Assembly (NCBI GenBank): GCA_000002435.2
Contig: CM018793.1
Reading direction: 5' to 3' (one strand)
From: Giardia intestinalis
Lineage: Eukaryota
Length of the DNA: 64,000 nucleotides
Shown here piece by piece: positions 1-64,000 of this stretch; position 1 is the first letter of the stretch; every line of letters begins with the position of its first letter. The notes beneath the pieces were generated by a model that was not told the origin of the DNA, searched no databases, and worked only from the letters and a program-made list of their open reading frames with translations. The position numbers and the translations under genes were made by a program.

Positions 1-1326
1 GGCAGCAGGGCGTATCCGTTCTGCATCATCATGTCTCCCACGCGTGAACTTGTCCAGCAGACTGCCAAGGCGAGCTGGATGCTTAGCTATGGAACATCGA
101 TACTCACGAGAGTTGCCTATGGCGGAGATCCCTCTGGCCCCCAGCGGGATGCGCTCCAAATGGGCTGTGACATACTCGTGGCCACTCCAGGGAGGCTTCT
201 CGACTTTATTAAGCAGGGGGTCGTTGAGACAACGTATGTCCGCTTTGTTGTCTTTGACGAGTGCGATCGGATGCTTGACATGGGGTTCGAGCCTCAGATT
301 CGTGACATCTTGCACGAGCTCCCTCCCATCCACCACTCTGTTCAAGATCCCAGCAATCCTGACATCACGCACCAGATAGAGCGGCAGACCCTCCTCTTCT
401 CTGCCACCTTTCCCAAGGAGATCAAGAACCTTGCAATGGAGTTTCTTCGCCAAGACAGACTTGTCTCCATCACAGTAGGACAGATAGGGTCTTCCAATCC
501 GAATCTGGCGCAGCGCGTTGTGTTGGTTGAGCGCAGCAATGACAAACTGCGGCTTCTGACAGAGTATATAACGGGGCAGAATGCCGACTTGAACAACATG
601 CTCATAGAGGTATACGGCACCGACAAGGAGCAGGATCCATCCCTCTCTACAGTTTCTAGCACGGCTGGGATCTCTGAGGAGTTTAACGAGGCGATGAACG
701 CTACCTATCCTGATAGCCATGCTGCACGCCATGACACTCTCAATAAAGACGGGATTATTCAATATCAAACGATTGTCTTCACAAATTTCAAGTCAGAGGC
801 GGATCGCATCTTTAGGTACTTTGATGATATGCGATATAGAGTTGCCGTCATACATGGCGATATGACCCAAAAAGAGCGGGAAAACAATCTCAAGTACTTC
901 AAGGCTGGCCGCACCAACATCCTCATTGGTACTGACGTTGCACAGCGAGGACTGGACATCCCTAACGTCAGGCTCGTTCTGAACTATGACCTGCCTGGAA
1001 ATGTCGATGACTACACACACCGGATCGGTCGAACAGGGCGCGCTGGCAGGCCTGGTCTGGCAGTGACGTTTGTCTGCCCTGATCGAGACAATGTGGGCGC
1101 CCTGAAAGATATACGCAGAAAGATGATGGACACGAAACAGCCCATACCGGATTGGTTCAACAGGACCATAGACGAAATGCTCAGTGATAAGCGCAACGCC
1201 AAGAGCGCGCGCAGAGGTGGTGGTGGCCGCGGCGGCGGCGGTGGTCGTGGAGATCGAGGTTATGGCGGCGATCGAGGTTACGGTGGTGGACGTGGCGGCT
1301 ACGGCGGAGACCGAGGAAGATATTAA
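1..1326 (+). CDS. DEAD-box ATP-dependent RNA helicase (DDX3/Ded1/Vasa-like), 5' end outside window; C-terminal RGG/GYGG repeat tail
   Basis: Frame open from base 1 (GSRAYPFCIIM-SPTRELVQQ = motif Ib, so the ATG at 31 is internal); motifs VFDECDRMLDMGF (motif II), SAT, ILIGTDVAQRGLDIP, HRIGRTGRAGRPG (motif VI); (RGG/GYGG)n at 1195-1320; stop 1324-1326. Confidence 0.85.
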   Translation, partial: GSRAYPFCIIMSPTRELVQQTAKASWMLSYGTSILTRVAYGGDPSGPQRDALQMGCDILVATPGRLLDFIKQGVVETTYVRFVVFDECDRMLDMGFEPQIRDILHELPPIHHSVQDPSNPDITHQIERQTLLFSATFPKEIKNLAMEFLRQDRLVSITVGQIGSSNPNLAQRVVLVERSNDKLRLLTEYITGQNADLNNMLIEVYGTDKEQDPSLSTVSSTAGISEEFNEAMNATYPDSHAARHDTLNKDGIIQYQTIVFTNFKSEADRIFRYFDDMRYRVAVIHGDMTQKERENNLKYFKAGRTNILIGTDVAQRGLDIPNVRLVLNYDLPGNVDDYTHRIGRTGRAGRPGLAVTFVCPDRDNVGALKDIRRKMMDTKQPIPDWFNRTIDEMLSDKRNAKSARRGGGGRGGGGGRGDRGYGGDRGYGGGRGGYGGDRGRY

Positions 1327-1418
1327 GTTGTAAACGGTCTGACTGGGAGTGTCCCTGACCCTTGGATTGTTGCATTTTACATTTATCAACATACATTAGG
1401 AAATATTCGTGAGTGCAT

Positions 1419-3476
1419 ATGATTGACGGATCTCCGGACAAGTTGTACAAGAGGCTCGAGGAACTGGGGAGAGGATCATTTGGAAAGGTATATAAGGTCC
1501 AACATCGGAGAACAGGAGAGTTCTATGCTTTGAAGCTTGTTGCGTATCATGGAATGAGCACCAAACTGTACGACATGCAGACGTCAGAAATAGAGCTTCT
1601 TACATCTGTTCATCACCCCGGGATTATAAACTATCATGAAGCATACGATGATCACGAAAATAAGGAGTTCGGTATCATAATGGACATTTTCACCAAGGGT
1701 GACCTACACAGCTACATTAACAAAAAGAGGGTCACTAAGGCATCTGTTTCAGAGCAAAGCATATGGGCGATTCTTTCACAACTTGCCTATGCCCTGTCGT
1801 ACTGCCACAGCAAGACACGTGCCCAGGGGATCGAGTTTGGGGTTGTAATTCATCGAGACATAAAGCCTGAAAACATCCTGATCAGCGATGATGGCAGAGT
1901 TGTTTTCTCGGATTTCGGTATCTGCAGGGCTCTCGAAGAGCGTAAGGCAACGGGAACAATCGTGGGGACCGTCGCATATCTTGCCCCCGAGATTGCTAGC
2001 ATGAAATCCTACGATGAAAAGGTTGATATTTGGTCACTCGGATGCACCATCTACGAGCTGTGTACGAAGACATTGCTCTTTCGTGCCAAGAACATATCTG
2101 ACTTGGCGAACAAACACAAGGAATTCAGTTCTGAGTCCCTAATCATTCAACATCACGGATATAGCGAGCAGCTAGAGACAGTGCTCAAAGCAATGCTTCA
2201 AGTGGATCCCACTGTTCGCATATCTGCTGCAGAAATCTGTCACATCGATAGAGTGCGCGTGGAGCTCGATAAGTTCAAGCAGATGATGGCCGAGAAGGGG
2301 AAGCCTATACCCCAGGAGGTCCCCGTGCCCAATGCGCCCCAGACCCCCGTGAAGCAGGCGGTTTCAGCTTCGCCCTCGCCGTTCGCGCATCTCAAGTGGA
2401 GCACCAGCAATTCACAACAAGAACAGCGCCGCCTTCCTCAGAGTAGACCAATGAGCCCCCCGCCTGTTGAGGATGTGCGTCCTCGCAAAGTCCCTCCGCA
2501 GAATAATCCATCAATAGATGACCTTATTCTTGCTGTCAGACAGAATAATATCACAGACATCCGAAACCTTTCGAAAACGCTGGCCCGTAAGACAGATAGC
2601 TCTGGCCGGTCAGCATTAATGCACGCTGTTATAATGGACAGAATAGAGGCGGTAAAGATCCTCGCCCCCTTAGAGTCTGGACTGATGGACAAGAGTGGAC
2701 GTACCGCTTTGCACTATGCATGTGCGAAGAAGGAGCCAAATAAGCAAATGCTCTTGCTTCTCGGAGAAGTTGAGGGCCGTGTGGTGAACTCAATTGGAAG
2801 AACATCGCTGATGCTTTTGATAAAGGACGGGCGTAAAGACGTTGCACAGCTCCTGGTAAACAAGTCGTATGGCGTTCAGGATGTGGCAGGCACCACAGCA
2901 CTGATTCTGGCTATACGTTATGGGCAGACAGACATAGCCATGCAACTAGTGCACAAAGAACAGAAGCTTGTGATGAAGAATGGGTGGTCGGCTTTGATGG
3001 AGGCAGCACAACAGGGAAATGTCACCGTGGCAAGAGCACTAAGAAACGCTGAGTTTGGACTCAGGGGCAACATGGAATGGACCGCGCTCATGGTCGCAGC
3101 AGCTCATGGCAGTGACGGGGTCTGTAAGATTCTAATGGACGTCGAAGGAAAGCAGCGCGATACCCTGGGAGAAACAGCACTGATGAAGGCTGCGCGGGCT
3201 GGCAAGTCAAACTGTGCGCAGGTTCTTCTTCGTGCTGAAGGAAAGCTCGTACGGCCGGATGGGAAGAGTGCACTGATGTGCGCTGCAGAGGCCGGCCATA
3301 CAGAGTGCGTTCGTGTACTCTGTGCCACTGAAGCAGGGCTAAGGAAGCAGGATGGCCGCACGGCCCTGAAGTTCGCTCTCGAACGAGGACACACTGAGTG
3401 CGTCGATCTTTTGCGGCCCTACGAAGATGTCACCTCCCCACGACAAGATGTTAACTGTACGGGAAAACGGAAGTAA
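1419..3476 (+). CDS. NEK-family Ser/Thr protein kinase with C-terminal ankyrin repeats
   Basis: GRGSFGKV...ALK (ATP site), HRDIKPENILI, DFG, APE kinase motifs; aa ~370-680 are repeated ankyrin units (TALMxAxxxGxxxxVxxLL). ORF-track start 1413 is GTG; first ATG at 1419. Confidence 0.85.
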   Translation: MIDGSPDKLYKRLEELGRGSFGKVYKVQHRRTGEFYALKLVAYHGMSTKLYDMQTSEIELLTSVHHPGIINYHEAYDDHENKEFGIIMDIFTKGDLHSYINKKRVTKASVSEQSIWAILSQLAYALSYCHSKTRAQGIEFGVVIHRDIKPENILISDDGRVVFSDFGICRALEERKATGTIVGTVAYLAPEIASMKSYDEKVDIWSLGCTIYELCTKTLLFRAKNISDLANKHKEFSSESLIIQHHGYSEQLETVLKAMLQVDPTVRISAAEICHIDRVRVELDKFKQMMAEKGKPIPQEVPVPNAPQTPVKQAVSASPSPFAHLKWSTSNSQQEQRRLPQSRPMSPPPVEDVRPRKVPPQNNPSIDDLILAVRQNNITDIRNLSKTLARKTDSSGRSALMHAVIMDRIEAVKILAPLESGLMDKSGRTALHYACAKKEPNKQMLLLLGEVEGRVVNSIGRTSLMLLIKDGRKDVAQLLVNKSYGVQDVAGTTALILAIRYGQTDIAMQLVHKEQKLVMKNGWSALMEAAQQGNVTVARALRNAEFGLRGNMEWTALMVAAAHGSDGVCKILMDVEGKQRDTLGETALMKAARAGKSNCAQVLLRAEGKLVRPDGKSALMCAAEAGHTECVRVLCATEAGLRKQDGRTALKFALERGHTECVDLLRPYEDVTSPRQDVNCTGKRK

Positions 3477-3478
3477 AC
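3472..3478 (+). promoter_or_regulatory. putative polyadenylation signal AGTAAAC overlapping the TAA stop of the kinase gene
   Basis: Exact match to the Giardia AGT(A/G)AA(C/T) consensus, positioned on the stop codon as is typical. Confidence 0.45.
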
Positions 3479-3616
3479 AACGGCAAAGAGATGTGCCGGC
3501 CTTGGTACAACATACCCACACGCGCCTCAGAAGGGTGCCATTCCATTGTCTACACACCTGACGTGCACATGCAGTTCTAATAATTGTGTGCTGGTATAAG
3601 TCGGCAGTTTAAAAAA

Positions 3617-4540
3617 ATGTTTTCGCCAGTGCTACTCGCAATCGTCGCCGTATCTTGTTCGGCAGACTGCCTATCTGGTGGTAATGCTAATGTTACTAGT
3701 AATAAGGAATTTAATATACAAGTTGGTGGTAGCTCTGCATGCACTACTAATTCATGGATTTACGTTTCTTTCCCTTGCGGGAAGACACTTACTTTCAAAC
3801 AGAAAATTTCAACCTCTCCCACTAGTAGTCCGCTAACTTTTAACTGTAGCCACTTTTATTCGTCTACCAATGATCCCAATTTGCTTTGTGATTTTTATCA
3901 GTGTCGGTCAATTGATGGTCAACCCGCCGTTAAAGCCACTTATAACACTACGCAAAACGCTAAGCTGAAGGCAGGAGAACTTGTTAAAAACGAAGAAAAA
4001 ACTCTCACCCTTAAGATCACGGGGGATCTGACTCCACCTGAGGAGACCGACACCAAGGATAAGAACCTCCTCACTATCGTGATCATCTCTGTGGTCGTGA
4101 TTATCGTCCTTGTCGTCGTCTTCGTTGTGTTCTGCATACTTTGTAAAAAGAAGAGGACGCAGACGAACGCTGACGCCGCGCAGAAGATCGACGCCGCGTA
4201 CAGAGAGCACCCGAAGAACGAAATGCTCATAGACATCGTCAGAACGCAGAAGCGGTATGACGACTCAGAAAACACAGACGAGTTCTACCTAAACATCGGC
4301 GACTCGGGGGCCCTCGCCGTCGCTTCAGACAAGATCAAAACTAGGGGCCCCAAGCATGGAGGGTCTTCCCGGTCCAAGGCCAATAGGTCGCACACTATAG
4401 AGAGCGAAGACGGTAGCTTTATGATATCTGACGGAAAGATGCGTAGCTCATCTCGAGCTTCCTTCCACGATGAAAGCTTTACCATAAACCGCGTCCTCAA
4501 GCCGGCGACGGGGAACCTTGACCTTACAGACAGTGACTAG
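3617..4540 (+). CDS. hypothetical type I membrane protein (signal peptide, Cys-containing ectodomain, one TM, cytoplasmic tail)
   Basis: First ATG at 3617 preceded by aaaaaaa; MFSPVLLAIVAVSCSA signal-like; TM LLTIVIISVVVIIVLVVVFVVFCILC followed by KKKRT stop-transfer. Confidence 0.55.
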   Translation: MFSPVLLAIVAVSCSADCLSGGNANVTSNKEFNIQVGGSSACTTNSWIYVSFPCGKTLTFKQKISTSPTSSPLTFNCSHFYSSTNDPNLLCDFYQCRSIDGQPAVKATYNTTQNAKLKAGELVKNEEKTLTLKITGDLTPPEETDTKDKNLLTIVIISVVVIIVLVVVFVVFCILCKKKRTQTNADAAQKIDAAYREHPKNEMLIDIVRTQKRYDDSENTDEFYLNIGDSGALAVASDKIKTRGPKHGGSSRSKANRSHTIESEDGSFMISDGKMRSSSRASFHDESFTINRVLKPATGNLDLTDSD

Positions 4541-4645
4541 CGAGCCCCTGGCGGTTTTTAGCGTATGTACGTTAGCTCCTTAGTGTTGCACTTATCTATA
4601 TGTCTTTGTAAACAAGCGTTCAGAGATAGACTTTAGCCAAAATAA

Positions 4646-5005
4646 ATGCGAGCACTTGGACGTCGCGCTTGGAGGGGCTTCTGCGGGTTTATCGGGGCGT
4701 CTGCGCTGGTACCGGCTGTCTCTTGGCCTGATGTGGACGACTATGTCAAAAAACTACAGGTTATTGAGAACCGCGAGGAGAACTCCATCATGCTGCACAG
4801 CGTCTCCGCAACCCCTCTCCTCAATACATCCAACTATCCAGCGCCCGAAAGTACCGCTCGGGACTCTCAAAGAGGTATACTGACACAATCCTTCGTAGAT
4901 TTTGAAAAGATTTGTAAAGAAATTCCGGCGTTTCTTAAGACAGCGTCCAAAGAAGATGTCTATGAGATGCACACAGTCATTGCAGCCATCAATAGCACAG
5001 CATAA
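4646..5005 (+). CDS. small hypothetical protein (119 aa)
   Basis: ATG preceded by gccaaaataa; no overlap with neighbours; no recognisable domain. Confidence 0.3.
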   Translation: MRALGRRAWRGFCGFIGASALVPAVSWPDVDDYVKKLQVIENREENSIMLHSVSATPLLNTSNYPAPESTARDSQRGILTQSFVDFEKICKEIPAFLKTASKEDVYEMHTVIAAINSTA

Positions 5006-5196
5006 GAAGCCACTAATATGGATTGTGTTTTTGGATCGCAGTTTTCCATTGTGAAGCAAAGAAAGGACGGAAAACCGTCCGCCGACAAGCTATTATGTTA
5101 CATACCTCTTTAAAATGCAGAATACGTTGGCTTTTACGCATTACACTATCCACATGAGACGATACACTAAGGCGCTCCTCCAAAAAACGTGAGATC

Positions 5197-5757
5197 ATGA
5201 CTCTGACTTCTGTTAGAGACTGGTTTTGTACGGTGGCATCTGGAGACCTGGACACCGTGAGGGATAACATTGATACATATGCTGGCGCCCGGTCGTGGAA
5301 CGGTGACACAGCCCTCATGGTTGCGGCCCGGTACAACTACTCTGAAGTGGTGCGAACTTTGGCCCCAATTGAGCATGGCTTACGGAATCAGGATGACTAC
5401 ACTGCTCTATTCATCGCAATAAACTACGACAGCATTGCGGCAGTGGAGATTCTTGTTCATTATGAAGCGTACCTAAGTATCAAGGAACGGTTAACACCGC
5501 TGCACTATGCAGTAGCACTCAATAGATTATCCTGCGTCCAGCCTCTAATGACATCCCTGGGCCACGAGCGGGACGCTAAGGGTCGGATACCTACGGATTT
5601 GGCGTATTTAATGGGTCACTTTGATATAGCCATTTTTCTCTCAATACGGGGCTACAACTGCACGCCTGGCATAATCTCGTCAATGATGATAGACCATGTG
5701 CACCATTTCTACAAGGTCTATTTCGAAGCAGCATATGATACCTTCGGTGCTGAATAA
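5197..5757 (+). CDS. ankyrin-repeat protein (Protein 21.1-like), 186 aa
   Basis: GDTALMVAARYNYSEVVRTLAP..., TALFIAINYDSIAAVEILV..., TPLHYAVALNRLSCV ankyrin units. Confidence 0.7.
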   Translation: MTLTSVRDWFCTVASGDLDTVRDNIDTYAGARSWNGDTALMVAARYNYSEVVRTLAPIEHGLRNQDDYTALFIAINYDSIAAVEILVHYEAYLSIKERLTPLHYAVALNRLSCVQPLMTSLGHERDAKGRIPTDLAYLMGHFDIAIFLSIRGYNCTPGIISSMMIDHVHHFYKVYFEAAYDTFGAE

Positions 5758-5850
5758 TTGCAGATGTACCCTTCAACCGGCGATTGATGCCCTCAAAGTT
5801 AATTATTTTCGTTTATTCTCAGGTTGAACAACTATGTGAACAGCTTAGCG

Positions 5851-6897
5851 TCACTGCTTAACCCTGCGCTTCGCTGTGAGGCTGTCGGATGCCTTTCTAA
5901 TCTTTTCGTAGTACTGCAACTCCTCGTCCCCTGCTAGTAACTCCACTTTGCACGTCCCTCCACAGAGAACAAGTTCCTTGTTAGAGTACTCTTTCACCGC
6001 AGCCTCTGCTGCTGCAGGGTGGTCTGTGTGGTAGCGGACATACCCCACTTCTGCACCAGGCTGAAAATCAATGAACTTAATGACCCCGAACTGGGAGAAG
6101 ACGCTCTTGAGAACATCCCGCGATGGAGCCTGGTCCTTGGGTGCGTCAGACACGGGTACAAAGTCAGACTTGACTGCATTCGACTGCTCATCAAACCCTA
6201 GTCGCCCTATACCCGTAAGTTTGAGTATCATCCCTTTAGTGATTGTCATCTGCTTCTTAGACGCGGCCGACTGCTTCCCCTTTTTGCTGCCGGCTTTCCA
6301 ACTATCCAGCTTAAGCACAATAAGATTCTTGCTCAGCTCCTCTGTTAATGCGGCAGGTTCCAACTCAGATAAGGACTTCGCACGAGCAACTGCCTCTTCT
6401 GTTTCTATCTCCTGAGAGCCAAAGCGCTTCCAGCATTCCTCGCAGTCCTCCAGAGTCGAAAACACAATAAATGCAGATCCCTTAAATTTCCGCTCCTTGC
6501 CTGAGAGGTAGCGCAACCCCACGTGTTCTATACGAACTTTAAGGACATCGCGAAAGAAAATCCTGATGGTATCAACCGTGAACCCCAGCGGCCAACCCTT
6601 TATATAGAGGGTGAGGGGCTCCGGCTGGTAGTTGGCGGGAATGGGAGCGCGACGTTTAACCCTAAGATCGCTTGACACCTCAATGACTGGTGAGTCAATG
6701 GCAGCGTCACGGAGTTGCTCAGGTGTCAGGCCGTAGGCCTTCAGCTTTGGAAAGTCGTTCACCACGGAAAGCTCAATAGACTGATCTGTCGATTCTCGAA
6801 GCTTGTCGAGCATCCACTTATCACGGGTGATGTTATAGTTAGAGAAGTAGTACTCAAGCTGCGTGAGAGCGTTGCGCGGCGCGTTTCCAATGTCCAT
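5851..6897 (-). CDS. La protein / La-related RNA-binding protein (La motif + RRM)
   Basis: N-terminal La motif LTQLEYYFSNYNITRDKWMLDKL...SIELSVVNDFPKLK; RRM-like KGSAFIVFSTLED; ATG at 6895-6897 (rc). Confidence 0.75.
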   Translation of the reverse strand: MDIGNAPRNALTQLEYYFSNYNITRDKWMLDKLRESTDQSIELSVVNDFPKLKAYGLTPEQLRDAAIDSPVIEVSSDLRVKRRAPIPANYQPEPLTLYIKGWPLGFTVDTIRIFFRDVLKVRIEHVGLRYLSGKERKFKGSAFIVFSTLEDCEECWKRFGSQEIETEEAVARAKSLSELEPAALTEELSKNLIVLKLDSWKAGSKKGKQSAASKKQMTITKGMILKLTGIGRLGFDEQSNAVKSDFVPVSDAPKDQAPSRDVLKSVFSQFGVIKFIDFQPGAEVGYVRYHTDHPAAAEAAVKEYSNKELVLCGGTCKVELLAGDEELQYYEKIRKASDSLTAKRRVKQ

Positions 6898-6932
6898 CTA
6901 CCTTTCTATTAATTTCATTCTTTTTCATCCGG

Positions 6933-9900
6933 ATGAGTGTTGTGAGCCAACAACTCCAGGCCGCAGAGGATCGCTGGGGTCGTGAGCGAGAGGCCATGGA
7001 AAAGCTCCTGGAGAAGCTTTCAAAATCCGCTGCAGAAAGCGGGTTTGATGGACATGTAAGCCAGAGTAGTCTGAGTGAGCTGTGTGCTCTTCAAGCCTTT
7101 GAGCAAGTGGCTGAGATCCTTCTCTATGCTGCGCAGGCGTTGCTGTCCATATTTGGACTTCTGGACTCTTCAGAACCCCAGGTCCTTGCTGAGCTCCAAG
7201 AGGAAATTACAGTGATGAGCGCCTCTACCCAAGCATTTGAGGACTCCGCGAACAAGAGGCCCCACCGTCCAAGCTACTGCTCTCAGAAGTACACCTCAGA
7301 GCAACTTGCCCTGGTATATCTGGTGCTCCTTGATTTACAGCCATGCATTCTTCACATGTCTATTACCAAGATCTTTGAGACTGGAAATATGAGCTTGCAG
7401 CAAGACAGGGATCCGTCCACAGGAAGCACCATCCGAACCTTGAGAAGCTACATGCGCGTGTTTCTCTCCTTTTGCCGAATACACCTTGCCGTCTCTTACT
7501 CCTTGTACAACACGCAACACAACCTTTATCCGGATGATTGGCTTATTCAGAAGGAGCATCACGTGACTCACGATGACTTGAACCCCCTTTCAATCCACCT
7601 TCTTGTGCTGGCCCAGCTGGATCTAGTTTTGAAGGCTATCATACCATTTGTGGAGGCTTTTGAGGTTGTCTTCAGCCTCTGCAAAGATACCACCGTGTCG
7701 GACTCTTCGGGATTACAGGAGGGAGATCTACCAATTTTGCACAAGTTGTCTTTCTTGTATGGATCGTCATTTCTACGAACGCTTTTATACTATTTTCACT
7801 ACATTCGTGCAAGACTTTATACAGATTCATTTGCCCTTGATAGGGACGGAAAGCGCAAGCAAATCTCCTGGATGTTCGTTGAGCTAAATGTAATAGCAAG
7901 CAATCTGGCGCAAAGTGGGCTGGAGGTGGCCAAGACAGATATGGATGTCATTTTGACTCATGCGGACCATTGCTTTAGCGAACTGGCCCGCACCTTTCTT
8001 CATCAAAGTCTTACAATCCGAACCTTCCTCCATAGCTTTACCACATCCCAACTCACTATTGACCACATTCCATGCAGCTCACAGAGCTCGTTATTCTTCT
8101 TCTTCGGCTCCTTGGTGAAGTTCTATAAATGCATCTACCTTGCAACTGGTGAGCTCAATCACGGTACTACCCTGTCATCTCAACCTTTCATTAGCGATCT
8201 AGCGGTTACCACATGCTACACTGCCTTGCATAGTACGGTTTCTACCCACCTACTAACGAGTTATCTGTTCGTCATCACAGGCTTCATAGAGGCATTTGGT
8301 ATCATCACATGCTTGTCTATAGAGTCATCTGTCTTCGATGAATCCACTTTTGAAAACCTCTGCACCTTAGCTGCGCAAGCGAACATCTGCTTGCGCGAAC
8401 GCGTGTCTAGCAATTTCCAGTGCACCTACTCGTCATCTATCAGCCCCATCTTTGATCACTATCGCGTCAATGAGACTATCCTTAGGCCGCTTTTTGCTGA
8501 CGACAGCGTAGAGTTGTCGACAGTACGCGCTTGTGATCTCATGTTTGACGGAATAAAAGATATGATGACCCTGTTTTCCGAGTTATGCGACCCAAGCCTT
8601 ATTCGGATTCAGACGGCAGGGAGCATACTGGTCTCTGCTTGGGTTTTAGCTGGAGAGCTTCCGCCAGCACACGCCATGTGTCTATTGACGTCAGTTGACC
8701 CTGTAGTCGTGCACACCACCGATGCCACTTCGGCCCTTTATAAACCTGTTAGCACTAATATAAATGGGGCACCAAGTGTCTTCATAGCCAAAATGCACTA
8801 TTCCTTGTTAGCAGAACCAGCAAAGGCATTTTACAAACAACATGTGATGAGACTATTTTCCATCAAAACAACGCAGGATACCCATGGGACTACTTCTGTT
8901 CCGCTCTACTACGAGTCCAACACTATTATAAGCCAGGACTGCGAGCACTCCTTCCTCGTGCAGCACACTTTACTTCAGGCAGAGGCTATTCTGGTAGTTC
9001 TCAAGAGCTTCACGAAAAACAGAGACATTTACAGATTTCATTCAGTGAAGTGGATAGGTTTTTCGGACTTAATTATGATGCTCATGGGAAGCGCCTACAT
9101 TGACGGCCTGAGCAAGTTGAGTACAGTGGATAAACTGTCAGATAATGTATTCCTCAAGGTGACATCCTATGATACAACTCCGTTGCAGAGCGAAAGCTAT
9201 GTTGGTTTAGATCTTAAGAGGACAACTACTCCATCCGTTAACAACTCCCTTATACCTAGCTATGCATCCGACCTGCAGCGCAGCAGTGGGATGCCTCTCT
9301 TTTCTTCGTGGATTGAACAAATTAACACAATCGAATCATATTTCCGCCTCCTTAACATGATGTCAACTTCCTCAACTCTAAGAGAAACGTTTTTCAACTA
9401 TATCGTTCTCAATTTGAAGATATACTTACACACTTTAGATACCTTTTGTAGCACTTTTGAACGCATGTATTCGGCATTTTCAGGGGGGCTTTATACAGAC
9501 TCTTCGTCATCCTTCAGTTTGCCAGGCACGCTTAAAGAAGAGGGCGAGCGACTCCATAAAGATGCTAGGAAATTTGGTCCACTGGTCGGGCGCAAGTATA
9601 TCGAGTATATTCATGCACTTGTGAATACAGCGAAGTCCATTAAACAGGTCTCGACACGCTACATAGATGTAATGGACGCTGAAGAATCCGTAAAGCTCCG
9701 CATGCTTGAGCGCCAAGTCAAAACAGTATCGAAATCATGTACGCGTTGCGCAAGCCTCTGCATATTCCTGCACAGCATAAATTCAATACTTGCCGTCATA
9801 CTTGATTCCGAGACCCTCAAAAGGTACTACTCTACCAGCTCGTTCAAGCTTGCTGGGACTCTGCCCTTTCCTGCAAACATCTTGTACGTGATTCAGGATT

Positions 9901-10274
9901 TTGATGGGGAGCTGGAGCGTCAAGAGATTGCAATTGGGTTTGTGAGCTATCTTGATTCCTGGTTGCTACGCTATGGTGTCCTCACTCAGCTACGCAGGAC
10001 ACGAGATTTGCAACTTGTGGATCGAATGATGCAGCGAATGCGCAGCCTTTTGGATGAATTTAGATACGTAAATGCCAGCATGCTTCAGGCGTGCAATGCG
10101 GCTATAGACATCTGTGGAAAAATACTCTCAAGTGAGAAAAGGTACGATGGCAAGAACCCGGCCGATTACTGCAAACAAATGTGGGGAATAGATGCCTCGT
10201 GCATTCCAGGGCCGCTAATAACTGAGTTGTTTCTTTCTGTCTACCAATGTATGGATGACAAATCTAAGCTGTGA
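6933..10274 (+). CDS. hypothetical protein, 1113 aa, no recognisable domain
   Basis: Long uninterrupted ORF starting at ATG 6933, 35 bp from the divergent La gene; Giardia-like codon usage. Confidence 0.65.
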   Translation: MSVVSQQLQAAEDRWGREREAMEKLLEKLSKSAAESGFDGHVSQSSLSELCALQAFEQVAEILLYAAQALLSIFGLLDSSEPQVLAELQEEITVMSASTQAFEDSANKRPHRPSYCSQKYTSEQLALVYLVLLDLQPCILHMSITKIFETGNMSLQQDRDPSTGSTIRTLRSYMRVFLSFCRIHLAVSYSLYNTQHNLYPDDWLIQKEHHVTHDDLNPLSIHLLVLAQLDLVLKAIIPFVEAFEVVFSLCKDTTVSDSSGLQEGDLPILHKLSFLYGSSFLRTLLYYFHYIRARLYTDSFALDRDGKRKQISWMFVELNVIASNLAQSGLEVAKTDMDVILTHADHCFSELARTFLHQSLTIRTFLHSFTTSQLTIDHIPCSSQSSLFFFFGSLVKFYKCIYLATGELNHGTTLSSQPFISDLAVTTCYTALHSTVSTHLLTSYLFVITGFIEAFGIITCLSIESSVFDESTFENLCTLAAQANICLRERVSSNFQCTYSSSISPIFDHYRVNETILRPLFADDSVELSTVRACDLMFDGIKDMMTLFSELCDPSLIRIQTAGSILVSAWVLAGELPPAHAMCLLTSVDPVVVHTTDATSALYKPVSTNINGAPSVFIAKMHYSLLAEPAKAFYKQHVMRLFSIKTTQDTHGTTSVPLYYESNTIISQDCEHSFLVQHTLLQAEAILVVLKSFTKNRDIYRFHSVKWIGFSDLIMMLMGSAYIDGLSKLSTVDKLSDNVFLKVTSYDTTPLQSESYVGLDLKRTTTPSVNNSLIPSYASDLQRSSGMPLFSSWIEQINTIESYFRLLNMMSTSSTLRETFFNYIVLNLKIYLHTLDTFCSTFERMYSAFSGGLYTDSSSSFSLPGTLKEEGERLHKDARKFGPLVGRKYIEYIHALVNTAKSIKQVSTRYIDVMDAEESVKLRMLERQVKTVSKSCTRCASLCIFLHSINSILAVILDSETLKRYYSTSSFKLAGTLPFPANILYVIQDFDGELERQEIAIGFVSYLDSWLLRYGVLTQLRRTRDLQLVDRMMQRMRSLLDEFRYVNASMLQACNAAIDICGKILSSEKRYDGKNPADYCKQMWGIDASCIPGPLITELFLSVYQCMDDKSKL

Positions 10275-10457
10275 GCACAACCAGCGTCTCTTACCTTGTT
10301 CCTTGTTAGAATCTAATGGTTCTAATTCTTATTTCATCGAGTATCGTTGGACCGGAGTGTGGAGTTATAAAGCTACAGAAAGAAGAATTCTACATAATTG
10401 TATCTATCTGTAAGCTGTAAGATGCACTCTAGACTTGCTCATTGGTAAACTGGGTTT

Positions 10458-13400
10458 ATGGCCAATGAATTTGCCACTTATTATTTTCAAAAACAGCAAT
10501 CCATGCCTCCTAAGCAGCCAAAACTTCCTCCTCAGGAGAGGGATGCCGGTCGCAGCATTTCTATGCCTGCTAGGGTTAATGCTGCAGAATCTGGGCACGA
10601 AAAAAAGGATTGCAAGCTGAAGGGACCCCCAGCCCATTTGCCAAAGATAGGTTCCCCTGCTGCAGATACTCACTTAGCTAGACTACCTAGCCCCTTGGCT
10701 TCTCCTAGCACGTCACCGACTGTGCCTCTAGGTCCCTCTTTAGCTGGAAGTGAAAGGGACCCAAACATTCCCAGGCTGGGAACACCAACCGCATGTTCTG
10801 AAGACTCTCCTCAAATAACTAATAAGCACGAAGTTACTCCTGAGTCACATGATTTATGCACTACCCCACTTAGTCCAGATATTCAGTTCGATGGCGAATC
10901 CCCTCGAGACCGTACCTCTCCGAAGCCGCTCTCCTCCAGCTTTGTAAAGCGGAAGTACAAGCAAAGCATCGAAAAGTATAAGAGCTCAAAGATGAATCCT
11001 CCTCCGCCTAAGCTGCATCTAGCAGACCTTCCTCCAACGCACCCAGATCATCGAAATCCTAAAGATTACCTGGAGCGTCTGAGAACCCCGAGTCCGGTGT
11101 TGCTTACTCCATCTCCTCTTTCTCATACTGTAACGCGAAATAACACGCCGGTAACTAGCAACCAGGACCAAATGGAGGAACGCCTTTTGACACCAGTGGA
11201 GTCGCTGACCGATTGTCTTACTCTCAGCCCTCAACTATCCGGCTCTCAGCGCCCACAGCTTAACGACAAAGCTAGACCTCGCTCGCCTTATGATAGTAAG
11301 GTCATAGAGGACCTCATCCTGGAACGGCTCGTTACTCCTGAGCTTGTGAGCCACGGGAAAGCACAGTCGCTCGATAAAGAGTTCCATTTTCCAAACTGTG
11401 ATGAGGACTCTTCGGCCGCCGCATTCAAGATGGATGCATCCTTTGTTTCCCGCTTGGAGACTCCAGGGGGGATGTCCTTCTCGAGACCTTTTTCTCGGTT
11501 GAATAGTAACATTCCCTTTTACATGCCCGATGCAGAGAACTACCCTGAAAACGGCATACCAGATATTGCGGACTATGACGACAATCTAATATCGCTAAAC
11601 GATTGTCCACAAGACTATTCCACGATTGTCCCTGCACCGGCTCGTCCAGCGGATGCTTCTTATTCAGCCCCATCGTCCATAGTTCATGATTCTCTTGAGG
11701 GTAGTATCTCTGTTCATAATAGACTTCAGCCAGGAAAGCATCCTATGCAATATATTGATAGCCTTCCAGCAGTAGAGAGTAGCTGTACCGCTGATGATGA
11801 GAAGGTGACGGTTAATGCAACTGGACAAAATAGATATCCAGTGGACCGAGATGCTGAGGCTTGTCTGGAAACATTTGACTTACTTATTCCAGAGACACGG
11901 AAAGATAACCAATCTATCTATAAGCGCGCAACACTTAACATTCCAAGTAAGAATATCTGTAGAATCTGTCGCTACCCCCTCTACAAGCCAGTAGTACTGA
12001 ACTGTGCACACACATTTTGTGCAGAGTGCATGTACTACTCTCTCCTACTATGGGAGGGCAAGTGTCCCATCTGCGATGCTCATGTTTCTCATTTGCCACA
12101 CGTCGATGAGACAATTTCAGAACAACTGGCTTCACAGCTGGGACTTCAAGTACATCTGGGTGTGGGGGATGTTGCCCGTGTGCTCGTACCAAGCGGGAAA
12201 ATAGCGACATACTCATGTGGAATTATTACTGCCATCCAGGACGGCTTTAGCTTCGAGAGTGCCGATGGAATCCATGTTCGTTCTACCCAGGTGTCAAGCA
12301 TAACAACAAAGCAGGTGCAGCAGAATAATAAGTGCTCTGGTATGCCATGCAAGATAGCTACGGTTCAATGCGGGTCCTCAATCTGGCTTGGTCGGCTGCA
12401 TGACCTTTTACTTGTGGATCCACAAACGCTCCCTCTAGGAACGCGGCTTAACACCAGGTCTCTCTGCATACCTGACTCCGCTGCCCCCAATCTTATCAGT
12501 GCTTTGTCTATAGAACCACCCCTAGGCAGTTCAGACTATGACAAGAAGGAGCAAACCGCTTTGGAAAGTGGTCCTATTAATTATATAGAACCCCGGTTTC
12601 TGCACACTTTCAAACATATGCTCAACAATCTGTCAGAAGGAACGTCTATGTACATGCTCCTAGAAGAGTCTTTTGGATCGGATAAGACCACTCTTTTTTC
12701 AACCACTTTGGAGAAGATAGAGGGTCCTCCGACCAGCTCCCTACTACGTATTTGCACAGACCTTTCCGAATGGCTTTTGATGCCTGCTATTTGTTGTGTT
12801 AATTGTAAGATGGTTGCGCAACTACCAATCCAACTCCAATGCGGGTGCCTATCGTGTATGATTTGTTCCTTTGATTGCTACCATCACGGCTGGCCCTGCT
12901 TTGGTTGCGGGGCACCCATCACATTTCTAGGTCTAAGCTTTAGCAGACTACGTGCTAACCCCCAGACTAGTGCGCAATACAATCTTCCTCTGAAGGACTT
13001 GAAACCCCTCGGGGTTATTCCAATGGACACAAAGATTTTACTGGCGATATCAGGCACAAAAGCAGGGAACCCCTATCTGAGCAAATACTTCCCTGTCCAC
13101 GTTCTTCAGGACTCTGGAACAGATTCATCGTTCGGGCTTTTGCTGACAGAGCCGAGCGAGAAGACGGCAAAGGTAATGCTCAAGTCTGGAACAGTGCTCA
13201 CAGTCGATGTCAGTCGAATCCGGCATATTCCTTTAGACTCTGTGCGATTAGCACTTCGTGTCCAAACGCCACTGACTGTCACATTTAATCTTCAAACGGA
13301 AAGCTCTGCACCAGCCCAACTTCCGCTGCTATGTCTGACAGATATGGCTGTACCCAGACAATTTGTTACTAGGCTCGGAAGACACAAGAGCACAACCGCA

Positions 13401-14669
13401 GACGATCGATCTATCACATCACTGTCCATCTTTACCATGGTCTATAACACCGATAGTTTTCTGCATCAAATGCGTGTCTTAGTTGACGAGATCAATGCCC
13501 ACAATAAGGAAGTACGTCGCGCACGTTTGCATGCGAAATACAAAGTAGAGTACACTGCGCGAATAGGCAATGGAGAGCCTCCTATACCAGAAGAAGAAGG
13601 CCAGCGGTCCGACCTGCCTATCCCCACAACAACTCTGCAAGAAGCAATGGCTCTGTCCCAAAATGAGTATTTCAACGAACAATTCAATGACCTTACCAAG
13701 CGCCAGGAGGAGATTGAGCGAGAGCTACGCCTATTTGGCATTCTAGAATGCAGCAGACTGTCAAACTACATTAAGCTTTTGTCTAGCTTCGCTATTTCTG
13801 AGTTTATCTGCACTGCCTGTACACGCATAGCCATACGACCTGTGCGGCTTCCATGCAATCACCTAGCGTGCAAGACCTGTGCAGCAATATACTATGTCTC
13901 GCAAACTCCGTGTCTAATGTGTGGTAGGCTCTTAGAAAATATTGCCGATGCTAAGTCAGACCTCAGGACCTTCCAAAAGATTTGTAGTCATATCCCAGGA
14001 AAGCTGCATACAGAGCAAGTAGATTGTGGGGCCTATGTTTGTAAGCCAGCAAATCGTAACATAGGCGTGGGAATCGTTCTAAATACTATGAGTCGGGGAG
14101 GCATCATTTTCGCGACCGTTGGTTTTGTTCGGTCTATTGAGACATTCCGCCTGGCCGAGTTAGCTGTTCTTCTTCCTGTTATGGAGCTTTGCCAAGTTAA
14201 TGGGACAAAGAGCTCTGACACCCCTATGCCGATTGAAAACCCTAGTGATACGATTGGGCAGGCATGCATTGTGGTCGCTGATGGGCCTTATAAGGACATT
14301 CTTGGCCTCATCGTGAGGAAGAATGGCCCGAAAGGAAAGGTGACACTTACTGTAGTTCTGGAGGTAGGGATCGTGGTACCATTCAGCCCTGCAGACTTGC
14401 ACATCATCAAACTGATGGGTCCGCTTTGCAATTACTCTAAGTTTCGAATGTATGCTCAAATGGCTGAGAAGAGCTTCATAGCTCAAGAACGACATGCATT
14501 CAGTGTCGAGGTGGAAGCAGCTGTGCAGAAAGAGCTGGAAGTCACCACTAATCTATGCCTGGCTGGAAAGGCACCTCCGCCACCACGAACGGTCTACTCT
14601 TGCTTGCCACGAATGAATGTGGTGAGCACCAAGAGATTTTCGTCCCGCTCAAACCATTCCAGGCCATAA
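10458..14669 (+). CDS. large multi-RING-finger protein (putative E3 ubiquitin ligase), S/P-rich N-terminus
   Basis: C3HC4 RINGs CRICRYPLYKPVVLNCAHTFCAECMYYSLLLWEGKCPICDAH and CTACTRIAIRPVRLPCNHLACKTCAAIYYVSQTPCLMCGRLL, plus a third Cys-rich finger CCVNCKMVAQLPIQLQCGCLSCMICSFDCYHHGWPCFGCG; N-terminal 330 aa rich in SP/TP with repeated RLxTP motif. Confidence 0.75.
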   Translation: MANEFATYYFQKQQSMPPKQPKLPPQERDAGRSISMPARVNAAESGHEKKDCKLKGPPAHLPKIGSPAADTHLARLPSPLASPSTSPTVPLGPSLAGSERDPNIPRLGTPTACSEDSPQITNKHEVTPESHDLCTTPLSPDIQFDGESPRDRTSPKPLSSSFVKRKYKQSIEKYKSSKMNPPPPKLHLADLPPTHPDHRNPKDYLERLRTPSPVLLTPSPLSHTVTRNNTPVTSNQDQMEERLLTPVESLTDCLTLSPQLSGSQRPQLNDKARPRSPYDSKVIEDLILERLVTPELVSHGKAQSLDKEFHFPNCDEDSSAAAFKMDASFVSRLETPGGMSFSRPFSRLNSNIPFYMPDAENYPENGIPDIADYDDNLISLNDCPQDYSTIVPAPARPADASYSAPSSIVHDSLEGSISVHNRLQPGKHPMQYIDSLPAVESSCTADDEKVTVNATGQNRYPVDRDAEACLETFDLLIPETRKDNQSIYKRATLNIPSKNICRICRYPLYKPVVLNCAHTFCAECMYYSLLLWEGKCPICDAHVSHLPHVDETISEQLASQLGLQVHLGVGDVARVLVPSGKIATYSCGIITAIQDGFSFESADGIHVRSTQVSSITTKQVQQNNKCSGMPCKIATVQCGSSIWLGRLHDLLLVDPQTLPLGTRLNTRSLCIPDSAAPNLISALSIEPPLGSSDYDKKEQTALESGPINYIEPRFLHTFKHMLNNLSEGTSMYMLLEESFGSDKTTLFSTTLEKIEGPPTSSLLRICTDLSEWLLMPAICCVNCKMVAQLPIQLQCGCLSCMICSFDCYHHGWPCFGCGAPITFLGLSFSRLRANPQTSAQYNLPLKDLKPLGVIPMDTKILLAISGTKAGNPYLSKYFPVHVLQDSGTDSSFGLLLTEPSEKTAKVMLKSGTVLTVDVSRIRHIPLDSVRLALRVQTPLTVTFNLQTESSAPAQLPLLCLTDMAVPRQFVTRLGRHKSTTADDRSITSLSIFTMVYNTDSFLHQMRVLVDEINAHNKEVRRARLHAKYKVEYTARIGNGEPPIPEEEGQRSDLPIPTTTLQEAMALSQNEYFNEQFNDLTKRQEEIERELRLFGILECSRLSNYIKLLSSFAISEFICTACTRIAIRPVRLPCNHLACKTCAAIYYVSQTPCLMCGRLLENIADAKSDLRTFQKICSHIPGKLHTEQVDCGAYVCKPANRNIGVGIVLNTMSRGGIIFATVGFVRSIETFRLAELAVLLPVMELCQVNGTKSSDTPMPIENPSDTIGQACIVVADGPYKDILGLIVRKNGPKGKVTLTVVLEVGIVVPFSPADLHIIKLMGPLCNYSKFRMYAQMAEKSFIAQERHAFSVEVEAAVQKELEVTTNLCLAGKAPPPPRTVYSCLPRMNVVSTKRFSSRSNHSRP

Positions 14670-14709
14670 GAGCATAGGCGTCCGTGTGTTTACTTGGTAG
14701 CGATAAGCA

Positions 14710-15939
14710 TCACATCGCCTGGCACTGCGCACCACCGCTGCCCTGCACCTCATCGTCATCGCCACGGCCTGTGTCATATGCGTTTCGGGAGCTAGTTGCT
14801 TGCGCCTTAGTTCTGATGTTCGGATCCTTGTACTTGAGATGGAAGGTCGTCACACCGTCATGTTTCAGGGTCTTAGCGAGCTCAATGGACTGTCTCGTCG
14901 CAGGCGTCGCCAGGATGTCCATGATCTTCATGCGCTGCTCTTCAGTTAATAACTTAGGCTCCACAACATTGAACGTGATGAAGAGAGTACCGGTTTCGTG
15001 ACTGAGACCTTGCACCGGCATGCCAAGGCCTTCACAGGCCAGAACTTTGCCTTGTCGCACTGGTTCATTGGGTGGCACGTAGATTGTCACCTTTTCCTTG
15101 TTTAGATGAGTAAAGGTATAGGAGAAACCGCAAAGAGACTCTTCCAGAGATATGTCTTTTGTCATGAACAGATCTGCCTCCTTTCGCGTGTAAATCTTAT
15201 GTGGGACCTGTTTGACAATGATGACTAGATCGCCTGCGGTGCAGTCAGGAGCCCAGTCGCCTTCGCCGTAATGAGGGATCTGGAAGCCATCAAACGCTCC
15301 CGGCTCGATGTGGACGTCAATCTTTGCCATATCTACCATTACGCGCTTGCCCTTGCACTTCGGGCAGATGAGTGACGGATCGGTGATGCGTTCTCCTGTC
15401 CCGCTGCATGACTTACAGGTCGTTTGGCGCTGCGTAATCATGGGCCCCATCTGCTGCGTGATAACAACGACTCCGTTACCCTTGCAATCGGGGCATTTCT
15501 TGATGGCGTCTGCCGTCTTGCCACCTACGCCGTTACACTGCGAGCACTGACGCTGGCGCTTTACGGAGACAGACGTGCGCTTTCCGGTGTAGAGCTCTTC
15601 GAGGGTACAGGAGACTTCCTGTCCAATCGGCTGGCATTGCTTGGGGCCACGGTTGGAAGAACGGCCTCCACCCGTGAACATGCTGAAGATGTCGAACGGG
15701 CTGCCGGACATTGGCTGGCCTTCTATGCCCTTCTCGCCATAGTTGTCGTAGTTTTCACGCTTGGTTGGGTCGGAAAGCACCTCGTAGGCCCGTCCGATTT
15801 TCTTGAAGAGCTCCTCATCGCCCGTAGGCTTGTCCGGGTGGTACTTTTGCGCAAGCTTGTAGTACGCCTTCTTGATGGTCTGTGGGTCCGCCGAGGGGGA
15901 CACGCCGAGCAAGTCGTAAAACTCTGTCTCCTTGACCAT
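14710..15939 (-). CDS. DnaJ/Hsp40 type I chaperone with CaaX box
   Basis: J domain [31 protein letters not shown]; G/F region; four CxxCxGxG zinc-finger repeats; C-terminal CQAM (farnesylation motif). Confidence 0.9.
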
Positions 15940-16041
15940 GGGCCCTTATCAATTATTTTTTTGCAATTGATTTGATCTTTCGAATATATTGGCACAGACG
16001 GCCCAATATAGGCTCGCCAATTTACTCTGGTGTCTGGGAGA

Positions 16042-16362
16042 TCAGAAAACGACACTGCCCTTAGACTTCTTTGTGGCACCCAAGCGGCTAATCTCGAGGC
16101 GGTGACAGCGCTTCAGAACCTGGAACGTCTGGCACTTGCAGGATGAGCACGTGAGCCTGATGACTTGCTTCTTTGTTGTCTTGGCCTTCCTGCGGAAGAT
16201 GGGCTTGGTCTGACCACCAAAACCTCTTTGCTTGCGGTCGTAACGTCTCTTACCTTGGGCTAAGAGAGAGTCCTTGCCCTTCTTGTAGAGCGATGCCTTG
16301 TGAACGGTGTGCTTTCCCTCGCGCTTGCAGAAGGTCCTGCGCTCTGCCGGATATGTCACCAT
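16042..16362 (-). CDS. 60S ribosomal protein L44e (eL42 / L36a)
   Basis: 106 aa; [58 protein letters not shown] matches the eL42 family end to end. Confidence 0.9.
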
Positions 16363-16489
16363 GTCCTTCGGCCGCTGCTGTTAAGTAGCATGCAAAGCTA
16401 ATTCAATTTGCATTTATTTTTTTGGATTTTAGGTGCGGCAGCGAATCCATATTAAATTGAAATATTGGAGCATTAATCAACTCCTCGGG
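16363..16489. promoter_or_regulatory. 127-bp AT-rich divergent spacer between the L44e and S19e genes (putative bidirectional promoter)
   Basis: Both genes start at its edges on opposite strands; contains aaatttgcatttatttttttgg and attaaattgaaatattgg A/T tracts. Confidence 0.45.
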
Positions 16490-16909
16490 ATGTCGTCCGT
16501 CACAAGGGTTCCCGCAGACGTTTTCATCAACAGCTTCGCGGCTCACCTCAAGAACCGCGGTATAATAAAGTGCCCCGCGTTCACAGACTACGTTAAGACG
16601 GGCGTCTCGCGCCAGTACGCCCCCAGGGACGCCGATTGGTTTTACATCAAGGCGGCCTCCGTCATCAGGCACTTCTACATCTCTGGGAGCCATTCCATCG
16701 GCGTGGCTGGGCTGGCCCGAAAGTACAGTAGCCTCCAGAAGGGCAAAACCACCCCGCACCACACAAAGAGAGCCAGCTGCAAGGTCATCAGGTCTATAGT
16801 CTCTCAGTTCCTCGGCCAGAAGCTCCTCATAGCCGGCGAGAGGGGCCGCCACATCTCTCCGAACGGGCGAAAGATGGTCGAGGACTTTGCAGAGGGCCTC
16901 CAAAAATAA
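16490..16909 (+). CDS. 40S ribosomal protein S19e
   Basis: VPADVFINSFAAHLKNRG...PAFTDYVKTG...RDADWFYIKAASVIRHFY...GKTTPHHTKRASCKVIRSIVSQ matches eS19; first ATG at 16490 (ORF-track 16433 extension rejected). Confidence 0.9.
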   Translation: MSSVTRVPADVFINSFAAHLKNRGIIKCPAFTDYVKTGVSRQYAPRDADWFYIKAASVIRHFYISGSHSIGVAGLARKYSSLQKGKTTPHHTKRASCKVIRSIVSQFLGQKLLIAGERGRHISPNGRKMVEDFAEGLQK

Positions 16910-17224
16910 ATGGAAGTAAACGGGCCGAGAAAGCGCCTTCGCTCTTCTTCCCAGAGAGAGGTTTCCCAAGAGGTCGACGTGGCGGACCTGCTGCAGAAAA
17001 CGCGGCAGATTCGGCGGCTCACAGGCGTGATACACGAGACGGTAGAGGCGCAAACAGAGCTACTCGGTGATGCCAGCAGCGAGCTTGCACATATCCAGAG
17101 TGGAATGGAAGCGATGACCGCAGGAATAAAGAAGGCTCGGCGGTACATCATGACGCACCCCAGACGCTCTATCTGCACCACTCTGCTTATTATCTTGGTC
17201 TTGCTGTACATGGTTCTCCATTAG
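16910..17224 (+). CDS. tail-anchored Qc-SNARE (Bet1/Sft1-like)
   Basis: 104 aa; SNARE heptad region IHETVEAQTELLGDASSELAHIQSGMEAMTAGIKKARRYI with zero-layer Gln; C-terminal TM ICTTLLIILVLLYMVL. ATG immediately follows the S19e TAA. Confidence 0.5.
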   Translation: MEVNGPRKRLRSSSQREVSQEVDVADLLQKTRQIRRLTGVIHETVEAQTELLGDASSELAHIQSGMEAMTAGIKKARRYIMTHPRRSICTTLLIILVLLYMVLH

Positions 17225-17230
17225 GACTGT

Positions 17231-20200
17231 TTACTGCATGAACTCCAGCGCAAGCAGACTGCCAGCATCAGCGCTGATGACCATGGAATTATTCAAGACC
17301 GCACTACATAGGATGCGCCCAGAATCAATTGTGAGTGTCTGCACGCACTCTGGCGTTGTTGCTCTGATGTCCCACAGCTTGATAGAGCCGTCCTCACAAG
17401 TGGAGATCATCATGTCTCTGTTCATAAACACGCTTACAACGCCTTTTGTAACGCTTGCAGGGCTGTTAGTGACGAACAAGCATCGTGACTTTGCCTTTCC
17501 CTGGTCAAGATTGTCGAGTCGCATGTCCCACAGACGGACGGTTCCGTCTGCACTCCCTGTAACGCACAGTTCCGAGTGCTCCTTGCAAATATAGCAGCTG
17601 AGGAGGACGTCTGGGTGTCCAAGGCACCTTGCGCGCTCCCGTCCCTCAATCAAATCCCAGCAAATCGCAGAGCAGTCGCGGCTTCCGGTCAGAGCATATG
17701 AAGAGCAAGTGTCAGCACACGTAGCCTTTGCTGTGTGTGTTCCGAGCATTGCGGAGTTGCCATCCATTGGACTCCACTCCATAATGACTCCAGAGTCCCC
17801 GCCACTCACCACGCATCGCCTCTCTTTGTCTGCCAGCACAGAGATGCAGGACACTGATCCATTAGGATAAGCAATTAGCTGATAGGGGTCCCCAACACTG
17901 GGCCAGGCCGCAAGATAGCCCTTATCATTTCCTGCGCAGAGCAAGTTGCCACCAATCGTCGAGCAAGTCACACCTGGGCATTCTATTACGTCCTCTGCCG
18001 CAATAATATCAAAGGCTCCTTTAATGGTGCTCGCCTTATTGAAGTCGTCGCGGCTCAATGGCTTAACTTTCCATATGCGCAGAAATGCCCCGTCGGATCC
18101 AACCACAAAACCAAACATGGGATCCACGCTTACCTTGTCAAAGTACATATTTGAAAGAGTTGCCTGGTCAAAGATTGAGCGCTGTACACATAGTAGTTCT
18201 TTCCAAGCACTTGCATTAAAGCTTGACTGAGGCGGGATAGCCTCCACAAGATCATGAAGAGATGACGCAATAACGGCCGCATTGGTACACTGCACGCTAG
18301 ATCGTCTGGCAGCATTTGCCATGTGTCGCTGATCACTCTTAGGCTGAAGGTGCTCTGTCGTTAGAAGGCTTTGCGATACATTTATTGGCCTCCCACCCGA
18401 CGCGGCGTCCTGCTGCGGACCTTGTGAATTTATATTTATCATTGAACTAGATGCAACCTTGTTGGCAGAAGACGATTGCTGAAGATCGTGGAAGATTGCC
18501 ACTATTTCATCATAGGTGTAGCCCCTTGTCTGCTCTAAAAGCGCAACGCGTACCTCCAAGGATGAAATGATACTCGTCTTCTTTTCTAGCTCTTCGCGCA
18601 TCGCCTCCATCCGAGTGCTCAGTTCTCCGAACAGAGTTTTCGTTGAGCCGCCCACGGCATCCTGGCGAAGCCGCAGCATCTCGTCTCCCAGCTTTTGCTG
18701 GCTATCAATGAGATTCTTTATGGAGATTGATGACGCAGTAGCTTCCTTTGTTAAACGGGACACAATACTTTTTAGTTTCTTCACTGTGTCCTCCAATGCC
18801 CTTGAATCACCGCCGCCCGGGGTGGAGCAAAACGAAGAAGTGGCAGAAAGGACACCGTCTTCTCCAGTGGTGATAATCCCAGCAACACACTTTGTTGCTT
18901 CTACATTTGAAAGGAGGTCCGCAAGCCTTGACTCACAAGAAGTCAGCCGCTCGCTATACTCATCGAATATGTGCTCAACTCTTTCCTTAGTTGCTGTAGA
19001 GTCACTCTTTAGATCGTCCTTTATAATGTCTATATATCCATAGCACTTGTCAAAGAGGACCTCAAGGTCACTAGCGTTGCTTAGAGACTTGCCAAAGTCT
19101 CGCGGTGGTATCTCTGTAGCAGAGCTGCATGAGGACGCAGCTATTGAGGCAACATCCGCCTCTAATTTGATAATCTTGCGATTCTGCTCCTCTATCACTT
19201 GCTCTGCACTGTCGTTGGCCCTTCGAAGCCCTTCGATATCTATGTTAGCGTCAGTAATCATCCTACGGATCCCCTCGGTATTAGCCTCTATCAGTGCTCC
19301 CGATGTTGCTTCAATAAGATCTTTTGTGGCAACCATACATTCTGCTATTATTTCATCCCTAGAGTTTCTATCAAGGCATGTTTGCTTTTCCTTAGCTATA
19401 GATTCGGATACAGTGGCATGCACTTTGGAGAGATCGTCCCGAAGGGAGGAGATCAGCGTGGTAAGTTCTAACCTTAAGTCGCCGACCGCCTTTGCTATGA
19501 CTGGAGCTGAGGTGTTTTGAATAAAAAGCAGCGATGTGTCGTCGCGCTTCAGGACGTCGTCAGTCCCCTCTGCAAGGAGCTTTTTCTCGATGAGATCTTG
19601 TCTTGCAACGTGTCTGTCAGTAAGTTCAGACAGCTCTTTCGTTCGTGTGTCCAAGGCAGATAGAAGCGAGTCCATCCGTTGACACTTGGCTTGGACCTCG
19701 TTGAGGTCATAACTAACTATGTACTTAACAGCCTCTTGCATAGAGCACTGGCGCCCATTCTCGCCTTCGCAGAACTGATGGACTTGAGTACTAAGCTGGT
19801 CCAATAACTCGTTTATATTTGAAACTGCCTGTCGCGTCTCAGTTATAGTTTTGCTATTATGCGCTGATGTCGATTCCAGATTGAGGATGCGAAGCTCGTG
19901 GGATTGGACGTCCGTTTTGAGGACATATTTAGCAGAGGACGTCTCCAAACGCTGTACTGTGGAGTTGATGCCCTTTATTGTTTCAAATGCAGTGTCGATG
20001 TCCAACTTGAGTGCATCCTGTACCCCGTTGCACTGAAGGCGAGCACTTGTCAGAATCTCAGACTGAGTCTTTGTGAGCTCTCCTTGGAGGAGCTTGCGGC
20101 ACTCACCCATGATTTCCGATTTTATTATCTCAGGGTGAAAAGTCTGTTGCCGTTGGGAAGCAGCAGTCGATGATGCAATATTAGCTGCGCGTGAAAGCCC

Positions 20201-21775
20201 ATCGTTGAGCTCGGCTCGTAAAACAGAAAGCTCGTTCTCCATTTGAGCGCGTAGCGCAGCCACATCTGCTGACGAATACGAATAGGGACCGCCAGAAGAA
20301 GAGCTTATAGTCATGGGCGCTTGGCCTTGGCCTCCATTGCGAAGCTCGAGCATAGCGCGATCAAGAGTGCTCAGCCTAGTGGCCATGTTTTCACTAAGCG
20401 CATTATGTGCATCTGTAAGCATGGTGACTTTGTGCATAGCTTCAGAGAGTTGCTGGGAAAAAAGCGGGAAATCGGGCCCATCTGCGCGCCTCTTGACTTC
20501 CTCCTCCATCTGGGCATATGGTCTAGAATTAGCGCGCCGCGGCGCACTCCGCGTTGGAGTCCATCCCCGACCGCTAAGCAAATCGTCTCCGTCCAGTGGT
20601 TGATCCGGGACGTTAAAGGAGACAGACGTCCGTTGTGACTCTGGTTTGCTACCGCTACGTACGGATTTATTCGGAGTGAGGTCAGCAGCAACGTCATAGG
20701 ACCCAGAGGCTGTTACATAGTTGTGCATTCCATCATGCAGTTGCGTTTCTGTGAGGATCTGCAAGTAGTCCTCCCTCCCTAGTCCTGCTTTGCTGAGATT
20801 TAAGCACCAAAACTCCGCAGCTATACCTTCACGCCCTCTTCCACCAAGTATAAATAGACGATAATTCCCAGAACGACTCTGCCACAGAACAATGGCATGG
20901 TTACTACGTGGTTGAGGAGTAAGATCTGACTCTGGGATACGTTTCCAAATCCTGTTTGTCTCGTAAAGAATCCAGGTATCAGCAAGCTTCTGATCATGCT
21001 GCTTTCCATACTCGCCACCGTGAATAAGAAGACGACCTTCTCCTACTGGAACTGCGCAGTGGAATGCCCGAGACATTGGCCCATTCTTCTGCACGGGAAG
21101 AAGCTCCCATTTGTGATTGGGGTAAAGCTTCCAGCAATGGCTCAGAAAACCATTTGCACTTATTCCTCCAAAGAGTAGGCAGTGATTATTGACCATCGTC
21201 GTCAGTGTTGCTCCCATGCATGGCTCCGGCTGGTCACAGTCCCTATAGGGATTTATAGACCATGTATTAGTATCTAGGTTATAGTACCACGTCTGTGTAG
21301 AAAGCTGCTTGTTGGACACGCCGCCGAAAAGCACCAACTCGGATGCACCGAGGCGTGCCAAGCAGTGGGAACTGAGGGCGGGGGGAGGAGAGCGCTGGCT
21401 GACTCCATGAATTTCCTCAAAGACCCCCGTCGCCAAGTCGCACCTCCAAAAGTCGCTGAGGTACCTCGTTCCGTCGATTCCTCCGTATATGTAAAGGTAA
21501 TCTTTGTGGTTCCAACGAACGAGGCAGGCAGCGTGCTTGGTGCGGGCACAAGGGCACGAAGGAGAAACCTTTTCAACTGGAACCTCTGCCCAGACCCTTG
21601 TATCAAGATTGAAGGCGCCAAGGGTATTGAACGCGGTAATGCCATCGCTCCCGCCAAAAACGTATATCATTGGCTCAAGAAACACGGCTGTATGATTACA
21701 CCTCATGACATAGTGCTCCATCTCCGGCCGAAACAGAGACACGTACTCTGAACTGCTCACAGAGGCCCGCGTCAT
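17231..21775 (-). CDS. giant Kelch-repeat / coiled-coil / WD40-repeat protein (about 1514 aa from first ATG)
   Basis: N-terminal Kelch propeller (repeated VFGG...W motifs), about 700 aa heptad-rich central region, C-terminal WD40 units (TGSADGTVRLWD, CEDGSIKLWD). ORF-track start 21844 is GTG and would overlap centrin; first ATG at 21773-21775. Confidence 0.8.
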   Translation of the reverse strand: MTRASVSSSEYVSLFRPEMEHYVMRCNHTAVFLEPMIYVFGGSDGITAFNTLGAFNLDTRVWAEVPVEKVSPSCPCARTKHAACLVRWNHKDYLYIYGGIDGTRYLSDFWRCDLATGVFEEIHGVSQRSPPPALSSHCLARLGASELVLFGGVSNKQLSTQTWYYNLDTNTWSINPYRDCDQPEPCMGATLTTMVNNHCLLFGGISANGFLSHCWKLYPNHKWELLPVQKNGPMSRAFHCAVPVGEGRLLIHGGEYGKQHDQKLADTWILYETNRIWKRIPESDLTPQPRSNHAIVLWQSRSGNYRLFILGGRGREGIAAEFWCLNLSKAGLGREDYLQILTETQLHDGMHNYVTASGSYDVAADLTPNKSVRSGSKPESQRTSVSFNVPDQPLDGDDLLSGRGWTPTRSAPRRANSRPYAQMEEEVKRRADGPDFPLFSQQLSEAMHKVTMLTDAHNALSENMATRLSTLDRAMLELRNGGQGQAPMTISSSSGGPYSYSSADVAALRAQMENELSVLRAELNDGLSRAANIASSTAASQRQQTFHPEIIKSEIMGECRKLLQGELTKTQSEILTSARLQCNGVQDALKLDIDTAFETIKGINSTVQRLETSSAKYVLKTDVQSHELRILNLESTSAHNSKTITETRQAVSNINELLDQLSTQVHQFCEGENGRQCSMQEAVKYIVSYDLNEVQAKCQRMDSLLSALDTRTKELSELTDRHVARQDLIEKKLLAEGTDDVLKRDDTSLLFIQNTSAPVIAKAVGDLRLELTTLISSLRDDLSKVHATVSESIAKEKQTCLDRNSRDEIIAECMVATKDLIEATSGALIEANTEGIRRMITDANIDIEGLRRANDSAEQVIEEQNRKIIKLEADVASIAASSCSSATEIPPRDFGKSLSNASDLEVLFDKCYGYIDIIKDDLKSDSTATKERVEHIFDEYSERLTSCESRLADLLSNVEATKCVAGIITTGEDGVLSATSSFCSTPGGGDSRALEDTVKKLKSIVSRLTKEATASSISIKNLIDSQQKLGDEMLRLRQDAVGGSTKTLFGELSTRMEAMREELEKKTSIISSLEVRVALLEQTRGYTYDEIVAIFHDLQQSSSANKVASSSMININSQGPQQDAASGGRPINVSQSLLTTEHLQPKSDQRHMANAARRSSVQCTNAAVIASSLHDLVEAIPPQSSFNASAWKELLCVQRSIFDQATLSNMYFDKVSVDPMFGFVVGSDGAFLRIWKVKPLSRDDFNKASTIKGAFDIIAAEDVIECPGVTCSTIGGNLLCAGNDKGYLAAWPSVGDPYQLIAYPNGSVSCISVLADKERRCVVSGGDSGVIMEWSPMDGNSAMLGTHTAKATCADTCSSYALTGSRDCSAICWDLIEGRERARCLGHPDVLLSCYICKEHSELCVTGSADGTVRLWDMRLDNLDQGKAKSRCLFVTNSPASVTKGVVSVFMNRDMMISTCEDGSIKLWDIRATTPECVQTLTIDSGRILCSAVLNNSMVISADAGSLLALEFMQ

Positions 21776-21813
21776 GAATGCCAATTTTTTGGTTCCTATT
21801 GAAACAAGCGAAT

Positions 21814-21820
21814 GTTTACA
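21814..21820 (-). promoter_or_regulatory. putative polyadenylation signal TGTAAAC about 14 nt downstream of centrin stop
   Basis: One mismatch from the AGTAAAC consensus; position appropriate. Confidence 0.3.
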
Positions 21821-21830
21821 GAAGAAACGC

Positions 21831-22361
21831 TCAAGAGAAAGCACTTGTGGACCTTAAAATAGCGATAAAGTCTTCTTCGTCAATCTCCCCGTCTCCGTCA
21901 CGGTCAAACTCCTGAATCATGGCCAAGAGCTCCTCGTCCGATATATTCTCTGACAGCTCTTTGGCCACGCGTCTCAGATTCTTGAGGGAAATGCGCCCCG
22001 TGGCGTCGTCGTCGAAAAGACGAAATGCCTTGAGAATCTCCTCTGTGGGGTCACGGTTACTTATCTTCTCTATCATCACTTCTTCAAAATCTTGAAAAGT
22101 TATCTCGCCAAGCTGGTCGCGGTCATATTCATTCATTATGCGCTGTATCTCTTCCTTCTTTACATCAAAACCAAGGGCTCGCATTGCAACTTTCAGCTCG
22201 TGGAAGTCTATGCGGCCACTACGGTCAGCATCAAAAAGGTCGAAGGCCTCGCGAATCTCATGTTTCATCTCCTCAGACACCTCTGCCCGGGTTTTCCTGC
22301 GAGGCTTCCCCGTTGATATGCTTCCCGAGGGCTTGCCTGCGCCTATGGCCGCTCTATTCAT
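21831..22361 (-). CDS. centrin (caltractin), 4 EF hands
   Basis: [64 protein letters not shown]-hand loops; basic N-terminal extension. Confidence 0.9.
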
Positions 22362-22500
22362 TTAAATTTAGGATCTGAAGTTTGAGAAGGTTTTATGTTA
22401 AGTTTCCTTCATGTCGTTTTTACCACGTTAGTTGTTGGACATGTTGCCATAAAAGCTAAAATTGCACGGAACTGGCAAAGCAAGGATTCGAAGGAGATAA

Positions 22501-23712
22501 ATGGCGGACTACATGGACTACAGCACAATAGGGCCTGGGCCCGCCGGTTACACGATAAAGTCTCATCTGGGAGAGGCTCCTGCGTGGTCCTTGAAAGGTA
22601 GGCACCCGCAGAAAGGTGAGAACATTGGGCCAGGACCAGGGGCCTATCGCGATCACGAGGGGCCACGAGGCCCGGCATTTTCCTTCTCGGGGCGAGAAGG
22701 GGTTGAATATGCGAATATCAGCCCCGGTCCTGCAGCTTATTCTCAGAATGTGCGACCAATCAAACCCCAGTCTCCCTCATTTTCACTCCGGAGCCGGACG
22801 ACTATTCGCGGCGGCAACGAAAACCCAGGACCAGGGGCATATGAGCAAAATGTCGACCCTATTAAGGAACGTGCCCCAGCGTCGAGTTTGAGGAGCCGTG
22901 TTGGCGCTGATATCATTAACACAAACCCTGGTCCCGGGGCGTACAACCAAGACATCAGGCCAACTAAGGCATCTGCGCCGTCTTACTCTCTGTCAGGACG
23001 TCCAGAGAATGCTGCCATAGACACAATCCCCGGACCAGGCGCATATAGCATTGCGACCCACCTTTCCGGACCTGCGTCTACTCTCAAGGGTAGAACATCC
23101 ACGCATACGCCCGACAACTACCCAGGTCCAGGAGCATATGAGCAGGATGTACGGGCCGTTAAGCCGGCGCTGCCTGCGTTTTCGTTGCGAAGCCGGCATG
23201 GACCAGAGAGCACAAACATCAATCCGGGTCCAGGTACCTATGAACAGGATGTGTCCCAGATCAAACCAGCGGCTCCCGCTTATTCCCTCTCTGGCAAGAA
23301 CGTCAATCTCCTAAAGAATACCAACCCGGGTCCTGGGACATATGAGCATACTAAGTTCAGCTCTGTAAAAGAACGGGGTCCTGCTTACAGCCTTTCTGGC
23401 CGGACTCTCATCGGACGCGTCACTGTAACTCCTGGTCCCGGTGCATACAATGACGACAAGTACTACAGGTTGGGCGCTCATGGACCTGCGATTAGTATAG
23501 GCACAAAGTATAGAACACGCAGAACGCATGCTAGCCCCGGGCCAGGGGACTACGAAATCGCTCTGTCGCACAGCGTGCCATCATTCAAACTCTTGGCACA
23601 AGGGCATGGCAATAGGGTTCAGCAGTCGACACCTGGGTTTTATAAGCTGCCCTCTACACTCGGCGGACCAGCCTTTTCTATGTCTAGCAGAACAAAGATG
23701 AAGTATTATTGA
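22501..23712 (+). CDS. SHIPPO (sperm-tail PG-rich) repeat protein
   Basis: At least 12 copies of the xPGPGAY motif spaced about 30 aa (IGPGPGAYRD, ISPGPAAYSQ, NPGPGAYEQ, ...). Confidence 0.8.
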   Translation: MADYMDYSTIGPGPAGYTIKSHLGEAPAWSLKGRHPQKGENIGPGPGAYRDHEGPRGPAFSFSGREGVEYANISPGPAAYSQNVRPIKPQSPSFSLRSRTTIRGGNENPGPGAYEQNVDPIKERAPASSLRSRVGADIINTNPGPGAYNQDIRPTKASAPSYSLSGRPENAAIDTIPGPGAYSIATHLSGPASTLKGRTSTHTPDNYPGPGAYEQDVRAVKPALPAFSLRSRHGPESTNINPGPGTYEQDVSQIKPAAPAYSLSGKNVNLLKNTNPGPGTYEHTKFSSVKERGPAYSLSGRTLIGRVTVTPGPGAYNDDKYYRLGAHGPAISIGTKYRTRRTHASPGPGDYEIALSHSVPSFKLLAQGHGNRVQQSTPGFYKLPSTLGGPAFSMSSRTKMKYY

Positions 23713-24065
23713 TGCTCTTGGTGGGCTAACTCTTTCACTTGGGTTTTCTAAGCACAGACTCGTTAAAGTTTGGAAGGAGCTGGTTCTAGATATCCAGGTT
23801 GTGATTACAAGATTGATCAATCTCATCGCTTATGGAGGAAGCTGCAGCTAGTGGTTGGTAGGCTTTGGCTCTGAGCCAGTCAGATGAGCAACTGTGAGCC
23901 CAGAAACAGTGCCTTGCTAATACGACCACTTGAGGGGATCTTCTCGAATTAGAGTGACGCCTACGGGAAGCATGTGTGCAACCATTTTACAGCCAAGCTG
24001 TGAAGAAAATCTGAGTGCGCTAAAGGAATAGACATTCACAACTAGGAGTAGCCATTTATCAGAGA

Positions 24066-27000
24066 TTAGGAGGAAAGAATAACGTTGAAAAACACTCTAT
24101 CTAGTGAGGCCTGCAGCAGAGACCAATCACAAATAACCTTCTTTTGCGTGCGAGCAAGCTTCGCCATTTCAATGAATGCATGTGGAGCAGTCAGCTTATC
24201 GGAAACATCATAAGTGAGCGTTCCTGCAACATTGTTACGCAGCAGCACACTGCTCCCGAAGGTTTCCTCCATAAGTTTGTGGCCCATCTCTTCTAATTCG
24301 TAATTAAGTGACACCCCGTTAACCGTTACACCAGACCCCGGCTTTGAATCATGGGTGACCTCCACCATAATTTGCAGTGCTCCTCCATACCTTTCCTGGA
24401 GGTAAGTGCACTTTCCAATGCACTTTAACAGCCCACGGTCCATGATAGCTATCCGGTTACATAAGGCCTGTGCCTCATCCATAGCGTGTGTGGTGAGCAG
24501 AATGGCGCGATGTGAACGTATCCTCAGAATGATGTTCCAGAGGAGCCTCTTTGACACAGGATCCAGGCCTGTGCTGGGCTCATCTAAGTAAAGGACAGAC
24601 GGCGACCCCGTAAGTGCTATTGCGACAGATAGCCGACGCTTCTGGCCACCGGATAACGATTTGACCTTGCTGTTGGCCTTTTCCACCAGCCCCACAGACT
24701 CTAGAAGTTCATCAATATGAGTTTTCTCGTCTTCCTTGGCAATGTTCTTTAGACGACAGGAATACTTTAAATGCTGCCTGCACGTGAGAGTAGGGTAAAG
24801 GATGTCAAACTGTGGACAGATGCCTGTAACAGATTGAATGTAAGCCTTATTATAGGGGTCAACTAAGCTTTTGTCCAAAACATACGCCTCGCCGGTCGTC
24901 GCGCGGTGGAGCATCGTGAGGATGTTGATCGTCGTCGTCTTGGCGGCGCCGTTCGGGCCCAGGAGCCCGAGGCACTCGCCCTCTGCGACCGTGAAGGAGA
25001 CGCCCCGGACCGCGTGCTTCTCGGGCGAGAGCCGCGTCGCGGGGTACGTCTTCGTCAGGTCTATCGCGCGGATCAAAACAGGTCTCTCATTAAAGCCTTT
25101 TGTTGCACACTTAGCCCGCTTGCTTTCTGCAGACACGTCGGATTCCGAAATACAGTCTATGTGTGTTGTGCTCTTGATTGTCTTCAAATGGTCTATTGAC
25201 ATCGCATTTGAAGTAACCTGTGTACTGGATTCGAATCTACCACCATTAGGAGACAAAGGATCCACTGCAGTGCTCAATAAATGACCCGGAACGTGCTCTT
25301 CCTTACTGCGCTCTGACTCAGGAATGTATGGCTTAAAGTCTGTTGAGTCCATGAGGCTAATGTGGGTGTTTCTGCGCTGAGAACAGCACATACGGTCTGG
25401 ATGCACAAGTGCCCATGTGACCGCTTTACAGATGGACCCTGTTGTGATGTGCTTCGTCCTTCTGCCACGTAGCTTGTCCACCTTATTGACCACCGGAAGA
25501 AGGAAAAAGAGCCAGTGGTTTGGTATTCCCGTTTTCTTTGGCATTACCAGATCAATGTACATAGAAAGCAGTGCCATAAGGACCGTGGAAATAACGCTCA
25601 AAATTAGTGAAATGGAAACAGACTGACCCACATATGCCCGCGACAGCAGCGAGTCATAAACGTAAAAGCGAAGATCTGTAATGTGTAAGTAAAGAGAATC
25701 AGTTTGAAGAATCGCCAAGCTCTGCAGCTGTGAATGTACACTGATTGGCCCAAAGAAGGGAATGAGAGCAAACCAAGGGCTAATGCTCCTGTCAATTATC
25801 GTTGTTGAGGCGAAGTTGGCAGTACCAAGAAAGCCTCCGACAGCGTATCCGAATGCTATAACGACGGCCAGAAGAGCGGCAATGCGCCCACTTTCAAAGA
25901 AGGCAGCAATGAATGCACTGAAGATAGCGACGTTAGCAGAAAAAAGCAAAAACATCGGCAGCCAAGCCGCAAAGGTGTTCATACGTATCCCATTCAGATC
26001 TCCCGCATAGCACATAATCACAAGAAGCACAGCTACGCAGAAGCTTAGAATAAAATTATAGGTAAAGTCGGCTAACCACCTATTCGTGTATCTCTGGCCC
26101 ATCATGCTGTGTAAATGAACCATTCCGCTGGACTTCTCCTCAACAAGAGCAAATATCATCAACGGGCTCACAATGAACATTAGCAAAGGGATAACCAGGC
26201 CCAGGAGCAGCGGGGTCATCCCATCGGGGCCAAGAAAATCACCTGTCGAACGTCGCCAGAACGGGGCGTTCTTTCCTATGATAAGAGGGCCGTCGACCTC
26301 AACACTCCCGGTTGCCGACGTAGACACTCCATAAATCTGATTGACCATATTTCTAAGGCAGAGGTGAAAGTGCAAAACTTGAATTTCAAGCAGACGATCG
26401 TGATCCGTCTGATCAATGTAGTAGGCCTGCATCTTGCTGTAGAAGAAGGTATCATATGAGTAATCAATGCTAAGCACATCTCCGTCGGATTCTCGAGCAA
26501 TGCGAATGGGTGAGGGGCTTACTGCCTGACCAAAGCGAATACCAAAAGATGGAATCTCGTTGACCTTTATACCAACGATCCCGTCGTTGTAATAAATAGG
26601 GTTACTCGTATTAGAGACCGCATCTCTGTACAGCTCAGAGGTCCTCTTGGCGTGGTAGAAGAGCTTGTCCTCGTTTGAAACGCCCGCAGCTGTGATGTTA
26701 TCAGGAGCCTTGCTGTATTCAACACCCGGGCCAGTGAAGTTCATATATAAGTAATTGTCGTAGTATGAAGTAAAGTTTGTGTAATATGGAACTTTAGCTT
26801 TTAGAGCTAAGTAATTCTGGGTACTATCGCTAACAAGCTCATGAGCAGGATTGGTACGTATAACAGACGTGGTCCCATATTCTGTGCGGAGCGCCAAGCC
26901 TAGGGAAATATCATTGAACGGTTTTTCCAAAGCACTCAAATAGCCCTTGGACTGCCCAAGGGTATTACTATACAAAAGAGACCCCAAGTCGAAGTGCGAA

Positions 27001-27323
27001 AGGTAGTGGATATTAAATATGTTTGTAGGAGCAAGGCTGGGATAGGGGTTCGATATCCAATTACCGACAACAATATTGGAGTCGTTCGAAGAGTCTCCTG
27101 AAGGACCTCCCGTCACATCATATTTAAGAGAAGCTGTGGAGACGCTATTCAGATAGTACCTATGCAGCAGTATTATGCACAGCATCAGTACGAAAGTCAG
27201 AACCAAGACGCTGAGAAATCCCCCGAAGGAGGCGCAGAAGAGCGTCCAGTTTTTAAGAAAGACTCCCAACCACTGTCTGTTGCGTCTGGATTTGGCCAGT
27301 GGCGAGTCCTCTCCCAAGACCAT
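24066..27323 (-). CDS. ABC transporter, ABCA-like half transporter (TMD with large extracytoplasmic loop + one NBD)
   Basis: Walker A GPNGAAKTT, signature LSGGQKRRLSVAIAL, Walker B VLYLDEPSTGLD, H-loop TTHAMDEA; TM1 then about 300-aa loop then TM2-6. ORF-track start 27368 is TTG; first ATG at 27321-27323. Confidence 0.85.
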   Translation of the reverse strand: MVLGEDSPLAKSRRNRQWLGVFLKNWTLFCASFGGFLSVLVLTFVLMLCIILLHRYYLNSVSTASLKYDVTGGPSGDSSNDSNIVVGNWISNPYPSLAPTNIFNIHYLSHFDLGSLLYSNTLGQSKGYLSALEKPFNDISLGLALRTEYGTTSVIRTNPAHELVSDSTQNYLALKAKVPYYTNFTSYYDNYLYMNFTGPGVEYSKAPDNITAAGVSNEDKLFYHAKRTSELYRDAVSNTSNPIYYNDGIVGIKVNEIPSFGIRFGQAVSPSPIRIARESDGDVLSIDYSYDTFFYSKMQAYYIDQTDHDRLLEIQVLHFHLCLRNMVNQIYGVSTSATGSVEVDGPLIIGKNAPFWRRSTGDFLGPDGMTPLLLGLVIPLLMFIVSPLMIFALVEEKSSGMVHLHSMMGQRYTNRWLADFTYNFILSFCVAVLLVIMCYAGDLNGIRMNTFAAWLPMFLLFSANVAIFSAFIAAFFESGRIAALLAVVIAFGYAVGGFLGTANFASTTIIDRSISPWFALIPFFGPISVHSQLQSLAILQTDSLYLHITDLRFYVYDSLLSRAYVGQSVSISLILSVISTVLMALLSMYIDLVMPKKTGIPNHWLFFLLPVVNKVDKLRGRRTKHITTGSICKAVTWALVHPDRMCCSQRRNTHISLMDSTDFKPYIPESERSKEEHVPGHLLSTAVDPLSPNGGRFESSTQVTSNAMSIDHLKTIKSTTHIDCISESDVSAESKRAKCATKGFNERPVLIRAIDLTKTYPATRLSPEKHAVRGVSFTVAEGECLGLLGPNGAAKTTTINILTMLHRATTGEAYVLDKSLVDPYNKAYIQSVTGICPQFDILYPTLTCRQHLKYSCRLKNIAKEDEKTHIDELLESVGLVEKANSKVKSLSGGQKRRLSVAIALTGSPSVLYLDEPSTGLDPVSKRLLWNIILRIRSHRAILLTTHAMDEAQALCNRIAIMDRGLLKCIGKCTYLQERYGGALQIMVEVTHDSKPGSGVTVNGVSLNYELEEMGHKLMEETFGSSVLLRNNVAGTLTYDVSDKLTAPHAFIEMAKLARTQKKVICDWSLLQASLDRVFFNVILSS
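24883..25077. repeat. 195-bp perfect inverted repeat, copy 1 (Walker-A region of ABCA gene at 24066-27323); partner at 45156-45350
   Basis: Reverse complement of 45156-45350 is identical base for base; flanks diverge immediately on both sides. Confidence 0.9.
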
Positions 27324-27351
27324 TGGATCTTGCTTTTTTTCAAAAAACCGA

Positions 27352-27984
27352 ATGCCACCCAAGCCCAAGCAAATAGACGCATCTCAAGAGAAGAAGACGG
27401 CGGATGACCTGCCAGAGCTCCCGGCAAAGGGCACGCAGAAGTTTATATACGTGTCCGGGACTGTCTATGAGGGGGAGTACGACACTATTGACGGGCAAAT
27501 TTACAGACACGGACTCGGAAAGCTGATCGAGAACCTTTCGCCGGTGGACCCCGATGAGTGTCCAGGCTTCGATCCGCTAGAGCCGCCCCCTGGCTCGTGC
27601 CGCGCCCAGGTATTTGACGGCCTTTGGGTGAAGGACGCCTTTCAAAAGGGGAAGATTTCTTACGTAGATGGCTCGGAATACGTCGGTGAAATTGATAGTA
27701 ATGGGTCTTATGTAACAGGAGGTGTTTATATATTCCCCTGTGGATCTAGGTGGATTGGTGGGTTTCTAGGCTGTGAAATGCATGGAGAAGGCCACTTTAT
27801 TGACAAAGACGGTGTTGCGTGGAGAGGAACAATGAATCATAACAATTGCTCTTCCATGATTAGAGTTCACGGGTATGTCCACAAGGATCCGGTGCTTTTC
27901 GAGACAAATAACGGATCCCCGGCCAGTCTTACAAATACATTGTCCCATAAGGACGTAGATAAAACGGAGACTACGCACCAGTAG
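27352..27984 (+). CDS. MORN-repeat protein
   Basis: YEGEYDTIDGQIYRHGLGKL, YVGEIDSNGSYVTGGVY, WIGGFLGCEMHGEGHFIDKDGVAWRG MORN-like units; first ATG 27352 (upstream ORF-track extension overlaps ABC start and was rejected). Confidence 0.55.
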   Translation: MPPKPKQIDASQEKKTADDLPELPAKGTQKFIYVSGTVYEGEYDTIDGQIYRHGLGKLIENLSPVDPDECPGFDPLEPPPGSCRAQVFDGLWVKDAFQKGKISYVDGSEYVGEIDSNGSYVTGGVYIFPCGSRWIGGFLGCEMHGEGHFIDKDGVAWRGTMNHNNCSSMIRVHGYVHKDPVLFETNNGSPASLTNTLSHKDVDKTETTHQ

Positions 27985-29359
27985 TCCGGAAGGAGTCAAT
28001 AGAACTGATGCAACATACATTATTATCCATCCTGTAATACAGCTCGCAGACAGCTTCTAATAGAGTGTTACACATTTTGGTTATGGGATGAGCCTCTTCT
28101 CGCCCTTCTTGCCCACTGGCCGATGCGTCCCAGATCTTTTCTCTACTCTCTATCGTAATTTTCTGCCTCAAATCAACGTTGGCTGCGGCAAGATCACGCC
28201 CTATTAACCTCATCACATGTGATGTAAGCTGACTAACCGTGACGAAAGCTGGCATGTCTCGTGCAATTAAAAGATATTCTAGTGCCAGCATGATTCTGTT
28301 TCGCCGCTGTTCTAGTGATCTCTCCGCCAGCTGTATTCTAATAACCGACTCCTCTGTCTCCTCTGGTGAAACGATCCATGTCTTTATGAGGTCTGCATAC
28401 ATGGGAGCGTCTAATGGGTATTCCTGGACTGCTTTGCTTGCGACATATACGCATTTCCGTAAAGATTGATCCATAGCAAGTCGCTTCTGTACCTTTTGCT
28501 GATCGGTCCAGTGCTCACCAATGGCACAAGTCAGATTGGTGATAGTCGGAGACTCTTTATTTAGTCCGTCTCTGCAATTGTAAACACCGGCATTTTCAGT
28601 TAGCATGCTCGCTGACATGGTTCCGTGACAGCCAGTGAGGGACCGGAGATGCTCGTGTGTCTCCAGATTCCAGACCCCGCCGTTTGCAAAGAAGATGAGG
28701 TGGGGGTAGGAAGCACGTAGATTGTTGAGAATAGACGCAAGCGCCTGCCAATCAGGCAGCCCAACGGCCGATCCGGTGCGTTGCAGCCTTGTGCGTCCAT
28801 GAAGGGTAAACATCGCTATTCCTGTGCTGCAGAGACGAAGACACATCTTAACCGTATCTTTGTCGGATATATCAAGCCTAGTCTTAACGGCAACCTTGTG
28901 TCCTAGTCCAGAGCGTGCGGTAACGGCCACCAACGTGCGCAGGATCTCTTCCGCAAGATCCAAGTGCCCCATGAGGTAGGCACCATATTTTCCACGCAGC
29001 GCCACGGCCTGGGGACACCCCATGTTGAGCTCCACTACATCAAAGCAACACCCTGCACCCATTTGGACTAGGGTATTGTACGCTAACTCAAAGTTAGACG
29101 GATTATTTCCTGATAGTTGCAGAACAAGCGGTCTATCGATGCTTTCTCCGTGCTTGAGCTCATCGACGAGTTGGGTCATCGCTTTGGACGACGTGACAAG
29201 AGTGTTTGTACTATGCATGGGGGTCCATGCAAGCTCTACGCCGTACCTCCGTGTTAGTAAACGATATGGAAGCTCAGATCCGTCCACCATGGGTGCTATC
29301 CCTTTGGTTGGCGACCCCAGCTTGACGTACCATTCCGGATCTGTGGAATGCTGATACAT
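27971..29359 (-). CDS. tRNA-dihydrouridine synthase (Dus family)
   Basis: APMVDGSELPYRLLTRRYG, FDVVELNMGCPQ, VAVKTRL, LHGRTR motifs of the Dus TIM-barrel. Confidence 0.8.
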   Translation of the reverse strand: MYQHSTDPEWYVKLGSPTKGIAPMVDGSELPYRLLTRRYGVELAWTPMHSTNTLVTSSKAMTQLVDELKHGESIDRPLVLQLSGNNPSNFELAYNTLVQMGAGCCFDVVELNMGCPQAVALRGKYGAYLMGHLDLAEEILRTLVAVTARSGLGHKVAVKTRLDISDKDTVKMCLRLCSTGIAMFTLHGRTRLQRTGSAVGLPDWQALASILNNLRASYPHLIFFANGGVWNLETHEHLRSLTGCHGTMSASMLTENAGVYNCRDGLNKESPTITNLTCAIGEHWTDQQKVQKRLAMDQSLRKCVYVASKAVQEYPLDAPMYADLIKTWIVSPEETEESVIRIQLAERSLEQRRNRIMLALEYLLIARDMPAFVTVSQLTSHVMRLIGRDLAAANVDLRQKITIESREKIWDASASGQEGREEAHPITKMCNTLLEAVCELYYRMDNNVCCISSIDSFRTTGA

Positions 29360-29392
29360 TCTTAAAAATTGCTTTGTTTTGATTTATCCGGC

Positions 29393-30118
29393 ATGCTCAC
29401 ATCTCCCAAGTACTACTCACCCGGTGATCCGCTCCTCTTAAGACAAGGCGGAGAGAAGGGAGATATCGGCGAATTAGATACACTGCGCCACAACGTATCC
29501 CAGAGCTCATTTGCAGAGCTACTTAAGTATGCTCCAAATGCGCCCCCGCAGGCAGGAAGGGTGGACTATGACGGAATTATGGCCAGCGTTTTGCCACCAA
29601 GAGGACTCTCTACAAAAGAAGAGCTTGCAGACATGCCCAGGGAAAAGGCCGCTGACAAGGTTATTCCGACTTATGAGCAGCCACCCAAGCGGCCACAAAG
29701 AAATTTACAACACGGAGATCCTCGGTTTATCGGAAAGATCAACCAACTTGAAGTGCAGAGAAATTACGCCTTCATTGGTGAGCTTAGGCGCGAAGAATTG
29801 AAGGAATGCGATGCGCAGTACCGTGCACTTTCTGAGGATACGCCGGAAGAGAAAAGAGAGGCACTCCGTATGAAACTCCTCAAGCTCAAGAGGCAGGTAG
29901 GTGAGATGGAGAGGCGTAAAGCAGAGGAAGACATACGCGAGAAGCTGGTTAAAGCAGAGCTTCGTGCAATCGTACAAGGAAAAAGACCTGATTTCATAAA
30001 GGACAGAGATATCAAAAGGCTCACATCGGAAAGCCTATACTGTGCCAGCGCTGGTACACGTAAGGGCGATAGAAGGCTGCAAAAGGCACGGAGGAGGCAA
30101 CGCTTGTTGACCTTGTAA
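29393..30118 (+). CDS. hypothetical basic coiled-coil protein
   Basis: ORF-track start 29369 is TTG; first ATG 29393; C-terminal charged heptad region and KARRRQRLLTL tail; no domain recognised. Confidence 0.45.
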   Translation: MLTSPKYYSPGDPLLLRQGGEKGDIGELDTLRHNVSQSSFAELLKYAPNAPPQAGRVDYDGIMASVLPPRGLSTKEELADMPREKAADKVIPTYEQPPKRPQRNLQHGDPRFIGKINQLEVQRNYAFIGELRREELKECDAQYRALSEDTPEEKREALRMKLLKLKRQVGEMERRKAEEDIREKLVKAELRAIVQGKRPDFIKDRDIKRLTSESLYCASAGTRKGDRRLQKARRRQRLLTL

Positions 30119-30143
30119 TCGTGCCCAACGTGGATGGCCAATC

Positions 30144-32057
30144 CTAATCATCAATCTCCTTGGTTTCGCCTGTCATGTTGCTGCTAGTATCAAAAGCGCT
30201 GCCATAGTCGACATTCGCGCGACCATATCTATTGTTGCCGCGAGCTGATACCCCCTTGCTGCTATCACTTTTGCTTTCACCGCTTTCGCTGCATGAGTGT
30301 TCTTCTTTAATGTGCCTATTAAGTTGCTCGTCAAGGGACTCTAGCTGTGCACGTGCCTGCTCAATGGACGCAAGGTGTGTGTACTTACTCCAGTAGTAGA
30401 CAGCGTACAGAACACCCACTATACTAGCAAAGATGTCGCCAAAGAAAACTGATGGAAGAAAATCCACGCTGTCTCCAAGGATGAAGCCATAGCACAGAAT
30501 GGAAACTATGCAGACGACAGTTCGCCCTAGAGAGAGGAGCAGTGAAGGAAGCCACTTTTCTTCCAGCTCACATATTATGAGGATGAGATGGTATGGCCCA
30601 GTAATAATAGGCGAGAGCGCAGCAGCCGTAAAAGCCTTTTGCAGCGTAGGAAACATGAGCACCATCTCCTTGGACGCGGTCTCTCCCCACAGCATTCCCA
30701 TTTTTGGTGTCAACATTGTGATCATGGGTCTGGCGAAGAGCATCCCAAAAATACAAAGAAGAGGAGGAATAATAATGGTATGGAGCAAGGATATTATGAA
30801 CAGACGCTTGGTTTTAAGATAAAGGCCACTCCGAAGGGTGTGCATACTCACTACGCGAAACGAGAGGGCAATCGCAACGGGAACGGCACTAAATATAGAG
30901 TATGATCGCATGTAAATTAAATTCGCCAGCCTGTTGTAGAGAATCTTCTGGTGGTTCTCCTTGTCGTAGGTGGCGTTCATTACACAATTGATGAGCAATA
31001 TGCTGAGTGGAATATATGAATAAGTGAGGTAGTTTTGCGGGAAAAATAAGAACATTTTCCTGAGAATCTGTGCCGGTTTTGGCTGCGGCCTGTCTTCCAA
31101 AGCTCTGGACGAGGCTGTGCGATGCCTCGTGCAACAGTTAAATCGTAGAACGCCTTCATGTGAGATCCCGAAGATGGTAACATCGGTAAACAAGAAGATA
31201 ATCCAGACAGAAATGATAAACTGAGAAAGAAGGGACCCCACGGCTGTCCCAGTAAGCGGAGAAATGTACTTGATATCCTTCGGGTCCTGGATAACGTGGG
31301 TGTCGTAGAGATATTGCTGATTATTGTTGAAGGCCTGGATGTAGAAGTACGACATGATCTGGAAGACTTCTGCAAAAGACATTAAGAAAATGTGCCTAGA
31401 GGCATTCAAAATAATTCTATTCTCAAGAATTAAGAACTGCGAAACAAAGATTGAAAATAGACTTGTTAGTGGATCTGCAATGCTAATTAGAAATAAATAA
31501 ATGGAATGATCGGGACGAAAGGAAGAGAGGTCTTTATCTAAGTTGCTGCTTATGCGTTTCGAAAACAGCCCAAGTAGGGGGCCGAGTAGTAGAGCCCACC
31601 CAATCGCGAAGTAAATGGAATAGTGGAAAACCATCTGTGCGGGACCAGTAAACTTCCGGAGGAAGCTATAGACTAAAAGGTTTGCCGCTGCAGCCATCAG
31701 AGCAAGCTCAACAGATTGGAAGAGCACCTTAAGCAGGGGCACATACGTGGCAAAGGCATATGCGCCATCCAACTGCCCAAATGCCATGACACCCGTGTAT
31801 TCCAAAAACCCCATAGCGCCCTCAAAGAGAAACGCAACGGCGCACGGAATTAAGACAGACCATAAAGCAAAAAGGCTATTCCACGAAACAAAAAGAGGAC
31901 AGTCCCGTAGCTGGGCTTCACCCTTCTGCTGGAGAAGATCGTCTGTAGGATCCCTTTTGAGAAGGGTCTGCTCTATTGCGCTAGTAACCGCCAGCCTCTG
32001 CAAGGAATCACACGGCAGGCCCCGCTCCCTTGGCTCCCCCCGTGGTATTGACGCCAT
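30144..32057 (-). CDS. polytopic membrane protein (at least 10 predicted TM helices), family unassigned
   Basis: Repeated 20-25 aa hydrophobic segments; ORF-track start 32159 is TTG; first ATG at 32055-32057. Confidence 0.65.
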   Translation of the reverse strand: MASIPRGEPRERGLPCDSLQRLAVTSAIEQTLLKRDPTDDLLQQKGEAQLRDCPLFVSWNSLFALWSVLIPCAVAFLFEGAMGFLEYTGVMAFGQLDGAYAFATYVPLLKVLFQSVELALMAAAANLLVYSFLRKFTGPAQMVFHYSIYFAIGWALLLGPLLGLFSKRISSNLDKDLSSFRPDHSIYLFLISIADPLTSLFSIFVSQFLILENRIILNASRHIFLMSFAEVFQIMSYFYIQAFNNNQQYLYDTHVIQDPKDIKYISPLTGTAVGSLLSQFIISVWIIFLFTDVTIFGISHEGVLRFNCCTRHRTASSRALEDRPQPKPAQILRKMFLFFPQNYLTYSYIPLSILLINCVMNATYDKENHQKILYNRLANLIYMRSYSIFSAVPVAIALSFRVVSMHTLRSGLYLKTKRLFIISLLHTIIIPPLLCIFGMLFARPMITMLTPKMGMLWGETASKEMVLMFPTLQKAFTAAALSPIITGPYHLILIICELEEKWLPSLLLSLGRTVVCIVSILCYGFILGDSVDFLPSVFFGDIFASIVGVLYAVYYWSKYTHLASIEQARAQLESLDEQLNRHIKEEHSCSESGESKSDSSKGVSARGNNRYGRANVDYGSAFDTSSNMTGETKEIDD

Positions 32058-32199
32058 CACCGCCAACGAACCAGTGCCAAGCGATTGACCGAAAATGAAT
32101 AAATAATAAAAGAGCTGTAAAATTTTACTTTCACGTAAAATTATGCTTATTTTAATCAATCAGTGATCAAGGGTGAATCAATTCGGGGGAAATAAAATT

Positions 32200-32329
32200 A
32201 CTGGTGCCTTGTACCGCATCGTGACGATGTCCGCATGCTGAGGGGTGCGGGTGTGGCGCGCGGTGTCCGGTCGAGGCGGAGTTCTCGCACACATACAGTA
32301 TACACGACTTCCCTATAACTAACACGCAG
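32200..32329 (+). promoter_or_regulatory. 3' half of a split intron preceding the HSP90 C-terminal exon: branch/acceptor motif ACTAACACGCAG at 32318-32329 (upstream extent uncertain)
   Basis: Giardia intron 3' consensus (A/C)CT(A/G)ACACACAG with one deviation, ending in AG exactly where the HSP90 reading frame resumes mid-codon; GC-rich stretch gtgcgggtgtggcgcgcggtgtccggtcgaggcggag upstream could pair with the partner intron half. Confidence 0.6.
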
Positions 32330-33404
32330 GTTTATCACAGACGAATGTACAGATATTGTTCCCGACTGGCTCACGTTCCTCAAGGGCGTGGTCGACTGCG
32401 ACGATCTTCCGCTGAACATCTCCCGTGAGATGCTCCAGAAGAATCGCATCGTCAACACAATCCGCAAGAACCTCATCAACAAGGCTCTCAAGCTCTTCAA
32501 GGACCTCGAGGATGACAAGGACAAGTATGAGACGTTCCTCAAGCAGTTTGGAAAGTCCATCAAGCTCGGTATCCACGAGGACAGCGAGAACCGTGGCAAG
32601 CTCGCCAAGCTTCTGCGCTACTACAGTACAAAGTCCAAGGACAAGCGCACGTCCCTCGACGATTACGTCACCCGCATGCCCGAAAACCAGAAGTCGATCT
32701 ACTACATCACAGGCGACTCTCTCGAGAACCTGAAGGAGTCTCCGTTCCTCGAGAGGTTTAACAAGAAGGGCATAGAGGTTCTGCTTATGGACGAGGCCAT
32801 CGACGAGTATATGACCTCCTCGCTCAAGGAGTTTGAGGGTAAGCAGTTGAAGTGCATAACCAAGGACGGCATCGACCTTGAGCTCACGGAAGACGAGAAG
32901 AAGGAGCAGGAGGAGAAGAAGGAGCGCTTCGCAAAGCTCTGCAAGTACATGAAGGAGGTCCTTGGCGATAAGGTCGAGGGAGTCCGCGTCGGGTGTGATC
33001 GCCTTGTAGACACCCCGTGCATCCTCGTCACCGCAGAGTGGGGCTGGACTGCCACGATGAGCAAGATCATGAAGCACCAGGCGCTGAGAGACGACACTCT
33101 GGGCAGCGTGATGGCCGGAAAGAAGACCCTGGAGCTTAACCCCGACAGCAGCATCATCCAGAATCTCGCCTCTAAGCTCGACGACGACGCAGAGAACCTC
33201 TATGTCAAGGACATCACAACCCTTCTTTTCGAGACGGCCCTTATCCAGAGCGGGTTCGACATTGAGGACACCGCAACCTTTGCCAAGCGCATTCACGCCA
33301 TGGTCCGTGTCAGCCTGGGAGACGACACCGCCGCTGCCCCTGCTAGCGACCTTCCTGCCCTTGAGGAGTGCCATGATGAGGAGGACGTTGACGAAGTTGA
33401 CTGA
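32330..33404 (+). CDS. HSP90: HSP90 C-terminal exon (HspC): middle-domain end + C-terminal dimerisation domain ending MEEVD-like (DEEDVDEVD); N-terminal half not in window
   Basis: [42 protein letters not shown] aligns to human ...[38 protein letters not shown]; coding starts in phase 1 right after the acceptor AG with no in-frame ATG; extremely GC3-rich. Confidence 0.9.
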
Positions 33405-33434
33405 GACTGTGAACTTGTTGTGTTACTTTGTGCT

Positions 33435-36071
33435 TCAGAGCGGCGGGTGCCTGGGTCGCGGCCGGAGGTATCCTGCGTAGTCGGAGACGATCAGCGATAT
33501 GGACTGCATCCCGCTTCGGAGCTGTGTCGCCTCGTCGCTGTACTGGGCGGCTGCCGCATGGGCGGCGTTGCACTCTGTTTCTAATTGTGCTAGAGCTGCA
33601 CGGACGGAATCTAATTGCAACTGAGCTTCGTTAAGCTTGGTCTTTAAGAGCTGTACTTCTGTGTTCTTCAGAGACAGCTCGTTTTCACGCGCCCGAAGGC
33701 ACTGCTCCAAGTTCTCGACCTTGAGACGTGTCTGCTCTTGAATTGTTCTCAATGAGACTATCTCTGTACCACGTGTATCGCTCTCCTGTTGAACACTGCT
33801 AAGCGTCTCCTCAACCTTTTTCAGTTGGAGCTGGAGCTGCTGTCTTACAAGCTTCTCGCCTTGCAGCTCAGATTTGAGTTCCTCGTCAGTCTGTTGAGAC
33901 GACAGCTGACTGTGACTGTGCCGACTGCTGTGGTCAGATTCCTCCAAAGGTACAGGTCTGGGGGGAAGGGCCTGCCGTACTGTCAATTCACGGAGCCCCT
34001 CGACAGAAAGATTGGATAGACAGACAGGAAATCTCGAATTGAACATTCGGATAGCAAGTGTGGCAGCAGACTGGAGGAGACCCTGGTTTACAACAGGCAA
34101 TCTATCAAGATATGATGTTGACGATAGAACAAGGGCGGTGATGCAACTCCCTATTAATCGTATATGTACAAGACCGGGGTGCAGTGGTGCAGGCTTGTGG
34201 CAACCATTGCTTTGTTCATGAGAGCAGTGGGTTTCCTTGCTGTCATAGCGAGCACCCTGGATAAGTTTTGCGCTAGAACTAAGCTCTGAAATGGCGGACA
34301 GCAGAGATTGATCAACTTTGCGCGTGGCTGGAAGAGGCGTACTCAAGGCAGAGCCAGCGTGTGTAGCAAAACAGACCGTATTGAAAATCAGCAAGTCTGA
34401 AATATGTGTGAGAAGCTCCAAAGATCTATCAAGGTGTTCCCAGTAAATACGTTGCATTGTTGTTGTCAAAGTAATAGTTTGTCTTATCAAGGAGTCAATC
34501 TCCTCTGAAGAAAATATATTAACACAAACACTTGTCGCGGTATAGGCTATAAATCGGCCAAGAGTCGATAAAAGAACAAAGTAATATTGCAGCAAAGCAT
34601 TATGTTCTCTTTCGAAGGATGATGGAGATTGATTGGTCAGCCTATTAACGATTGACTCCATTGCTGTGAAGCACCCTTTAAGATTAGCCTTGACAACCTG
34701 AAAAGACATAAGCTTCCCGCCGATCTTCTCTTTGGGAATAGCAAATGTAACTCTGAAGGAAGATATAGGCGACAGTGTCACGCGGTACAGGTGTGCGAGG
34801 AACATGGCCGAGTAGGCGGAGTATCCTTTACAGTCGGCTATCTCGCTGAAGAGGAGCTCGTATCCCCGAGCTCTGATGAACTCATCTATGAAGGCAGTGT
34901 GCATCTGTTTAAAGGGCATAGCTGAGAATGCCGATGAGACGTCCCCACTCCCCATTAGAGAAAGGAAAAGCAATACGCAGTACGGCCTGTTTAGTGGAGA
35001 GCAGTCGTTCAGAGCAAACCGAACGAGTATCGAGACTCGCTGGACGCCATCTTGCGTAAGCTTGGCAAATGCTAAAGGTGTCTTGCTGGACATCTGCAAA
35101 GGTGAGAACACAACGGTAAAGAGATAAAATGACACTAGGATATCTTGGAAGATTGCCCTACTAGATGCGAAGGTTTGCGCGAAGATGTGCTTGATGGCGG
35201 GTTCGCAGGTACCATTCTCGGCACCTGTAGGAGGGGGGTCCAGCGTAAATGTAACTAGCTTCTTGAGGATGTTACTCAGAAACATTGGAGGAATGTGTTC
35301 GGTGCTATTGCTTAGGAAATACCGTAAGACGTATTGATACACTATGGTAGTATACGTGTAGTTTCTCCCTTCCAGCAGCGTGCTTAGTTTGGTGGATGCG
35401 TAAAGGTTTGCTGTCTGTCTGAAATTAAACAAGAGCGCGAGTGATACTGTCAACTCAATTAAATGGCAGATTAGCTGTTTCTCCGACGCAGCCAGAGTTT
35501 GCTTTGTCGTAGATAGAAGCTTCTCAAGAGTGGCCAAGCAGGTATATGAAAGACTGGATACGGCGCAGTACAAAGAATGCAAAGATGGATATGTGTATTC
35601 GTCAAAAGTATCCATGTGCAGTGGCCCGTGTTGCAATCTAATCATGAGTAAGACACTGATAAAAAGCCGAAGTAGCGCCGGAGAAAAATCTAAAGTAGGA
35701 AGCATTCCACTGGAAGCCTCATTCTGGATAGATATGGCTGAATTAAGCAGAGAGTTCACCACTAGTTTTAGAAGTAGAAACAGGGTGGTATAATCCACTA
35801 CAGGTAATGCTTCTTTCAGCACGAAGGCTAGGAAATGAGCCATTTTTTCACTAGTAAGAAAGATGGGGTGTGCGCAAAGGACCTTAACTAGTTTTTGGAG
35901 CACTGGAACAGTGAATTGAAAAATGCTATCTGCACGGCACATGAGCGCAACATTTGCTAGTAGGGCGTCAGCAACAGCAGAGCAGTCCTCCATGGTTGTG
36001 CGGGACCGCTCTAGTTTGTCCAGCAGGTCCAAATACCCACCAAGATTCATTTTTATATATTCAGCCTCCAT
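33435..36071 (-). CDS. hypothetical protein, 878 aa, C-terminal coiled coil
   Basis: ATG at 36069-36071; C-terminal about 200 aa heptad-rich (LQLQLKKVEETLSSVQQESDTRGTEIVSLRTIQEQTRLKVENLEQCLRARENELSLK...). Confidence 0.65.
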   Translation of the reverse strand: MEAEYIKMNLGGYLDLLDKLERSRTTMEDCSAVADALLANVALMCRADSIFQFTVPVLQKLVKVLCAHPIFLTSEKMAHFLAFVLKEALPVVDYTTLFLLLKLVVNSLLNSAISIQNEASSGMLPTLDFSPALLRLFISVLLMIRLQHGPLHMDTFDEYTYPSLHSLYCAVSSLSYTCLATLEKLLSTTKQTLAASEKQLICHLIELTVSLALLFNFRQTANLYASTKLSTLLEGRNYTYTTIVYQYVLRYFLSNSTEHIPPMFLSNILKKLVTFTLDPPPTGAENGTCEPAIKHIFAQTFASSRAIFQDILVSFYLFTVVFSPLQMSSKTPLAFAKLTQDGVQRVSILVRFALNDCSPLNRPYCVLLFLSLMGSGDVSSAFSAMPFKQMHTAFIDEFIRARGYELLFSEIADCKGYSAYSAMFLAHLYRVTLSPISSFRVTFAIPKEKIGGKLMSFQVVKANLKGCFTAMESIVNRLTNQSPSSFEREHNALLQYYFVLLSTLGRFIAYTATSVCVNIFSSEEIDSLIRQTITLTTTMQRIYWEHLDRSLELLTHISDLLIFNTVCFATHAGSALSTPLPATRKVDQSLLSAISELSSSAKLIQGARYDSKETHCSHEQSNGCHKPAPLHPGLVHIRLIGSCITALVLSSTSYLDRLPVVNQGLLQSAATLAIRMFNSRFPVCLSNLSVEGLRELTVRQALPPRPVPLEESDHSSRHSHSQLSSQQTDEELKSELQGEKLVRQQLQLQLKKVEETLSSVQQESDTRGTEIVSLRTIQEQTRLKVENLEQCLRARENELSLKNTEVQLLKTKLNEAQLQLDSVRAALAQLETECNAAHAAAAQYSDEATQLRSGMQSISLIVSDYAGYLRPRPRHPPL

Positions 36072-36123
36072 CCACGCTTACTAACCTGTTCCCTGCGCAG
36101 GGAAAAGAATCATAGAAATTAAA

Positions 36124-36891
36124 ATGGGGCTATACACACATAACAATGCAGTAAGTTTCATAGCAACCGGATTGTCAATAATCTTATATGGCACGCTTTT
36201 TGGCTTTGTCAAGCGTGATCCAACCTCTTTAAGAGTAGGCCTTGAGGCGTGCATGCGCAAAGGCGTCAAGTTCATTGGTTGCATTAAAACTTTAGAGAAA
36301 GAGGAGAGGCACTCTGTCTTCTTTTTGTTAGCCATTGTATGCTTTGCAGCTGTGCTGGCGATACTAGCTATACTCATGTCTATTTTCTATTGTTGTTGCT
36401 GCCGAAGTATTAGGAGTGCAAGATATCTGCACAGGGCGATTACGGGAGTCACAACAGTGGCAGTGTTTGATGTTGTATCATTTATCACGTCCTCGCTCAT
36501 CTATTATAAATACGATTCGGCAAATAGTAGTGGAGTAATTGTGAGCAATTCTGCTGGTACTAATGCATACATAATTGCTAGATACACAGGGCTGGCTATG
36601 GTGTGCATTAGCAGCGCATGGGTAATAACCATAGTGATAGGGTCGCCCTTAGCATCAACAAACAACCTGCTAATGAAGGCGCTCACCATGATCATTGGGG
36701 CCTGTTCGATATTCTTCATCCTGGCGATCATTATGGGCACGGATGCCGCCCATTTGTTACGTCACCTATCTGATTATCGCCATCAGGCCAAGGAGATGGG
36801 ATGTGCCATGTCCGCTGCTGCTATCGTTGTATACGTATTTACTTTTCTTGATGCCTGTCTATGCATCACAGAAGGTACTACAAAGTCGTAG
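36124..36891 (+). CDS. hypothetical 4-TM membrane protein with juxtamembrane CCCC motif
   Basis: Four hydrophobic helices; IFYCCCCRSIRS after TM2. Confidence 0.5.
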   Translation: MGLYTHNNAVSFIATGLSIILYGTLFGFVKRDPTSLRVGLEACMRKGVKFIGCIKTLEKEERHSVFFLLAIVCFAAVLAILAILMSIFYCCCCRSIRSARYLHRAITGVTTVAVFDVVSFITSSLIYYKYDSANSSGVIVSNSAGTNAYIIARYTGLAMVCISSAWVITIVIGSPLASTNNLLMKALTMIIGACSIFFILAIIMGTDAAHLLRHLSDYRHQAKEMGCAMSAAAIVVYVFTFLDACLCITEGTTKS

Positions 36892-37783
36892 ACTGCTTCA
36901 CCAGAAACATGCAGTAAAAGTCGTCGCCCATCGCTCTTGATTCATAGTCAATTGTATTTTGGCCAGCAAAGCAAATCCATGCCGAATAGTGCCCATTATC
37001 AACACAGAACGAAACCTCTGAGAGCGACTTCAAGGTTACCGATTTGTTCTCCACAACAACGCTTCCATGCTTCACATCCTGAAACTCTATTTTCTGTCCA
37101 TCTTCATCTTTTACTGTAGAGCCGTGATATGAACTCTTTGAATATTCTAATTCAGATTGGAAAACGAACAATCTGATTGGGATGCAGCCATTTCGTTCTA
37201 AGATAAAGCCAAAGCACTCCTTGGTAGAGTATATACCACTGCGAATGAAGGAGAAGTCAGATCGATATCTGGCGCTAACTTCTGCATACTTTTCTCTACA
37301 GCTCAGCTTATCGGCGCAAACAACTTGTAAGTCCGTTACATCTATCATAGCATCGTAGATCATGCAGTTCTGCTCCCCTCTATTGGCAACATCACTGGGA
37401 GTTTCTAAGAAATGGTTTATGTACACTGACAAAATTCGCTCATTCTTTCTGGTGATAAAGGACAGCCTCGGGTCATAGATAGACTCCAAGATTCCATCAC
37501 GGATCATCGCATCTCTCAAGGATTTGTAAAACAAAAATCCCACATAGTTTTCCGAAATGCAAAAGTAGTAGAGATATTCTGTCTTGGTGTGCATTACTGG
37601 TATCGACGAAGACACGGTACTGGCCAGAACAGTTGTCTGCTCGGTGACATGCATTGGCGACTTAGTAATGAAAGAGACGCGTCCTCCCTTCCAGACAGGC
37701 TTAGATACGTCTATGTCCACACCATTAGAAACCTGGACCATCTCTTGTGGGATGTCAAACAGAAAGACGTTTTGATAGCGCAT
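36878..37783 (-). CDS. hypothetical protein (ORF open to 37891 but upstream start there is GTG)
   Basis: First ATG at 37781-37783; 3' end overlaps the preceding convergent gene by 14 bp. Confidence 0.5.
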   Translation of the reverse strand: MRYQNVFLFDIPQEMVQVSNGVDIDVSKPVWKGGRVSFITKSPMHVTEQTTVLASTVSSSIPVMHTKTEYLYYFCISENYVGFLFYKSLRDAMIRDGILESIYDPRLSFITRKNERILSVYINHFLETPSDVANRGEQNCMIYDAMIDVTDLQVVCADKLSCREKYAEVSARYRSDFSFIRSGIYSTKECFGFILERNGCIPIRLFVFQSELEYSKSSYHGSTVKDEDGQKIEFQDVKHGSVVVENKSVTLKSLSEVSFCVDNGHYSAWICFAGQNTIDYESRAMGDDFYCMFLVKQSTTL

Positions 37784-38153
37784 GAGCTCTGTGTCCGTCA
37801 AATCAAACAATTTCCACTTAAATCTTAACAAGAGCAGAGCGGGTTTTCTCTCAAGCTTAATAGAAGGTGGAAAACTGGCCGCGCGCCACACTAACTAATA
37901 CTTCCTTAGCTGTAAGAGTGTAATCACTGATCTCAGTTCAAGAAATTAATTTGACTTAGTAACGAGCCACCACATATGTACCAATGATACAAAAAAGTGG
38001 CTGAGAGTATTGCTGGATCAATCAGTATGAAGACTCACTTCCCTATTAGAATTGTGCAATATTAATCTAAAACACATGCAATCATGCTATTTCCACTTGT
38101 AATGGCGATGCAAATAGCAGCACAGCATTTAATTTGGGGGAACACTGATCGCC

Positions 38154-40856
38154 ATGAATGACTACCACGATCAGGAGCTCGATGACCGCGCCCGCGGGGT
38201 GTTTGGCACGGACGAAACTAGCAAGGCGCGGAGCAGCAGGCGCCCCCTCTCACAGTTTGAGAAGTTGGGAAAGCTCAGTCCTCCTGTTCTTAAGGCGATC
38301 CACTCACTCGGATATTCTACCTTGACATCAATCCAGAAGGCCGCCATTCCTGTCATTATTGACGGAGGCGATGCGTGCGTGGTGAGCAAAACGGGCTCGG
38401 GGAAAACAGCTGCATACTCGATTCCTCTTGTCAATCTTCTCGGTTGCCACAGGGCTACTACGGGGATACGCGGATTAGTCATTGCTCCAACTCGTGAGCT
38501 GTGTGTGCAGATCGGAGGGGTTATAAGAAAGCTTTCTCGCTTCACTGACCCTGAACTCCGCGTTTGTCTGCTCGTTGGTGGCGAAGCACTGGAAAAACAA
38601 TTTACCGCTTTGACCGCAAATCCAGATATTATTGTGTGTACCCCAGGCCGTATCCTGCACATCCACGATCAAGTGTCCACTTTCAAATCGCAGCTCAAAT
38701 CCATAGAGTATGTGTGCTTTGACGAGTCCGATAGGATGTTCGAAATGAACTTTCAACAGCAGGTGAACGAGATCCTTGATCTGCTTCCTGCAGAGCGTAC
38801 TGGCGGACACATCACCGAAACTAGATCTGCCCGTGACTTCTTAGGCTACCAAATTATAATGGTCTCAGCAACCATGCCAAACAATCTAGCAGTTTTTTCT
38901 AAAGCACGCCTCCAAAATCCAACAATTATAGCAGCAGAGAACGACATGGTTCTTCCCAACGAACTGACAAATCAATTTATATATTGTCCGATAAACTACC
39001 GTGAGGCTGCTCTCTTATACATATGTCGAGAACTTGTGCCTAAAACCTGGCGATTGCTCGTCTTTGTCGCCACCAAGCACCACTGTGAGTATCTCACATC
39101 CATTCTACAGGCCAATAATCTTCGCGCAACCTGTATCTATGGGTCACTGGATCAGAAGCAGCGCACGCTTGCTCTATCCGAATTTGATAAGGGTCGCTAC
39201 AGCATACTTATTTCTACTGACGTTGCTGCTAGAGGAATTGATATTCCTAACTTGAACTGTGTGATTAATTATAACTTTCCATCCTCCGGGAAGAATTATG
39301 TGCATAGGGTTGGTAGGTCTGCGCGTGCAGGCTCATATGGGCTTTGTGTCTCAATCATCGAAGGAGACGAACTTCCTTACTGTCTGGATGTGATGCTCCA
39401 TATAGGCATTAAGTTTCATAGTATGCGCTCAAGTGATGACGCCGTAGCTACATTTCTGAATAATTGTAATACCCTTGGCGTGGATTGCTCAACATTTGCA
39501 TGCCTAGTCGGAAAGCACGCCACGCATTCTCCATTCCAGGGCCTAGTGGCTTCTATACCTGGTCACTTGTTGGACGTTATATATGCAGACGTTCTCCGGA
39601 CGCTCGGAGAGTATGGCCAGGATGTCCGTACGCAGCAAAAAACAGCAAACAACGCCATGAAACAGGTTAACTCCATGCGCAAAAGTGCAAGCCCATTGAG
39701 CACGGAGAGGGCAAAGGAGATCATCACTGGCAATATGATTTATGAGCATCCCCTCGTTCGTAAGCTAGACATTGAAACGGTGGGATCTGCGGGAAAAGAG
39801 AAACAAGAGGCTGCGTTGGAGCATCTCTCAAAGGTGTTATACTCGTTTAAACTGCCCACGCACCAACTTGAGCTTCGGGTCATGGAAAGCAACGGTGACG
39901 CTTCATCAGTTGCCATGCTCAACATGCGGCGGATTGTGGAGAAAAAGGCACGAGAAAGACAGCTTGTAGCAACCGAGCTACAGAAGCTCGGCAAAGATAA
40001 TGCGCTGGATAACTCTGGAGCATCAGATACTGGTTTCGTAGGGCTAAAGGAACCTTTAGTGAAATACTACATGACCAAGGACGACCTGGAGCGCTATACT
40101 ATCTTAGGGAAGGATGCTCTCGAGAAGCGGAAAATTAATGCTACACAGGCGGGCAGTTCTTCCCATGGAGACAATCTTTACATCTCAGACATACAGCCCC
40201 CGAAGCCTGAATCTAAAGGCTCATTCATAGATGCTCAGACAGCTGTCAAGGGTGTCCTGGTGGGAAGCAAAGACTCTATAGAGAACGTCATTGCTGACTT
40301 TATTCCAGATGATAGGGAGGGGCTAGCCTCTATTCTTAGAAGAAAGACGTTTGAGAGACGATGGAATCCGCTGCGCAAACGGTACGAAAACGTGGAAATC
40401 AAGGCAGAAGAGCCCAAGACAATTAGCAACGCCGGATCCGTTGGAAAGAAGAAGATAACCCAGAAGAGGTTCAATGAATCTACAGGCAAGTGGATAGAGG
40501 TGACTCCAGACACAAAGCAAACCCTTTACAAGAAATGGAAGCAGAAGACCAGCCTTTCTGTAATGCCTGGTGGACAGCAAGACACAGTCACAGACATGGA
40601 GGCGAGAGAGCTATTGACTGGTCAAGGTCTTGGACGTCGCCGCAGGATGGCGATAGAAAGAGCCATCAATAGTGGAAGACTGGTTCGTAAAGCTCCTGCC
40701 TCGAAGGTGGACACGTCCATAGAGCGGTCCATGCCAACTCGCGCGCAAGTTGTTAAAGAACGAGAAAGCAAGAAGCACCTGGAGAAAGTGCGAGCTATCT
40801 CACGAAGCAAGAAAAAGAGAAAAGGAGCGAATCCATCGTCCAGGAAGCGTCGTTAA
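38154..40856 (+). CDS. DEAD-box RNA helicase DDX54/Dbp10-like (ribosome biogenesis)
   Basis: Q-motif region FEKLGKLSPPVLKAIHSLGYSTLTSIQ, GSGKTAAY, PTRELCVQ, DESDRMFEMNF, SAT, HRVGRSARAG; long Lys-rich C-terminal extension. Confidence 0.85.
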   Translation: MNDYHDQELDDRARGVFGTDETSKARSSRRPLSQFEKLGKLSPPVLKAIHSLGYSTLTSIQKAAIPVIIDGGDACVVSKTGSGKTAAYSIPLVNLLGCHRATTGIRGLVIAPTRELCVQIGGVIRKLSRFTDPELRVCLLVGGEALEKQFTALTANPDIIVCTPGRILHIHDQVSTFKSQLKSIEYVCFDESDRMFEMNFQQQVNEILDLLPAERTGGHITETRSARDFLGYQIIMVSATMPNNLAVFSKARLQNPTIIAAENDMVLPNELTNQFIYCPINYREAALLYICRELVPKTWRLLVFVATKHHCEYLTSILQANNLRATCIYGSLDQKQRTLALSEFDKGRYSILISTDVAARGIDIPNLNCVINYNFPSSGKNYVHRVGRSARAGSYGLCVSIIEGDELPYCLDVMLHIGIKFHSMRSSDDAVATFLNNCNTLGVDCSTFACLVGKHATHSPFQGLVASIPGHLLDVIYADVLRTLGEYGQDVRTQQKTANNAMKQVNSMRKSASPLSTERAKEIITGNMIYEHPLVRKLDIETVGSAGKEKQEAALEHLSKVLYSFKLPTHQLELRVMESNGDASSVAMLNMRRIVEKKARERQLVATELQKLGKDNALDNSGASDTGFVGLKEPLVKYYMTKDDLERYTILGKDALEKRKINATQAGSSSHGDNLYISDIQPPKPESKGSFIDAQTAVKGVLVGSKDSIENVIADFIPDDREGLASILRRKTFERRWNPLRKRYENVEIKAEEPKTISNAGSVGKKKITQKRFNESTGKWIEVTPDTKQTLYKKWKQKTSLSVMPGGQQDTVTDMEARELLTGQGLGRRRRMAIERAINSGRLVRKAPASKVDTSIERSMPTRAQVVKERESKKHLEKVRAISRSKKKRKGANPSSRKRR

Positions 40857-40877
40857 TATTAGATGATACTGAAAGAG

Positions 40878-42797
40878 TCAAATAGATATGTAGCTTTCTG
40901 TCAAAACCATGCACACAGGGCACTTGGTCAGCTTTGTGCTACACTCCGGACATAAAATAAAGTGTCTGCATGGAAGAGATATCATGCTAGCTGGTCTATC
41001 GTAACAAACAACGCAGGTGTTCTCACCAGCAAAAAATCCCAAAACGTCAAGGCATAGGTCAATATCCTGGTCAATAGGGCTAATGGAGTCGAAAATGGCA
41101 TTGTAGATGCTTTCCTTCAATTCAAGCACATCCTCAGCCCAGTCCAAATATGAAGGTGTGCTGATCATCATTTCAAAGGCTCTCTCGATCTCAAGGAGCG
41201 CTGCCCGGACCCGAGAACAGTGGGCGATATTGGTCATGCATGGGTCAACAATCTGCTCTACAAGCATCTTCCCCAATGCTACGTGACCAGCTTCAAATGC
41301 TATTTCACATGGTCGTTTCAGATCATTATCACAGAGGTGCGATTCTGCATCTATGAGCACCGAAGGAATTTCATCTGCATTTCGTAAAAGAACGGAGAGA
41401 GCATATTCTCCATTCATCGTTTGAATTCCCGCCTCATAGGGCGCTAGGGCCTTTACTATGTGAAGGTTCTTGACTTTGCATGCGTATATCATGGCAGTGA
41501 ATCCGTATGCGTCTTGAGACCCCAGCTGGGCGAGGTCCCGTCTGGCTCCGGCAGAATATTTTAAGTGTCGCTTTCCACGAGTATAGAAGCTACTTTTGGT
41601 AGATGCTGTTATAGGTAGATACAATTCGTTAGACTCTAATTTGATTTCTACCCTAGTAGTGAATAGAAACTTAATATCTCTTCGCAATAGAACAAGAAAC
41701 CGACATATATAGACATAAATGGGTAGCAAATACACATGCAGTAGGGAAGCGATAGTAAGGTAGACCACAGGGAAATATCGCACCACCTCTTCCTTGAGAT
41801 CTTGAAACCGACACGATAGAACTAGTGCCAGCCTCATACAGAACTCCAAAGCAGAGCTTACTGCCATTGAGCAGACGGAACTATGATTAAAACAGAGCAC
41901 AAGATGATCAAGGCACGTGCGGCAGATATTGCCTTTCCTCGAGTGAGACTGCTTCAGCGGCTTCACTGAATCAGAGTGCGAAGATGAGGGAAGAGACGAC
42001 CTTTCTTTGGCTATAAGGAACGAAACCGCATCAATGGAGTGTGTCATAGCTGCGTTCATAAGGCCTGTTTGACGCCTTTTATTCACAATTGCTCGCTCGT
42101 AAGGATAGAGTTGAGACAGCATCCACACAGAATTTGACCTGCACGCATAGATGAAGGCCGTGTTCCCCTTGTTATCTTGTAGCCCTGCTTCCAGCTTAAG
42201 CAGAAGAGGGATAACAGCCGAGCAGCCGTACATTACCGCGTAGATCAGTGCTGATCGACCCTGAAGATCCACTTGTTTGGCCTCGTGGCGCAGCAGTGCT
42301 CTCACGCACGATACAGAATTGGCCAGGGTGGCATGCATAAGCGCTGTTAAACCATGTGTGTCGCGCAAGCCACTCTCAAGAGGAGCAAGTATGTGCACAG
42401 CCCTATAACACCCCATTCCAGCTGCAAACATGAGCGCGGTCTTGCCGCTTCTGTCTTGGCAGCGTTTCTCAAAGCGTCTCAACAGTAAAATGGTCCGGAT
42501 GCTTCGTTGTATAGTGGCTTCCATAAGGGCAGTTCGTCCATTTGGAAGACGGAGACGTGCTTCATACGTTCTGAGCACCCTTACACCGAGGAAAAACGAA
42601 CTTCTCACGGCCAGGTGCAGAGCCGTTAACCCCGCCTCGTTTCTGGTACCCCAATATCTAGGACACAATCTGATAACATTCAGTATATCTCGCTGCTGTA
42701 TCGCGTTAAGTAAATCAGTATCTCGGTCTAACATTGCTACTACAGAATTATAGTACAAAGGTGTGGTATCAGACGTTGTAAGATTTTGATAGGCCAT
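40878..42797 (-). CDS. ankyrin-repeat protein with C-terminal C3HC4 RING finger (E3-ligase-like)
   Basis: N-terminal about 300 aa of ankyrin units (LTALHLAVRSS..., KTALMFAAGMGCYRAVHILAP...); C-terminus CVVCYDRPASMISLPCRHFILCPECSTKLTKCPVCMV; ORF-track start 42824 is TTG, first ATG 42795-42797. Confidence 0.75.
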   Translation of the reverse strand: MAYQNLTTSDTTPLYYNSVVAMLDRDTDLLNAIQQRDILNVIRLCPRYWGTRNEAGLTALHLAVRSSFFLGVRVLRTYEARLRLPNGRTALMEATIQRSIRTILLLRRFEKRCQDRSGKTALMFAAGMGCYRAVHILAPLESGLRDTHGLTALMHATLANSVSCVRALLRHEAKQVDLQGRSALIYAVMYGCSAVIPLLLKLEAGLQDNKGNTAFIYACRSNSVWMLSQLYPYERAIVNKRRQTGLMNAAMTHSIDAVSFLIAKERSSLPSSSHSDSVKPLKQSHSRKGNICRTCLDHLVLCFNHSSVCSMAVSSALEFCMRLALVLSCRFQDLKEEVVRYFPVVYLTIASLLHVYLLPIYVYICRFLVLLRRDIKFLFTTRVEIKLESNELYLPITASTKSSFYTRGKRHLKYSAGARRDLAQLGSQDAYGFTAMIYACKVKNLHIVKALAPYEAGIQTMNGEYALSVLLRNADEIPSVLIDAESHLCDNDLKRPCEIAFEAGHVALGKMLVEQIVDPCMTNIAHCSRVRAALLEIERAFEMMISTPSYLDWAEDVLELKESIYNAIFDSISPIDQDIDLCLDVLGFFAGENTCVVCYDRPASMISLPCRHFILCPECSTKLTKCPVCMVLTESYISI

Positions 42798-42894
42798 GAT
42801 TTCTGTAGATTCGGAAGCCCCCAAAGCTCTGTACAGTTATCCGTAAACTGCTTAGCCGCTTGGCAAGTTCGATCAGACAAGGGATTAAAAATAA

Positions 42895-45800
42895 ATGGTT
42901 GCCAATTCCCTTGATAGGGGTTTTGTCCTTCGGCGCGCGAGGCCCAGAAGACAATTTGTTGGCGTTTTTTGCAAGAACATCGACCTTCTCCAGCGGTCAT
43001 GGTACGGATTGGTGATAGTGGTGGGCATTGTTGCCATCCTCATGGGTGTTATCATTAAGGTACACTACTTCTACCTGGCTCAGGACAAGACAGCTGTGGA
43101 CCCTAATGCTCAGATAGTAACTGAAAACCATGATCTTATACCATCGGCCTCGGCTCACAAAGATGCAAACTATAACTTCCTGTTTTTGAAGAGAGAAGGG
43201 GTGGACCTGGGATCTCTTTCTTATGACTCGACGGTGGAGAACACAGGGTATCTGGGGTTTATGGGGATGAAGTATCCTGTTGGCTATGAGTATAAGGCTG
43301 GTCTGAGGACAGTTTCTGACTCTGTATGGGTTGACGGGCTCTACCGGATTATCACGTATCCCTACTTCACGGATATGAAGAGGTACCTCAGTAACTATGA
43401 CTACGATCGCACAGACCTGTATCCTGGCGGCGCCGCAGATATTGACGTCTCTGCAACCCAAGCAGCAGACCAGGTGTTTGTTGAAGCGATTCACTCCTCA
43501 CCGCTGCCTATAACCGTACAACCTGGCAGCGTGGTTAGCACAGATTATGATGACAAGCGGATTGATCATTTGCCAGAGACGATTCGGCGCCTCTTCACTC
43601 ATGCGACGCGGACTGCCGAAGCTTACCGAGCAAATAACATGGTGAATGAGCAGGTTAAAAAGGGTTTTCTCATGCACGATATACCTCTACTTGCTGTGGA
43701 TATTAGCAAGCAGCCAGACCGTCCAATGCAGGTCACAGGAACAAACGCTGCGGATACCGTGGTCACTATAAGTTCAGGCTATAGTGTGTATGGATACTAT
43801 AAAAAGCAGACGTTTTTTGTCAGTCAAAATGACTATCTGCGGCTTCTGAATCTGCAGTACAACATGTTCAGCATCAATATTCGTGCCCTCATCAATCAGA
43901 TATACTCTATCCCCACCCCCTCCTTACCCGCAGAAAACATATATGCACCTCTTTACGCTCCCGTTATAGATGGGAACTATAAGCAGTTCTGGCGCAACGT
44001 AAATGCAAATGACATAGGGCCTGATATGTACACCCCAATGTACATGTGCTTCATTCTTCCGTTTTGCTTCTTCATTCTCACGCCCCTTTTCTCGTACCGG
44101 CTGTCGCAAGAGAAGGGCGAGGGGATAAACCATCTGCACTACATGATGGGACTTCGGTACATATACCGGTGGCTTGGCGACTTTGTTTATCAGTTAGTGA
44201 TCACGTCTATAGTTGCTCTCATCTGCGTCTTCTCGTCATTGTTCGGGGGCCTAAATGGTCTAAAGCTCAATACTCCCGTAGCGTGGGTCCCAACCATTCT
44301 CCTCACTATTCTCATGATTCCCGTTTTTTCTGCCTTTGTGGCTGCCTTCTTTGAGACGGGAAGAAACTCTTCCCTAGTCTGTGTGACACTTGCAATTGTC
44401 GTGTCTGTTATTGGCTTACTTTATGGGATAAAGTACTCTGATTTGACGATAATTGACCGCAGTATTAACAAGTGGTATGCGCTCATCCCCGTCTTTGGTC
44501 CTGTAAGTATACTGACGCAGCTCCAAGCCCTCGCCATGCTTCAGACGGATACCCTCTACCTCGCCGCGCATCATCTTCGGTTCAGCAGGAGGGGGGACCT
44601 ATCACCGGATTTTGTTGGTGAATCGGTGCTCTGGTCGCTGATATTCACCGTCATATCCACTCTGGTGATGCTGGTTGTAGGTATGTATATTGATCTTGTG
44701 ATGCCAAAACGCAAGGGGATACCTAACCACTGGCTATTTTTCCTATTTCCAATCGTGTATAAAGCCGATAAGATCCGTAGGAAGTATACAAAGCACTTGA
44801 CTACGCGCGTCATTCTGAAATCAGTTATCTGGGCCATCTTTCATCCAGACCTAATGTGCCGAAAGGTGTCTAACGAGCCAGGTCTTCTTCAGTCATCGTC
44901 TATGTCTTGGAAAGGGGCCCAGTCTCCTTGTGAGCTGTCCAAGTTAACCAAGCAGAATTACATGGACCAGAATTGCACGGACGCTTCCACTCTAGACTTA
45001 CCCCACGATTGCTCCGCAGATGGAGACGAAAGGTACTTCGACATTGACACTGGTAAGCATATTGGTGGCTTAAAGAGACCCGTCGACTCGGACGTCATTC
45101 AGGAGCACATAGCCGCTTGTGAGGGCTTTTCTCAATACAACAAAGAACGTGTTCCTTTGATCCGCGCGATAGACCTGACGAAGACGTACCCCGCGACGCG
45201 GCTCTCGCCCGAGAAGCACGCGGTCCGGGGCGTCTCCTTCACGGTCGCAGAGGGCGAGTGCCTCGGGCTCCTGGGCCCGAACGGCGCCGCCAAGACGACG
45301 ACGATCAACATCCTCACGATGCTCCACCGCGCGACGACCGGCGAGGCGTACATAAATGGTCTAGATCTCACAGATCCCGATATGAAGGCATCCATCCAGA
45401 ACATCACGGGTATATGCCCACAGTTTGATATTCAGTACCCTACCCTCACGTGTAGACAGCATCTTAACTACTTTTGTCGTCTAAAAAGGATACACAGGTC
45501 TCAGGAGAAACAGCATGTAAGCGATCTTCTCAAAGCCGTTGGATTGGCCGAGAAGGCGAATACGCCGTCTAAGTCTTTATCTGGTGGCATGCGCCGTCGG
45601 CTATCTGTTGCGATAGCACTTACGGGGTCGCCGTCTGTCCTTTATTTGGACGAACCAAGCACAGGGTTGGACCCAGAATCTAAGCGGCAGCTCTGGAACG
45701 TCATTCTTCGTGTTCGCTCAAACCGTGCCATTCTGCTCACCACACATGCCATGGATGAGGCGGAGGCGCTCTGCAACCGCATTTCTATAATGGTTGCTGG

Positions 45801-46236
45801 GCAGCTCAAGTGCATCGGCACATGTTCTTATCTTCAGCAGAAGTTTGGAAATGGCTATGAGCTCGTGTTTACCGTTAAGAACGATTTCGATTTTTCAAAG
45901 AACTCTAAGATAGATCAGACAGAACATCTCCTTCATGGCCTGGACTCTGAAGGAAACTCTCTGCCAGAGACAATGGCTATCGGAGAGTTGACCCTTAACA
46001 CATCGCGGGAAGTCTGTGGCCATTTACTGGTCAACAGCTACATCTCTAGTAGCTTGCAGCTTATTCGCGTTTTCAGCGGCAGACTTACTTATAAGCTTCC
46101 CGATAGCATCCCTATTTCTCAGATTTTCATGGCCATCGATCAGCTTATTCAGATGAAACCCGGCGTCATCACAGACTGGTGCTTGTCGCGCACGAGTTTG
46201 GACGACGTCTTCTTCAAAGTAGTTCTCACACTTTAA
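42895..46236 (+). CDS. ABC transporter, ABCA-like half transporter, paralog of 24066-27323
   Basis: Same architecture; Walker A GPNGAAKTT, LSGGMRRRLSVAIAL, VLYLDEPSTGLD; about 60-65% aa identity to the paralog in the NBD outside the identical tract. Confidence 0.85.
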   Translation: MVANSLDRGFVLRRARPRRQFVGVFCKNIDLLQRSWYGLVIVVGIVAILMGVIIKVHYFYLAQDKTAVDPNAQIVTENHDLIPSASAHKDANYNFLFLKREGVDLGSLSYDSTVENTGYLGFMGMKYPVGYEYKAGLRTVSDSVWVDGLYRIITYPYFTDMKRYLSNYDYDRTDLYPGGAADIDVSATQAADQVFVEAIHSSPLPITVQPGSVVSTDYDDKRIDHLPETIRRLFTHATRTAEAYRANNMVNEQVKKGFLMHDIPLLAVDISKQPDRPMQVTGTNAADTVVTISSGYSVYGYYKKQTFFVSQNDYLRLLNLQYNMFSINIRALINQIYSIPTPSLPAENIYAPLYAPVIDGNYKQFWRNVNANDIGPDMYTPMYMCFILPFCFFILTPLFSYRLSQEKGEGINHLHYMMGLRYIYRWLGDFVYQLVITSIVALICVFSSLFGGLNGLKLNTPVAWVPTILLTILMIPVFSAFVAAFFETGRNSSLVCVTLAIVVSVIGLLYGIKYSDLTIIDRSINKWYALIPVFGPVSILTQLQALAMLQTDTLYLAAHHLRFSRRGDLSPDFVGESVLWSLIFTVISTLVMLVVGMYIDLVMPKRKGIPNHWLFFLFPIVYKADKIRRKYTKHLTTRVILKSVIWAIFHPDLMCRKVSNEPGLLQSSSMSWKGAQSPCELSKLTKQNYMDQNCTDASTLDLPHDCSADGDERYFDIDTGKHIGGLKRPVDSDVIQEHIAACEGFSQYNKERVPLIRAIDLTKTYPATRLSPEKHAVRGVSFTVAEGECLGLLGPNGAAKTTTINILTMLHRATTGEAYINGLDLTDPDMKASIQNITGICPQFDIQYPTLTCRQHLNYFCRLKRIHRSQEKQHVSDLLKAVGLAEKANTPSKSLSGGMRRRLSVAIALTGSPSVLYLDEPSTGLDPESKRQLWNVILRVRSNRAILLTTHAMDEAEALCNRISIMVAGQLKCIGTCSYLQQKFGNGYELVFTVKNDFDFSKNSKIDQTEHLLHGLDSEGNSLPETMAIGELTLNTSREVCGHLLVNSYISSSLQLIRVFSGRLTYKLPDSIPISQIFMAIDQLIQMKPGVITDWCLSRTSLDDVFFKVVLTL
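45156..45350. repeat. 195-bp perfect inverted repeat, copy 2 (Walker-A region of ABCA gene at 42895-46236); partner at 24883-25077
   Basis: See copy 1. Confidence 0.9.
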
Positions 46237-46321
46237 CCTTGGTGCGTTATGCCGCCTGATGTACCCTGCGGCCATGCACATGTATGTAAACTTCCGTATA
46301 CCGTACGGAGCAGCACGTTAT

Positions 46322-48682
46322 TTACACTCGTGTTGTCTTGCTGGATACTCCATATTCGTAGATGAGGTCTCTGGTCCTACTATTGGAGTACCAGGACTCA
46401 TTGGCCCAATCCTGTGCAGACTTTCCAGTCTCCTGGGTGAGATGCGCTTCGTATGGTAGGAGGATCTTAGTGCAGCCGTAAGACCCGGTTCGCGCTGCAG
46501 CCATGAGAGCTGTAAAGCCAGCTCCTTGCTGGCTCAGATCGGTAGTGCTCAGTGTTGCTTCCCTGTCAACGAGAAGTTTAACACATTCTTCGTTGCTGTT
46601 GGAGGCGGCACATATCAGGGCAGTCAGGCCTGATGGCGTTTGCATCCCTGCCTCATATGGCTTCAAAATCATAGTGCACTCGACGTGATTATTCTGGGCA
46701 GCAAGCATGAGGGCCGTGTAGCCCATCTTACTGTGCAGCCGAGATTCGTACTGCGCCAAGGTTCTCACGCAGTCTGCGTAGCCGCGCTGGGCTGCATACA
46801 TGAGTGCAGTGTAGTCGTTGTCGGCAAATGCGCGAATCTTAGCCTCTCGAGTAACAAGGAGGTTAACTGCCTCGAGATTGTTTCGCTCGGCCGCAAACAT
46901 AAGGGCTGTCTTGCCGACCTTATTGACCCTCTTTGCCAGGTGCAGATTTTCACGGAGCAAGACGCTGTCGTTTGCTTGTGCTGCAAGCATTAGAACGGTA
47001 GTACCATCTTGATCGAGAACGTCTCCCTCGTTCTGCTGACTTTCTGTGAAAGTGTTGGGGGCATAAGGACCCCCAGAAATGGTGCTATAGGGCTGCTCTT
47101 GCGTGGTCTGGGACTGAGCCGCGTGCACGTAAGTATTAGGTGTTAGAGCAAGGTCATCAATGCCTGACGTCCTAGTATAGGAGTTTAGCGGGCGGACGGG
47201 AGCAGACGGTGAGCTAGAATAATCTGTTGCGACATCAGGTGTGTATTCTGTCCCCTGGCAAGAACTCTTTTGATAGTCGTGGGCCACTAAGGATTGAGAG
47301 ACAGTGATTGGTGCTCCATAGTTGGAGTGTGTGGAAGGCGTTATTGGTCCGTTAAAGAAGGCCCCATCCAATGGCTGGTTGGCAGTCTGTTTGTGTGAGC
47401 TGTGTCCGTAGTTGCTAGCGGAAAGAGACCGCTGGATCGTGGAGTCGATAGTGGCCTGGAGGATATTGAGCTGACTCTCCAGCGCCTTCTGGTGCTGGTT
47501 GCTACGTTCAATGGAGCTGCGCAACTCTCGCAGCTCTGCTACGGTATCGGCAGCAGACTCTCCTGCCCCCGAATAGAGAGATCGTGAACTTAGCAGCCTG
47601 TGTGGCGGAGAGGTGTGCGCAGATGAAGAGTAACTATGCAATGGATCTAGAGGTGGAACAGAGCTGATCAGTGACTTATTGTTCCCATAATTAACTAAGT
47701 GTGGGGACAAGTCCTTTAGGTCAATGCAGTTACGAGATTGTGAAGTATATTCCAGTGTGCCCAACGGACTTCGTCTAGGAAGGATCCCATGGAGATCAAG
47801 AGACTCGGTTGGGGTCGGCTTACTCCCAGTCTTATTGTAAGAGGCCATTTCAGTTGCAGCCTGTCGAGGACCCAACGTGTCATAATGGATATTGGGTTGC
47901 GGGTCAAAGGCTTTCTGTCCAGGAGACGCTGTGGCAGTGCTCTGAGACTGGGAATATTCGGTATACCGGCTGTGCATCGTCTGTAGTGGCAAAAGGTTAG
48001 AGTCATATCTATCGGAGACTGCAGTACTGGGAGAAGCACGCATTCCAGTGTCTTCAGGCCCAATCGTCATAGACCTATCCCTATTATCTCTACTTGGTAT
48101 ATCATTTCTAGCTGCATAGGTATGCTCTTTATAATTAGTAAGAAAGGTAAGGATCTTATCCTTCTTGCTCGTCTCTGCCATTGCGATGCAACGGTCTATG
48201 TTTTCTAAGGTAGGCTTCTGTGTTTCACAAAGTATTCTCACGCAATCGTAGTGTCCGCGCGTCACAGCATAGTCTAGTGCAGTCCAGCCCTGTGCATCAA
48301 TCTCCTGGAAAAAGTGGTCAGTGAGAGCGCGCACACACGATACGCTCCCTGTAGCCGCAGCCTGCATGAGAGCTGTGCGCTTATCGGGAAGTGTCACCAT
48401 TTTCTCATACGGCGCCAAAATGGAACAGGCTTCGGGATACTCATGCATGGCAGCAATGATAAGTGCCGTGCGCCCATCCCTGTTAACACTTCTGTTCTCA
48501 TGAGGAGCGAGAATACGGATCATCTCGATGTCATTGCCCCGAACTGCCTTAATCAGACCTGTGTCGCCATCAAGGTCTCGGGAGCCCTTGAAGTCATTCA
48601 CAGAAGCCTTTACACGGAGATAATTGCGGTCCATAATCGCCCTAAACCATTCCGCTTCTGTCATTGCCTGTATCTCACGCAT
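46322..48682 (-). CDS. ankyrin-repeat protein (Protein 21.1-like) with central S/T/P/Y-rich low-complexity region
   Basis: Ankyrin units at both ends (GDTGLIKAVRGNDIEMIRILAP..., GTTVLMLAAQANDSVLL...); ATG at 48680-48682. Confidence 0.8.
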   Translation of the reverse strand: MREIQAMTEAEWFRAIMDRNYLRVKASVNDFKGSRDLDGDTGLIKAVRGNDIEMIRILAPHENRSVNRDGRTALIIAAMHEYPEACSILAPYEKMVTLPDKRTALMQAAATGSVSCVRALTDHFFQEIDAQGWTALDYAVTRGHYDCVRILCETQKPTLENIDRCIAMAETSKKDKILTFLTNYKEHTYAARNDIPSRDNRDRSMTIGPEDTGMRASPSTAVSDRYDSNLLPLQTMHSRYTEYSQSQSTATASPGQKAFDPQPNIHYDTLGPRQAATEMASYNKTGSKPTPTESLDLHGILPRRSPLGTLEYTSQSRNCIDLKDLSPHLVNYGNNKSLISSVPPLDPLHSYSSSAHTSPPHRLLSSRSLYSGAGESAADTVAELRELRSSIERSNQHQKALESQLNILQATIDSTIQRSLSASNYGHSSHKQTANQPLDGAFFNGPITPSTHSNYGAPITVSQSLVAHDYQKSSCQGTEYTPDVATDYSSSPSAPVRPLNSYTRTSGIDDLALTPNTYVHAAQSQTTQEQPYSTISGGPYAPNTFTESQQNEGDVLDQDGTTVLMLAAQANDSVLLRENLHLAKRVNKVGKTALMFAAERNNLEAVNLLVTREAKIRAFADNDYTALMYAAQRGYADCVRTLAQYESRLHSKMGYTALMLAAQNNHVECTMILKPYEAGMQTPSGLTALICAASNSNEECVKLLVDREATLSTTDLSQQGAGFTALMAAARTGSYGCTKILLPYEAHLTQETGKSAQDWANESWYSNSRTRDLIYEYGVSSKTTRV

Positions 48683-48721
48683 GGTGGCTCAAAGGTAGTT
48701 TTTTCTGTGCGATTTAAAAGC

Positions 48722-49405
48722 ATGCCGCGCAAGGCCTCGGTTGAGGATCTCAGTTCTGACTCTCCAGAAGATTCCAGAGAATGCACCAGCAGGCGGGTCT
48801 CCTTGTTTGCCTATGATTACCATCAGTGTGACTCTAAGCGCTGTTCCGCCAAGCGACTAGAAAAGCTTCATCTCTGCCGCTCCATCCCCAAAACGGCCTT
48901 CTTCAAAGGGATACTCTTGAGCTCCGAAGGGGTCTACGTGATATCCAGACTTGATCGAAACACGGTACAGCAGCATGGACTTGCCACCGTTGATTGTTCA
49001 TGGAATGAGATATTAGCTGATCAGGTGCCCATTACAAAACTGAAGTGCAGAAACCATCGACTACTTCCGTTTCTCCTAGCAAGCAACCAGGTTAACTATG
49101 GCAAGCCCTTTAAACTGAACTGCGCAGAGGCCTTTGCCGCAGGCCTGTGGATATGTGGCTATCGGGACCAAGCTCTAGACACGATCCAGAGGTTCCCCTA
49201 TGCAAAAGCGTTTCTCGATTTGAACGAGGAGCTTCTCGATCGCTATGCCTCGTGTGAGACGAGTGAAGCGGTGCTTGCTGTGCAGGAGGAAGTTATGAAC
49301 CAGCTAGAAAACGAACAAAGAGAGCGAGAGCTACGGAAACAGACCACCAACTACCAGGAGTCAGTCAGCCACACAAGTGACACATACGACGACAGCGACA
49401 AGTAA
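48722..49405 (+). CDS. TSR3: Tsr3 (18S rRNA aminocarboxypropyltransferase, ribosome biogenesis protein)
   Basis: GLATVDCSWNEIL, RLLPFLLASNQVNYGKPFKLNCAEAFAAGLWICGY, AKAFLDLNEELLDRYASC closely match human TSR3; first ATG 48722 (ORF-track extension to 48314 is antisense of the ankyrin gene). Confidence 0.85.
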   Translation: MPRKASVEDLSSDSPEDSRECTSRRVSLFAYDYHQCDSKRCSAKRLEKLHLCRSIPKTAFFKGILLSSEGVYVISRLDRNTVQQHGLATVDCSWNEILADQVPITKLKCRNHRLLPFLLASNQVNYGKPFKLNCAEAFAAGLWICGYRDQALDTIQRFPYAKAFLDLNEELLDRYASCETSEAVLAVQEEVMNQLENEQRERELRKQTTNYQESVSHTSDTYDDSDK

Positions 49406-49459
49406 GTAAGCCTCAAAAGCGCATTTACATCGAGGTTGTTGCGGGTGTGAGCTAAGGTG

Positions 49460-50714
49460 TTAGATGTCGGCCGCCATGAGTAAAGATACACCAGCAAGGA
49501 TCCATTTTGCGGGCGGCTCCCTCGTCTTGATCTGGAACGTCCATATGTAGGTGGGGCCGCGCCTCTTTGTCTTGTATACAGGGCAGTCGTAGACGTCCTT
49601 GAGGTCCGCCTTGTCTGCGGTCACTGCCTTTAAGTAGATTGGCGGAAGCTCTGGGAAGAGGTCCTTAAGGATGGAGTCCCTGATACAACCGCCCTTCTTG
49701 TCCCAGCGAGCGCCCTCCATGTAGAGGCCGTAGATATACGCACCCTCTCTTGGCGGAGCGGTGATTTCCGAGAGCTCCTTTTTCGTCACATCGGTGATGA
49801 GAGCCATCTTGTCGAGAGGCCACTGGTTCATCCTGGCAGTTGACTGGAGGACGGCGCGCAGGAAAGATTGCGGGTTGAAAAGCGCTGGAAGCCAGACAGC
49901 CTTTGGAAGATTGAGATCAGATGACCACGAAACCAGCTGGTCGCAGCGTTGTATCATGTCCTTCAACCACGGGCCAAGAGACTTCATACTCGGATATGCA
50001 ACGGCTTCCCATTTAGCAGGCACGACATCCAGGTACATGGACTGCATGAGGGCCTCCATTTGCTCGGAGATGGTCAAGTCGCCCTTGAGGCCCAAAGCAA
50101 GTTCCTTGAGAGACGACTTTATTGTGGAGAGCAGCTCATTCATGCGCCCACACTCCTGTAGACAGACACTGACGTAGGGTGTCCGCTCCTCCACTCGATC
50201 GGTAATCTCCAGCATGTCAAAGTTCTCGGGGAGCATATCCAGGATGTCTTCCAACTGTGCCTTGCAGCGGTCCTCGCGAGAGAGTTCGCCACTAGTGCTT
50301 GTGGCCGAGGTGCGCGGCTGCAACTGCATAAGCATCATGAAAAGGGTGTTTGACTGAGTAGTAAGGAACATGATCTCCGCGTTGGGGTGGAGACCATACA
50401 TCTTCGGCGATTCCTCAGGAAGCGCCTCAGCAATGTATGCCTTGTAGCCGTCGTAGCTCATTGGGGACGGCACAGGGAAGTCTGGGGCGAAGAACTTCCC
50501 GTCTTCAAAGAGAGCATCCGACATCAAGGAGTCCATAAACGAGCGCATGAGCCGGCGATCCAGATCATCGCCGACGTGTCCCCCGTAGAAGATGTCGCAA
50601 AACATGTATTTGAGGTCGTCCCAGGGGATTTTGGTGTTATTTTCTAGGTAGTTGAACAAGACATCCTTGCATATGGTCAGGTCGCCATTGTTGAAGTTGT
50701 AGGGGACGTTCCAA
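49460..50714 (-). CDS. dynein heavy chain, C-terminal exon only (about 418 aa), begins mid-codon after a splice acceptor
   Basis: WNVPYNFNNGDLTICKDVLFNYLENNTKIPWDDLKYMFCDIFYGGHVGDDLDRRL matches axonemal DHC WNIPYEFNESDL...[22 protein letters not shown]; later VYDCPVYKTKRRGPTYIWTFQIKT and KWILAGVSLL are DHC C-terminal motifs; no in-frame ATG at the start (ORF-track start is TTG). Confidence 0.85.
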
Positions 50715-50810
50715 CTGTGTGTTAGTATGTGTCTGGTCAGTAAAGCTGTGAGTAGCAGTATGCCATTTTAAATTTTTGCTGCCATTTTTGCTGCCATAGA
50801 GATTTACATT
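50715..50810 (-). promoter_or_regulatory. 3' half of a split intron preceding the dynein heavy-chain exon: perfect ACTAACACACAG branch/acceptor motif (50715-50726 on the minus strand); upstream extent uncertain
   Basis: Plus-strand CTGTGTGTTAGT at 50715-50726; AG lies exactly at the point where DHC homology begins. Confidence 0.65.
50759..50798. repeat. short tandem repeat (gc)tgccat(ttt) x3 in the spacer between the DHC exon and the glycerol kinase gene
   Basis: gtatgccattttaaatttttgctgccatttttgctgccatag. Confidence 0.4.
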
Positions 50811-51073
50811 TTAAATTCTATCTATTCTTCCTCGCACCCCCTGCGGTAGATCCTTAGGCCGCGGCCTTTTGATTCGAAAACTGTAGTGGGTGTCGCTCCA
50901 GTGATTGGCAAGCGTCGCGGTTCGATTAGCTTTTAAACTCTCACAATCATAAAAAGTTCTTTCGTCTAATGAATTTCCACTTATATCTTGGGCATCCTCC
51001 CCGCGGAGCCCTTTGAAGCGCACTTCAAAATTATTGGGACGCCTATCTCCACCACAACTTCGTCCACAAAAAT

Positions 51074-52696
51074 ATGGCAACGAATAGCTATCTACTCGCC
51101 ATCGATCAGGGAACAACATCGACCCGGGTGATTTTGTTTGACAGGGCGGGGAAAAACGTTGCATCCTCTACTCGTCCAAACTATTCGATAACTCCAAACG
51201 AAGGCTGGGTGGAGCAGGACCCCAAGCGAATTGTCGGCGATGTCTACGCGTGTTTGAATGATGTCTCAGGCAAGGCCCAGGAGCTTGGAATTCAGCGGGA
51301 TTCCATCAAAGCATGCGGGATTACGACACAGCGTGAAACGATGGTTATCTGGGACGGATCTACTGGGGAGCCTCTCTACAACGCAATTGTTTGGTCTGAT
51401 GCACGGAACCACGAGCTTCTTACTGAGTTGGAAAAGACGTACGGGCCGATCATTCGCATCAGAACAGGGCTTCCCCTGTCAACCTACTTCACAGCCGGGA
51501 AGGTTCTATGGCTCTATCGAAACGTTCCAACAGTCAAGAAGGCCATCAAGAACTGCACTGCTAAAATAGGAACCATGGATACGTGGCTCCTCTGGAATCT
51601 GAGCAAGGAGAAATCCTATCTCACAGATGTGACTGCAGCGTCGCGGACTCAGTTCTTTAACATCGAAACCATGGCATGGGATCCGATGCTGCTTCACATT
51701 TTCTCTGTTTCCACTGAAGTTCTTCCGGTGGTCTGGCCATCTGCAGGGAGGATATTTGGCACCCTGTCGGAAACCGCTGGCTGGCTTGAAGGGCTCCAGA
51801 TAGGTGGTATGATAGGAGACCAGCAGGCGAGTATGGTGGGGCACAGATGCTTCACAACCGGTTCATCCAAGATTACTTTTGGAACGGGCGCTTTCCTGCT
51901 TATAAACGCAGGGACTACCAAACCAGAGCCCAACGATAATCTCCTTATCACGATTTGTTACCAGGAATCTCCTACAGCACGGCCCGTCTACGCCCGCGAG
52001 GCCAGCATTGCAAGTGCTGGGTCCATATTTGAGTGGCTGAGAACAATGGGTATGATAACATCTGTTACAGACATTGATTCATTGGTCAAACCCCTGCTAG
52101 ACGAGACCTCCTCTGTCGTTTTTGTCCCCGCGTTTACAGGGCTTCTCTGTCCGTTCTGGTGTCCCCATGCTCGAGCGGGCATATTTAATTTATCGTACTC
52201 AACAACGCCCTCCCACATTGTTAAAGCAGCGATGGAGGCTGTTGCGTTGCAGATCCGGGACATTCTCCCTCTTTTCCAGGAGCTCAATAACGTGCCGAAC
52301 GCTTTGAATATAGGTGTGGCCATGGCTCGCATAAATAGTCAAAACAGTCTTTCAGAGGCCATGGCCATAGAGGCGCTGGATCAGTCTGGCGACCTCACAC
52401 TTCCGACTAACTCTGGGAGGCAGATTCGCATTGATGGTGGCTTGACTAAGTCGGAGCATTTCTCACAAATCCTCTCGGATGTGACACAGTGTGCAATCCT
52501 GGTATCTAGAGATCAAGAACTCACGTCTCTTGGTTGTGTGATCATGGCTGGCCTTACATTGCAGATTTACAAAGATTTATCTGACGCAGAGGCCAGTATA
52601 GGCTCCTCCTTCAGTCTATTTTCTCCTAAGAGATCAGCGTCCCAGGCAGCAGAGCTCTATAATAAGTGGCAGGTTGCAATCAAAAAGACAATGTAA
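51074..52696 (+). CDS. glycerol kinase (FGGY family)
   Basis: LAIDQGTTSTRVILFD, EGWVEQDP, ITTQRETMVIWD, YNAIVWSDAR, GTMDTWLLWNL, GDQQASMVGH, FGTGAF match GlpK/GK1 throughout. Confidence 0.9.
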   Translation: MATNSYLLAIDQGTTSTRVILFDRAGKNVASSTRPNYSITPNEGWVEQDPKRIVGDVYACLNDVSGKAQELGIQRDSIKACGITTQRETMVIWDGSTGEPLYNAIVWSDARNHELLTELEKTYGPIIRIRTGLPLSTYFTAGKVLWLYRNVPTVKKAIKNCTAKIGTMDTWLLWNLSKEKSYLTDVTAASRTQFFNIETMAWDPMLLHIFSVSTEVLPVVWPSAGRIFGTLSETAGWLEGLQIGGMIGDQQASMVGHRCFTTGSSKITFGTGAFLLINAGTTKPEPNDNLLITICYQESPTARPVYAREASIASAGSIFEWLRTMGMITSVTDIDSLVKPLLDETSSVVFVPAFTGLLCPFWCPHARAGIFNLSYSTTPSHIVKAAMEAVALQIRDILPLFQELNNVPNALNIGVAMARINSQNSLSEAMAIEALDQSGDLTLPTNSGRQIRIDGGLTKSEHFSQILSDVTQCAILVSRDQELTSLGCVIMAGLTLQIYKDLSDAEASIGSSFSLFSPKRSASQAAELYNKWQVAIKKTM

Positions 52697-52719
52697 TGTG
52701 AATTCTGTTTTTATCTACA

Positions 52720-55224
52720 TTAGCTAGTAGCCCCTGAGCCCTGGACAATTCGCTCGATTTGTTCCTTGTAGTCATCGGGTCTATCGTACTCATTGCGTTC
52801 AAGAATCTTGCGGTGCAACCCGTCGGTTGTGGTTCGTGGACAGTCAGCAACTTCAATATGGCTGCGGTTGATGAAGTCGCTGATGATATTTCTAACTTCC
52901 TCCGTCTTGGCAAAATTGAAGGCCATGCGACCCGCCCGGTCGCGCATGTGCGCCTCTGCAGAGAGAAGCAGCTTAACACACTCGACATCGCCCCAATCCG
53001 CAGCACACATGAGAGCAGTATGACCGGCTCCGTGACGGAACGCCTTATTTGTGTAAAGGCCTCGCTCCTTGGCAAGCAGGATCTTGCAAATATCTACGTG
53101 ACCATGAACTGCAGCCACCATCAAGCTTGAGTAGCCGTTCTTCTTCACCAGACGTGCCTCTCGATCAACAAGAAGACGAGCTACCTCTGTGTGCCCGTGC
53201 CAGCTTGCATAGAAGAGAGCGGTTCGGCCTTCATCGTCCTGCATGCGCGCTTCTTTGAGCATCAGTGCTCGAACGCACTCCACATGGCCACCCTCAGCTG
53301 CGTACATCATTGCGGTTTTGCCCAGATTGTTAGCAGAGCCTGCCTGGTATATTAACTTTCTGACTGATTGAACATCACCCGCCGCAGCAGCCTTCATCAG
53401 GAGGGTCTCCGATGTAATGTCTACCTCGGCTGCCGATGCATTAGCATCAAAGGACGCACGCAGGGACTCATCCAGCTCGCGCGTGAAGCCCATTGTGTTC
53501 CCACCTAGAGTCGTATTGACGCCAGGGTGCCCACCCACAAATGATCGCGTCCCGCCGATGCTTCCGGTCCTATTTGCGCCTATCCTAGATGACGCCACAA
53601 TGCTCTCGAGACCAGGAGCATCTGGGCCCTGAGCCTTGGACATCTCCTCGGCAAGATAGGTCAGGTCGTCATTGAGATCGAGGTTTTTCTGCTGGAGCCG
53701 CTCGCACTCTGCGCGCCTAGTGTTGAGCTTCACTTCCAGCTCCTGTATAAGCTTTTCCTTCTCTGAGAGCTGCATTTTGAGTGCGTCTTCATTGCCTGCC
53801 GCCATGGTTGTGTGCGCTATGACCTCGTACATATCCGACTTGAGGTGCTCGAACTCCTCTGATTTATTTGCTAGGAGGGCACGAAGCTCCGCAACTTCAT
53901 CCTCAAGCTGCTTAGCCGTGCGCCCATCAGAAGACTTGTAGCGAGCAAGCTCGTCCTTAAGCTCTAGTATTGCCTCGTTTTGAACAAATGTCTCGTTGCG
54001 CGCCTCGGCGTGTTCATTTTGTAACTTCAAAAGCTGCTCTTTAATATGTTGCGCCTCGAGAACCTTGCGCTCCAGTGCCTCAACGTCCACGAAATTCTGC
54101 TGAATTTTCTCCTCGAGCTTTGATATTTCTTGGTCTTTTATGTTTATGACATTCTTGAGATTCTGCTCAACGGAATTGAAAAGCGTTGTGGAAACAACGT
54201 CCTCGTCTATGTATTTGCGAAGCTTCTCGACCTCTTCGTCAAGTCTCTCATTTTCTGCTTTGAGGCGCAGGAGTTCCTCCTCACGTTCATCGCGGATCCC
54301 CATGCGTTTCGCAAGCTTTGAATTGGGATTAGTCAGCTCCTCCACGCTCTCTGACATGATTCGTAGCTGGTTCCGCACATCCTGGTATTCATTTTGTAGC
54401 GTAACGAAGTCTTCTTTTAAATTTTCATATTCTCGACATTTGTCTTCAAGATCACGTTTCGCAACCTCATACATAAGCTCGAGAGAATTAGGCACATTAT
54501 CGCCACGTTGCCCCGTCTTACTTCTAGCAGTCTCAACCTGGCTGGCCAACTCTAGAGCCTTGTCCTCGAGCTCCTGGACCTTTTCGTGGAGGCGCCTGTT
54601 CTCCTTCTCAAGAATCCTTAGCTCTATAGAGGTCTCCTGGCAGCGCTTGCAAGACCGGATCTTGGCCTCTAGATCATTCCTGATATCTCGCAGCGCATCC
54701 GCAATGGCATTGTTCCCGAAGGACTCTGCAATCACAATCGCCCGATCGATGTCCTCAATGTTATAGGCTGGTGATCTGGCAATCACCTTTGCACAGTCAT
54801 GATGTCCTTCTGCACAGGCATGATCGAGAGCAGTCCAATCCGAGGAATCGCGTTCTACACCGAAATCCTTGCAAATAGCTCTGACAGTATCATAACTTCC
54901 GGCCGCTGCGCAGAGCATGAGAGCCGTACGTCCATCGGGAAGCGTTACGTGCTTCTCCAAAGGCGCCAAAACCTTACAAATCTCGGTGTAGTCTCTTGCT
55001 GCGGCAATCATTAGTGCCGTCTGGAAGTTCTTGTTGAAGCTTCCTGCCTCGTACTTAGCTAGAACTTTCACCATTTCAAGGTCATTAGTGCGCGTCGCAA
55101 GCATCAGGCCCGTCTCATCATTATTGTCAACGCAACGACGAAATCGGTCTACGCTTGCCCTGACTGCTTCATAGTTATGAGAAGACACGGAGCGGAACCA
55201 CTCGCTCTTATCTGCTGGCTTCAT
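52720..55224 (-). CDS. ankyrin-repeat / coiled-coil protein (GASP-180-like axoneme-associated family)
   Basis: Ankyrin units at N- and C-termini (GLMLATRTNDLEMVKVLAKYEAG...; TLLMKAAAAGDVQSVRKLI...), about 400-aa central heptad coiled coil; ATG 55222-55224. Confidence 0.8.
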   Translation of the reverse strand: MKPADKSEWFRSVSSHNYEAVRASVDRFRRCVDNNDETGLMLATRTNDLEMVKVLAKYEAGSFNKNFQTALMIAAARDYTEICKVLAPLEKHVTLPDGRTALMLCAAAGSYDTVRAICKDFGVERDSSDWTALDHACAEGHHDCAKVIARSPAYNIEDIDRAIVIAESFGNNAIADALRDIRNDLEAKIRSCKRCQETSIELRILEKENRRLHEKVQELEDKALELASQVETARSKTGQRGDNVPNSLELMYEVAKRDLEDKCREYENLKEDFVTLQNEYQDVRNQLRIMSESVEELTNPNSKLAKRMGIRDEREEELLRLKAENERLDEEVEKLRKYIDEDVVSTTLFNSVEQNLKNVINIKDQEISKLEEKIQQNFVDVEALERKVLEAQHIKEQLLKLQNEHAEARNETFVQNEAILELKDELARYKSSDGRTAKQLEDEVAELRALLANKSEEFEHLKSDMYEVIAHTTMAAGNEDALKMQLSEKEKLIQELEVKLNTRRAECERLQQKNLDLNDDLTYLAEEMSKAQGPDAPGLESIVASSRIGANRTGSIGGTRSFVGGHPGVNTTLGGNTMGFTRELDESLRASFDANASAAEVDITSETLLMKAAAAGDVQSVRKLIYQAGSANNLGKTAMMYAAEGGHVECVRALMLKEARMQDDEGRTALFYASWHGHTEVARLLVDREARLVKKNGYSSLMVAAVHGHVDICKILLAKERGLYTNKAFRHGAGHTALMCAADWGDVECVKLLLSAEAHMRDRAGRMAFNFAKTEEVRNIISDFINRSHIEVADCPRTTTDGLHRKILERNEYDRPDDYKEQIERIVQGSGATS

Positions 55225-55337
55225 CGGCAGGAAGTAATTTTTTGAGCACCGCGGATTTGGGTAAAATCATAGTACCGCCTGTACTCAATAACTAAGAGAT
55301 AACTGAGAGGCTTGACTCAGGCGCGCAGACACGTTGC

Positions 55338-57131
55338 TTAGAGGCGCTGCTCTATTGCGTGCAATAAGACATGCATATTCTTGGCTACAGACACGTAAAG
55401 CATAATGATAAAGACAAGGTACCCTATGGACACTATCGTAGCAACTGAAATGCTTGCTATATTAGCGTTGGCATAGTTAAGATTCCGAAACTTATACATG
55501 ACGTGGTTCAGATTAACAAGTTCGTTGAAGAATAGGTCCTTACCGACAAAGTGGAGCTTTACGTTTCTACTTTCTCTCTTACTGTAGAGCTGTGCTATCG
55601 TGCTATAGCAGTTATCTATGGCTGCCTGCGATGAGGAAAGCGCTTCATCATTGCAGTGGAACGTTATCAGAGTCTTGTTAATATCGAACTCAGTTTTCAG
55701 CTGAAGCGTCAGTATCACTTGCTGATCTTTCCACATTGGATTTCCTTTCTGGATGCGGTTGATAGTTGCGGTAATGGTGTAGTTCAGAGTTCTTTGCGTT
55801 ATCGGACAGCTAAGAGCCCTCGATGGCTCTAAAGAGACAGAGAAGTAGTCTTTATAGATGAGAATGTAAGAGTTCACCCAGCAAGGGGCTGATATGGACC
55901 CTACGTATCCGTCAACTATTGCTGCTGGGCTTCCATTTGATGCTATAAATCTAACACTGTAACTAGCTGTGTATAGTTCTTTGCTATTGCTGGTCTTGAC
56001 AAGACTATCGTATACTTCGACGCACAAGGAAGTGTCTTGACACGGAATTAGAAAGTGGTACTGTTGGCTAAAGTCGTAGTAACCGACCACGATGAAGTTT
56101 CTGACTCTTATGGTTTCGGTCTGTATGCCGTAAAGATAGATAGTTGGCTCTATAACGAAATACTTATCGGCATCTATCTTGCAGTTCTTGGCATCCGCTG
56201 ATGACTCGCGCACAAACAGTGATATGTACCCGGGATAAATCTCAATGTCTGTCAAGCCCAGACATCCTGCGTGTAGGTTCGTTATCACTTTGAACAGTCT
56301 CGTTTCTGAACTATAGAGACGCCCTTCTAGGTTGAAGTTAAGCTTGAATGACCCATACGACCACTCGTCCTCCAATATGCTTTTCATTAGTCCAGTCACA
56401 TCAGTGGTCTGCTGTGCATTACAAATTAGTGTTTGGCTAGCAGAAAACGTAGTATCCAGCTGGTATGTAAATGTGTTTCCTGCAGCATACACGTACAGAA
56501 AGGATGAGACATACTGTCCTATACCGGAGTCGTCTACGATACTGCAGGACCCTGTAGGCTCCAACATGGCACAGATCTTTGGAGGCGTCTGCAATGATTC
56601 TATGTAAACAGTGGCGTTAGGTGTGTAGCACTGAGACAAATTCAGATTCAGAGAATGCAGGTTCATGATAGGAATGGCAGTCTTGTGTGTCTCTGAAGAT
56701 ATGGAGAGTGATATGTACTTGGAATCTCTCAGACCAGTCTTGCACACCATGGCGTTGTTTGCAGTGCCTGCTGGACATTCGACACATAAAGAAGTGGTGT
56801 TAGCGTAGCTGAAGTCGGTAATTATTCCATACAACGGTTCTGTATAAGCAGACATGTTCAGGGTCAGAAGTACTGTACTTGGAAGAACGTCGCATTCGTG
56901 TGCTTCTGTCGGAATAATCGTGAAGCACAGGAAGTTCCTATTGCAATCCACGCCTGCTTTAGTATCGAGAAAGTAGCAATTTCTAAGCTCCTTTAAAGAT
57001 GTGTCTGCCTCTGCAATCATAACAAAGATCAGGGTTAACAGAATGGGGACCATGAATGACGGAAGCAATAACCAAAAAATGTCTGTCTTCGCAAAGTTAT
57101 TCGGTACCAAGACATAGCTTAATGCTTGCAT
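55338..57131 (-). CDS. hypothetical membrane glycoprotein-like protein (N-terminal signal/anchor, large lumenal domain, C-terminal TM)
   Basis: ORF-track start 57161 is TTG; first ATG 57129-57131 gives MQALSYV...FWLLLPSFMVPILLTLIFVMIA; C-terminal IASISVATIVSIGYLVFIIMLYV. Confidence 0.55.
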   Translation of the reverse strand: MQALSYVLVPNNFAKTDIFWLLLPSFMVPILLTLIFVMIAEADTSLKELRNCYFLDTKAGVDCNRNFLCFTIIPTEAHECDVLPSTVLLTLNMSAYTEPLYGIITDFSYANTTSLCVECPAGTANNAMVCKTGLRDSKYISLSISSETHKTAIPIMNLHSLNLNLSQCYTPNATVYIESLQTPPKICAMLEPTGSCSIVDDSGIGQYVSSFLYVYAAGNTFTYQLDTTFSASQTLICNAQQTTDVTGLMKSILEDEWSYGSFKLNFNLEGRLYSSETRLFKVITNLHAGCLGLTDIEIYPGYISLFVRESSADAKNCKIDADKYFVIEPTIYLYGIQTETIRVRNFIVVGYYDFSQQYHFLIPCQDTSLCVEVYDSLVKTSNSKELYTASYSVRFIASNGSPAAIVDGYVGSISAPCWVNSYILIYKDYFSVSLEPSRALSCPITQRTLNYTITATINRIQKGNPMWKDQQVILTLQLKTEFDINKTLITFHCNDEALSSSQAAIDNCYSTIAQLYSKRESRNVKLHFVGKDLFFNELVNLNHVMYKFRNLNYANANIASISVATIVSIGYLVFIIMLYVSVAKNMHVLLHAIEQRL

Positions 57132-57885
57132 AGAACGGTCTTTGGGCACCTTCTCTATCAATTCATGATGCTGTCTGGCTGTTTTTGATTGGGAGCAGGC
57201 TCACAGGATATGAAATTCTATCTACGGAGAATCCACTTGAGGTCTGAGCCCTCACAACCCCAAGGGGGCACTTACTAGCAATGAACCGTTCCATTCAGAC
57301 CATGCTGTAAAAGATGGACATACATCTGTCGTGTACTTGTAGTTATTGTAGTCATTCTAGCTGTGCTGACGTAGATATAACCAATCATCCATGGCTATTT
57401 CTATTCTCCGCAGCAAGGTGTTATACCCTCGAAGTAACAACATCTTAGAGAACGTGACGTCACTCTCATTTTACCCACTACTTAAGAGACGACAGTTTGA
57501 GTTGTTAGAGCATCTAATTGAAAGGATTATAGTGCTGCATTAGATGAGAAGAACAGAAATGCCCATTCTGCAATGCATTGTGATAAGGTACGTGCAGACC
57601 AATGAGTATGTGCAGGTCACATGGACAATCGCTGATCATAGCATGCTGTCAATTCATGCTAATTAAGATATTGGATTCTCATTTAGAAGCGATCAATCTG
57701 TTGCGCTATAACTGGAACACGATAGCCACATTATTGAAAGATCGATTCATAACAGCTTCGCAGTGAGGATTTTGATGTGCTGTATTAAAGGCGTAGGTGT
57801 CTTCTAAGTTTCTTAGATCGGGTGGGCTCCCGCAGGTGCCACTTACCCCCAGGAACCTCAGGTGTTCTCCCCTTTTGTGAGCATT

Positions 57886-57925
57886 TAACATTAAAAAAAG
57901 AAAAAAACAAAACTTGTGGAGAACC
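57886..57925 (+). promoter_or_regulatory. A-rich initiator-like region directly upstream of the 57926 ATG
   Basis: ttaaaaaaagaaaaaaacaaaac; similar A-tracts precede the ATGs at 3617, 4646, 5197, 51074. Confidence 0.35.
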
Positions 57926-58990
57926 ATGGCTGTTGTTGACGCCAGCACAACCCCGCGCGATTCGCAGCAGACCATTGGCGCCGGTGAGCTCGGAATAGGT
58001 CTTAATAACATTCTTCCGGACACAGACGACGATGGAGATGGGTTGTGTCTTATCTCAAGCGAGACAAGAGCAGTGAGAGTTAAATGTGATATCAACATTG
58101 TGGAGCGGCACATATCCCGTCCGGCGCGGATAAAGGAGACGTGCACTGGAGTCTTCACCCTCAGGCTCACCCCATCCTTTGATCCTGGGCACGTGAGCAT
58201 CAAGGACCTGGAGACATTTAAAGCCTGCCTTCGACGGCTAGCTTGCAATTGCCTTAATATCCGTGAGGAGCAAATTGCCATTATCCGCATTGGGCGGAGA
58301 AAGTGCATGACAAACCTGGGGCATCTGCGGACAAACCTGTCCACTTACTTTCGAAAGGTTGGTCGGGGTCAGAGTGTTCAGTTCTATAAGGGTCTAAGCC
58401 TGGATGTGACCATTGGCCAAGATGATCTAGTGCACCAGGAGATCGGAATGCCTTCTTCTTACCTCTCCCATGCTGTCTCCTCCCACATCAGTGGTTCGCA
58501 GAACATTTTGACACAGCACAGTGCACCACACATCAATTCGTATTTGCAGCTGTCCGGTCTATCTGCTAGAGTTCACGTTCCAGACGTTCAATTGAGCTCT
58601 GGGGGTGTTAACGACGAGTCTCTTCCCGTAGCCTCTACGTGTGCAATAACCAATCTCATTAACCGGCAGTACCCGAATATCCGGGCATCGTCTCCATCCC
58701 ATCTTGCAGAGTGGGTTCAGCAGATTGCTCACTATCCACCAGAGCAGTGGCCGGAGCGCGTGGCACGGGGCATCCCCAGCACCCTAATACATCACTTTTA
58801 TTTTCAGCCTATCCGCCCCGTAGATTTTAAGTTCAGGTTGCTATTCATGGAGCTTCCAGAAGAGGTGTTCGACGAAGCCTACTTGTACCTCCAGAACCTC
58901 CGGCAACAAAGCATTCAAAACATTCTTTCACGCTGTCCTGCAGAGATAACAGCCCCTGTGCCAGTTTGCGAGGCAGAGCATGCAGGCTAA
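57926..58990 (+). CDS. hypothetical protein (355 aa)
   Basis: ORF-track start 57914 is TTG; first ATG 57926; no domain recognised. Confidence 0.5.
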   Translation: MAVVDASTTPRDSQQTIGAGELGIGLNNILPDTDDDGDGLCLISSETRAVRVKCDINIVERHISRPARIKETCTGVFTLRLTPSFDPGHVSIKDLETFKACLRRLACNCLNIREEQIAIIRIGRRKCMTNLGHLRTNLSTYFRKVGRGQSVQFYKGLSLDVTIGQDDLVHQEIGMPSSYLSHAVSSHISGSQNILTQHSAPHINSYLQLSGLSARVHVPDVQLSSGGVNDESLPVASTCAITNLINRQYPNIRASSPSHLAEWVQQIAHYPPEQWPERVARGIPSTLIHHFYFQPIRPVDFKFRLLFMELPEEVFDEAYLYLQNLRQQSIQNILSRCPAEITAPVPVCEAEHAG

Positions 58991-59087
58991 TTATGTGTAC
59001 TTTTTAATCTATTCGAAGATTGTGAATGTACTGTAAATAGTTAGCAATTTACTGGGGCAGCCTTCTAACACATGGAAATAAAAGCCA

Positions 59088-62000
59088 ATGATTGCTGACC
59101 ATCCAGCAACCTGCTATACCTGTGATGCGAATGCTACTGTGGCTCGGCAAGTGGTCCCAATTTACGAGGACTTGGCAGCTTGTGAACAAGGAGGTAACGT
59201 GAAGGCGTCGCGAGAAAGAGGTAAAAAGAGAAAGCAGGGCACTGTGCACAAAGTCAGAATCAACTACTATCCACTATCACAGCGCTCAAGCAATAAGTTT
59301 AGATCGTCACCATACACCCCGTTGAATTTTGTTCCTCTGTTCCTCAAAGCGCAATTCTCACGACCATCAAATGTTATCTTTGTAGGGATTATGATCCTCA
59401 ACTATATGCCTGGTATCACAATAGTTTCGAAGGCCACGGCTGTCATCCCGGTTGTTTTCATTCTTGCGACCAGCTTGCTTAAGGACCTAATTGAGCTGGG
59501 GATTCGAATAAAGAACGACAAAGTGATTAATAAGGCTGAGTACGGTGAGCACATTTCAGGCGGAAAGGTTTGTAGCACGGTTGAGGCCCAAAATATCAAC
59601 CCAGGAGACATTTTCAAGATAACTGCAGGCCAGACAGCTCCGTGTGATGTCCTTGTTCTGGCATCAGATAAGAACGTGGTCTACTTCTCTCAAAGCAGTC
59701 TAACTGGGGAGCAGAACCTTGTTCAGAAGAACCCTATATACACTAGTACAGATATAATCTCGTCGCAATTCATTGGAGATGTAGAGTTTAGCTTCTATCA
59801 AGGCAAAGTCTTTGGGTGCTACACAGGTCCAGCAGTAGAAGAAAACACCCAGGGTTACGTTTCAACGGCTCCAGATCTTCATGCTGCCCCAGTAAGCGTT
59901 TGCATTGAAGACGTACAGGCTATCCAGCGTGCTAGAGAGAGGAGATACAGAAATGCAGCCATGAGCACACACCATATTCAAATGAACTCGGTGGTAAAAC
60001 GCGCCAGCATGGGGAAAAGGCCAATACAGCCAGAGCCTATCGTTCATTCAATCCTCCTTAATCAAGGAAACGTGGGCTTCAAGGGAACGGCCGCCACTAC
60101 AGACTATTACGCCCTAGCGCTTGCCACAGGGGAGAATTGTATGTCCACTTACACTGCCCATAAGCGAGAAAGCCGCATATCTAATGGAGCTAAGCGCCTG
60201 CAGCTTATCATTATTGTGCAGTGCTCTCTTGTACTTGTCTTCGTCATCTCATTTAGTTCCGTTGTGACGGAACGGTATCAAGGGTATATAGAGCGTTACC
60301 CCTACTTAGAAATTGCAGACCAGTTTGCTTCTAAAGCGGGTGCATTCTTCATAAGCTTCGTTAGCTACATCATTCTCTTCTCCTACGCACTACCAATCTG
60401 CATCTTCGTTACTATAGAGCTGCTCAACATCCTCAATCGGCTCTTCGTTCGTTCTGATCTCAATCTAATACACCTGTATGGAAGCTGCACCGTGAACAAC
60501 GACAAGGTTCTAGCAGACCTTTCTCGTATAACCCATATCTTTACAGATAAGACTGGGACTCTGACGCGCAACCAGTTCACGTACCATTCATTCCTTGGAG
60601 TGGATGAATGCCGCAGATTAAGTACGGAGTCTATCCTTAAATCTATCTATGCACTGGGGGAGAATAGGGCTAATGATGCTGACTTAAACGTATTCTATGG
60701 GAACTACGCATCACAAACGCCACAGCACACAGTTGATACTATACAAAATCGCGTCCTACAATTGGTAGCATTGGGATTATGTAATTCATTAATTCCAGTC
60801 AAATCGAATGGCAGATTGGAATACTTCGGCGAATCCGTCGAAGAAACCTGCTACATACGATATTTAAGCACAAATGGAATTCTCTCAATAGTTGAGAAGA
60901 CAGAGAGCACAGTTCGCCTGGCGCTTTCTCGCAGTTTTATAGAAACAGGGAACGTCTCAAGTGCAAGAATACAAACTGTTCGCCTTAGCAACACATTCGA
61001 AAGTGTCATTTCAGATGATTATAGCATAGACAAGTACGTTCTCCTGGACTTTGAATTGCTGAAGGTCTACGAGTTCACCCCCTCCCTAAAACGCATGTCC
61101 GTTATCTGCTGTCAAAAGGCATCACATGAGACTACTTCGTGCTCCATGTACGTAGTCAATGGCATGCGTCCCTTCCTGATCACAAAAGGCTCTCATGTTG
61201 TGATGGGCCAGCTTATGAATAGGATCCCAATGGCCGAAGGTGAACAGAGCACGGAGCAGCCACAGTCGTTAAGCATTGAAAATATCATCACAAAGAACCT
61301 CGCTGATAAGCGTTGCTTTGTGTTTGCATTCAAGCCCTTCCCCACGCTTCCAAACGTAAAGACCGAACCCCAGCAAAGCGTTGAACAGGGGTCTAACTTC
61401 TTAGGAATCAGTGTAATTGAGGATGAGCTCGCGCCTAATGTGTTAGAATCTGTAAAAAAGCTCAGATTTGCGGGTATTAAGATTAATATTGTTACAGGAG
61501 ACTCAATAGAAACCACAATAGAAACAGCTGCACGCACAGGCATTATTGATGTAGATACAAATAAAGTTATAATCACAAGAATGGATGAGATAGCTGTTCG
61601 AAAGGCAGAATTGCAAGATGAAGAGGATCAACGCTACTGTCTGGTAGTTTCCGGTGAAGTCATTAACGAGGTGTTCCCCAACCTGGAGCGCCGCGCACAG
61701 ATAAACGCCTTTCTACGCAAAGGAAAGCTACCCAAAAAGTTTGCTAGGCAATATTTCAAGGATACAGGCGTAGAATGCAGCCACGAGCCCAAGGTGTCTC
61801 TTGACCTAATGTACTTGATATCTCAAGCAAACGCATGCTTATTCTGCAGCATGAGCCCAGAGTCTAAGAAGGTTGTCATTCAATACCACAGTGTGTATAT
61901 CTCTCTGCAAAAGACGCGAATTAAGCTATGGTGCCGTGGAAAGTCTCCGTCAGTAGGGGCATCATTGGCGATAGGAGATGGCCAAAATGACCTGCAGATG

Positions 62001-63017
62001 ATTGATGCAGCAGATGTTAGCGTGGGCGTGCGTGGGCGCGAGGGGCTGTACGTTGCTAACAATGCAGATGTGTCGGTGCCGTCCTTCTCCACTCTGGTGA
62101 GACTTATTTTGGTCCACGGCGTTCTCATTGAGCAACGAATGAGGATGACAATATTCTATAATCTGTATAAGAATACAATGTTGGCGATAATATGCGGCTT
62201 CTACAGCGGTGAAAGCCTGTTCTCCAGCGTCCTAATTATCAATGATTTTTTGTCATTGATGTATAACGTAATTCTTAACTTTATTCCGATTTTCATCTAT
62301 GCACTGTCAGAGCAACACGTCAAGCCGCGCTACCTGGAAAACTTCCCCACCATATATAGAACTAATTGTCAACCGTGGCGATACTGGTTTGAGTTTGTCA
62401 CATTTTACGTTTCTGGAATATATATGGCTGTGATAATTTATTTCTGCACAGCATTTATGTTTGGAAATTCTGCAATCTTGGGAACAAGTGGCCGGGTAGC
62501 AGACACAACTGTATTCAGCTTCATAATAATAACCGTTATTACATTTGTCAGCCTCGCACGCTTGATGATAGCCTCTAATTACTACTCTACTGCATTCGCA
62601 TGGAGCATTATCTTAAGCATAGCCCTCTATTACTTCACCCTCGTAGGAATCAACTACACTTTCTTCTTCACTCAGTACTTCTTCAATACGCTCACAGTTG
62701 CTTCTGCTTCTCTCAGCTATTATTTACAGTGCCTAGTAATGATAATATTTTGCTTGGTGCCCGATATTATTTACAGCACACTTTCTCGGCTGTACATCAA
62801 TCCCGATCCTAACTCCCTCCTCACTCACTACTTTAAAAAGGAAACCAAGGGACTAGGGAAGCGAAAGGATATACAGCTGGAGCTTCGATATAAGAGGTGC
62901 CTCGAAGAAGTCATCAGGTCCATACAAACCACAGCAAAGAGCTCAAAAGAACAGTCTCAAAATGCCATTTTCTGCACAGAAAGTCTTGAAGTGGACGTCA
63001 AGCAGGAGTATAACTAG
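59088..63017 (+). CDS. P4-type ATPase (phospholipid flippase)
   Basis: P-type phosphorylation motif DKTGTLTRNQF, hinge GDGQNDLQMIDAADVSVGVRGREG, 10 TM arrangement, P4-like N-terminal TM1-2 region; 1309 aa. Confidence 0.9.
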   Translation: MIADHPATCYTCDANATVARQVVPIYEDLAACEQGGNVKASRERGKKRKQGTVHKVRINYYPLSQRSSNKFRSSPYTPLNFVPLFLKAQFSRPSNVIFVGIMILNYMPGITIVSKATAVIPVVFILATSLLKDLIELGIRIKNDKVINKAEYGEHISGGKVCSTVEAQNINPGDIFKITAGQTAPCDVLVLASDKNVVYFSQSSLTGEQNLVQKNPIYTSTDIISSQFIGDVEFSFYQGKVFGCYTGPAVEENTQGYVSTAPDLHAAPVSVCIEDVQAIQRARERRYRNAAMSTHHIQMNSVVKRASMGKRPIQPEPIVHSILLNQGNVGFKGTAATTDYYALALATGENCMSTYTAHKRESRISNGAKRLQLIIIVQCSLVLVFVISFSSVVTERYQGYIERYPYLEIADQFASKAGAFFISFVSYIILFSYALPICIFVTIELLNILNRLFVRSDLNLIHLYGSCTVNNDKVLADLSRITHIFTDKTGTLTRNQFTYHSFLGVDECRRLSTESILKSIYALGENRANDADLNVFYGNYASQTPQHTVDTIQNRVLQLVALGLCNSLIPVKSNGRLEYFGESVEETCYIRYLSTNGILSIVEKTESTVRLALSRSFIETGNVSSARIQTVRLSNTFESVISDDYSIDKYVLLDFELLKVYEFTPSLKRMSVICCQKASHETTSCSMYVVNGMRPFLITKGSHVVMGQLMNRIPMAEGEQSTEQPQSLSIENIITKNLADKRCFVFAFKPFPTLPNVKTEPQQSVEQGSNFLGISVIEDELAPNVLESVKKLRFAGIKINIVTGDSIETTIETAARTGIIDVDTNKVIITRMDEIAVRKAELQDEEDQRYCLVVSGEVINEVFPNLERRAQINAFLRKGKLPKKFARQYFKDTGVECSHEPKVSLDLMYLISQANACLFCSMSPESKKVVIQYHSVYISLQKTRIKLWCRGKSPSVGASLAIGDGQNDLQMIDAADVSVGVRGREGLYVANNADVSVPSFSTLVRLILVHGVLIEQRMRMTIFYNLYKNTMLAIICGFYSGESLFSSVLIINDFLSLMYNVILNFIPIFIYALSEQHVKPRYLENFPTIYRTNCQPWRYWFEFVTFYVSGIYMAVIIYFCTAFMFGNSAILGTSGRVADTTVFSFIIITVITFVSLARLMIASNYYSTAFAWSIILSIALYYFTLVGINYTFFFTQYFFNTLTVASASLSYYLQCLVMIIFCLVPDIIYSTLSRLYINPDPNSLLTHYFKKETKGLGKRKDIQLELRYKRCLEEVIRSIQTTAKSSKEQSQNAIFCTESLEVDVKQEYN

Positions 63018-63122
63018 TAGCGTAGTGCAAAATGCTTCAATTCTCGTACATTCTTTATCTTGAAAATGATTGTGAAAAAACCTTTTTGCCTACATTCTCA
63101 GAGCTGACCGCTGGCGGGAGCC

Positions 63123-64000
63123 ATGCAACTCCACATCGCAATGATATTATTGGTACACGTTCTGGTTGCCCGGTTCGTCACTTATGCTGACGTTGAGGAT
63201 GGTCCAATTCCTTGGTGGCTTGAAAACGTAACAGCCCCAGCCGACGTTCCTTTGTTGAATTATCCGAATCACGTCAATTGGTCTATTTCTAACTTGTACA
63301 ATGGTAACTGGTCTGTGCCGGCGGATGCAACCTGCACCAATTGCACCGGGATTTTACGGCTGAAGAGAAACGACGGACGAAGGGGGGTGTTTCTAGGGAA
63401 GGCGTACTTATCTATATCGGACACGACATTTACGATTAGTGACTACCAAAAGGCCATTTATAACGAGTACTTGAACAAGTCTTTTGTCTCCTCGAAGACA
63501 GCCACTTCAGAAACCTTTGCCAGCGATAGCACAAACTTTACTGGCCCGTGGAACAATACCAGAAGAGTCAAATTAACTTTACAGATCGTGGATGGGAGCT
63601 ATGATAGTGACTCGACTTCACTGCTTACCGCGATTGGATACTATTTCCCAGAAAGACAGCGCTGCGTAGCAAAGGGGATCCTGTCCCAGGCCTTCAAATC
63701 ACCTCAGTTTTCGCTGAATGATACGGATCTAGAGCAGTTAAAAAGAGTGGTTCTAGACGATGCACTGCCCTTTCCACCCGTGGACAACATCTCTACTTTC
63801 GACGCAGGTGCAGAGGATGCTACGACTGGAAAGAAGTCGCGCATTTCGAAAAGTAGGTGCACTTTCGATATCTGGTTCAGTCTGGATTACACAACCAGGC
63901 CATACGTCGATACATACTTTTACACTCCAGACACGGAGGCATCACTGTCTCGGCGAGATTATTACACGACTATTGTACATGATAAAGGGATAATGTATAA
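63123..64000 (+). CDS. hypothetical secreted/surface protein, 3' end outside window (at least 292 aa)
   Basis: Hand-translated: ATG 63123, MQLHIAMILLVHVLVARFVTYA signal-like N-terminus, many NxS/T sequons, no stop before base 64000; absent from the supplied ORF track, presumably because it has no stop. Confidence 0.5.
   Translation, partial: MQLHIAMILLVHVLVARFVTYADVEDGPIPWWLENVTAPADVPLLNYPNHVNWSISNLYNGNWSVPADATCTNCTGILRLKRNDGRRGVFLGKAYLSISDTTFTISDYQKAIYNEYLNKSFVSSKTATSETFASDSTNFTGPWNNTRRVKLTLQIVDGSYDSDSTSLLTAIGYYFPERQRCVAKGILSQAFKSPQFSLNDTDLEQLKRVVLDDALPFPPVDNISTFDAGAEDATTGKKSRISKSRCTFDIWFSLDYTTRPYVDTYFYTPDTEASLSRRDYYTTIVHDKGIMY

Follow-up and report, generated by a model that had tools for sequence, protein, structure and literature searches.

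Two ABC transporter genes, pA and pB, in a 64,000-nucleotide stretch of Giardia duodenalis WB DNA (the window) raise the question of how a short piece of two otherwise strongly diverged genes can be identical to the last nucleotide. A repeat search and string comparison bore out the original prediction that a tract in pA is the reverse complement of one in pB (195/195 nt, 0 mismatches). The edges are as sharp as had been claimed, with the first base outside differing on both sides and mismatches at roughly half of the 14 positions beyond it. The tract is wholly coding, contains no introns, and specifies the same Walker A region in both genes (64 complete codons and a partial Y codon), from the first beta-strands through the Walker A loop to the following helix of the nucleotide-binding domain (NBD). 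It is also the longest block of amino acids shared by pA and pB.

Table 1 Features of the window discussed in the text (coordinates in nucleotides from the first letter of the window).
Feature	Coordinates	Strand	Remarks
pA, ABCA-like half transporter, 1085 aa	24066..27323	-	identical to XP_001705484.1, G. duodenalis WB
Region 2 in pA, signature / Walker B block (RRLSVAIALTGSPSVLYLDEPSTGLDP)	24552..24641	-	
Tract copy 1, inside pA	24883..25077	-	exact inverted repeat, 195 nt
Segment between tract copies	25078..45155	.	20,078 bp, about ten genes
pB, ABCA-like half transporter, 1113 aa	42895..46236	+	identical to XP_001705469.1, G. duodenalis WB
Tract copy 2, inside pB	45156..45350	+	same 195 nt as copy 1 in WB
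Region 2 in pB, partner of the pA block	45592..45681	+	

Both proteins carry ABC2_membrane_3 (PF12698) followed by ABC_tran (PF00005) in Pfam, and their closest matches beyond Giardia are ABCA1/ABCA3/ABCA5-like proteins. An ABC-2 membrane domain preceding an ABC ATPase, with ABCA proteins as nearest relatives, is the arrangement that defines ABCA membership, and it is found in both; the full-size (TMD-NBD)x2 layout of animal ABCA is absent, each protein having one membrane and one ATPase domain. pA and pB are half-size ABCA-like proteins. The mechanical open reading frame of pA extends to 27368 with a TTG start, and the ATG at 27323 was verified. The two genes are inverted and divergently transcribed. 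The literature on Giardia ABC transporters provided no gene list from which the number of ABCA-like genes could be fixed.

Outside the tract, pA and pB share 37–56% amino acid identity and their synonymous sites are saturated. The protein identity of about 60–65% first quoted for the NBDs needs correcting: identity is 56% downstream of the tract and ranges from 50% to 97% per 30-codon window in the NBD core. Outside the tract, where paralog pS is 0.71–0.87, the two genes use the same codon for a shared amino acid only ~40–55% of the time, and identity of the tract by chance is excluded.

The history of the tract was followed by comparing both genes in five sequenced isolates (A1, A2, E and two B) and one B metagenome, with further metagenomes (three A2-like, one B-like) contributing one gene each. 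Within each strain the pA and pB tracts differ by 0–2 nt, and in the assemblage E strain P15 both copies are identical to the WB tract. Nine lineage-specific substitutions were identified in the tract, and a strain that has one carries it in pA as well as in pB: six distinguish A/E from B, one is confined to A2 and two mark a B sub-lineage. In a WB/GS quartet test, no tract sites grouped by paralog and six grouped by lineage, whereas outside the tract 727 sites grouped by paralog, 59 by lineage and 44 in the third pattern (Fisher p = 2.5e-7 for the contrast). The phylogeny of the genes is thus a mosaic, in which paralogs within the tract are closer to each other than orthologs are between lineages, and the flanks follow the orthology tree. 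Paralog dS is 0–0.04 inside the tract and saturated outside; ortholog dS is 0–0.02 inside versus 0.57–0.70 outside for A1-E, and 0.14–0.19 inside versus about 1.8 outside for A-B. These data strongly support interlocus gene conversion that has recurred at three phylogenetic depths, rather than one recent event, and the tract is a long-lived island. The shared substitutions of B, A2 and the B sub-lineage put the originally proposed conversion between pA and pB on firmer ground than the window alone could offer, and show its recurrence; divergence of the tract at the background rate in other strains, which would have spoken against it, is contradicted by the tract dS. The expectation that tract boundaries would differ between lineages failed, the boundaries agreeing to within 3–4 nt in assemblages A, E and B. 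Introgression between assemblages was rejected as the source of the identity of the A1 and E tracts, because divergence picks up again only a few nucleotides beyond either edge. What looks like an A/G swap at position -10 relative to the tract was left out of the count as a one-site coincidence, the position being prone to transitions.

A crossover within the tract would invert the 20,078-bp segment between the copies and yield pA/pB chimeras. The genes keep their order, and pA and pB their divergent orientation, in the window, DH, P15, GS (two assemblies), BAH15c1 and one metagenome, a comparison that took in every other assembly with both genes on one contig. No chimeric pA/pB genes were seen in the assemblies examined, and two genes were present at this locus in every one of them; with copy number constant there, unequal crossing-over does not account for the identity. 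Since gene order is unchanged and chimeras are lacking, only non-crossover outcomes have been fixed.

A second conserved block of the same genes (region 2, comprising the signature and Walker B motifs) serves as an internal control. Here pA and pB are identical at 28/30 amino acids and at 81% of nucleotides, and GC3 is 0.30–0.50, that is, without GC enrichment. Since the amino acids are conserved and the nucleotides have diverged, protein-level selection does not freeze codons. Region 2 has itself been subject to repeated, sporadic exchange of short patches between pA and pB, with patchy sharing by lineage, including a WB-specific reciprocal swap of 24576–24588 (pA) with 45645–45657 (pB). Exchange without GC gain indicates either that conversion is not always GC-raising or that its rate in region 2 is too low; a much lower rate in region 2 would fit the observation, but GC gain wherever conversion occurs draws no positive support from it.

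The 65 tract amino acids are invariant across all G. duodenalis assemblages. A Giardia-like ortholog from an outgroup shows 82% amino acid identity in the tract and keeps a 15-aa stretch, with many synonymous differences and an ordinary tract GC3 of 0.64 (0.69 for the gene). Since the outgroup encodes the peptide with ordinary codons, the peptide is native to the gene lineage and its GC saturation is peculiar to G. duodenalis. pA and pB are old duplicates: roughly the same distance separates pA from the outgroup ortholog as from pB. When 1.84 billion representatives were searched exhaustively without a profile, the strong full-length matches were two G. duodenalis clusters, one pA-type and one pB-type, and the one outgroup sequence. 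No match to a 19-aa tract peptide turned up in 185,579 prokaryotic genomes scanned with a degenerate query, and a prokaryotic origin of the GC-rich piece was rejected on this ground and because the outgroup has the peptide. JGI metagenome contigs, scanned at the DNA level with exact and degenerate queries, returned nothing and yielded no further Giardia lineages. A word-indexed protein database queried with the 65-aa tract gave four short unrelated ABC fragments and missed even the Giardia genes, so this search is uninformative on extra copies.

The two tract copies are the top two 195-nt windows of the 64 kb for GC content (0.69–0.70; mean 0.485, sd 0.049). Tract GC3 is 0.97, versus 0.45–0.50 in the 40 codons on each side and 0.52–0.55 in the rest of the genes (Fisher p = 5e-15), and the step falls at the boundary of identity and conversion to within a codon. 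These values temper the original description of the composition: 62 of the 64 complete codons end in G or C (the exceptions being ATA and GCA) rather than 64 of 65, and the flanks, at the GC3 just given, are not mostly A/T-ending. The maximal-GC synonym is used by 60–62 of the 63 degenerate tract codons (60 in copy 1), versus 47–50% elsewhere. In comparisons of third positions between WB and GS, in which counts are small and unpolarised, there were 0–2 strong-to-weak (G/C-to-A/T, S-to-W) differences versus 25–32 expected (P <= 1e-11), and three S-to-S (G-to-C) differences versus 2.2–4.4 expected. At the two positions where assemblage A has W, B has S. Since S-to-W changes are nearly absent and G-to-C changes occur at the background rate, the spectrum points to a GC-directed bias rather than to a sequence-specific element. 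A bias in fixation is required, because neutral concerted evolution does not lower ortholog dS. Two of the three recent variants that have spread to both copies are S-to-W (GCG>GCA in A2; TGC>TGT in the B sub-lineage); such variants are allowed at equilibrium and give no positive support for a bias. Within the tract, NCG is strongly preferred over NCC (ACG for 9/10 Thr; GCG for 5/8 Ala in A and 8/8 in B; Fisher p = 8e-5 in GS), a preference that pure GC bias does not predict, and the observed/expected CpG ratio is 1.48 versus 0.83 for the window.

Taken together, we consider it probable that recurrent conversion combined with a GC-directed fixation bias, in the form of GC-biased gene conversion (gBGC), sustains a 195-bp island of concerted evolution. 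The inverted genes would undergo recurrent, non-crossover, intrachromosomal conversion confined to the 195 bp, such that a mutation arising in one copy would be either erased or copied to the other, keeping the copies identical and slowing change within a lineage. A GC-directed fixation bias would be added to this, in its simplest form GC-biased repair of the conversion heteroduplex, and would have driven every synonymous choice to the G/C maximum, now blocking G/C-to-A/T changes while allowing G-to-C swaps to drift. Both marks of such a process are observed, namely silent-site GC above that of the flanks, and suppression of S-to-W changes, with W-to-S changes favoured and GC-conservative changes unaffected. 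If the tract is at equilibrium (GC3 0.97 against a background GC3 of 0.4–0.55), the scaled bias B would be about 3.5–4, a rough estimate on which S-to-W fixation should be suppressed ~10-fold, near the level seen. We infer that the bias originates in mismatch repair during conversion rather than in selection, and that the island is self-sustaining, as the restricted codon set shared by the copies would preserve the homology on which conversion depends.

The main competitor, which we regard as unlikely, shares the conversion and differs in the source of the bias: conversion would homogenise the copies, and selection on the nucleotide sequence would account for the GC saturation and slow evolution, with conversion permitted in the tract because selection keeps the copies alike. 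Candidate targets would be a stable local mRNA structure, a GC-dependent function at the DNA or RNA level, or a pairing site between transcripts of the inverted copies. Selection on GC would leave the same substitution spectrum as gBGC, so the two cannot be separated by the sequences at hand, all the more because region 2 exchanges patches without GC enrichment and because the tract, being coding throughout, offers no neutral non-coding sites for telling them apart; the GC-biased conversion originally proposed is thus supported indirectly, by the raised GC3, the S-to-W suppression and the background rate of G-to-C swaps. The CpG and NCG preference suggests more than a simple GC bias, and the sense strand of the tract folds somewhat better than shuffled sequences (z = -2.2). 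Against this reading, the fold of the antisense strand is unremarkable (z = -1.3), Rfam gave no match to the tract at E <= 1, and compensatory change was seen at 0/68 predicted pairs, a comparison of little power with only about 10 variable sites. G-to-C swaps at the neutral rate argue that no specific sequence is conserved, the outgroup ortholog is without the feature, and the GC step lies no more than a codon from the conversion boundary. Translational selection is not supported, as the gene of highest GC3 in the window prefers ACC over ACG and C-ending Leu and Arg codons, in contrast to the Thr codons of the tract. Antisense open reading frames over the tract have non-ATG starts and unequal extents in the two copies and were taken as by-products of GC-richness. 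A more specific version, in which the tract is a selected nucleotide-level element of both half-transporter genes kept identical by conversion, we regard as very doubtful; such an element could be a 195-nt perfect pairing site for cross-regulation by antisense or read-through RNA via the Giardia Dicer/Argonaute, or alternatively a built-in recombination site for swapping ATPase tails between pA and pB.

It is improbable, though a little less so than that specific version, that a third GC-rich copy or master sequence elsewhere in the genome donates the tract to both genes. The sequence in hand is 64 kb of the genome, and a single source would explain the fixed boundaries; however, the search of 1.84 billion representatives gave strong full-length matches only to the pA-type, pB-type and outgroup sequences, the tract peptide is native to the gene lineage and encoded by none of the prokaryotic genomes scanned, and a donor would itself need GC saturation, which only moves the question. 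We give next to no credence to an explanation without conversion, in which purifying selection acting only on the protein, or a locally reduced rate of mutation, keeps the copies identical. Walker A is the most conserved part of ABC ATPases and the tract peptide is invariant, but independent origin of nine nucleotide changes in both paralogs of the same strain is impossible, synonymous sites of the Walker B block, which is just as conserved, have diverged to an ordinary degree, and the outgroup retains the peptide with different codons; the shared derived substitutions already refute this explanation, in line with the original argument that purifying selection would be inadequate. An assembly artefact, in which collapsed or cross-assigned reads produced a false identity, is likewise barely credible: errors of this kind classically arise at identical repeats, but the same layout with unique flanks recurs in independent assemblies (WB, DH, P15, two of GS, BAH15c1 and five metagenome contigs) from different groups and technologies, each with lineage-specific variants, and the tract is only 195 bp long.

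Recurrent biased conversion would make this locus a clean example of a known process and not a new one. Mosaic concerted evolution by ongoing conversion has been described for the mammalian pairs BMP8A/B, DDX19A/B and TUBG1/2 (Carson and Scherer 2009, PMC2720389). Like pA and pB, these are pairs at constant copy number, homogenised over part of their length, in which paralogs are closer than orthologs, boundaries are conserved across species and GC3 is raised in the converted part. The Giardia island is much shorter (195 bp, all of it coding and intron-free), the genes around it are far more diverged (saturated synonymous sites and the low protein identity given above), and its GC3 stands at the ceiling where theirs is merely raised. 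In contrast to the organisms bearing those pairs, Giardia is a diplomonad in which, to our knowledge, meiosis has not been demonstrated. Work by Galtier in 2003, Kudla in 2004 and Galtier et al. in 2001 reportedly found GC-biased conversion in multigene families, namely mammalian histones and Hsp70. There too, ectopic conversion between paralogs goes with very high GC3 and disfavoured S-to-W changes, but many near-identical copies are converted over their full length, whereas in Giardia two old paralogs share one short island with a flank control inside the gene. Arm-to-arm conversion in inverted repeats and palindromes of sex chromosomes is said to have been described by Rozen et al. in 2003. 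As in the tract, intrachromosomal non-crossover conversion keeps inverted copies identical there, and a GC bias is reported; the palindrome arms, however, span tens to thousands of kb and are almost contiguous, while the Giardia copies are 195 bp long and lie in diverged functional genes 20 kb apart.

Giardia cells are binucleate and tetraploid; whether they are sexual is disputed, and assemblage A shows very low heterozygosity. The locus bears on the question of how Giardia genome copies become homogenised. GC-biased conversion in Giardia has so far only been suggested, for rDNA (PMC10123126) and for AI/AII events (PMC12669663). The latter G. duodenalis study (Nat Commun 2025) found the genes concerned to be GC-enriched (median 0.541 vs 0.488), and these events resemble the tract in organism, in GC enrichment and in that conversion without crossover was inferred from sequence. 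They occur between lineages or alleles, are kilobases long and are enriched in VSP genes, whereas the tract lies between paralogs of one chromosome, measures 195 bp and persists across the species complex. The locus offers a compact natural experiment, with one 195-bp island, flank controls within the genes and conversion at three phylogenetic depths, and from its substitution spectrum the strength of the bias can be roughly estimated. With one copy marked, it could be used as a target for measuring the rate and bias of ectopic conversion. Any phylogeny or typing scheme built on pA or pB would call for caution, and the locus shows that short conversion islands can persist between paralogs that are otherwise saturated at synonymous sites.

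The two genes that carry the tract, pA and pB, have the same Pfam layout, with a single ABC ATPase domain (PF00005) C-terminal to an ABC-2 membrane domain (PF12698), and their proteins are identical to XP_001705484.1 (pA, 1085 aa from the ATG at 27323) and XP_001705469.1 (pB, 1113 aa) of Giardia duodenalis WB. Because their closest relatives outside Giardia are ABCA1/3/5-like proteins, both are half-size ABCA-like transporters. They are divergently transcribed, with ~ten genes in between. Outside the tract, a codon alignment gave amino-acid identities in 30-codon windows of 7–67% in the N-terminal and membrane part and 50–97% in the ATPase domain. Positions with the same amino acid used an identical codon in only ~40–55% of cases, and synonymous divergence (Nei-Gojobori pS) was saturated at 0.71–0.87, versus 0–0.04 inside the tract. 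Elsewhere in the window, one ORF covers no more of Hsp90 than its C-terminal two-thirds, in keeping with the Hsp90 gene reported to be split and trans-spliced in Giardia; a longer, ATG-initiated ORF on the opposite strand (32319–33374) had no Pfam match.

Within the 64-kb window, a repeat finder returned two inverted pairs. The first was the tract itself (24883–25077 / 45156–45350; 195 nt, 100% complementary, spacing 20,078 nt), and the second (477 nt, 71%) adjoins it and is the remainder of the homologous ATPase domain. Direct comparison (195/195) confirmed the perfect identity reported in the original prediction, and the edges were as sharp as it had described, with the first base beyond each edge differing, as well as about half of the next 14. 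Across all 195-nt windows of the 64 kb (mean GC 0.485, sd 0.049), the two tract copies ranked highest at 0.69–0.70, the next best reaching 0.63. GC3 was 0.97 in the tract, 0.45–0.50 in the adjoining 40 codons on each side and 0.52–0.55 in the remainder of each gene, and never exceeded 0.70 in any other 64-codon window of pA or pB. G/C-ending codons, predicted to be near-universal, were indeed strongly enriched, the count being 62 of the 64 complete codons; the maximal-GC synonym was used in 60 of 63 degenerate codons, including CGS not AGR for Arg and CTS not TTR for Leu.

In tract codons whose second base is C, G was strongly preferred over C as the third base (p = 8e-5 for NCG in GS, assemblage B). 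Thr was encoded by ACG in 9 of 10 cases, and GCG accounted for 5 of the 8 Ala codons in assemblage A and all 8 in B. The observed/expected ratio of CpG was 1.48 in the tract versus 0.83 in the window. This preference, unpredicted by plain GC bias, may reflect a context-dependent repair bias. Stop-free antisense frames of 85–137 codons also cross the tract; their extents differ from one copy to the other, and they probably arise as a side effect of GC-richness.

Coordinates of tract-bearing genes, region 2, antisense frames and the Hsp90 ORF
Feature	Position (nt)	Strand	Remarks
Tract-bearing ORF of pA	24066–27368	-	ORF scan; XP_001705484.1 starts at ATG at 27323
Tract-bearing ORF of pB	42895–46236	+	ORF scan
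Region 2, signature / Walker B block (RRLSVAIALTGSPSVLYLDEPSTGLDP), of pA	24552–24641	-	partner of 45592–45681
Region 2 of pB	45592–45681	+	partner of 24552–24641
Stop-free antisense frame over copy 1	24871–25284	+	non-ATG start
Stop-free antisense frame over copy 1	24906–25199	+	non-ATG start
Stop-free antisense frame over copy 2	45070–45327	-	non-ATG start
Stop-free antisense frame over copy 2	45132–45407	-	non-ATG start
Hsp90 partial ORF	32388–33404	+	Pfam PF00183 positions 182–507 of 518, E = 5.5e-129

pA and pB DNA was compared from DH (A2), P15 (E), GS (B, two assemblies), BAH15c1 (B) and five metagenome contigs. The divergent orientation and intervening genes were unchanged in every assembly with both genes on one contig. 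In WB (A1) and P15, all four tract copies share exactly one 195-nt sequence, while the genes are 12–14.5% different elsewhere. In all A2 tracts, those of pA and pB alike, the final Ala codon is altered by GCG>GCA (DH and independent metagenome assemblies). Six differences separate A/E from B in both paralogs of all B sequences (TTG/TTA, ATA/ATC, GCA/GCG, CTG/CTC and GCC/GCG twice), and a B sub-lineage (metagenome scaffold_940) has ACG>GCG (Thr>Ala) and TGC>TGT, each in both genes. Substitutions common to both paralogs of a lineage thus number nine, at three phylogenetic depths. In the WB/GS quartet, none of the informative tract sites grouped by paralog and 6 grouped by lineage; outside the tract the counts were 727 by paralog, 59 by lineage and 44 for the third pattern (Fisher p = 2.5e-7). 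Together with the nine substitutions, these counts bear the hallmark of recurrent interlocus gene conversion, and we regard it as nearly certain that conversion homogenises the tract. The lineage substitutions common to both paralogs rule out protein-level selection alone as the cause of identity, and also the mis-assembly that the original prediction had raised against itself.

Two variants were confined to one copy (ACG>ACA in GS pB; GCG>GCA in pB of a second B metagenome), and are new mutations awaiting homogenisation or loss. In assemblage B populations, tract residue 8 is polymorphic, being either Thr or Ala (LTKTYPA vs LAKTYPA; sequences L002 / L016 (ENA ERZ28615481 scaffold_940), P0076 and P0077). 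In the strain that yielded both genes, pA and pB alike carry Ala; conversion therefore also spreads non-synonymous changes. Tract boundaries, expected to differ between lineages, were almost alike everywhere, with identity in B beginning 3 nt later at the left and extending 4 nt further at the right.

Ortholog dS was far lower inside the tract than outside (A1 versus E, 0–0.02 against 0.57–0.70; A versus B, 0.14–0.19 against ~1.8), so that divergence at the background synonymous rate in other strains, which would have spoken against conversion, was not seen. Since neutral concerted evolution leaves the substitution rate unlowered, silent tract sites are not neutral. Expected third-position differences, split by type of change, were derived from pA and pB outside the tract. 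Between WB and GS, 0–2 G/C-to-A/T differences were observed in the tract versus 25–32 expected (P <= 1e-11), while G-to-C swaps occurred at the background rate (3 observed, 2.2–4.4 expected) and made up half of silent differences in the tract but only 1–6% in the background. The corresponding values for WB and P15 were 0 versus 20–24 and 0 versus 0.6–1.4, and the assemblage A tract has two A-ending codons in total, both G/C-ending in B. With G/C-to-A/T changes suppressed and swaps at the background rate, the acting force therefore keeps GC content rather than a particular sequence.

Recurrent conversion with GC-biased repair would drive the tract to GC saturation. Given equilibrium, and with background GC3 (0.4–0.55) as mutation bias, a GC3 of 0.97 would require, as a rough estimate rather than a fitted value, a scaled bias B of ~3.5–4, which would predict a ~ten-fold suppression of G/C-to-A/T fixation, in keeping with the observation. 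What the data show is a GC-directed bias, with repair bias as its probable origin. We consider it fairly probable that the full statement holds, namely that conversion homogenises the tract and GC-biased repair causes its saturation. The original proposal of GC-biased conversion between inverted paralogs is borne out as to conversion and GC-directed bias, but no single event accounts for the tract, which is a long-lived island of recurrent conversion.

Region 2 served as an internal control. Here 28 of 30 residues are identical between pA and pB, yet nucleotide identity is only 81% (GC3 0.30–0.50), so amino-acid conservation clearly leaves codons unfrozen. The paralogs also exchange short patches in this region, without GC enrichment: by-lineage sites in the WB/GS quartet were in excess (8 versus 1 in the third pattern), and in clusters of A1/A2 differences the derived state was that of the other paralog. 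In a swapped patch of at least 13 bp (24576–24588 / 45645–45657), WB pA has the pB-type of DH and P15 and WB pB the pA-type, which looks like a reciprocal exchange in the A1 lineage; the A2 state is confirmed by independent metagenome assemblies. That GC did not rise here may be due to a conversion rate far below that of the tract (90 nt versus 195; unhomogenised). Because exchange occurred without GC gain, the conversion-GC link may not be general.

When 1.84 billion representative proteins were searched exhaustively, strong full-length matches were limited to two G. duodenalis clusters (pB-type and pA-type), a Dysnectes homolog and protein P0082 (42% identity), the sole member of its 90% cluster. 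P0082 is encoded at 1665–4910 on a 14.5-kb contig (GC 55%) of Logan assembly L015 (Logan SRR30592944). Upstream neighbours are as for pA, a Dus gene by position (without a Pfam hit in L015) and then a small ORF, while the downstream neighbours differ; L015 carries a pA ortholog from a Giardia-like organism. Identity before / after the tract is 38% / 60% for P0082 and pA and 37% / 56% for pA and pB, and these similar distances indicate that the duplication is old. In the tract, P0082 has 82% amino-acid identity with a 21-residue stretch unchanged, but codon usage there is ordinary (GC3 0.64, versus 0.69 for the gene), with many silent differences from the G. duodenalis tract. Thus the peptide is native to the gene lineage, and its GC saturation was acquired in G. 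duodenalis. Prokaryotic genomes scanned with a degenerate pattern gave no match to the peptide, and a foreign origin of the GC-rich piece was rejected on both grounds.

That the tract is instead kept GC-rich by selection for GC-richness, or as a nucleotide-level element, seems rather unlikely. Such a reading could accommodate the NCG preference and high CpG ratio, which GC bias leaves unexplained, and the patches exchanged at region 2 with no rise in GC; the sense fold was also modestly better than shuffles (z = -2.2). However, the antisense fold was not (z = -1.3), no Rfam family matched the tract, and compensatory changes were seen at 0 of 68 predicted pairs, with little variation to test. 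The neutral rate of G-to-C swaps argues against a specific sequence, and Thr codon choice in the tract differs from that in the nearby highest-GC3 gene. It is very improbable that a third copy elsewhere in the genome donates the tract to both genes.

GC-biased conversion has precedents. In mammals, two-copy gene families that evolve in concert over only part of their length ('mosaic') are well described, with boundaries kept from species to species and GC3 raised, and the pattern has been put down to biased gene conversion (PMC2720389). Non-crossover conversion has been inferred between Giardia sub-assemblages AI and AII, the genes concerned being GC-enriched (PMC12669663), and GC-biased conversion has been floated for the GC-rich Giardia rDNA (PMC10123126). 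We found no literature on this gene pair or on such paralog conversion in Giardia. The tract is an unusually clean new case of a known process, very short, very sharp and at the GC ceiling. This island has been retained throughout the species complex, and the paralogs that carry it are saturated at silent sites outside it.

Follow-up and report, generated by a model that had tools for sequence, protein, structure and literature searches.

The trans-splicing of Giardia HSP90 was reportedly described in 2011, by Nageshan et al. in J Biol Chem and by Kamikawa et al. in Curr Biol, and the other split introns of Giardia are said to be covered also by Roy et al. 2012 in MBE. In the published system of G. 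lamblia/intestinalis, the HSP90 gene is split into HspN and HspC (GL50803_98054/GL50803_13864; GenBank AB561868/AB561869), and a 33-residue junction segment of the protein is contributed by what had been the "5′ UTR" of HspC (PMC4006730). HspN and HspC are separated by 777 kb, both on chromosome 5, and their intron halves carry "26 nt complementary sequences" (PMC8494341). A cleavage motif is present in all trans-intron 5′ halves, and the 3′ ends of the HspN precursor map to this motif (PMC3510501). According to these two papers (PMC8494341, PMC3510501), HspN and HspC lie far apart and each gives rise to its own precursor transcript. In Giardia muris, both the trans-introns and the cleavage motif have been conserved (PMC7641422), and no trans-splicing has been found in Spironucleus (PMC5224939). 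The joining of the HSP90 halves has since been confirmed by RNA-seq (PMC5224939), with 55,177 reads across the junction in 22 data sets (Table 1 of that paper), by proteomics (PMC4006730), by biochemistry, and by chromosome-conformation studies. The locus analyzed here is the same one and encodes an identical protein; the 33-residue junction segment and the 26-nt complementarity match the published ones, and there is no difference of substance. The trans-spliced HSP90 is thus already published, in the reference organism, and our window is a rediscovery.

Other split introns of Giardia reside in different host genes (two in dynein heavy chain beta, and those of dynein heavy chain gamma and the p68 helicase; PMC5224939). 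They share with HSP90 the extended GTATGT site, the fused branch/acceptor CT[A/G]ACACACAG, complementary intron halves, and the cleavage motif TCCTTTACTCAA in the 5′ half. Spliced-leader trans-splicing in kinetoplastids, nematodes, and dinoflagellates is, like the HSP90 case, spliceosomal; it involves two separately transcribed RNAs and gives a Y-shaped product rather than a lariat. However, it adds one common noncoding leader to many mRNAs, whereas HSP90 joins two specific coding exons by gene-specific pairing of the intron halves. The fragmented group II introns of organelles, such as Chlamydomonas psaA and plant mitochondrial nad1, nad2, and nad5, resemble HSP90 in having been broken by rearrangement, in being reassembled by RNA-RNA pairing, and in joining coding exons. 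They are, however, self-folding ribozymes without spliceosomal motifs, whereas the HSP90 intron is nuclear and has spliceosomal 5′, branch, and 3′ signals.

We analyzed a 64-kb stretch of DNA (64,000 nt; the window). A preliminary description had proposed that it carries the C-terminal half of HSP90 as a stand-alone exon, joined to HspN by spliceosomal trans-splicing, and the partner locus, the pairing of the intron halves, the exon junction, and the literature all agree with this proposal. We put the probability at about 97% that 32330-33404 is the second exon of a trans-spliced HSP90 and that the ~130 nt upstream of it are the 3′ half of a split spliceosomal intron. No evidence contrary to this reading was found. 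The features of the locus are as follows.

30144-32057, minus strand: gene for a 637-aa polytopic membrane protein without a Pfam family (called as a gene in identical public contigs)
32058-32199, no strand assigned: AT-rich divergent intergenic region, 34% G+C (composition)
32200-32282, plus strand: intramolecular hairpin predicted for the 5′ portion of the 3′ intron half (RNAalifold, six G. duodenalis lineages)
32278-32304, plus strand: intermolecular pairing segment GGAGTTCTCGCACACATACAGTATACA, complementary to TGTATGCTGTATGTGTGCGAGACTCC in the HspN 5′ intron half
32305-32317, plus strand: single-stranded spacer of 13 nt between the pairing segment and the branch motif (read from the sequence)
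32318-32329, plus strand: branch/acceptor motif ACTAACACGCAG, with presumed branch A at 32322 and acceptor AG at 32328-32329
32330-33404, plus strand: HSP90 exon 2 (HspC), 357 codons from 32331, stop TGA at 33402-33404
32331-32429, plus strand: "junctional" segment of 33 codons, coding, 5′ of the first ATG

The exon encodes residues 348-704 of the 704-aa cytosolic HSP90. When the complete Giardia Hsp90 was compared with the window by tblastn, residues 348-704 matched 32331-33401 with 100% identity over 357 aa, and residues 1-347 had no match anywhere in the 64 kb; within the window, no N-terminal HSP90 half lies within ~31 kb on either side of the exon. The translation does not differ at any residue from XP_001705478.1 and EFO62466.1, nor from positions 348-704 of KAE8305296.1 and BAJ33526.1, both of which are 704-aa Hsp90 proteins. 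It ends in ...EEDVDEVD, the C-terminal acidic MEEVD-like tail that marks cytosolic eukaryotic HSP90, and is 53-58% identical to plant, fungal, and animal HSP90. The 3′ end of HspC also matches a published reverse primer, GAGGACGTTGACGAAGTTGACTGA. A public Giardia contig present in at least 20 sequencing runs is identical to the window over 29388-36404 (0 mismatches in 7,017 nt), and other assemblage-A contigs diverge from the window by ~1.4% around the locus. Judged by these sequence matches, the source is Giardia duodenalis assemblage A, WB-like.

The homology had been described as starting abruptly at 32330, with neither an ATG for the exon nor an N-terminal HSP90 half in the window. The start of the tblastn match at residue 348 bears out the former, as does the match to the Pfam profile PF00183 (HSP90; E = 1.5e-141), which starts mid-domain and covers profile positions 163-507 of 518; tblastn and the reading of the frame agree with the latter. 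The codon phase given in the preliminary description (phase 1) needs correction. Only G32330, the third base of the split Val347 codon GT|G, lies here, with GT supplied by HspN, so the intron is of phase 2 by the usual convention. Upstream, the HspC frame is closed by an in-frame TAA at 32316-32318, four codons before the first Phe, and the first in-frame ATG (32430) lies 33 codons inside the HSP90 homology. Homology that starts mid-protein without a start codon, together with coding constraint that reaches the AG, is among the features expected of the exon of a split intron.

A truncated gene that lacks a start codon and has a stop four codons upstream could also be a decaying pseudogene fragment, left after a rearrangement broke HSP90. 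The frame, however, is intact over 357 codons, and the proteins of assemblages A and E are 100% identical, with 78 synonymous and 0 nonsynonymous codon changes between them. Only 2 residues differ from assemblage B, and the cluster of Giardia sequences contains no other C-terminal half of a cytosolic HSP90. We regard decay as having next to no chance of being the explanation.

It has also been assumed that no exons are joined and that the locus encodes a C-terminal HSP90 fragment on its own, starting at the internal ATG (32430), as in the original 324-aa annotation of GL50803_13864. The frame does hold an ORF, of 324 aa when counted from the ATG and of 338 aa from a GTG, and several genomes annotate it in this way. 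However, such a protein would lack the ATPase domain, and the Pfam match begins in the middle of the profile. Moreover, homology and purely synonymous divergence extend 33 codons upstream of the ATG, as far as the AG. In these 33 codons, the synonymous/nonsynonymous codon differences are 7/0 against assemblage B, 4/0 against assemblage E, and 15/0 against G. muris (26 and 0 in total over the three comparisons), which excludes the old annotation from the ATG. A 15-residue peptide sequenced by MS/MS comes from 5′ of the first ATG, and the catalytic Arg has been assigned to the junction segment (PMC4006730); the peptide corresponds to 32388-32432 of the window. The joined sequence is moreover present in a public contig (L015) from an RNA or DNA library. 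The internal-ATG reading is thus already contradicted, and we consider it very unlikely. Since the junctional segment lies 5′ of the first ATG, it can be translated only after the exons have been joined.

The preliminary description had recognized a Giardia-type branch/acceptor motif at 32318-32329, directly before the HspC exon. This assignment holds: ACTAACACGCAG occurs as a single copy on both strands of the window and is identical in G. muris at 12 of 12 positions, and the next 38 nt upstream are only 18% identical. The published fused branch/acceptor consensus is CT[A/G]ACACACAG, with one mismatch permitted (PMC10711314, PMC5224939), and CTAACACGCAG at 32319-32329 fits it with one mismatch (G at −4). 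When the consensus was relaxed to CTRACMMRCAG, there were 2 matches in 128 kb (both strands of the window) against 0.54 expected from dinucleotide shuffles, and both sit exactly where a conserved protein begins mid-domain. By analogy to UACUAAC, A32322 is the presumed branch nucleotide. The 13-nt spacer upstream of the motif contains the pyrimidine run CTTCCCT (32308-32314), and the corresponding spacer of G. muris is of comparable length (11-14 nt). A polypyrimidine tract in HspC has been mentioned before, quoted as CCTCCCT (PMC8494341), which differs from the CTTCCCT of the window.

As a separate observation, RNAduplex pairs the 5′ splice-site region GUAUGUUAUG (L001 4041-4052) with the branch/acceptor region UAACUAACACGCA (32316-32329) in all four lineages. 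This is probably a by-product of a GU-rich sequence meeting an AC-rich consensus.

The window contains a second trans-spliced 3′ exon, at 49460-50726 on the minus strand, with the motif ACTAACACACAG at 50726-50715 and the exon starting from T50714. Its ORF of 417 codons (50713 to 49463, stop at 49462-49460) encodes the C terminus of a dynein heavy chain; Pfam finds a complete Dynein_C domain in it (E = 1.7e-97) and an AAA_lid_11 match that starts at position 26 of the 140 in the profile (E = 1.4e-31). The exon fits, from its sequence features, the published last exon of DHC-beta (GL50803_8172), which lies 16 kb from HspC (PMC8494341). An AT-rich initiator-like element is found only ~50 nt upstream of it. 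Measured from this element to the AG, the DHC-beta 3′ half is much shorter than that of HspC, and its motif is a perfect match to the consensus.

The preliminary description had further predicted an HspN locus in which the ATPase domain is followed by GTATGT, and a chimeric exon junction. We found both. At the HspN locus, identified through the annotated HspN protein (L001-L006), the ATPase-domain exon ends in ...ATGGTCAAGAAAGT and is directly followed by GTATGTTATG; in L001 the exon ends at 4040 (...AAGAAAGT), and GTATGTT begins at 4041. The extended 5′ splice site GTATGT(T) also follows the HspN exon in assemblages B and E and in G. muris. The GT of HspN and G32330 together give GTG, which is Val347 of the full-length Hsp90. 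The exact junction AAGAAAGT|GTTTATCACAGACG is present, along with the complete 704-aa ORF, in the public contig L015 (run SRR3602120; RNA or DNA library), the left part of which differs from HspN at 4 of 2,540 positions and the right part from the window at 0 of 2,575; reads across the junction are also published (PMC5224939). The flanks of L015 are the upstream neighbor of HspN and the downstream neighbor of HspC, as expected if the assembly followed reads of mature mRNA, for a run that is an RNA or DNA library. Our literature search found no mention of the library type of SRR3602120.

Could the two exons instead be joined in cis, within one very long HspN-to-HspC transcript that contains a giant intron? 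Both halves are on chromosome 5 (PMC8494341), and nothing within the window excludes a long precursor. However, a conserved AT-rich, promoter-like block lies directly 5′ of the 3′ intron half, and the HspN half carries the cleavage motif ~36 nt past the 5′ splice site, where the 3′ ends of the HspN precursor map (PMC3510501). In L001 the 12-nt motif is at 4076-4087 (36-47 when counted from the start of the HspN intron half); the final 3 pairs of the pairing region fall within it, and assemblages A, B, and E as well as G. muris all have it. The next gene after HspN, encoding a replication factor C (RFC) subunit, starts 106 nt past the splice site, and the HspN and HspC loci have different neighbor genes. 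In G. muris, the HspN copies are on CM016925 and CM016928 and HspC is on CM016927; located on different chromosomes, they cannot be joined by cis-splicing in that species. We therefore judge a giant cis intron to be highly improbable and retain trans-splicing of two separate transcripts.

The G. muris genome contains two identical copies of the HspN exon with its 5′ intron half (L025 1497-2570 on CM016925.1 and L026 1497-2570 on CM016928.1). Their identity begins 4 nt before the ATG and stops within the cleavage motif (TTTCCTTTACT); outside this block the sequences are unrelated, so that the block matches the expected ends of a processed half-transcript. This suggests RNA-mediated copying of an unspliced half-gene, or a tightly bounded gene conversion. 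The main text of the paper on the G. muris genome does not report the duplication.

Complementarity between the HspN intron half and the stretch preceding the acceptor had been named as a check. By local alignment, the two halves form a helix of 26 bp at 32278-32304, composed of 22 contiguous pairs at 32283-32304 (one of them G:U), a bulged T32282, and 4 pairs at 32278-32281; this agrees with the 26-nt complementarity in the literature (PMC8494341). When the HspN half was scanned for uninterrupted helices against all 128,000 window offsets on both strands, the top score was 52 (22 bp) at 32283, the runner-up scored 34, and the 99.99th percentile was ~27, which makes the intron-half helix by far the best in the 64 kb. 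The variants seen among assemblage A, an A variant, and assemblage B change G:C or A:U pairs to G:U and break no pair. The pairing segment has 46% G+C. RNAduplex was of little use for this purpose: with the 110-nt HspN tail against 200-nt window tiles, it extended the duplexes too far, across large loops, and discriminated poorly (−92 kcal/mol, compared with −84 for the tile that came next and −95.7 for one shuffle), and we therefore used the local alignment and the uninterrupted-helix scan instead.

In G. muris, GCGTCAGCCGCTG in the HspN intron half (L026 2536-2548) is the perfect complement of CAGCGGCTGACGC in the 3′ half (L022 2462-2474) over 13 bp. This sequence is unrelated to the G. duodenalis pair, although it has the same relative position and geometry. 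The helix lies 12 nt from the 5′ splice site and 13 nt from the branch motif in G. duodenalis, and across both species these distances are 10-12 nt and 11-14 nt. Complementarity between unrelated sequences shows that pairing was kept while the sequence was replaced, and we take this to be the strongest comparative evidence for pairing of the intron halves. We rely here on the exact 13-mer complement because cross-species duplex energies are not a clean control of specificity, as a duplex of −44 kcal/mol is also predicted between the G. muris half, which is GU rich, and the AC-rich segment of G. duodenalis.

A different pairing segment had been suggested in the preliminary description, namely the GC-rich stretch at 32240-32280. 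That the stretch is GC rich is correct (78% G+C compared with 49% for the window), but the pairing role does not stand, since the real segment is at 32278-32304 and the two overlap only at 32278-32280. We rejected pairing of 32240-32280 with HspN because the duplex, for which the only HspN partner left is the sequence beyond the cleavage motif, was weaker than those of shuffles in assemblages A, B, and E (z = +0.7 to +1.6). With moderate confidence, the GC-rich stretch appears to be the 3′ strand of a conserved intramolecular hairpin, predicted at 32200-32282. In this fold, 32200-32223 pairs with 32259-32282 (helix 1) and 32227-32236 pairs with 32245-32254 (helix 2). RNAalifold gave 31 pairs over the six G. 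duodenalis lineages, which are closely related, with 96.8% of cells paired and 3 pairs with compensatory changes on both sides; the covariation score was reached in 4 of 500 shuffles and the double-change count in 14 of 500. The stability of the hairpin is z = −1.5 to −3.0 against mononucleotide shuffles, and that of the whole 139-nt 3′ half is unremarkable against dinucleotide shuffles (z = +0.93), so that the case for the hairpin rests on covariation and not on energy. Nine of the pairs are G:U in this strand, which makes the fold specific to the HspC sense RNA.

The conserved hairpin could be functional, in exposing the pairing segment, in protecting the 5′ end, or in sensing temperature, although we consider this a speculative and rather unlikely proposal. 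If it is functional, the hairpin might hold the pairing segment (32283-32304) and the branch site single-stranded, or it might shield the 5′ end of the HspC pre-mRNA. It might also render trans-splicing of this heat-shock gene temperature sensitive, because the last 4 intermolecular pairs and the base of the hairpin (32278-32282) compete with each other. G. muris lacks an equivalent hairpin and has no room for one in its 3′ half; since it copes without, the hairpin would belong to the lineage-specific accessories rather than to the core mechanism. The papers covered by our literature search do not describe a hairpin at 32200-32282.

The intergenic region upstream of the HspC exon was compared among the lineages. 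Assemblages A, B, and E and a fourth lineage share the block AAAATTATGCTTATTTTAATCAATCAGTGATCAAGGG.GAATCAATTC...GGGAAATAAAATTAC almost unchanged, and the sequence downstream of it diverges. Initiator-like elements have been noted upstream of HspC (PMC4006730). We infer that 32058-32199 is a promoter/initiator region shared by the minus-strand membrane-protein gene and the HspC pre-mRNA, with a putative role and a putative start site. The membrane-protein gene had been reported as a divergent neighbor 272 bp upstream, and the spacer between it and the HspC exon (32058-32329) is indeed exactly 272 nt. The 637-aa protein shows eleven hydropathy peaks, two of them overlapping, and thus about 10 hydrophobic segments, and had no match to a Pfam family; the gene is context and is outside the HSP90 system. 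At the HspC locus of G. muris (L022 1829-2500), RRP36 comes directly before HspC and ends ~100 nt from the exon, and the 637-aa gene is absent. In G. duodenalis (window 29369-32329), RRP36 and HspC are separated by the 637-aa gene, and the longer 3′ intron half has the predicted hairpin.

The HSP90 exon and intron half are overlapped on the minus strand by two long antisense ORFs, 32198-32608 (136 aa) and 32319-33374 (351 aa). The shorter one matches in position the "hypothetical ORF GL50803_31692" (PMC4006730). Both resemble the shadow ORFs of a gene with strong codon bias more than they do genuine genes.

According to the trans-splicing model, the HspC pre-mRNA would be transcribed alone from the AT-rich region at 32058-32199, with a putative transcription start there, and exon 1 (HspN, residues 1-346 and two bases of codon 347) would be transcribed from a locus 777 kb away (PMC8494341). 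The HspN 5′ intron half, which starts with GTATGT, would be cut at the 12-nt motif TCCTTTACTCAA (PMC3510501). The two halves would then anneal in vivo over the 26 bp whose complementarity is observed, TGTATGCTGTATGTGTGCGAGACTCC with 32278-32304. In the annealed form, the helix would be flanked by the 5′ splice site at a distance of 12 nt and by the branch motif at 13 nt, and this product would resemble a short Giardia cis intron with an inserted stem. The spliceosome would take the branch A from ACTAACACGCAG and splice at the AG (32328-32329), and ligation would give ...AAGAAAGT|GTTTATC..., by which Val347 (GT|G) and the frame would be restored. The joined mRNA would encode the full 704-aa Hsp90, including the 33 residues of 32331-32429, which have no start codon of their own.

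Some relatives have an HSP90 that is 67-74% identical to the Giardia protein and continuous across the Giardia split site (...KLMVKKVFITDEC...), namely L027 5001-7109 (Logan SRR29980984) and the proteins P0002-P0004 and P0137-P0138. The frame of L027 is interrupted by a single stop, at a position occupied by Q, L, or M in relatives, and L027 is therefore probably a hexamitine diplomonad that reads TAR as Gln. The uninterrupted HSP90 of these relatives is consistent with a split specific to Giardia.

The HSP90 locus could be recognized from raw sequence, and the tests proposed for it came out as predicted. What may be new is limited to the hairpin conserved within the 3′ intron half, the precise placement of the pairing segment, and the side observations given above. 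Split spliceosomal introns that rejoin the halves of an essential chaperone mean that genome rearrangement can break a gene without killing it and that RNA pairing can substitute for the continuity of an intron.
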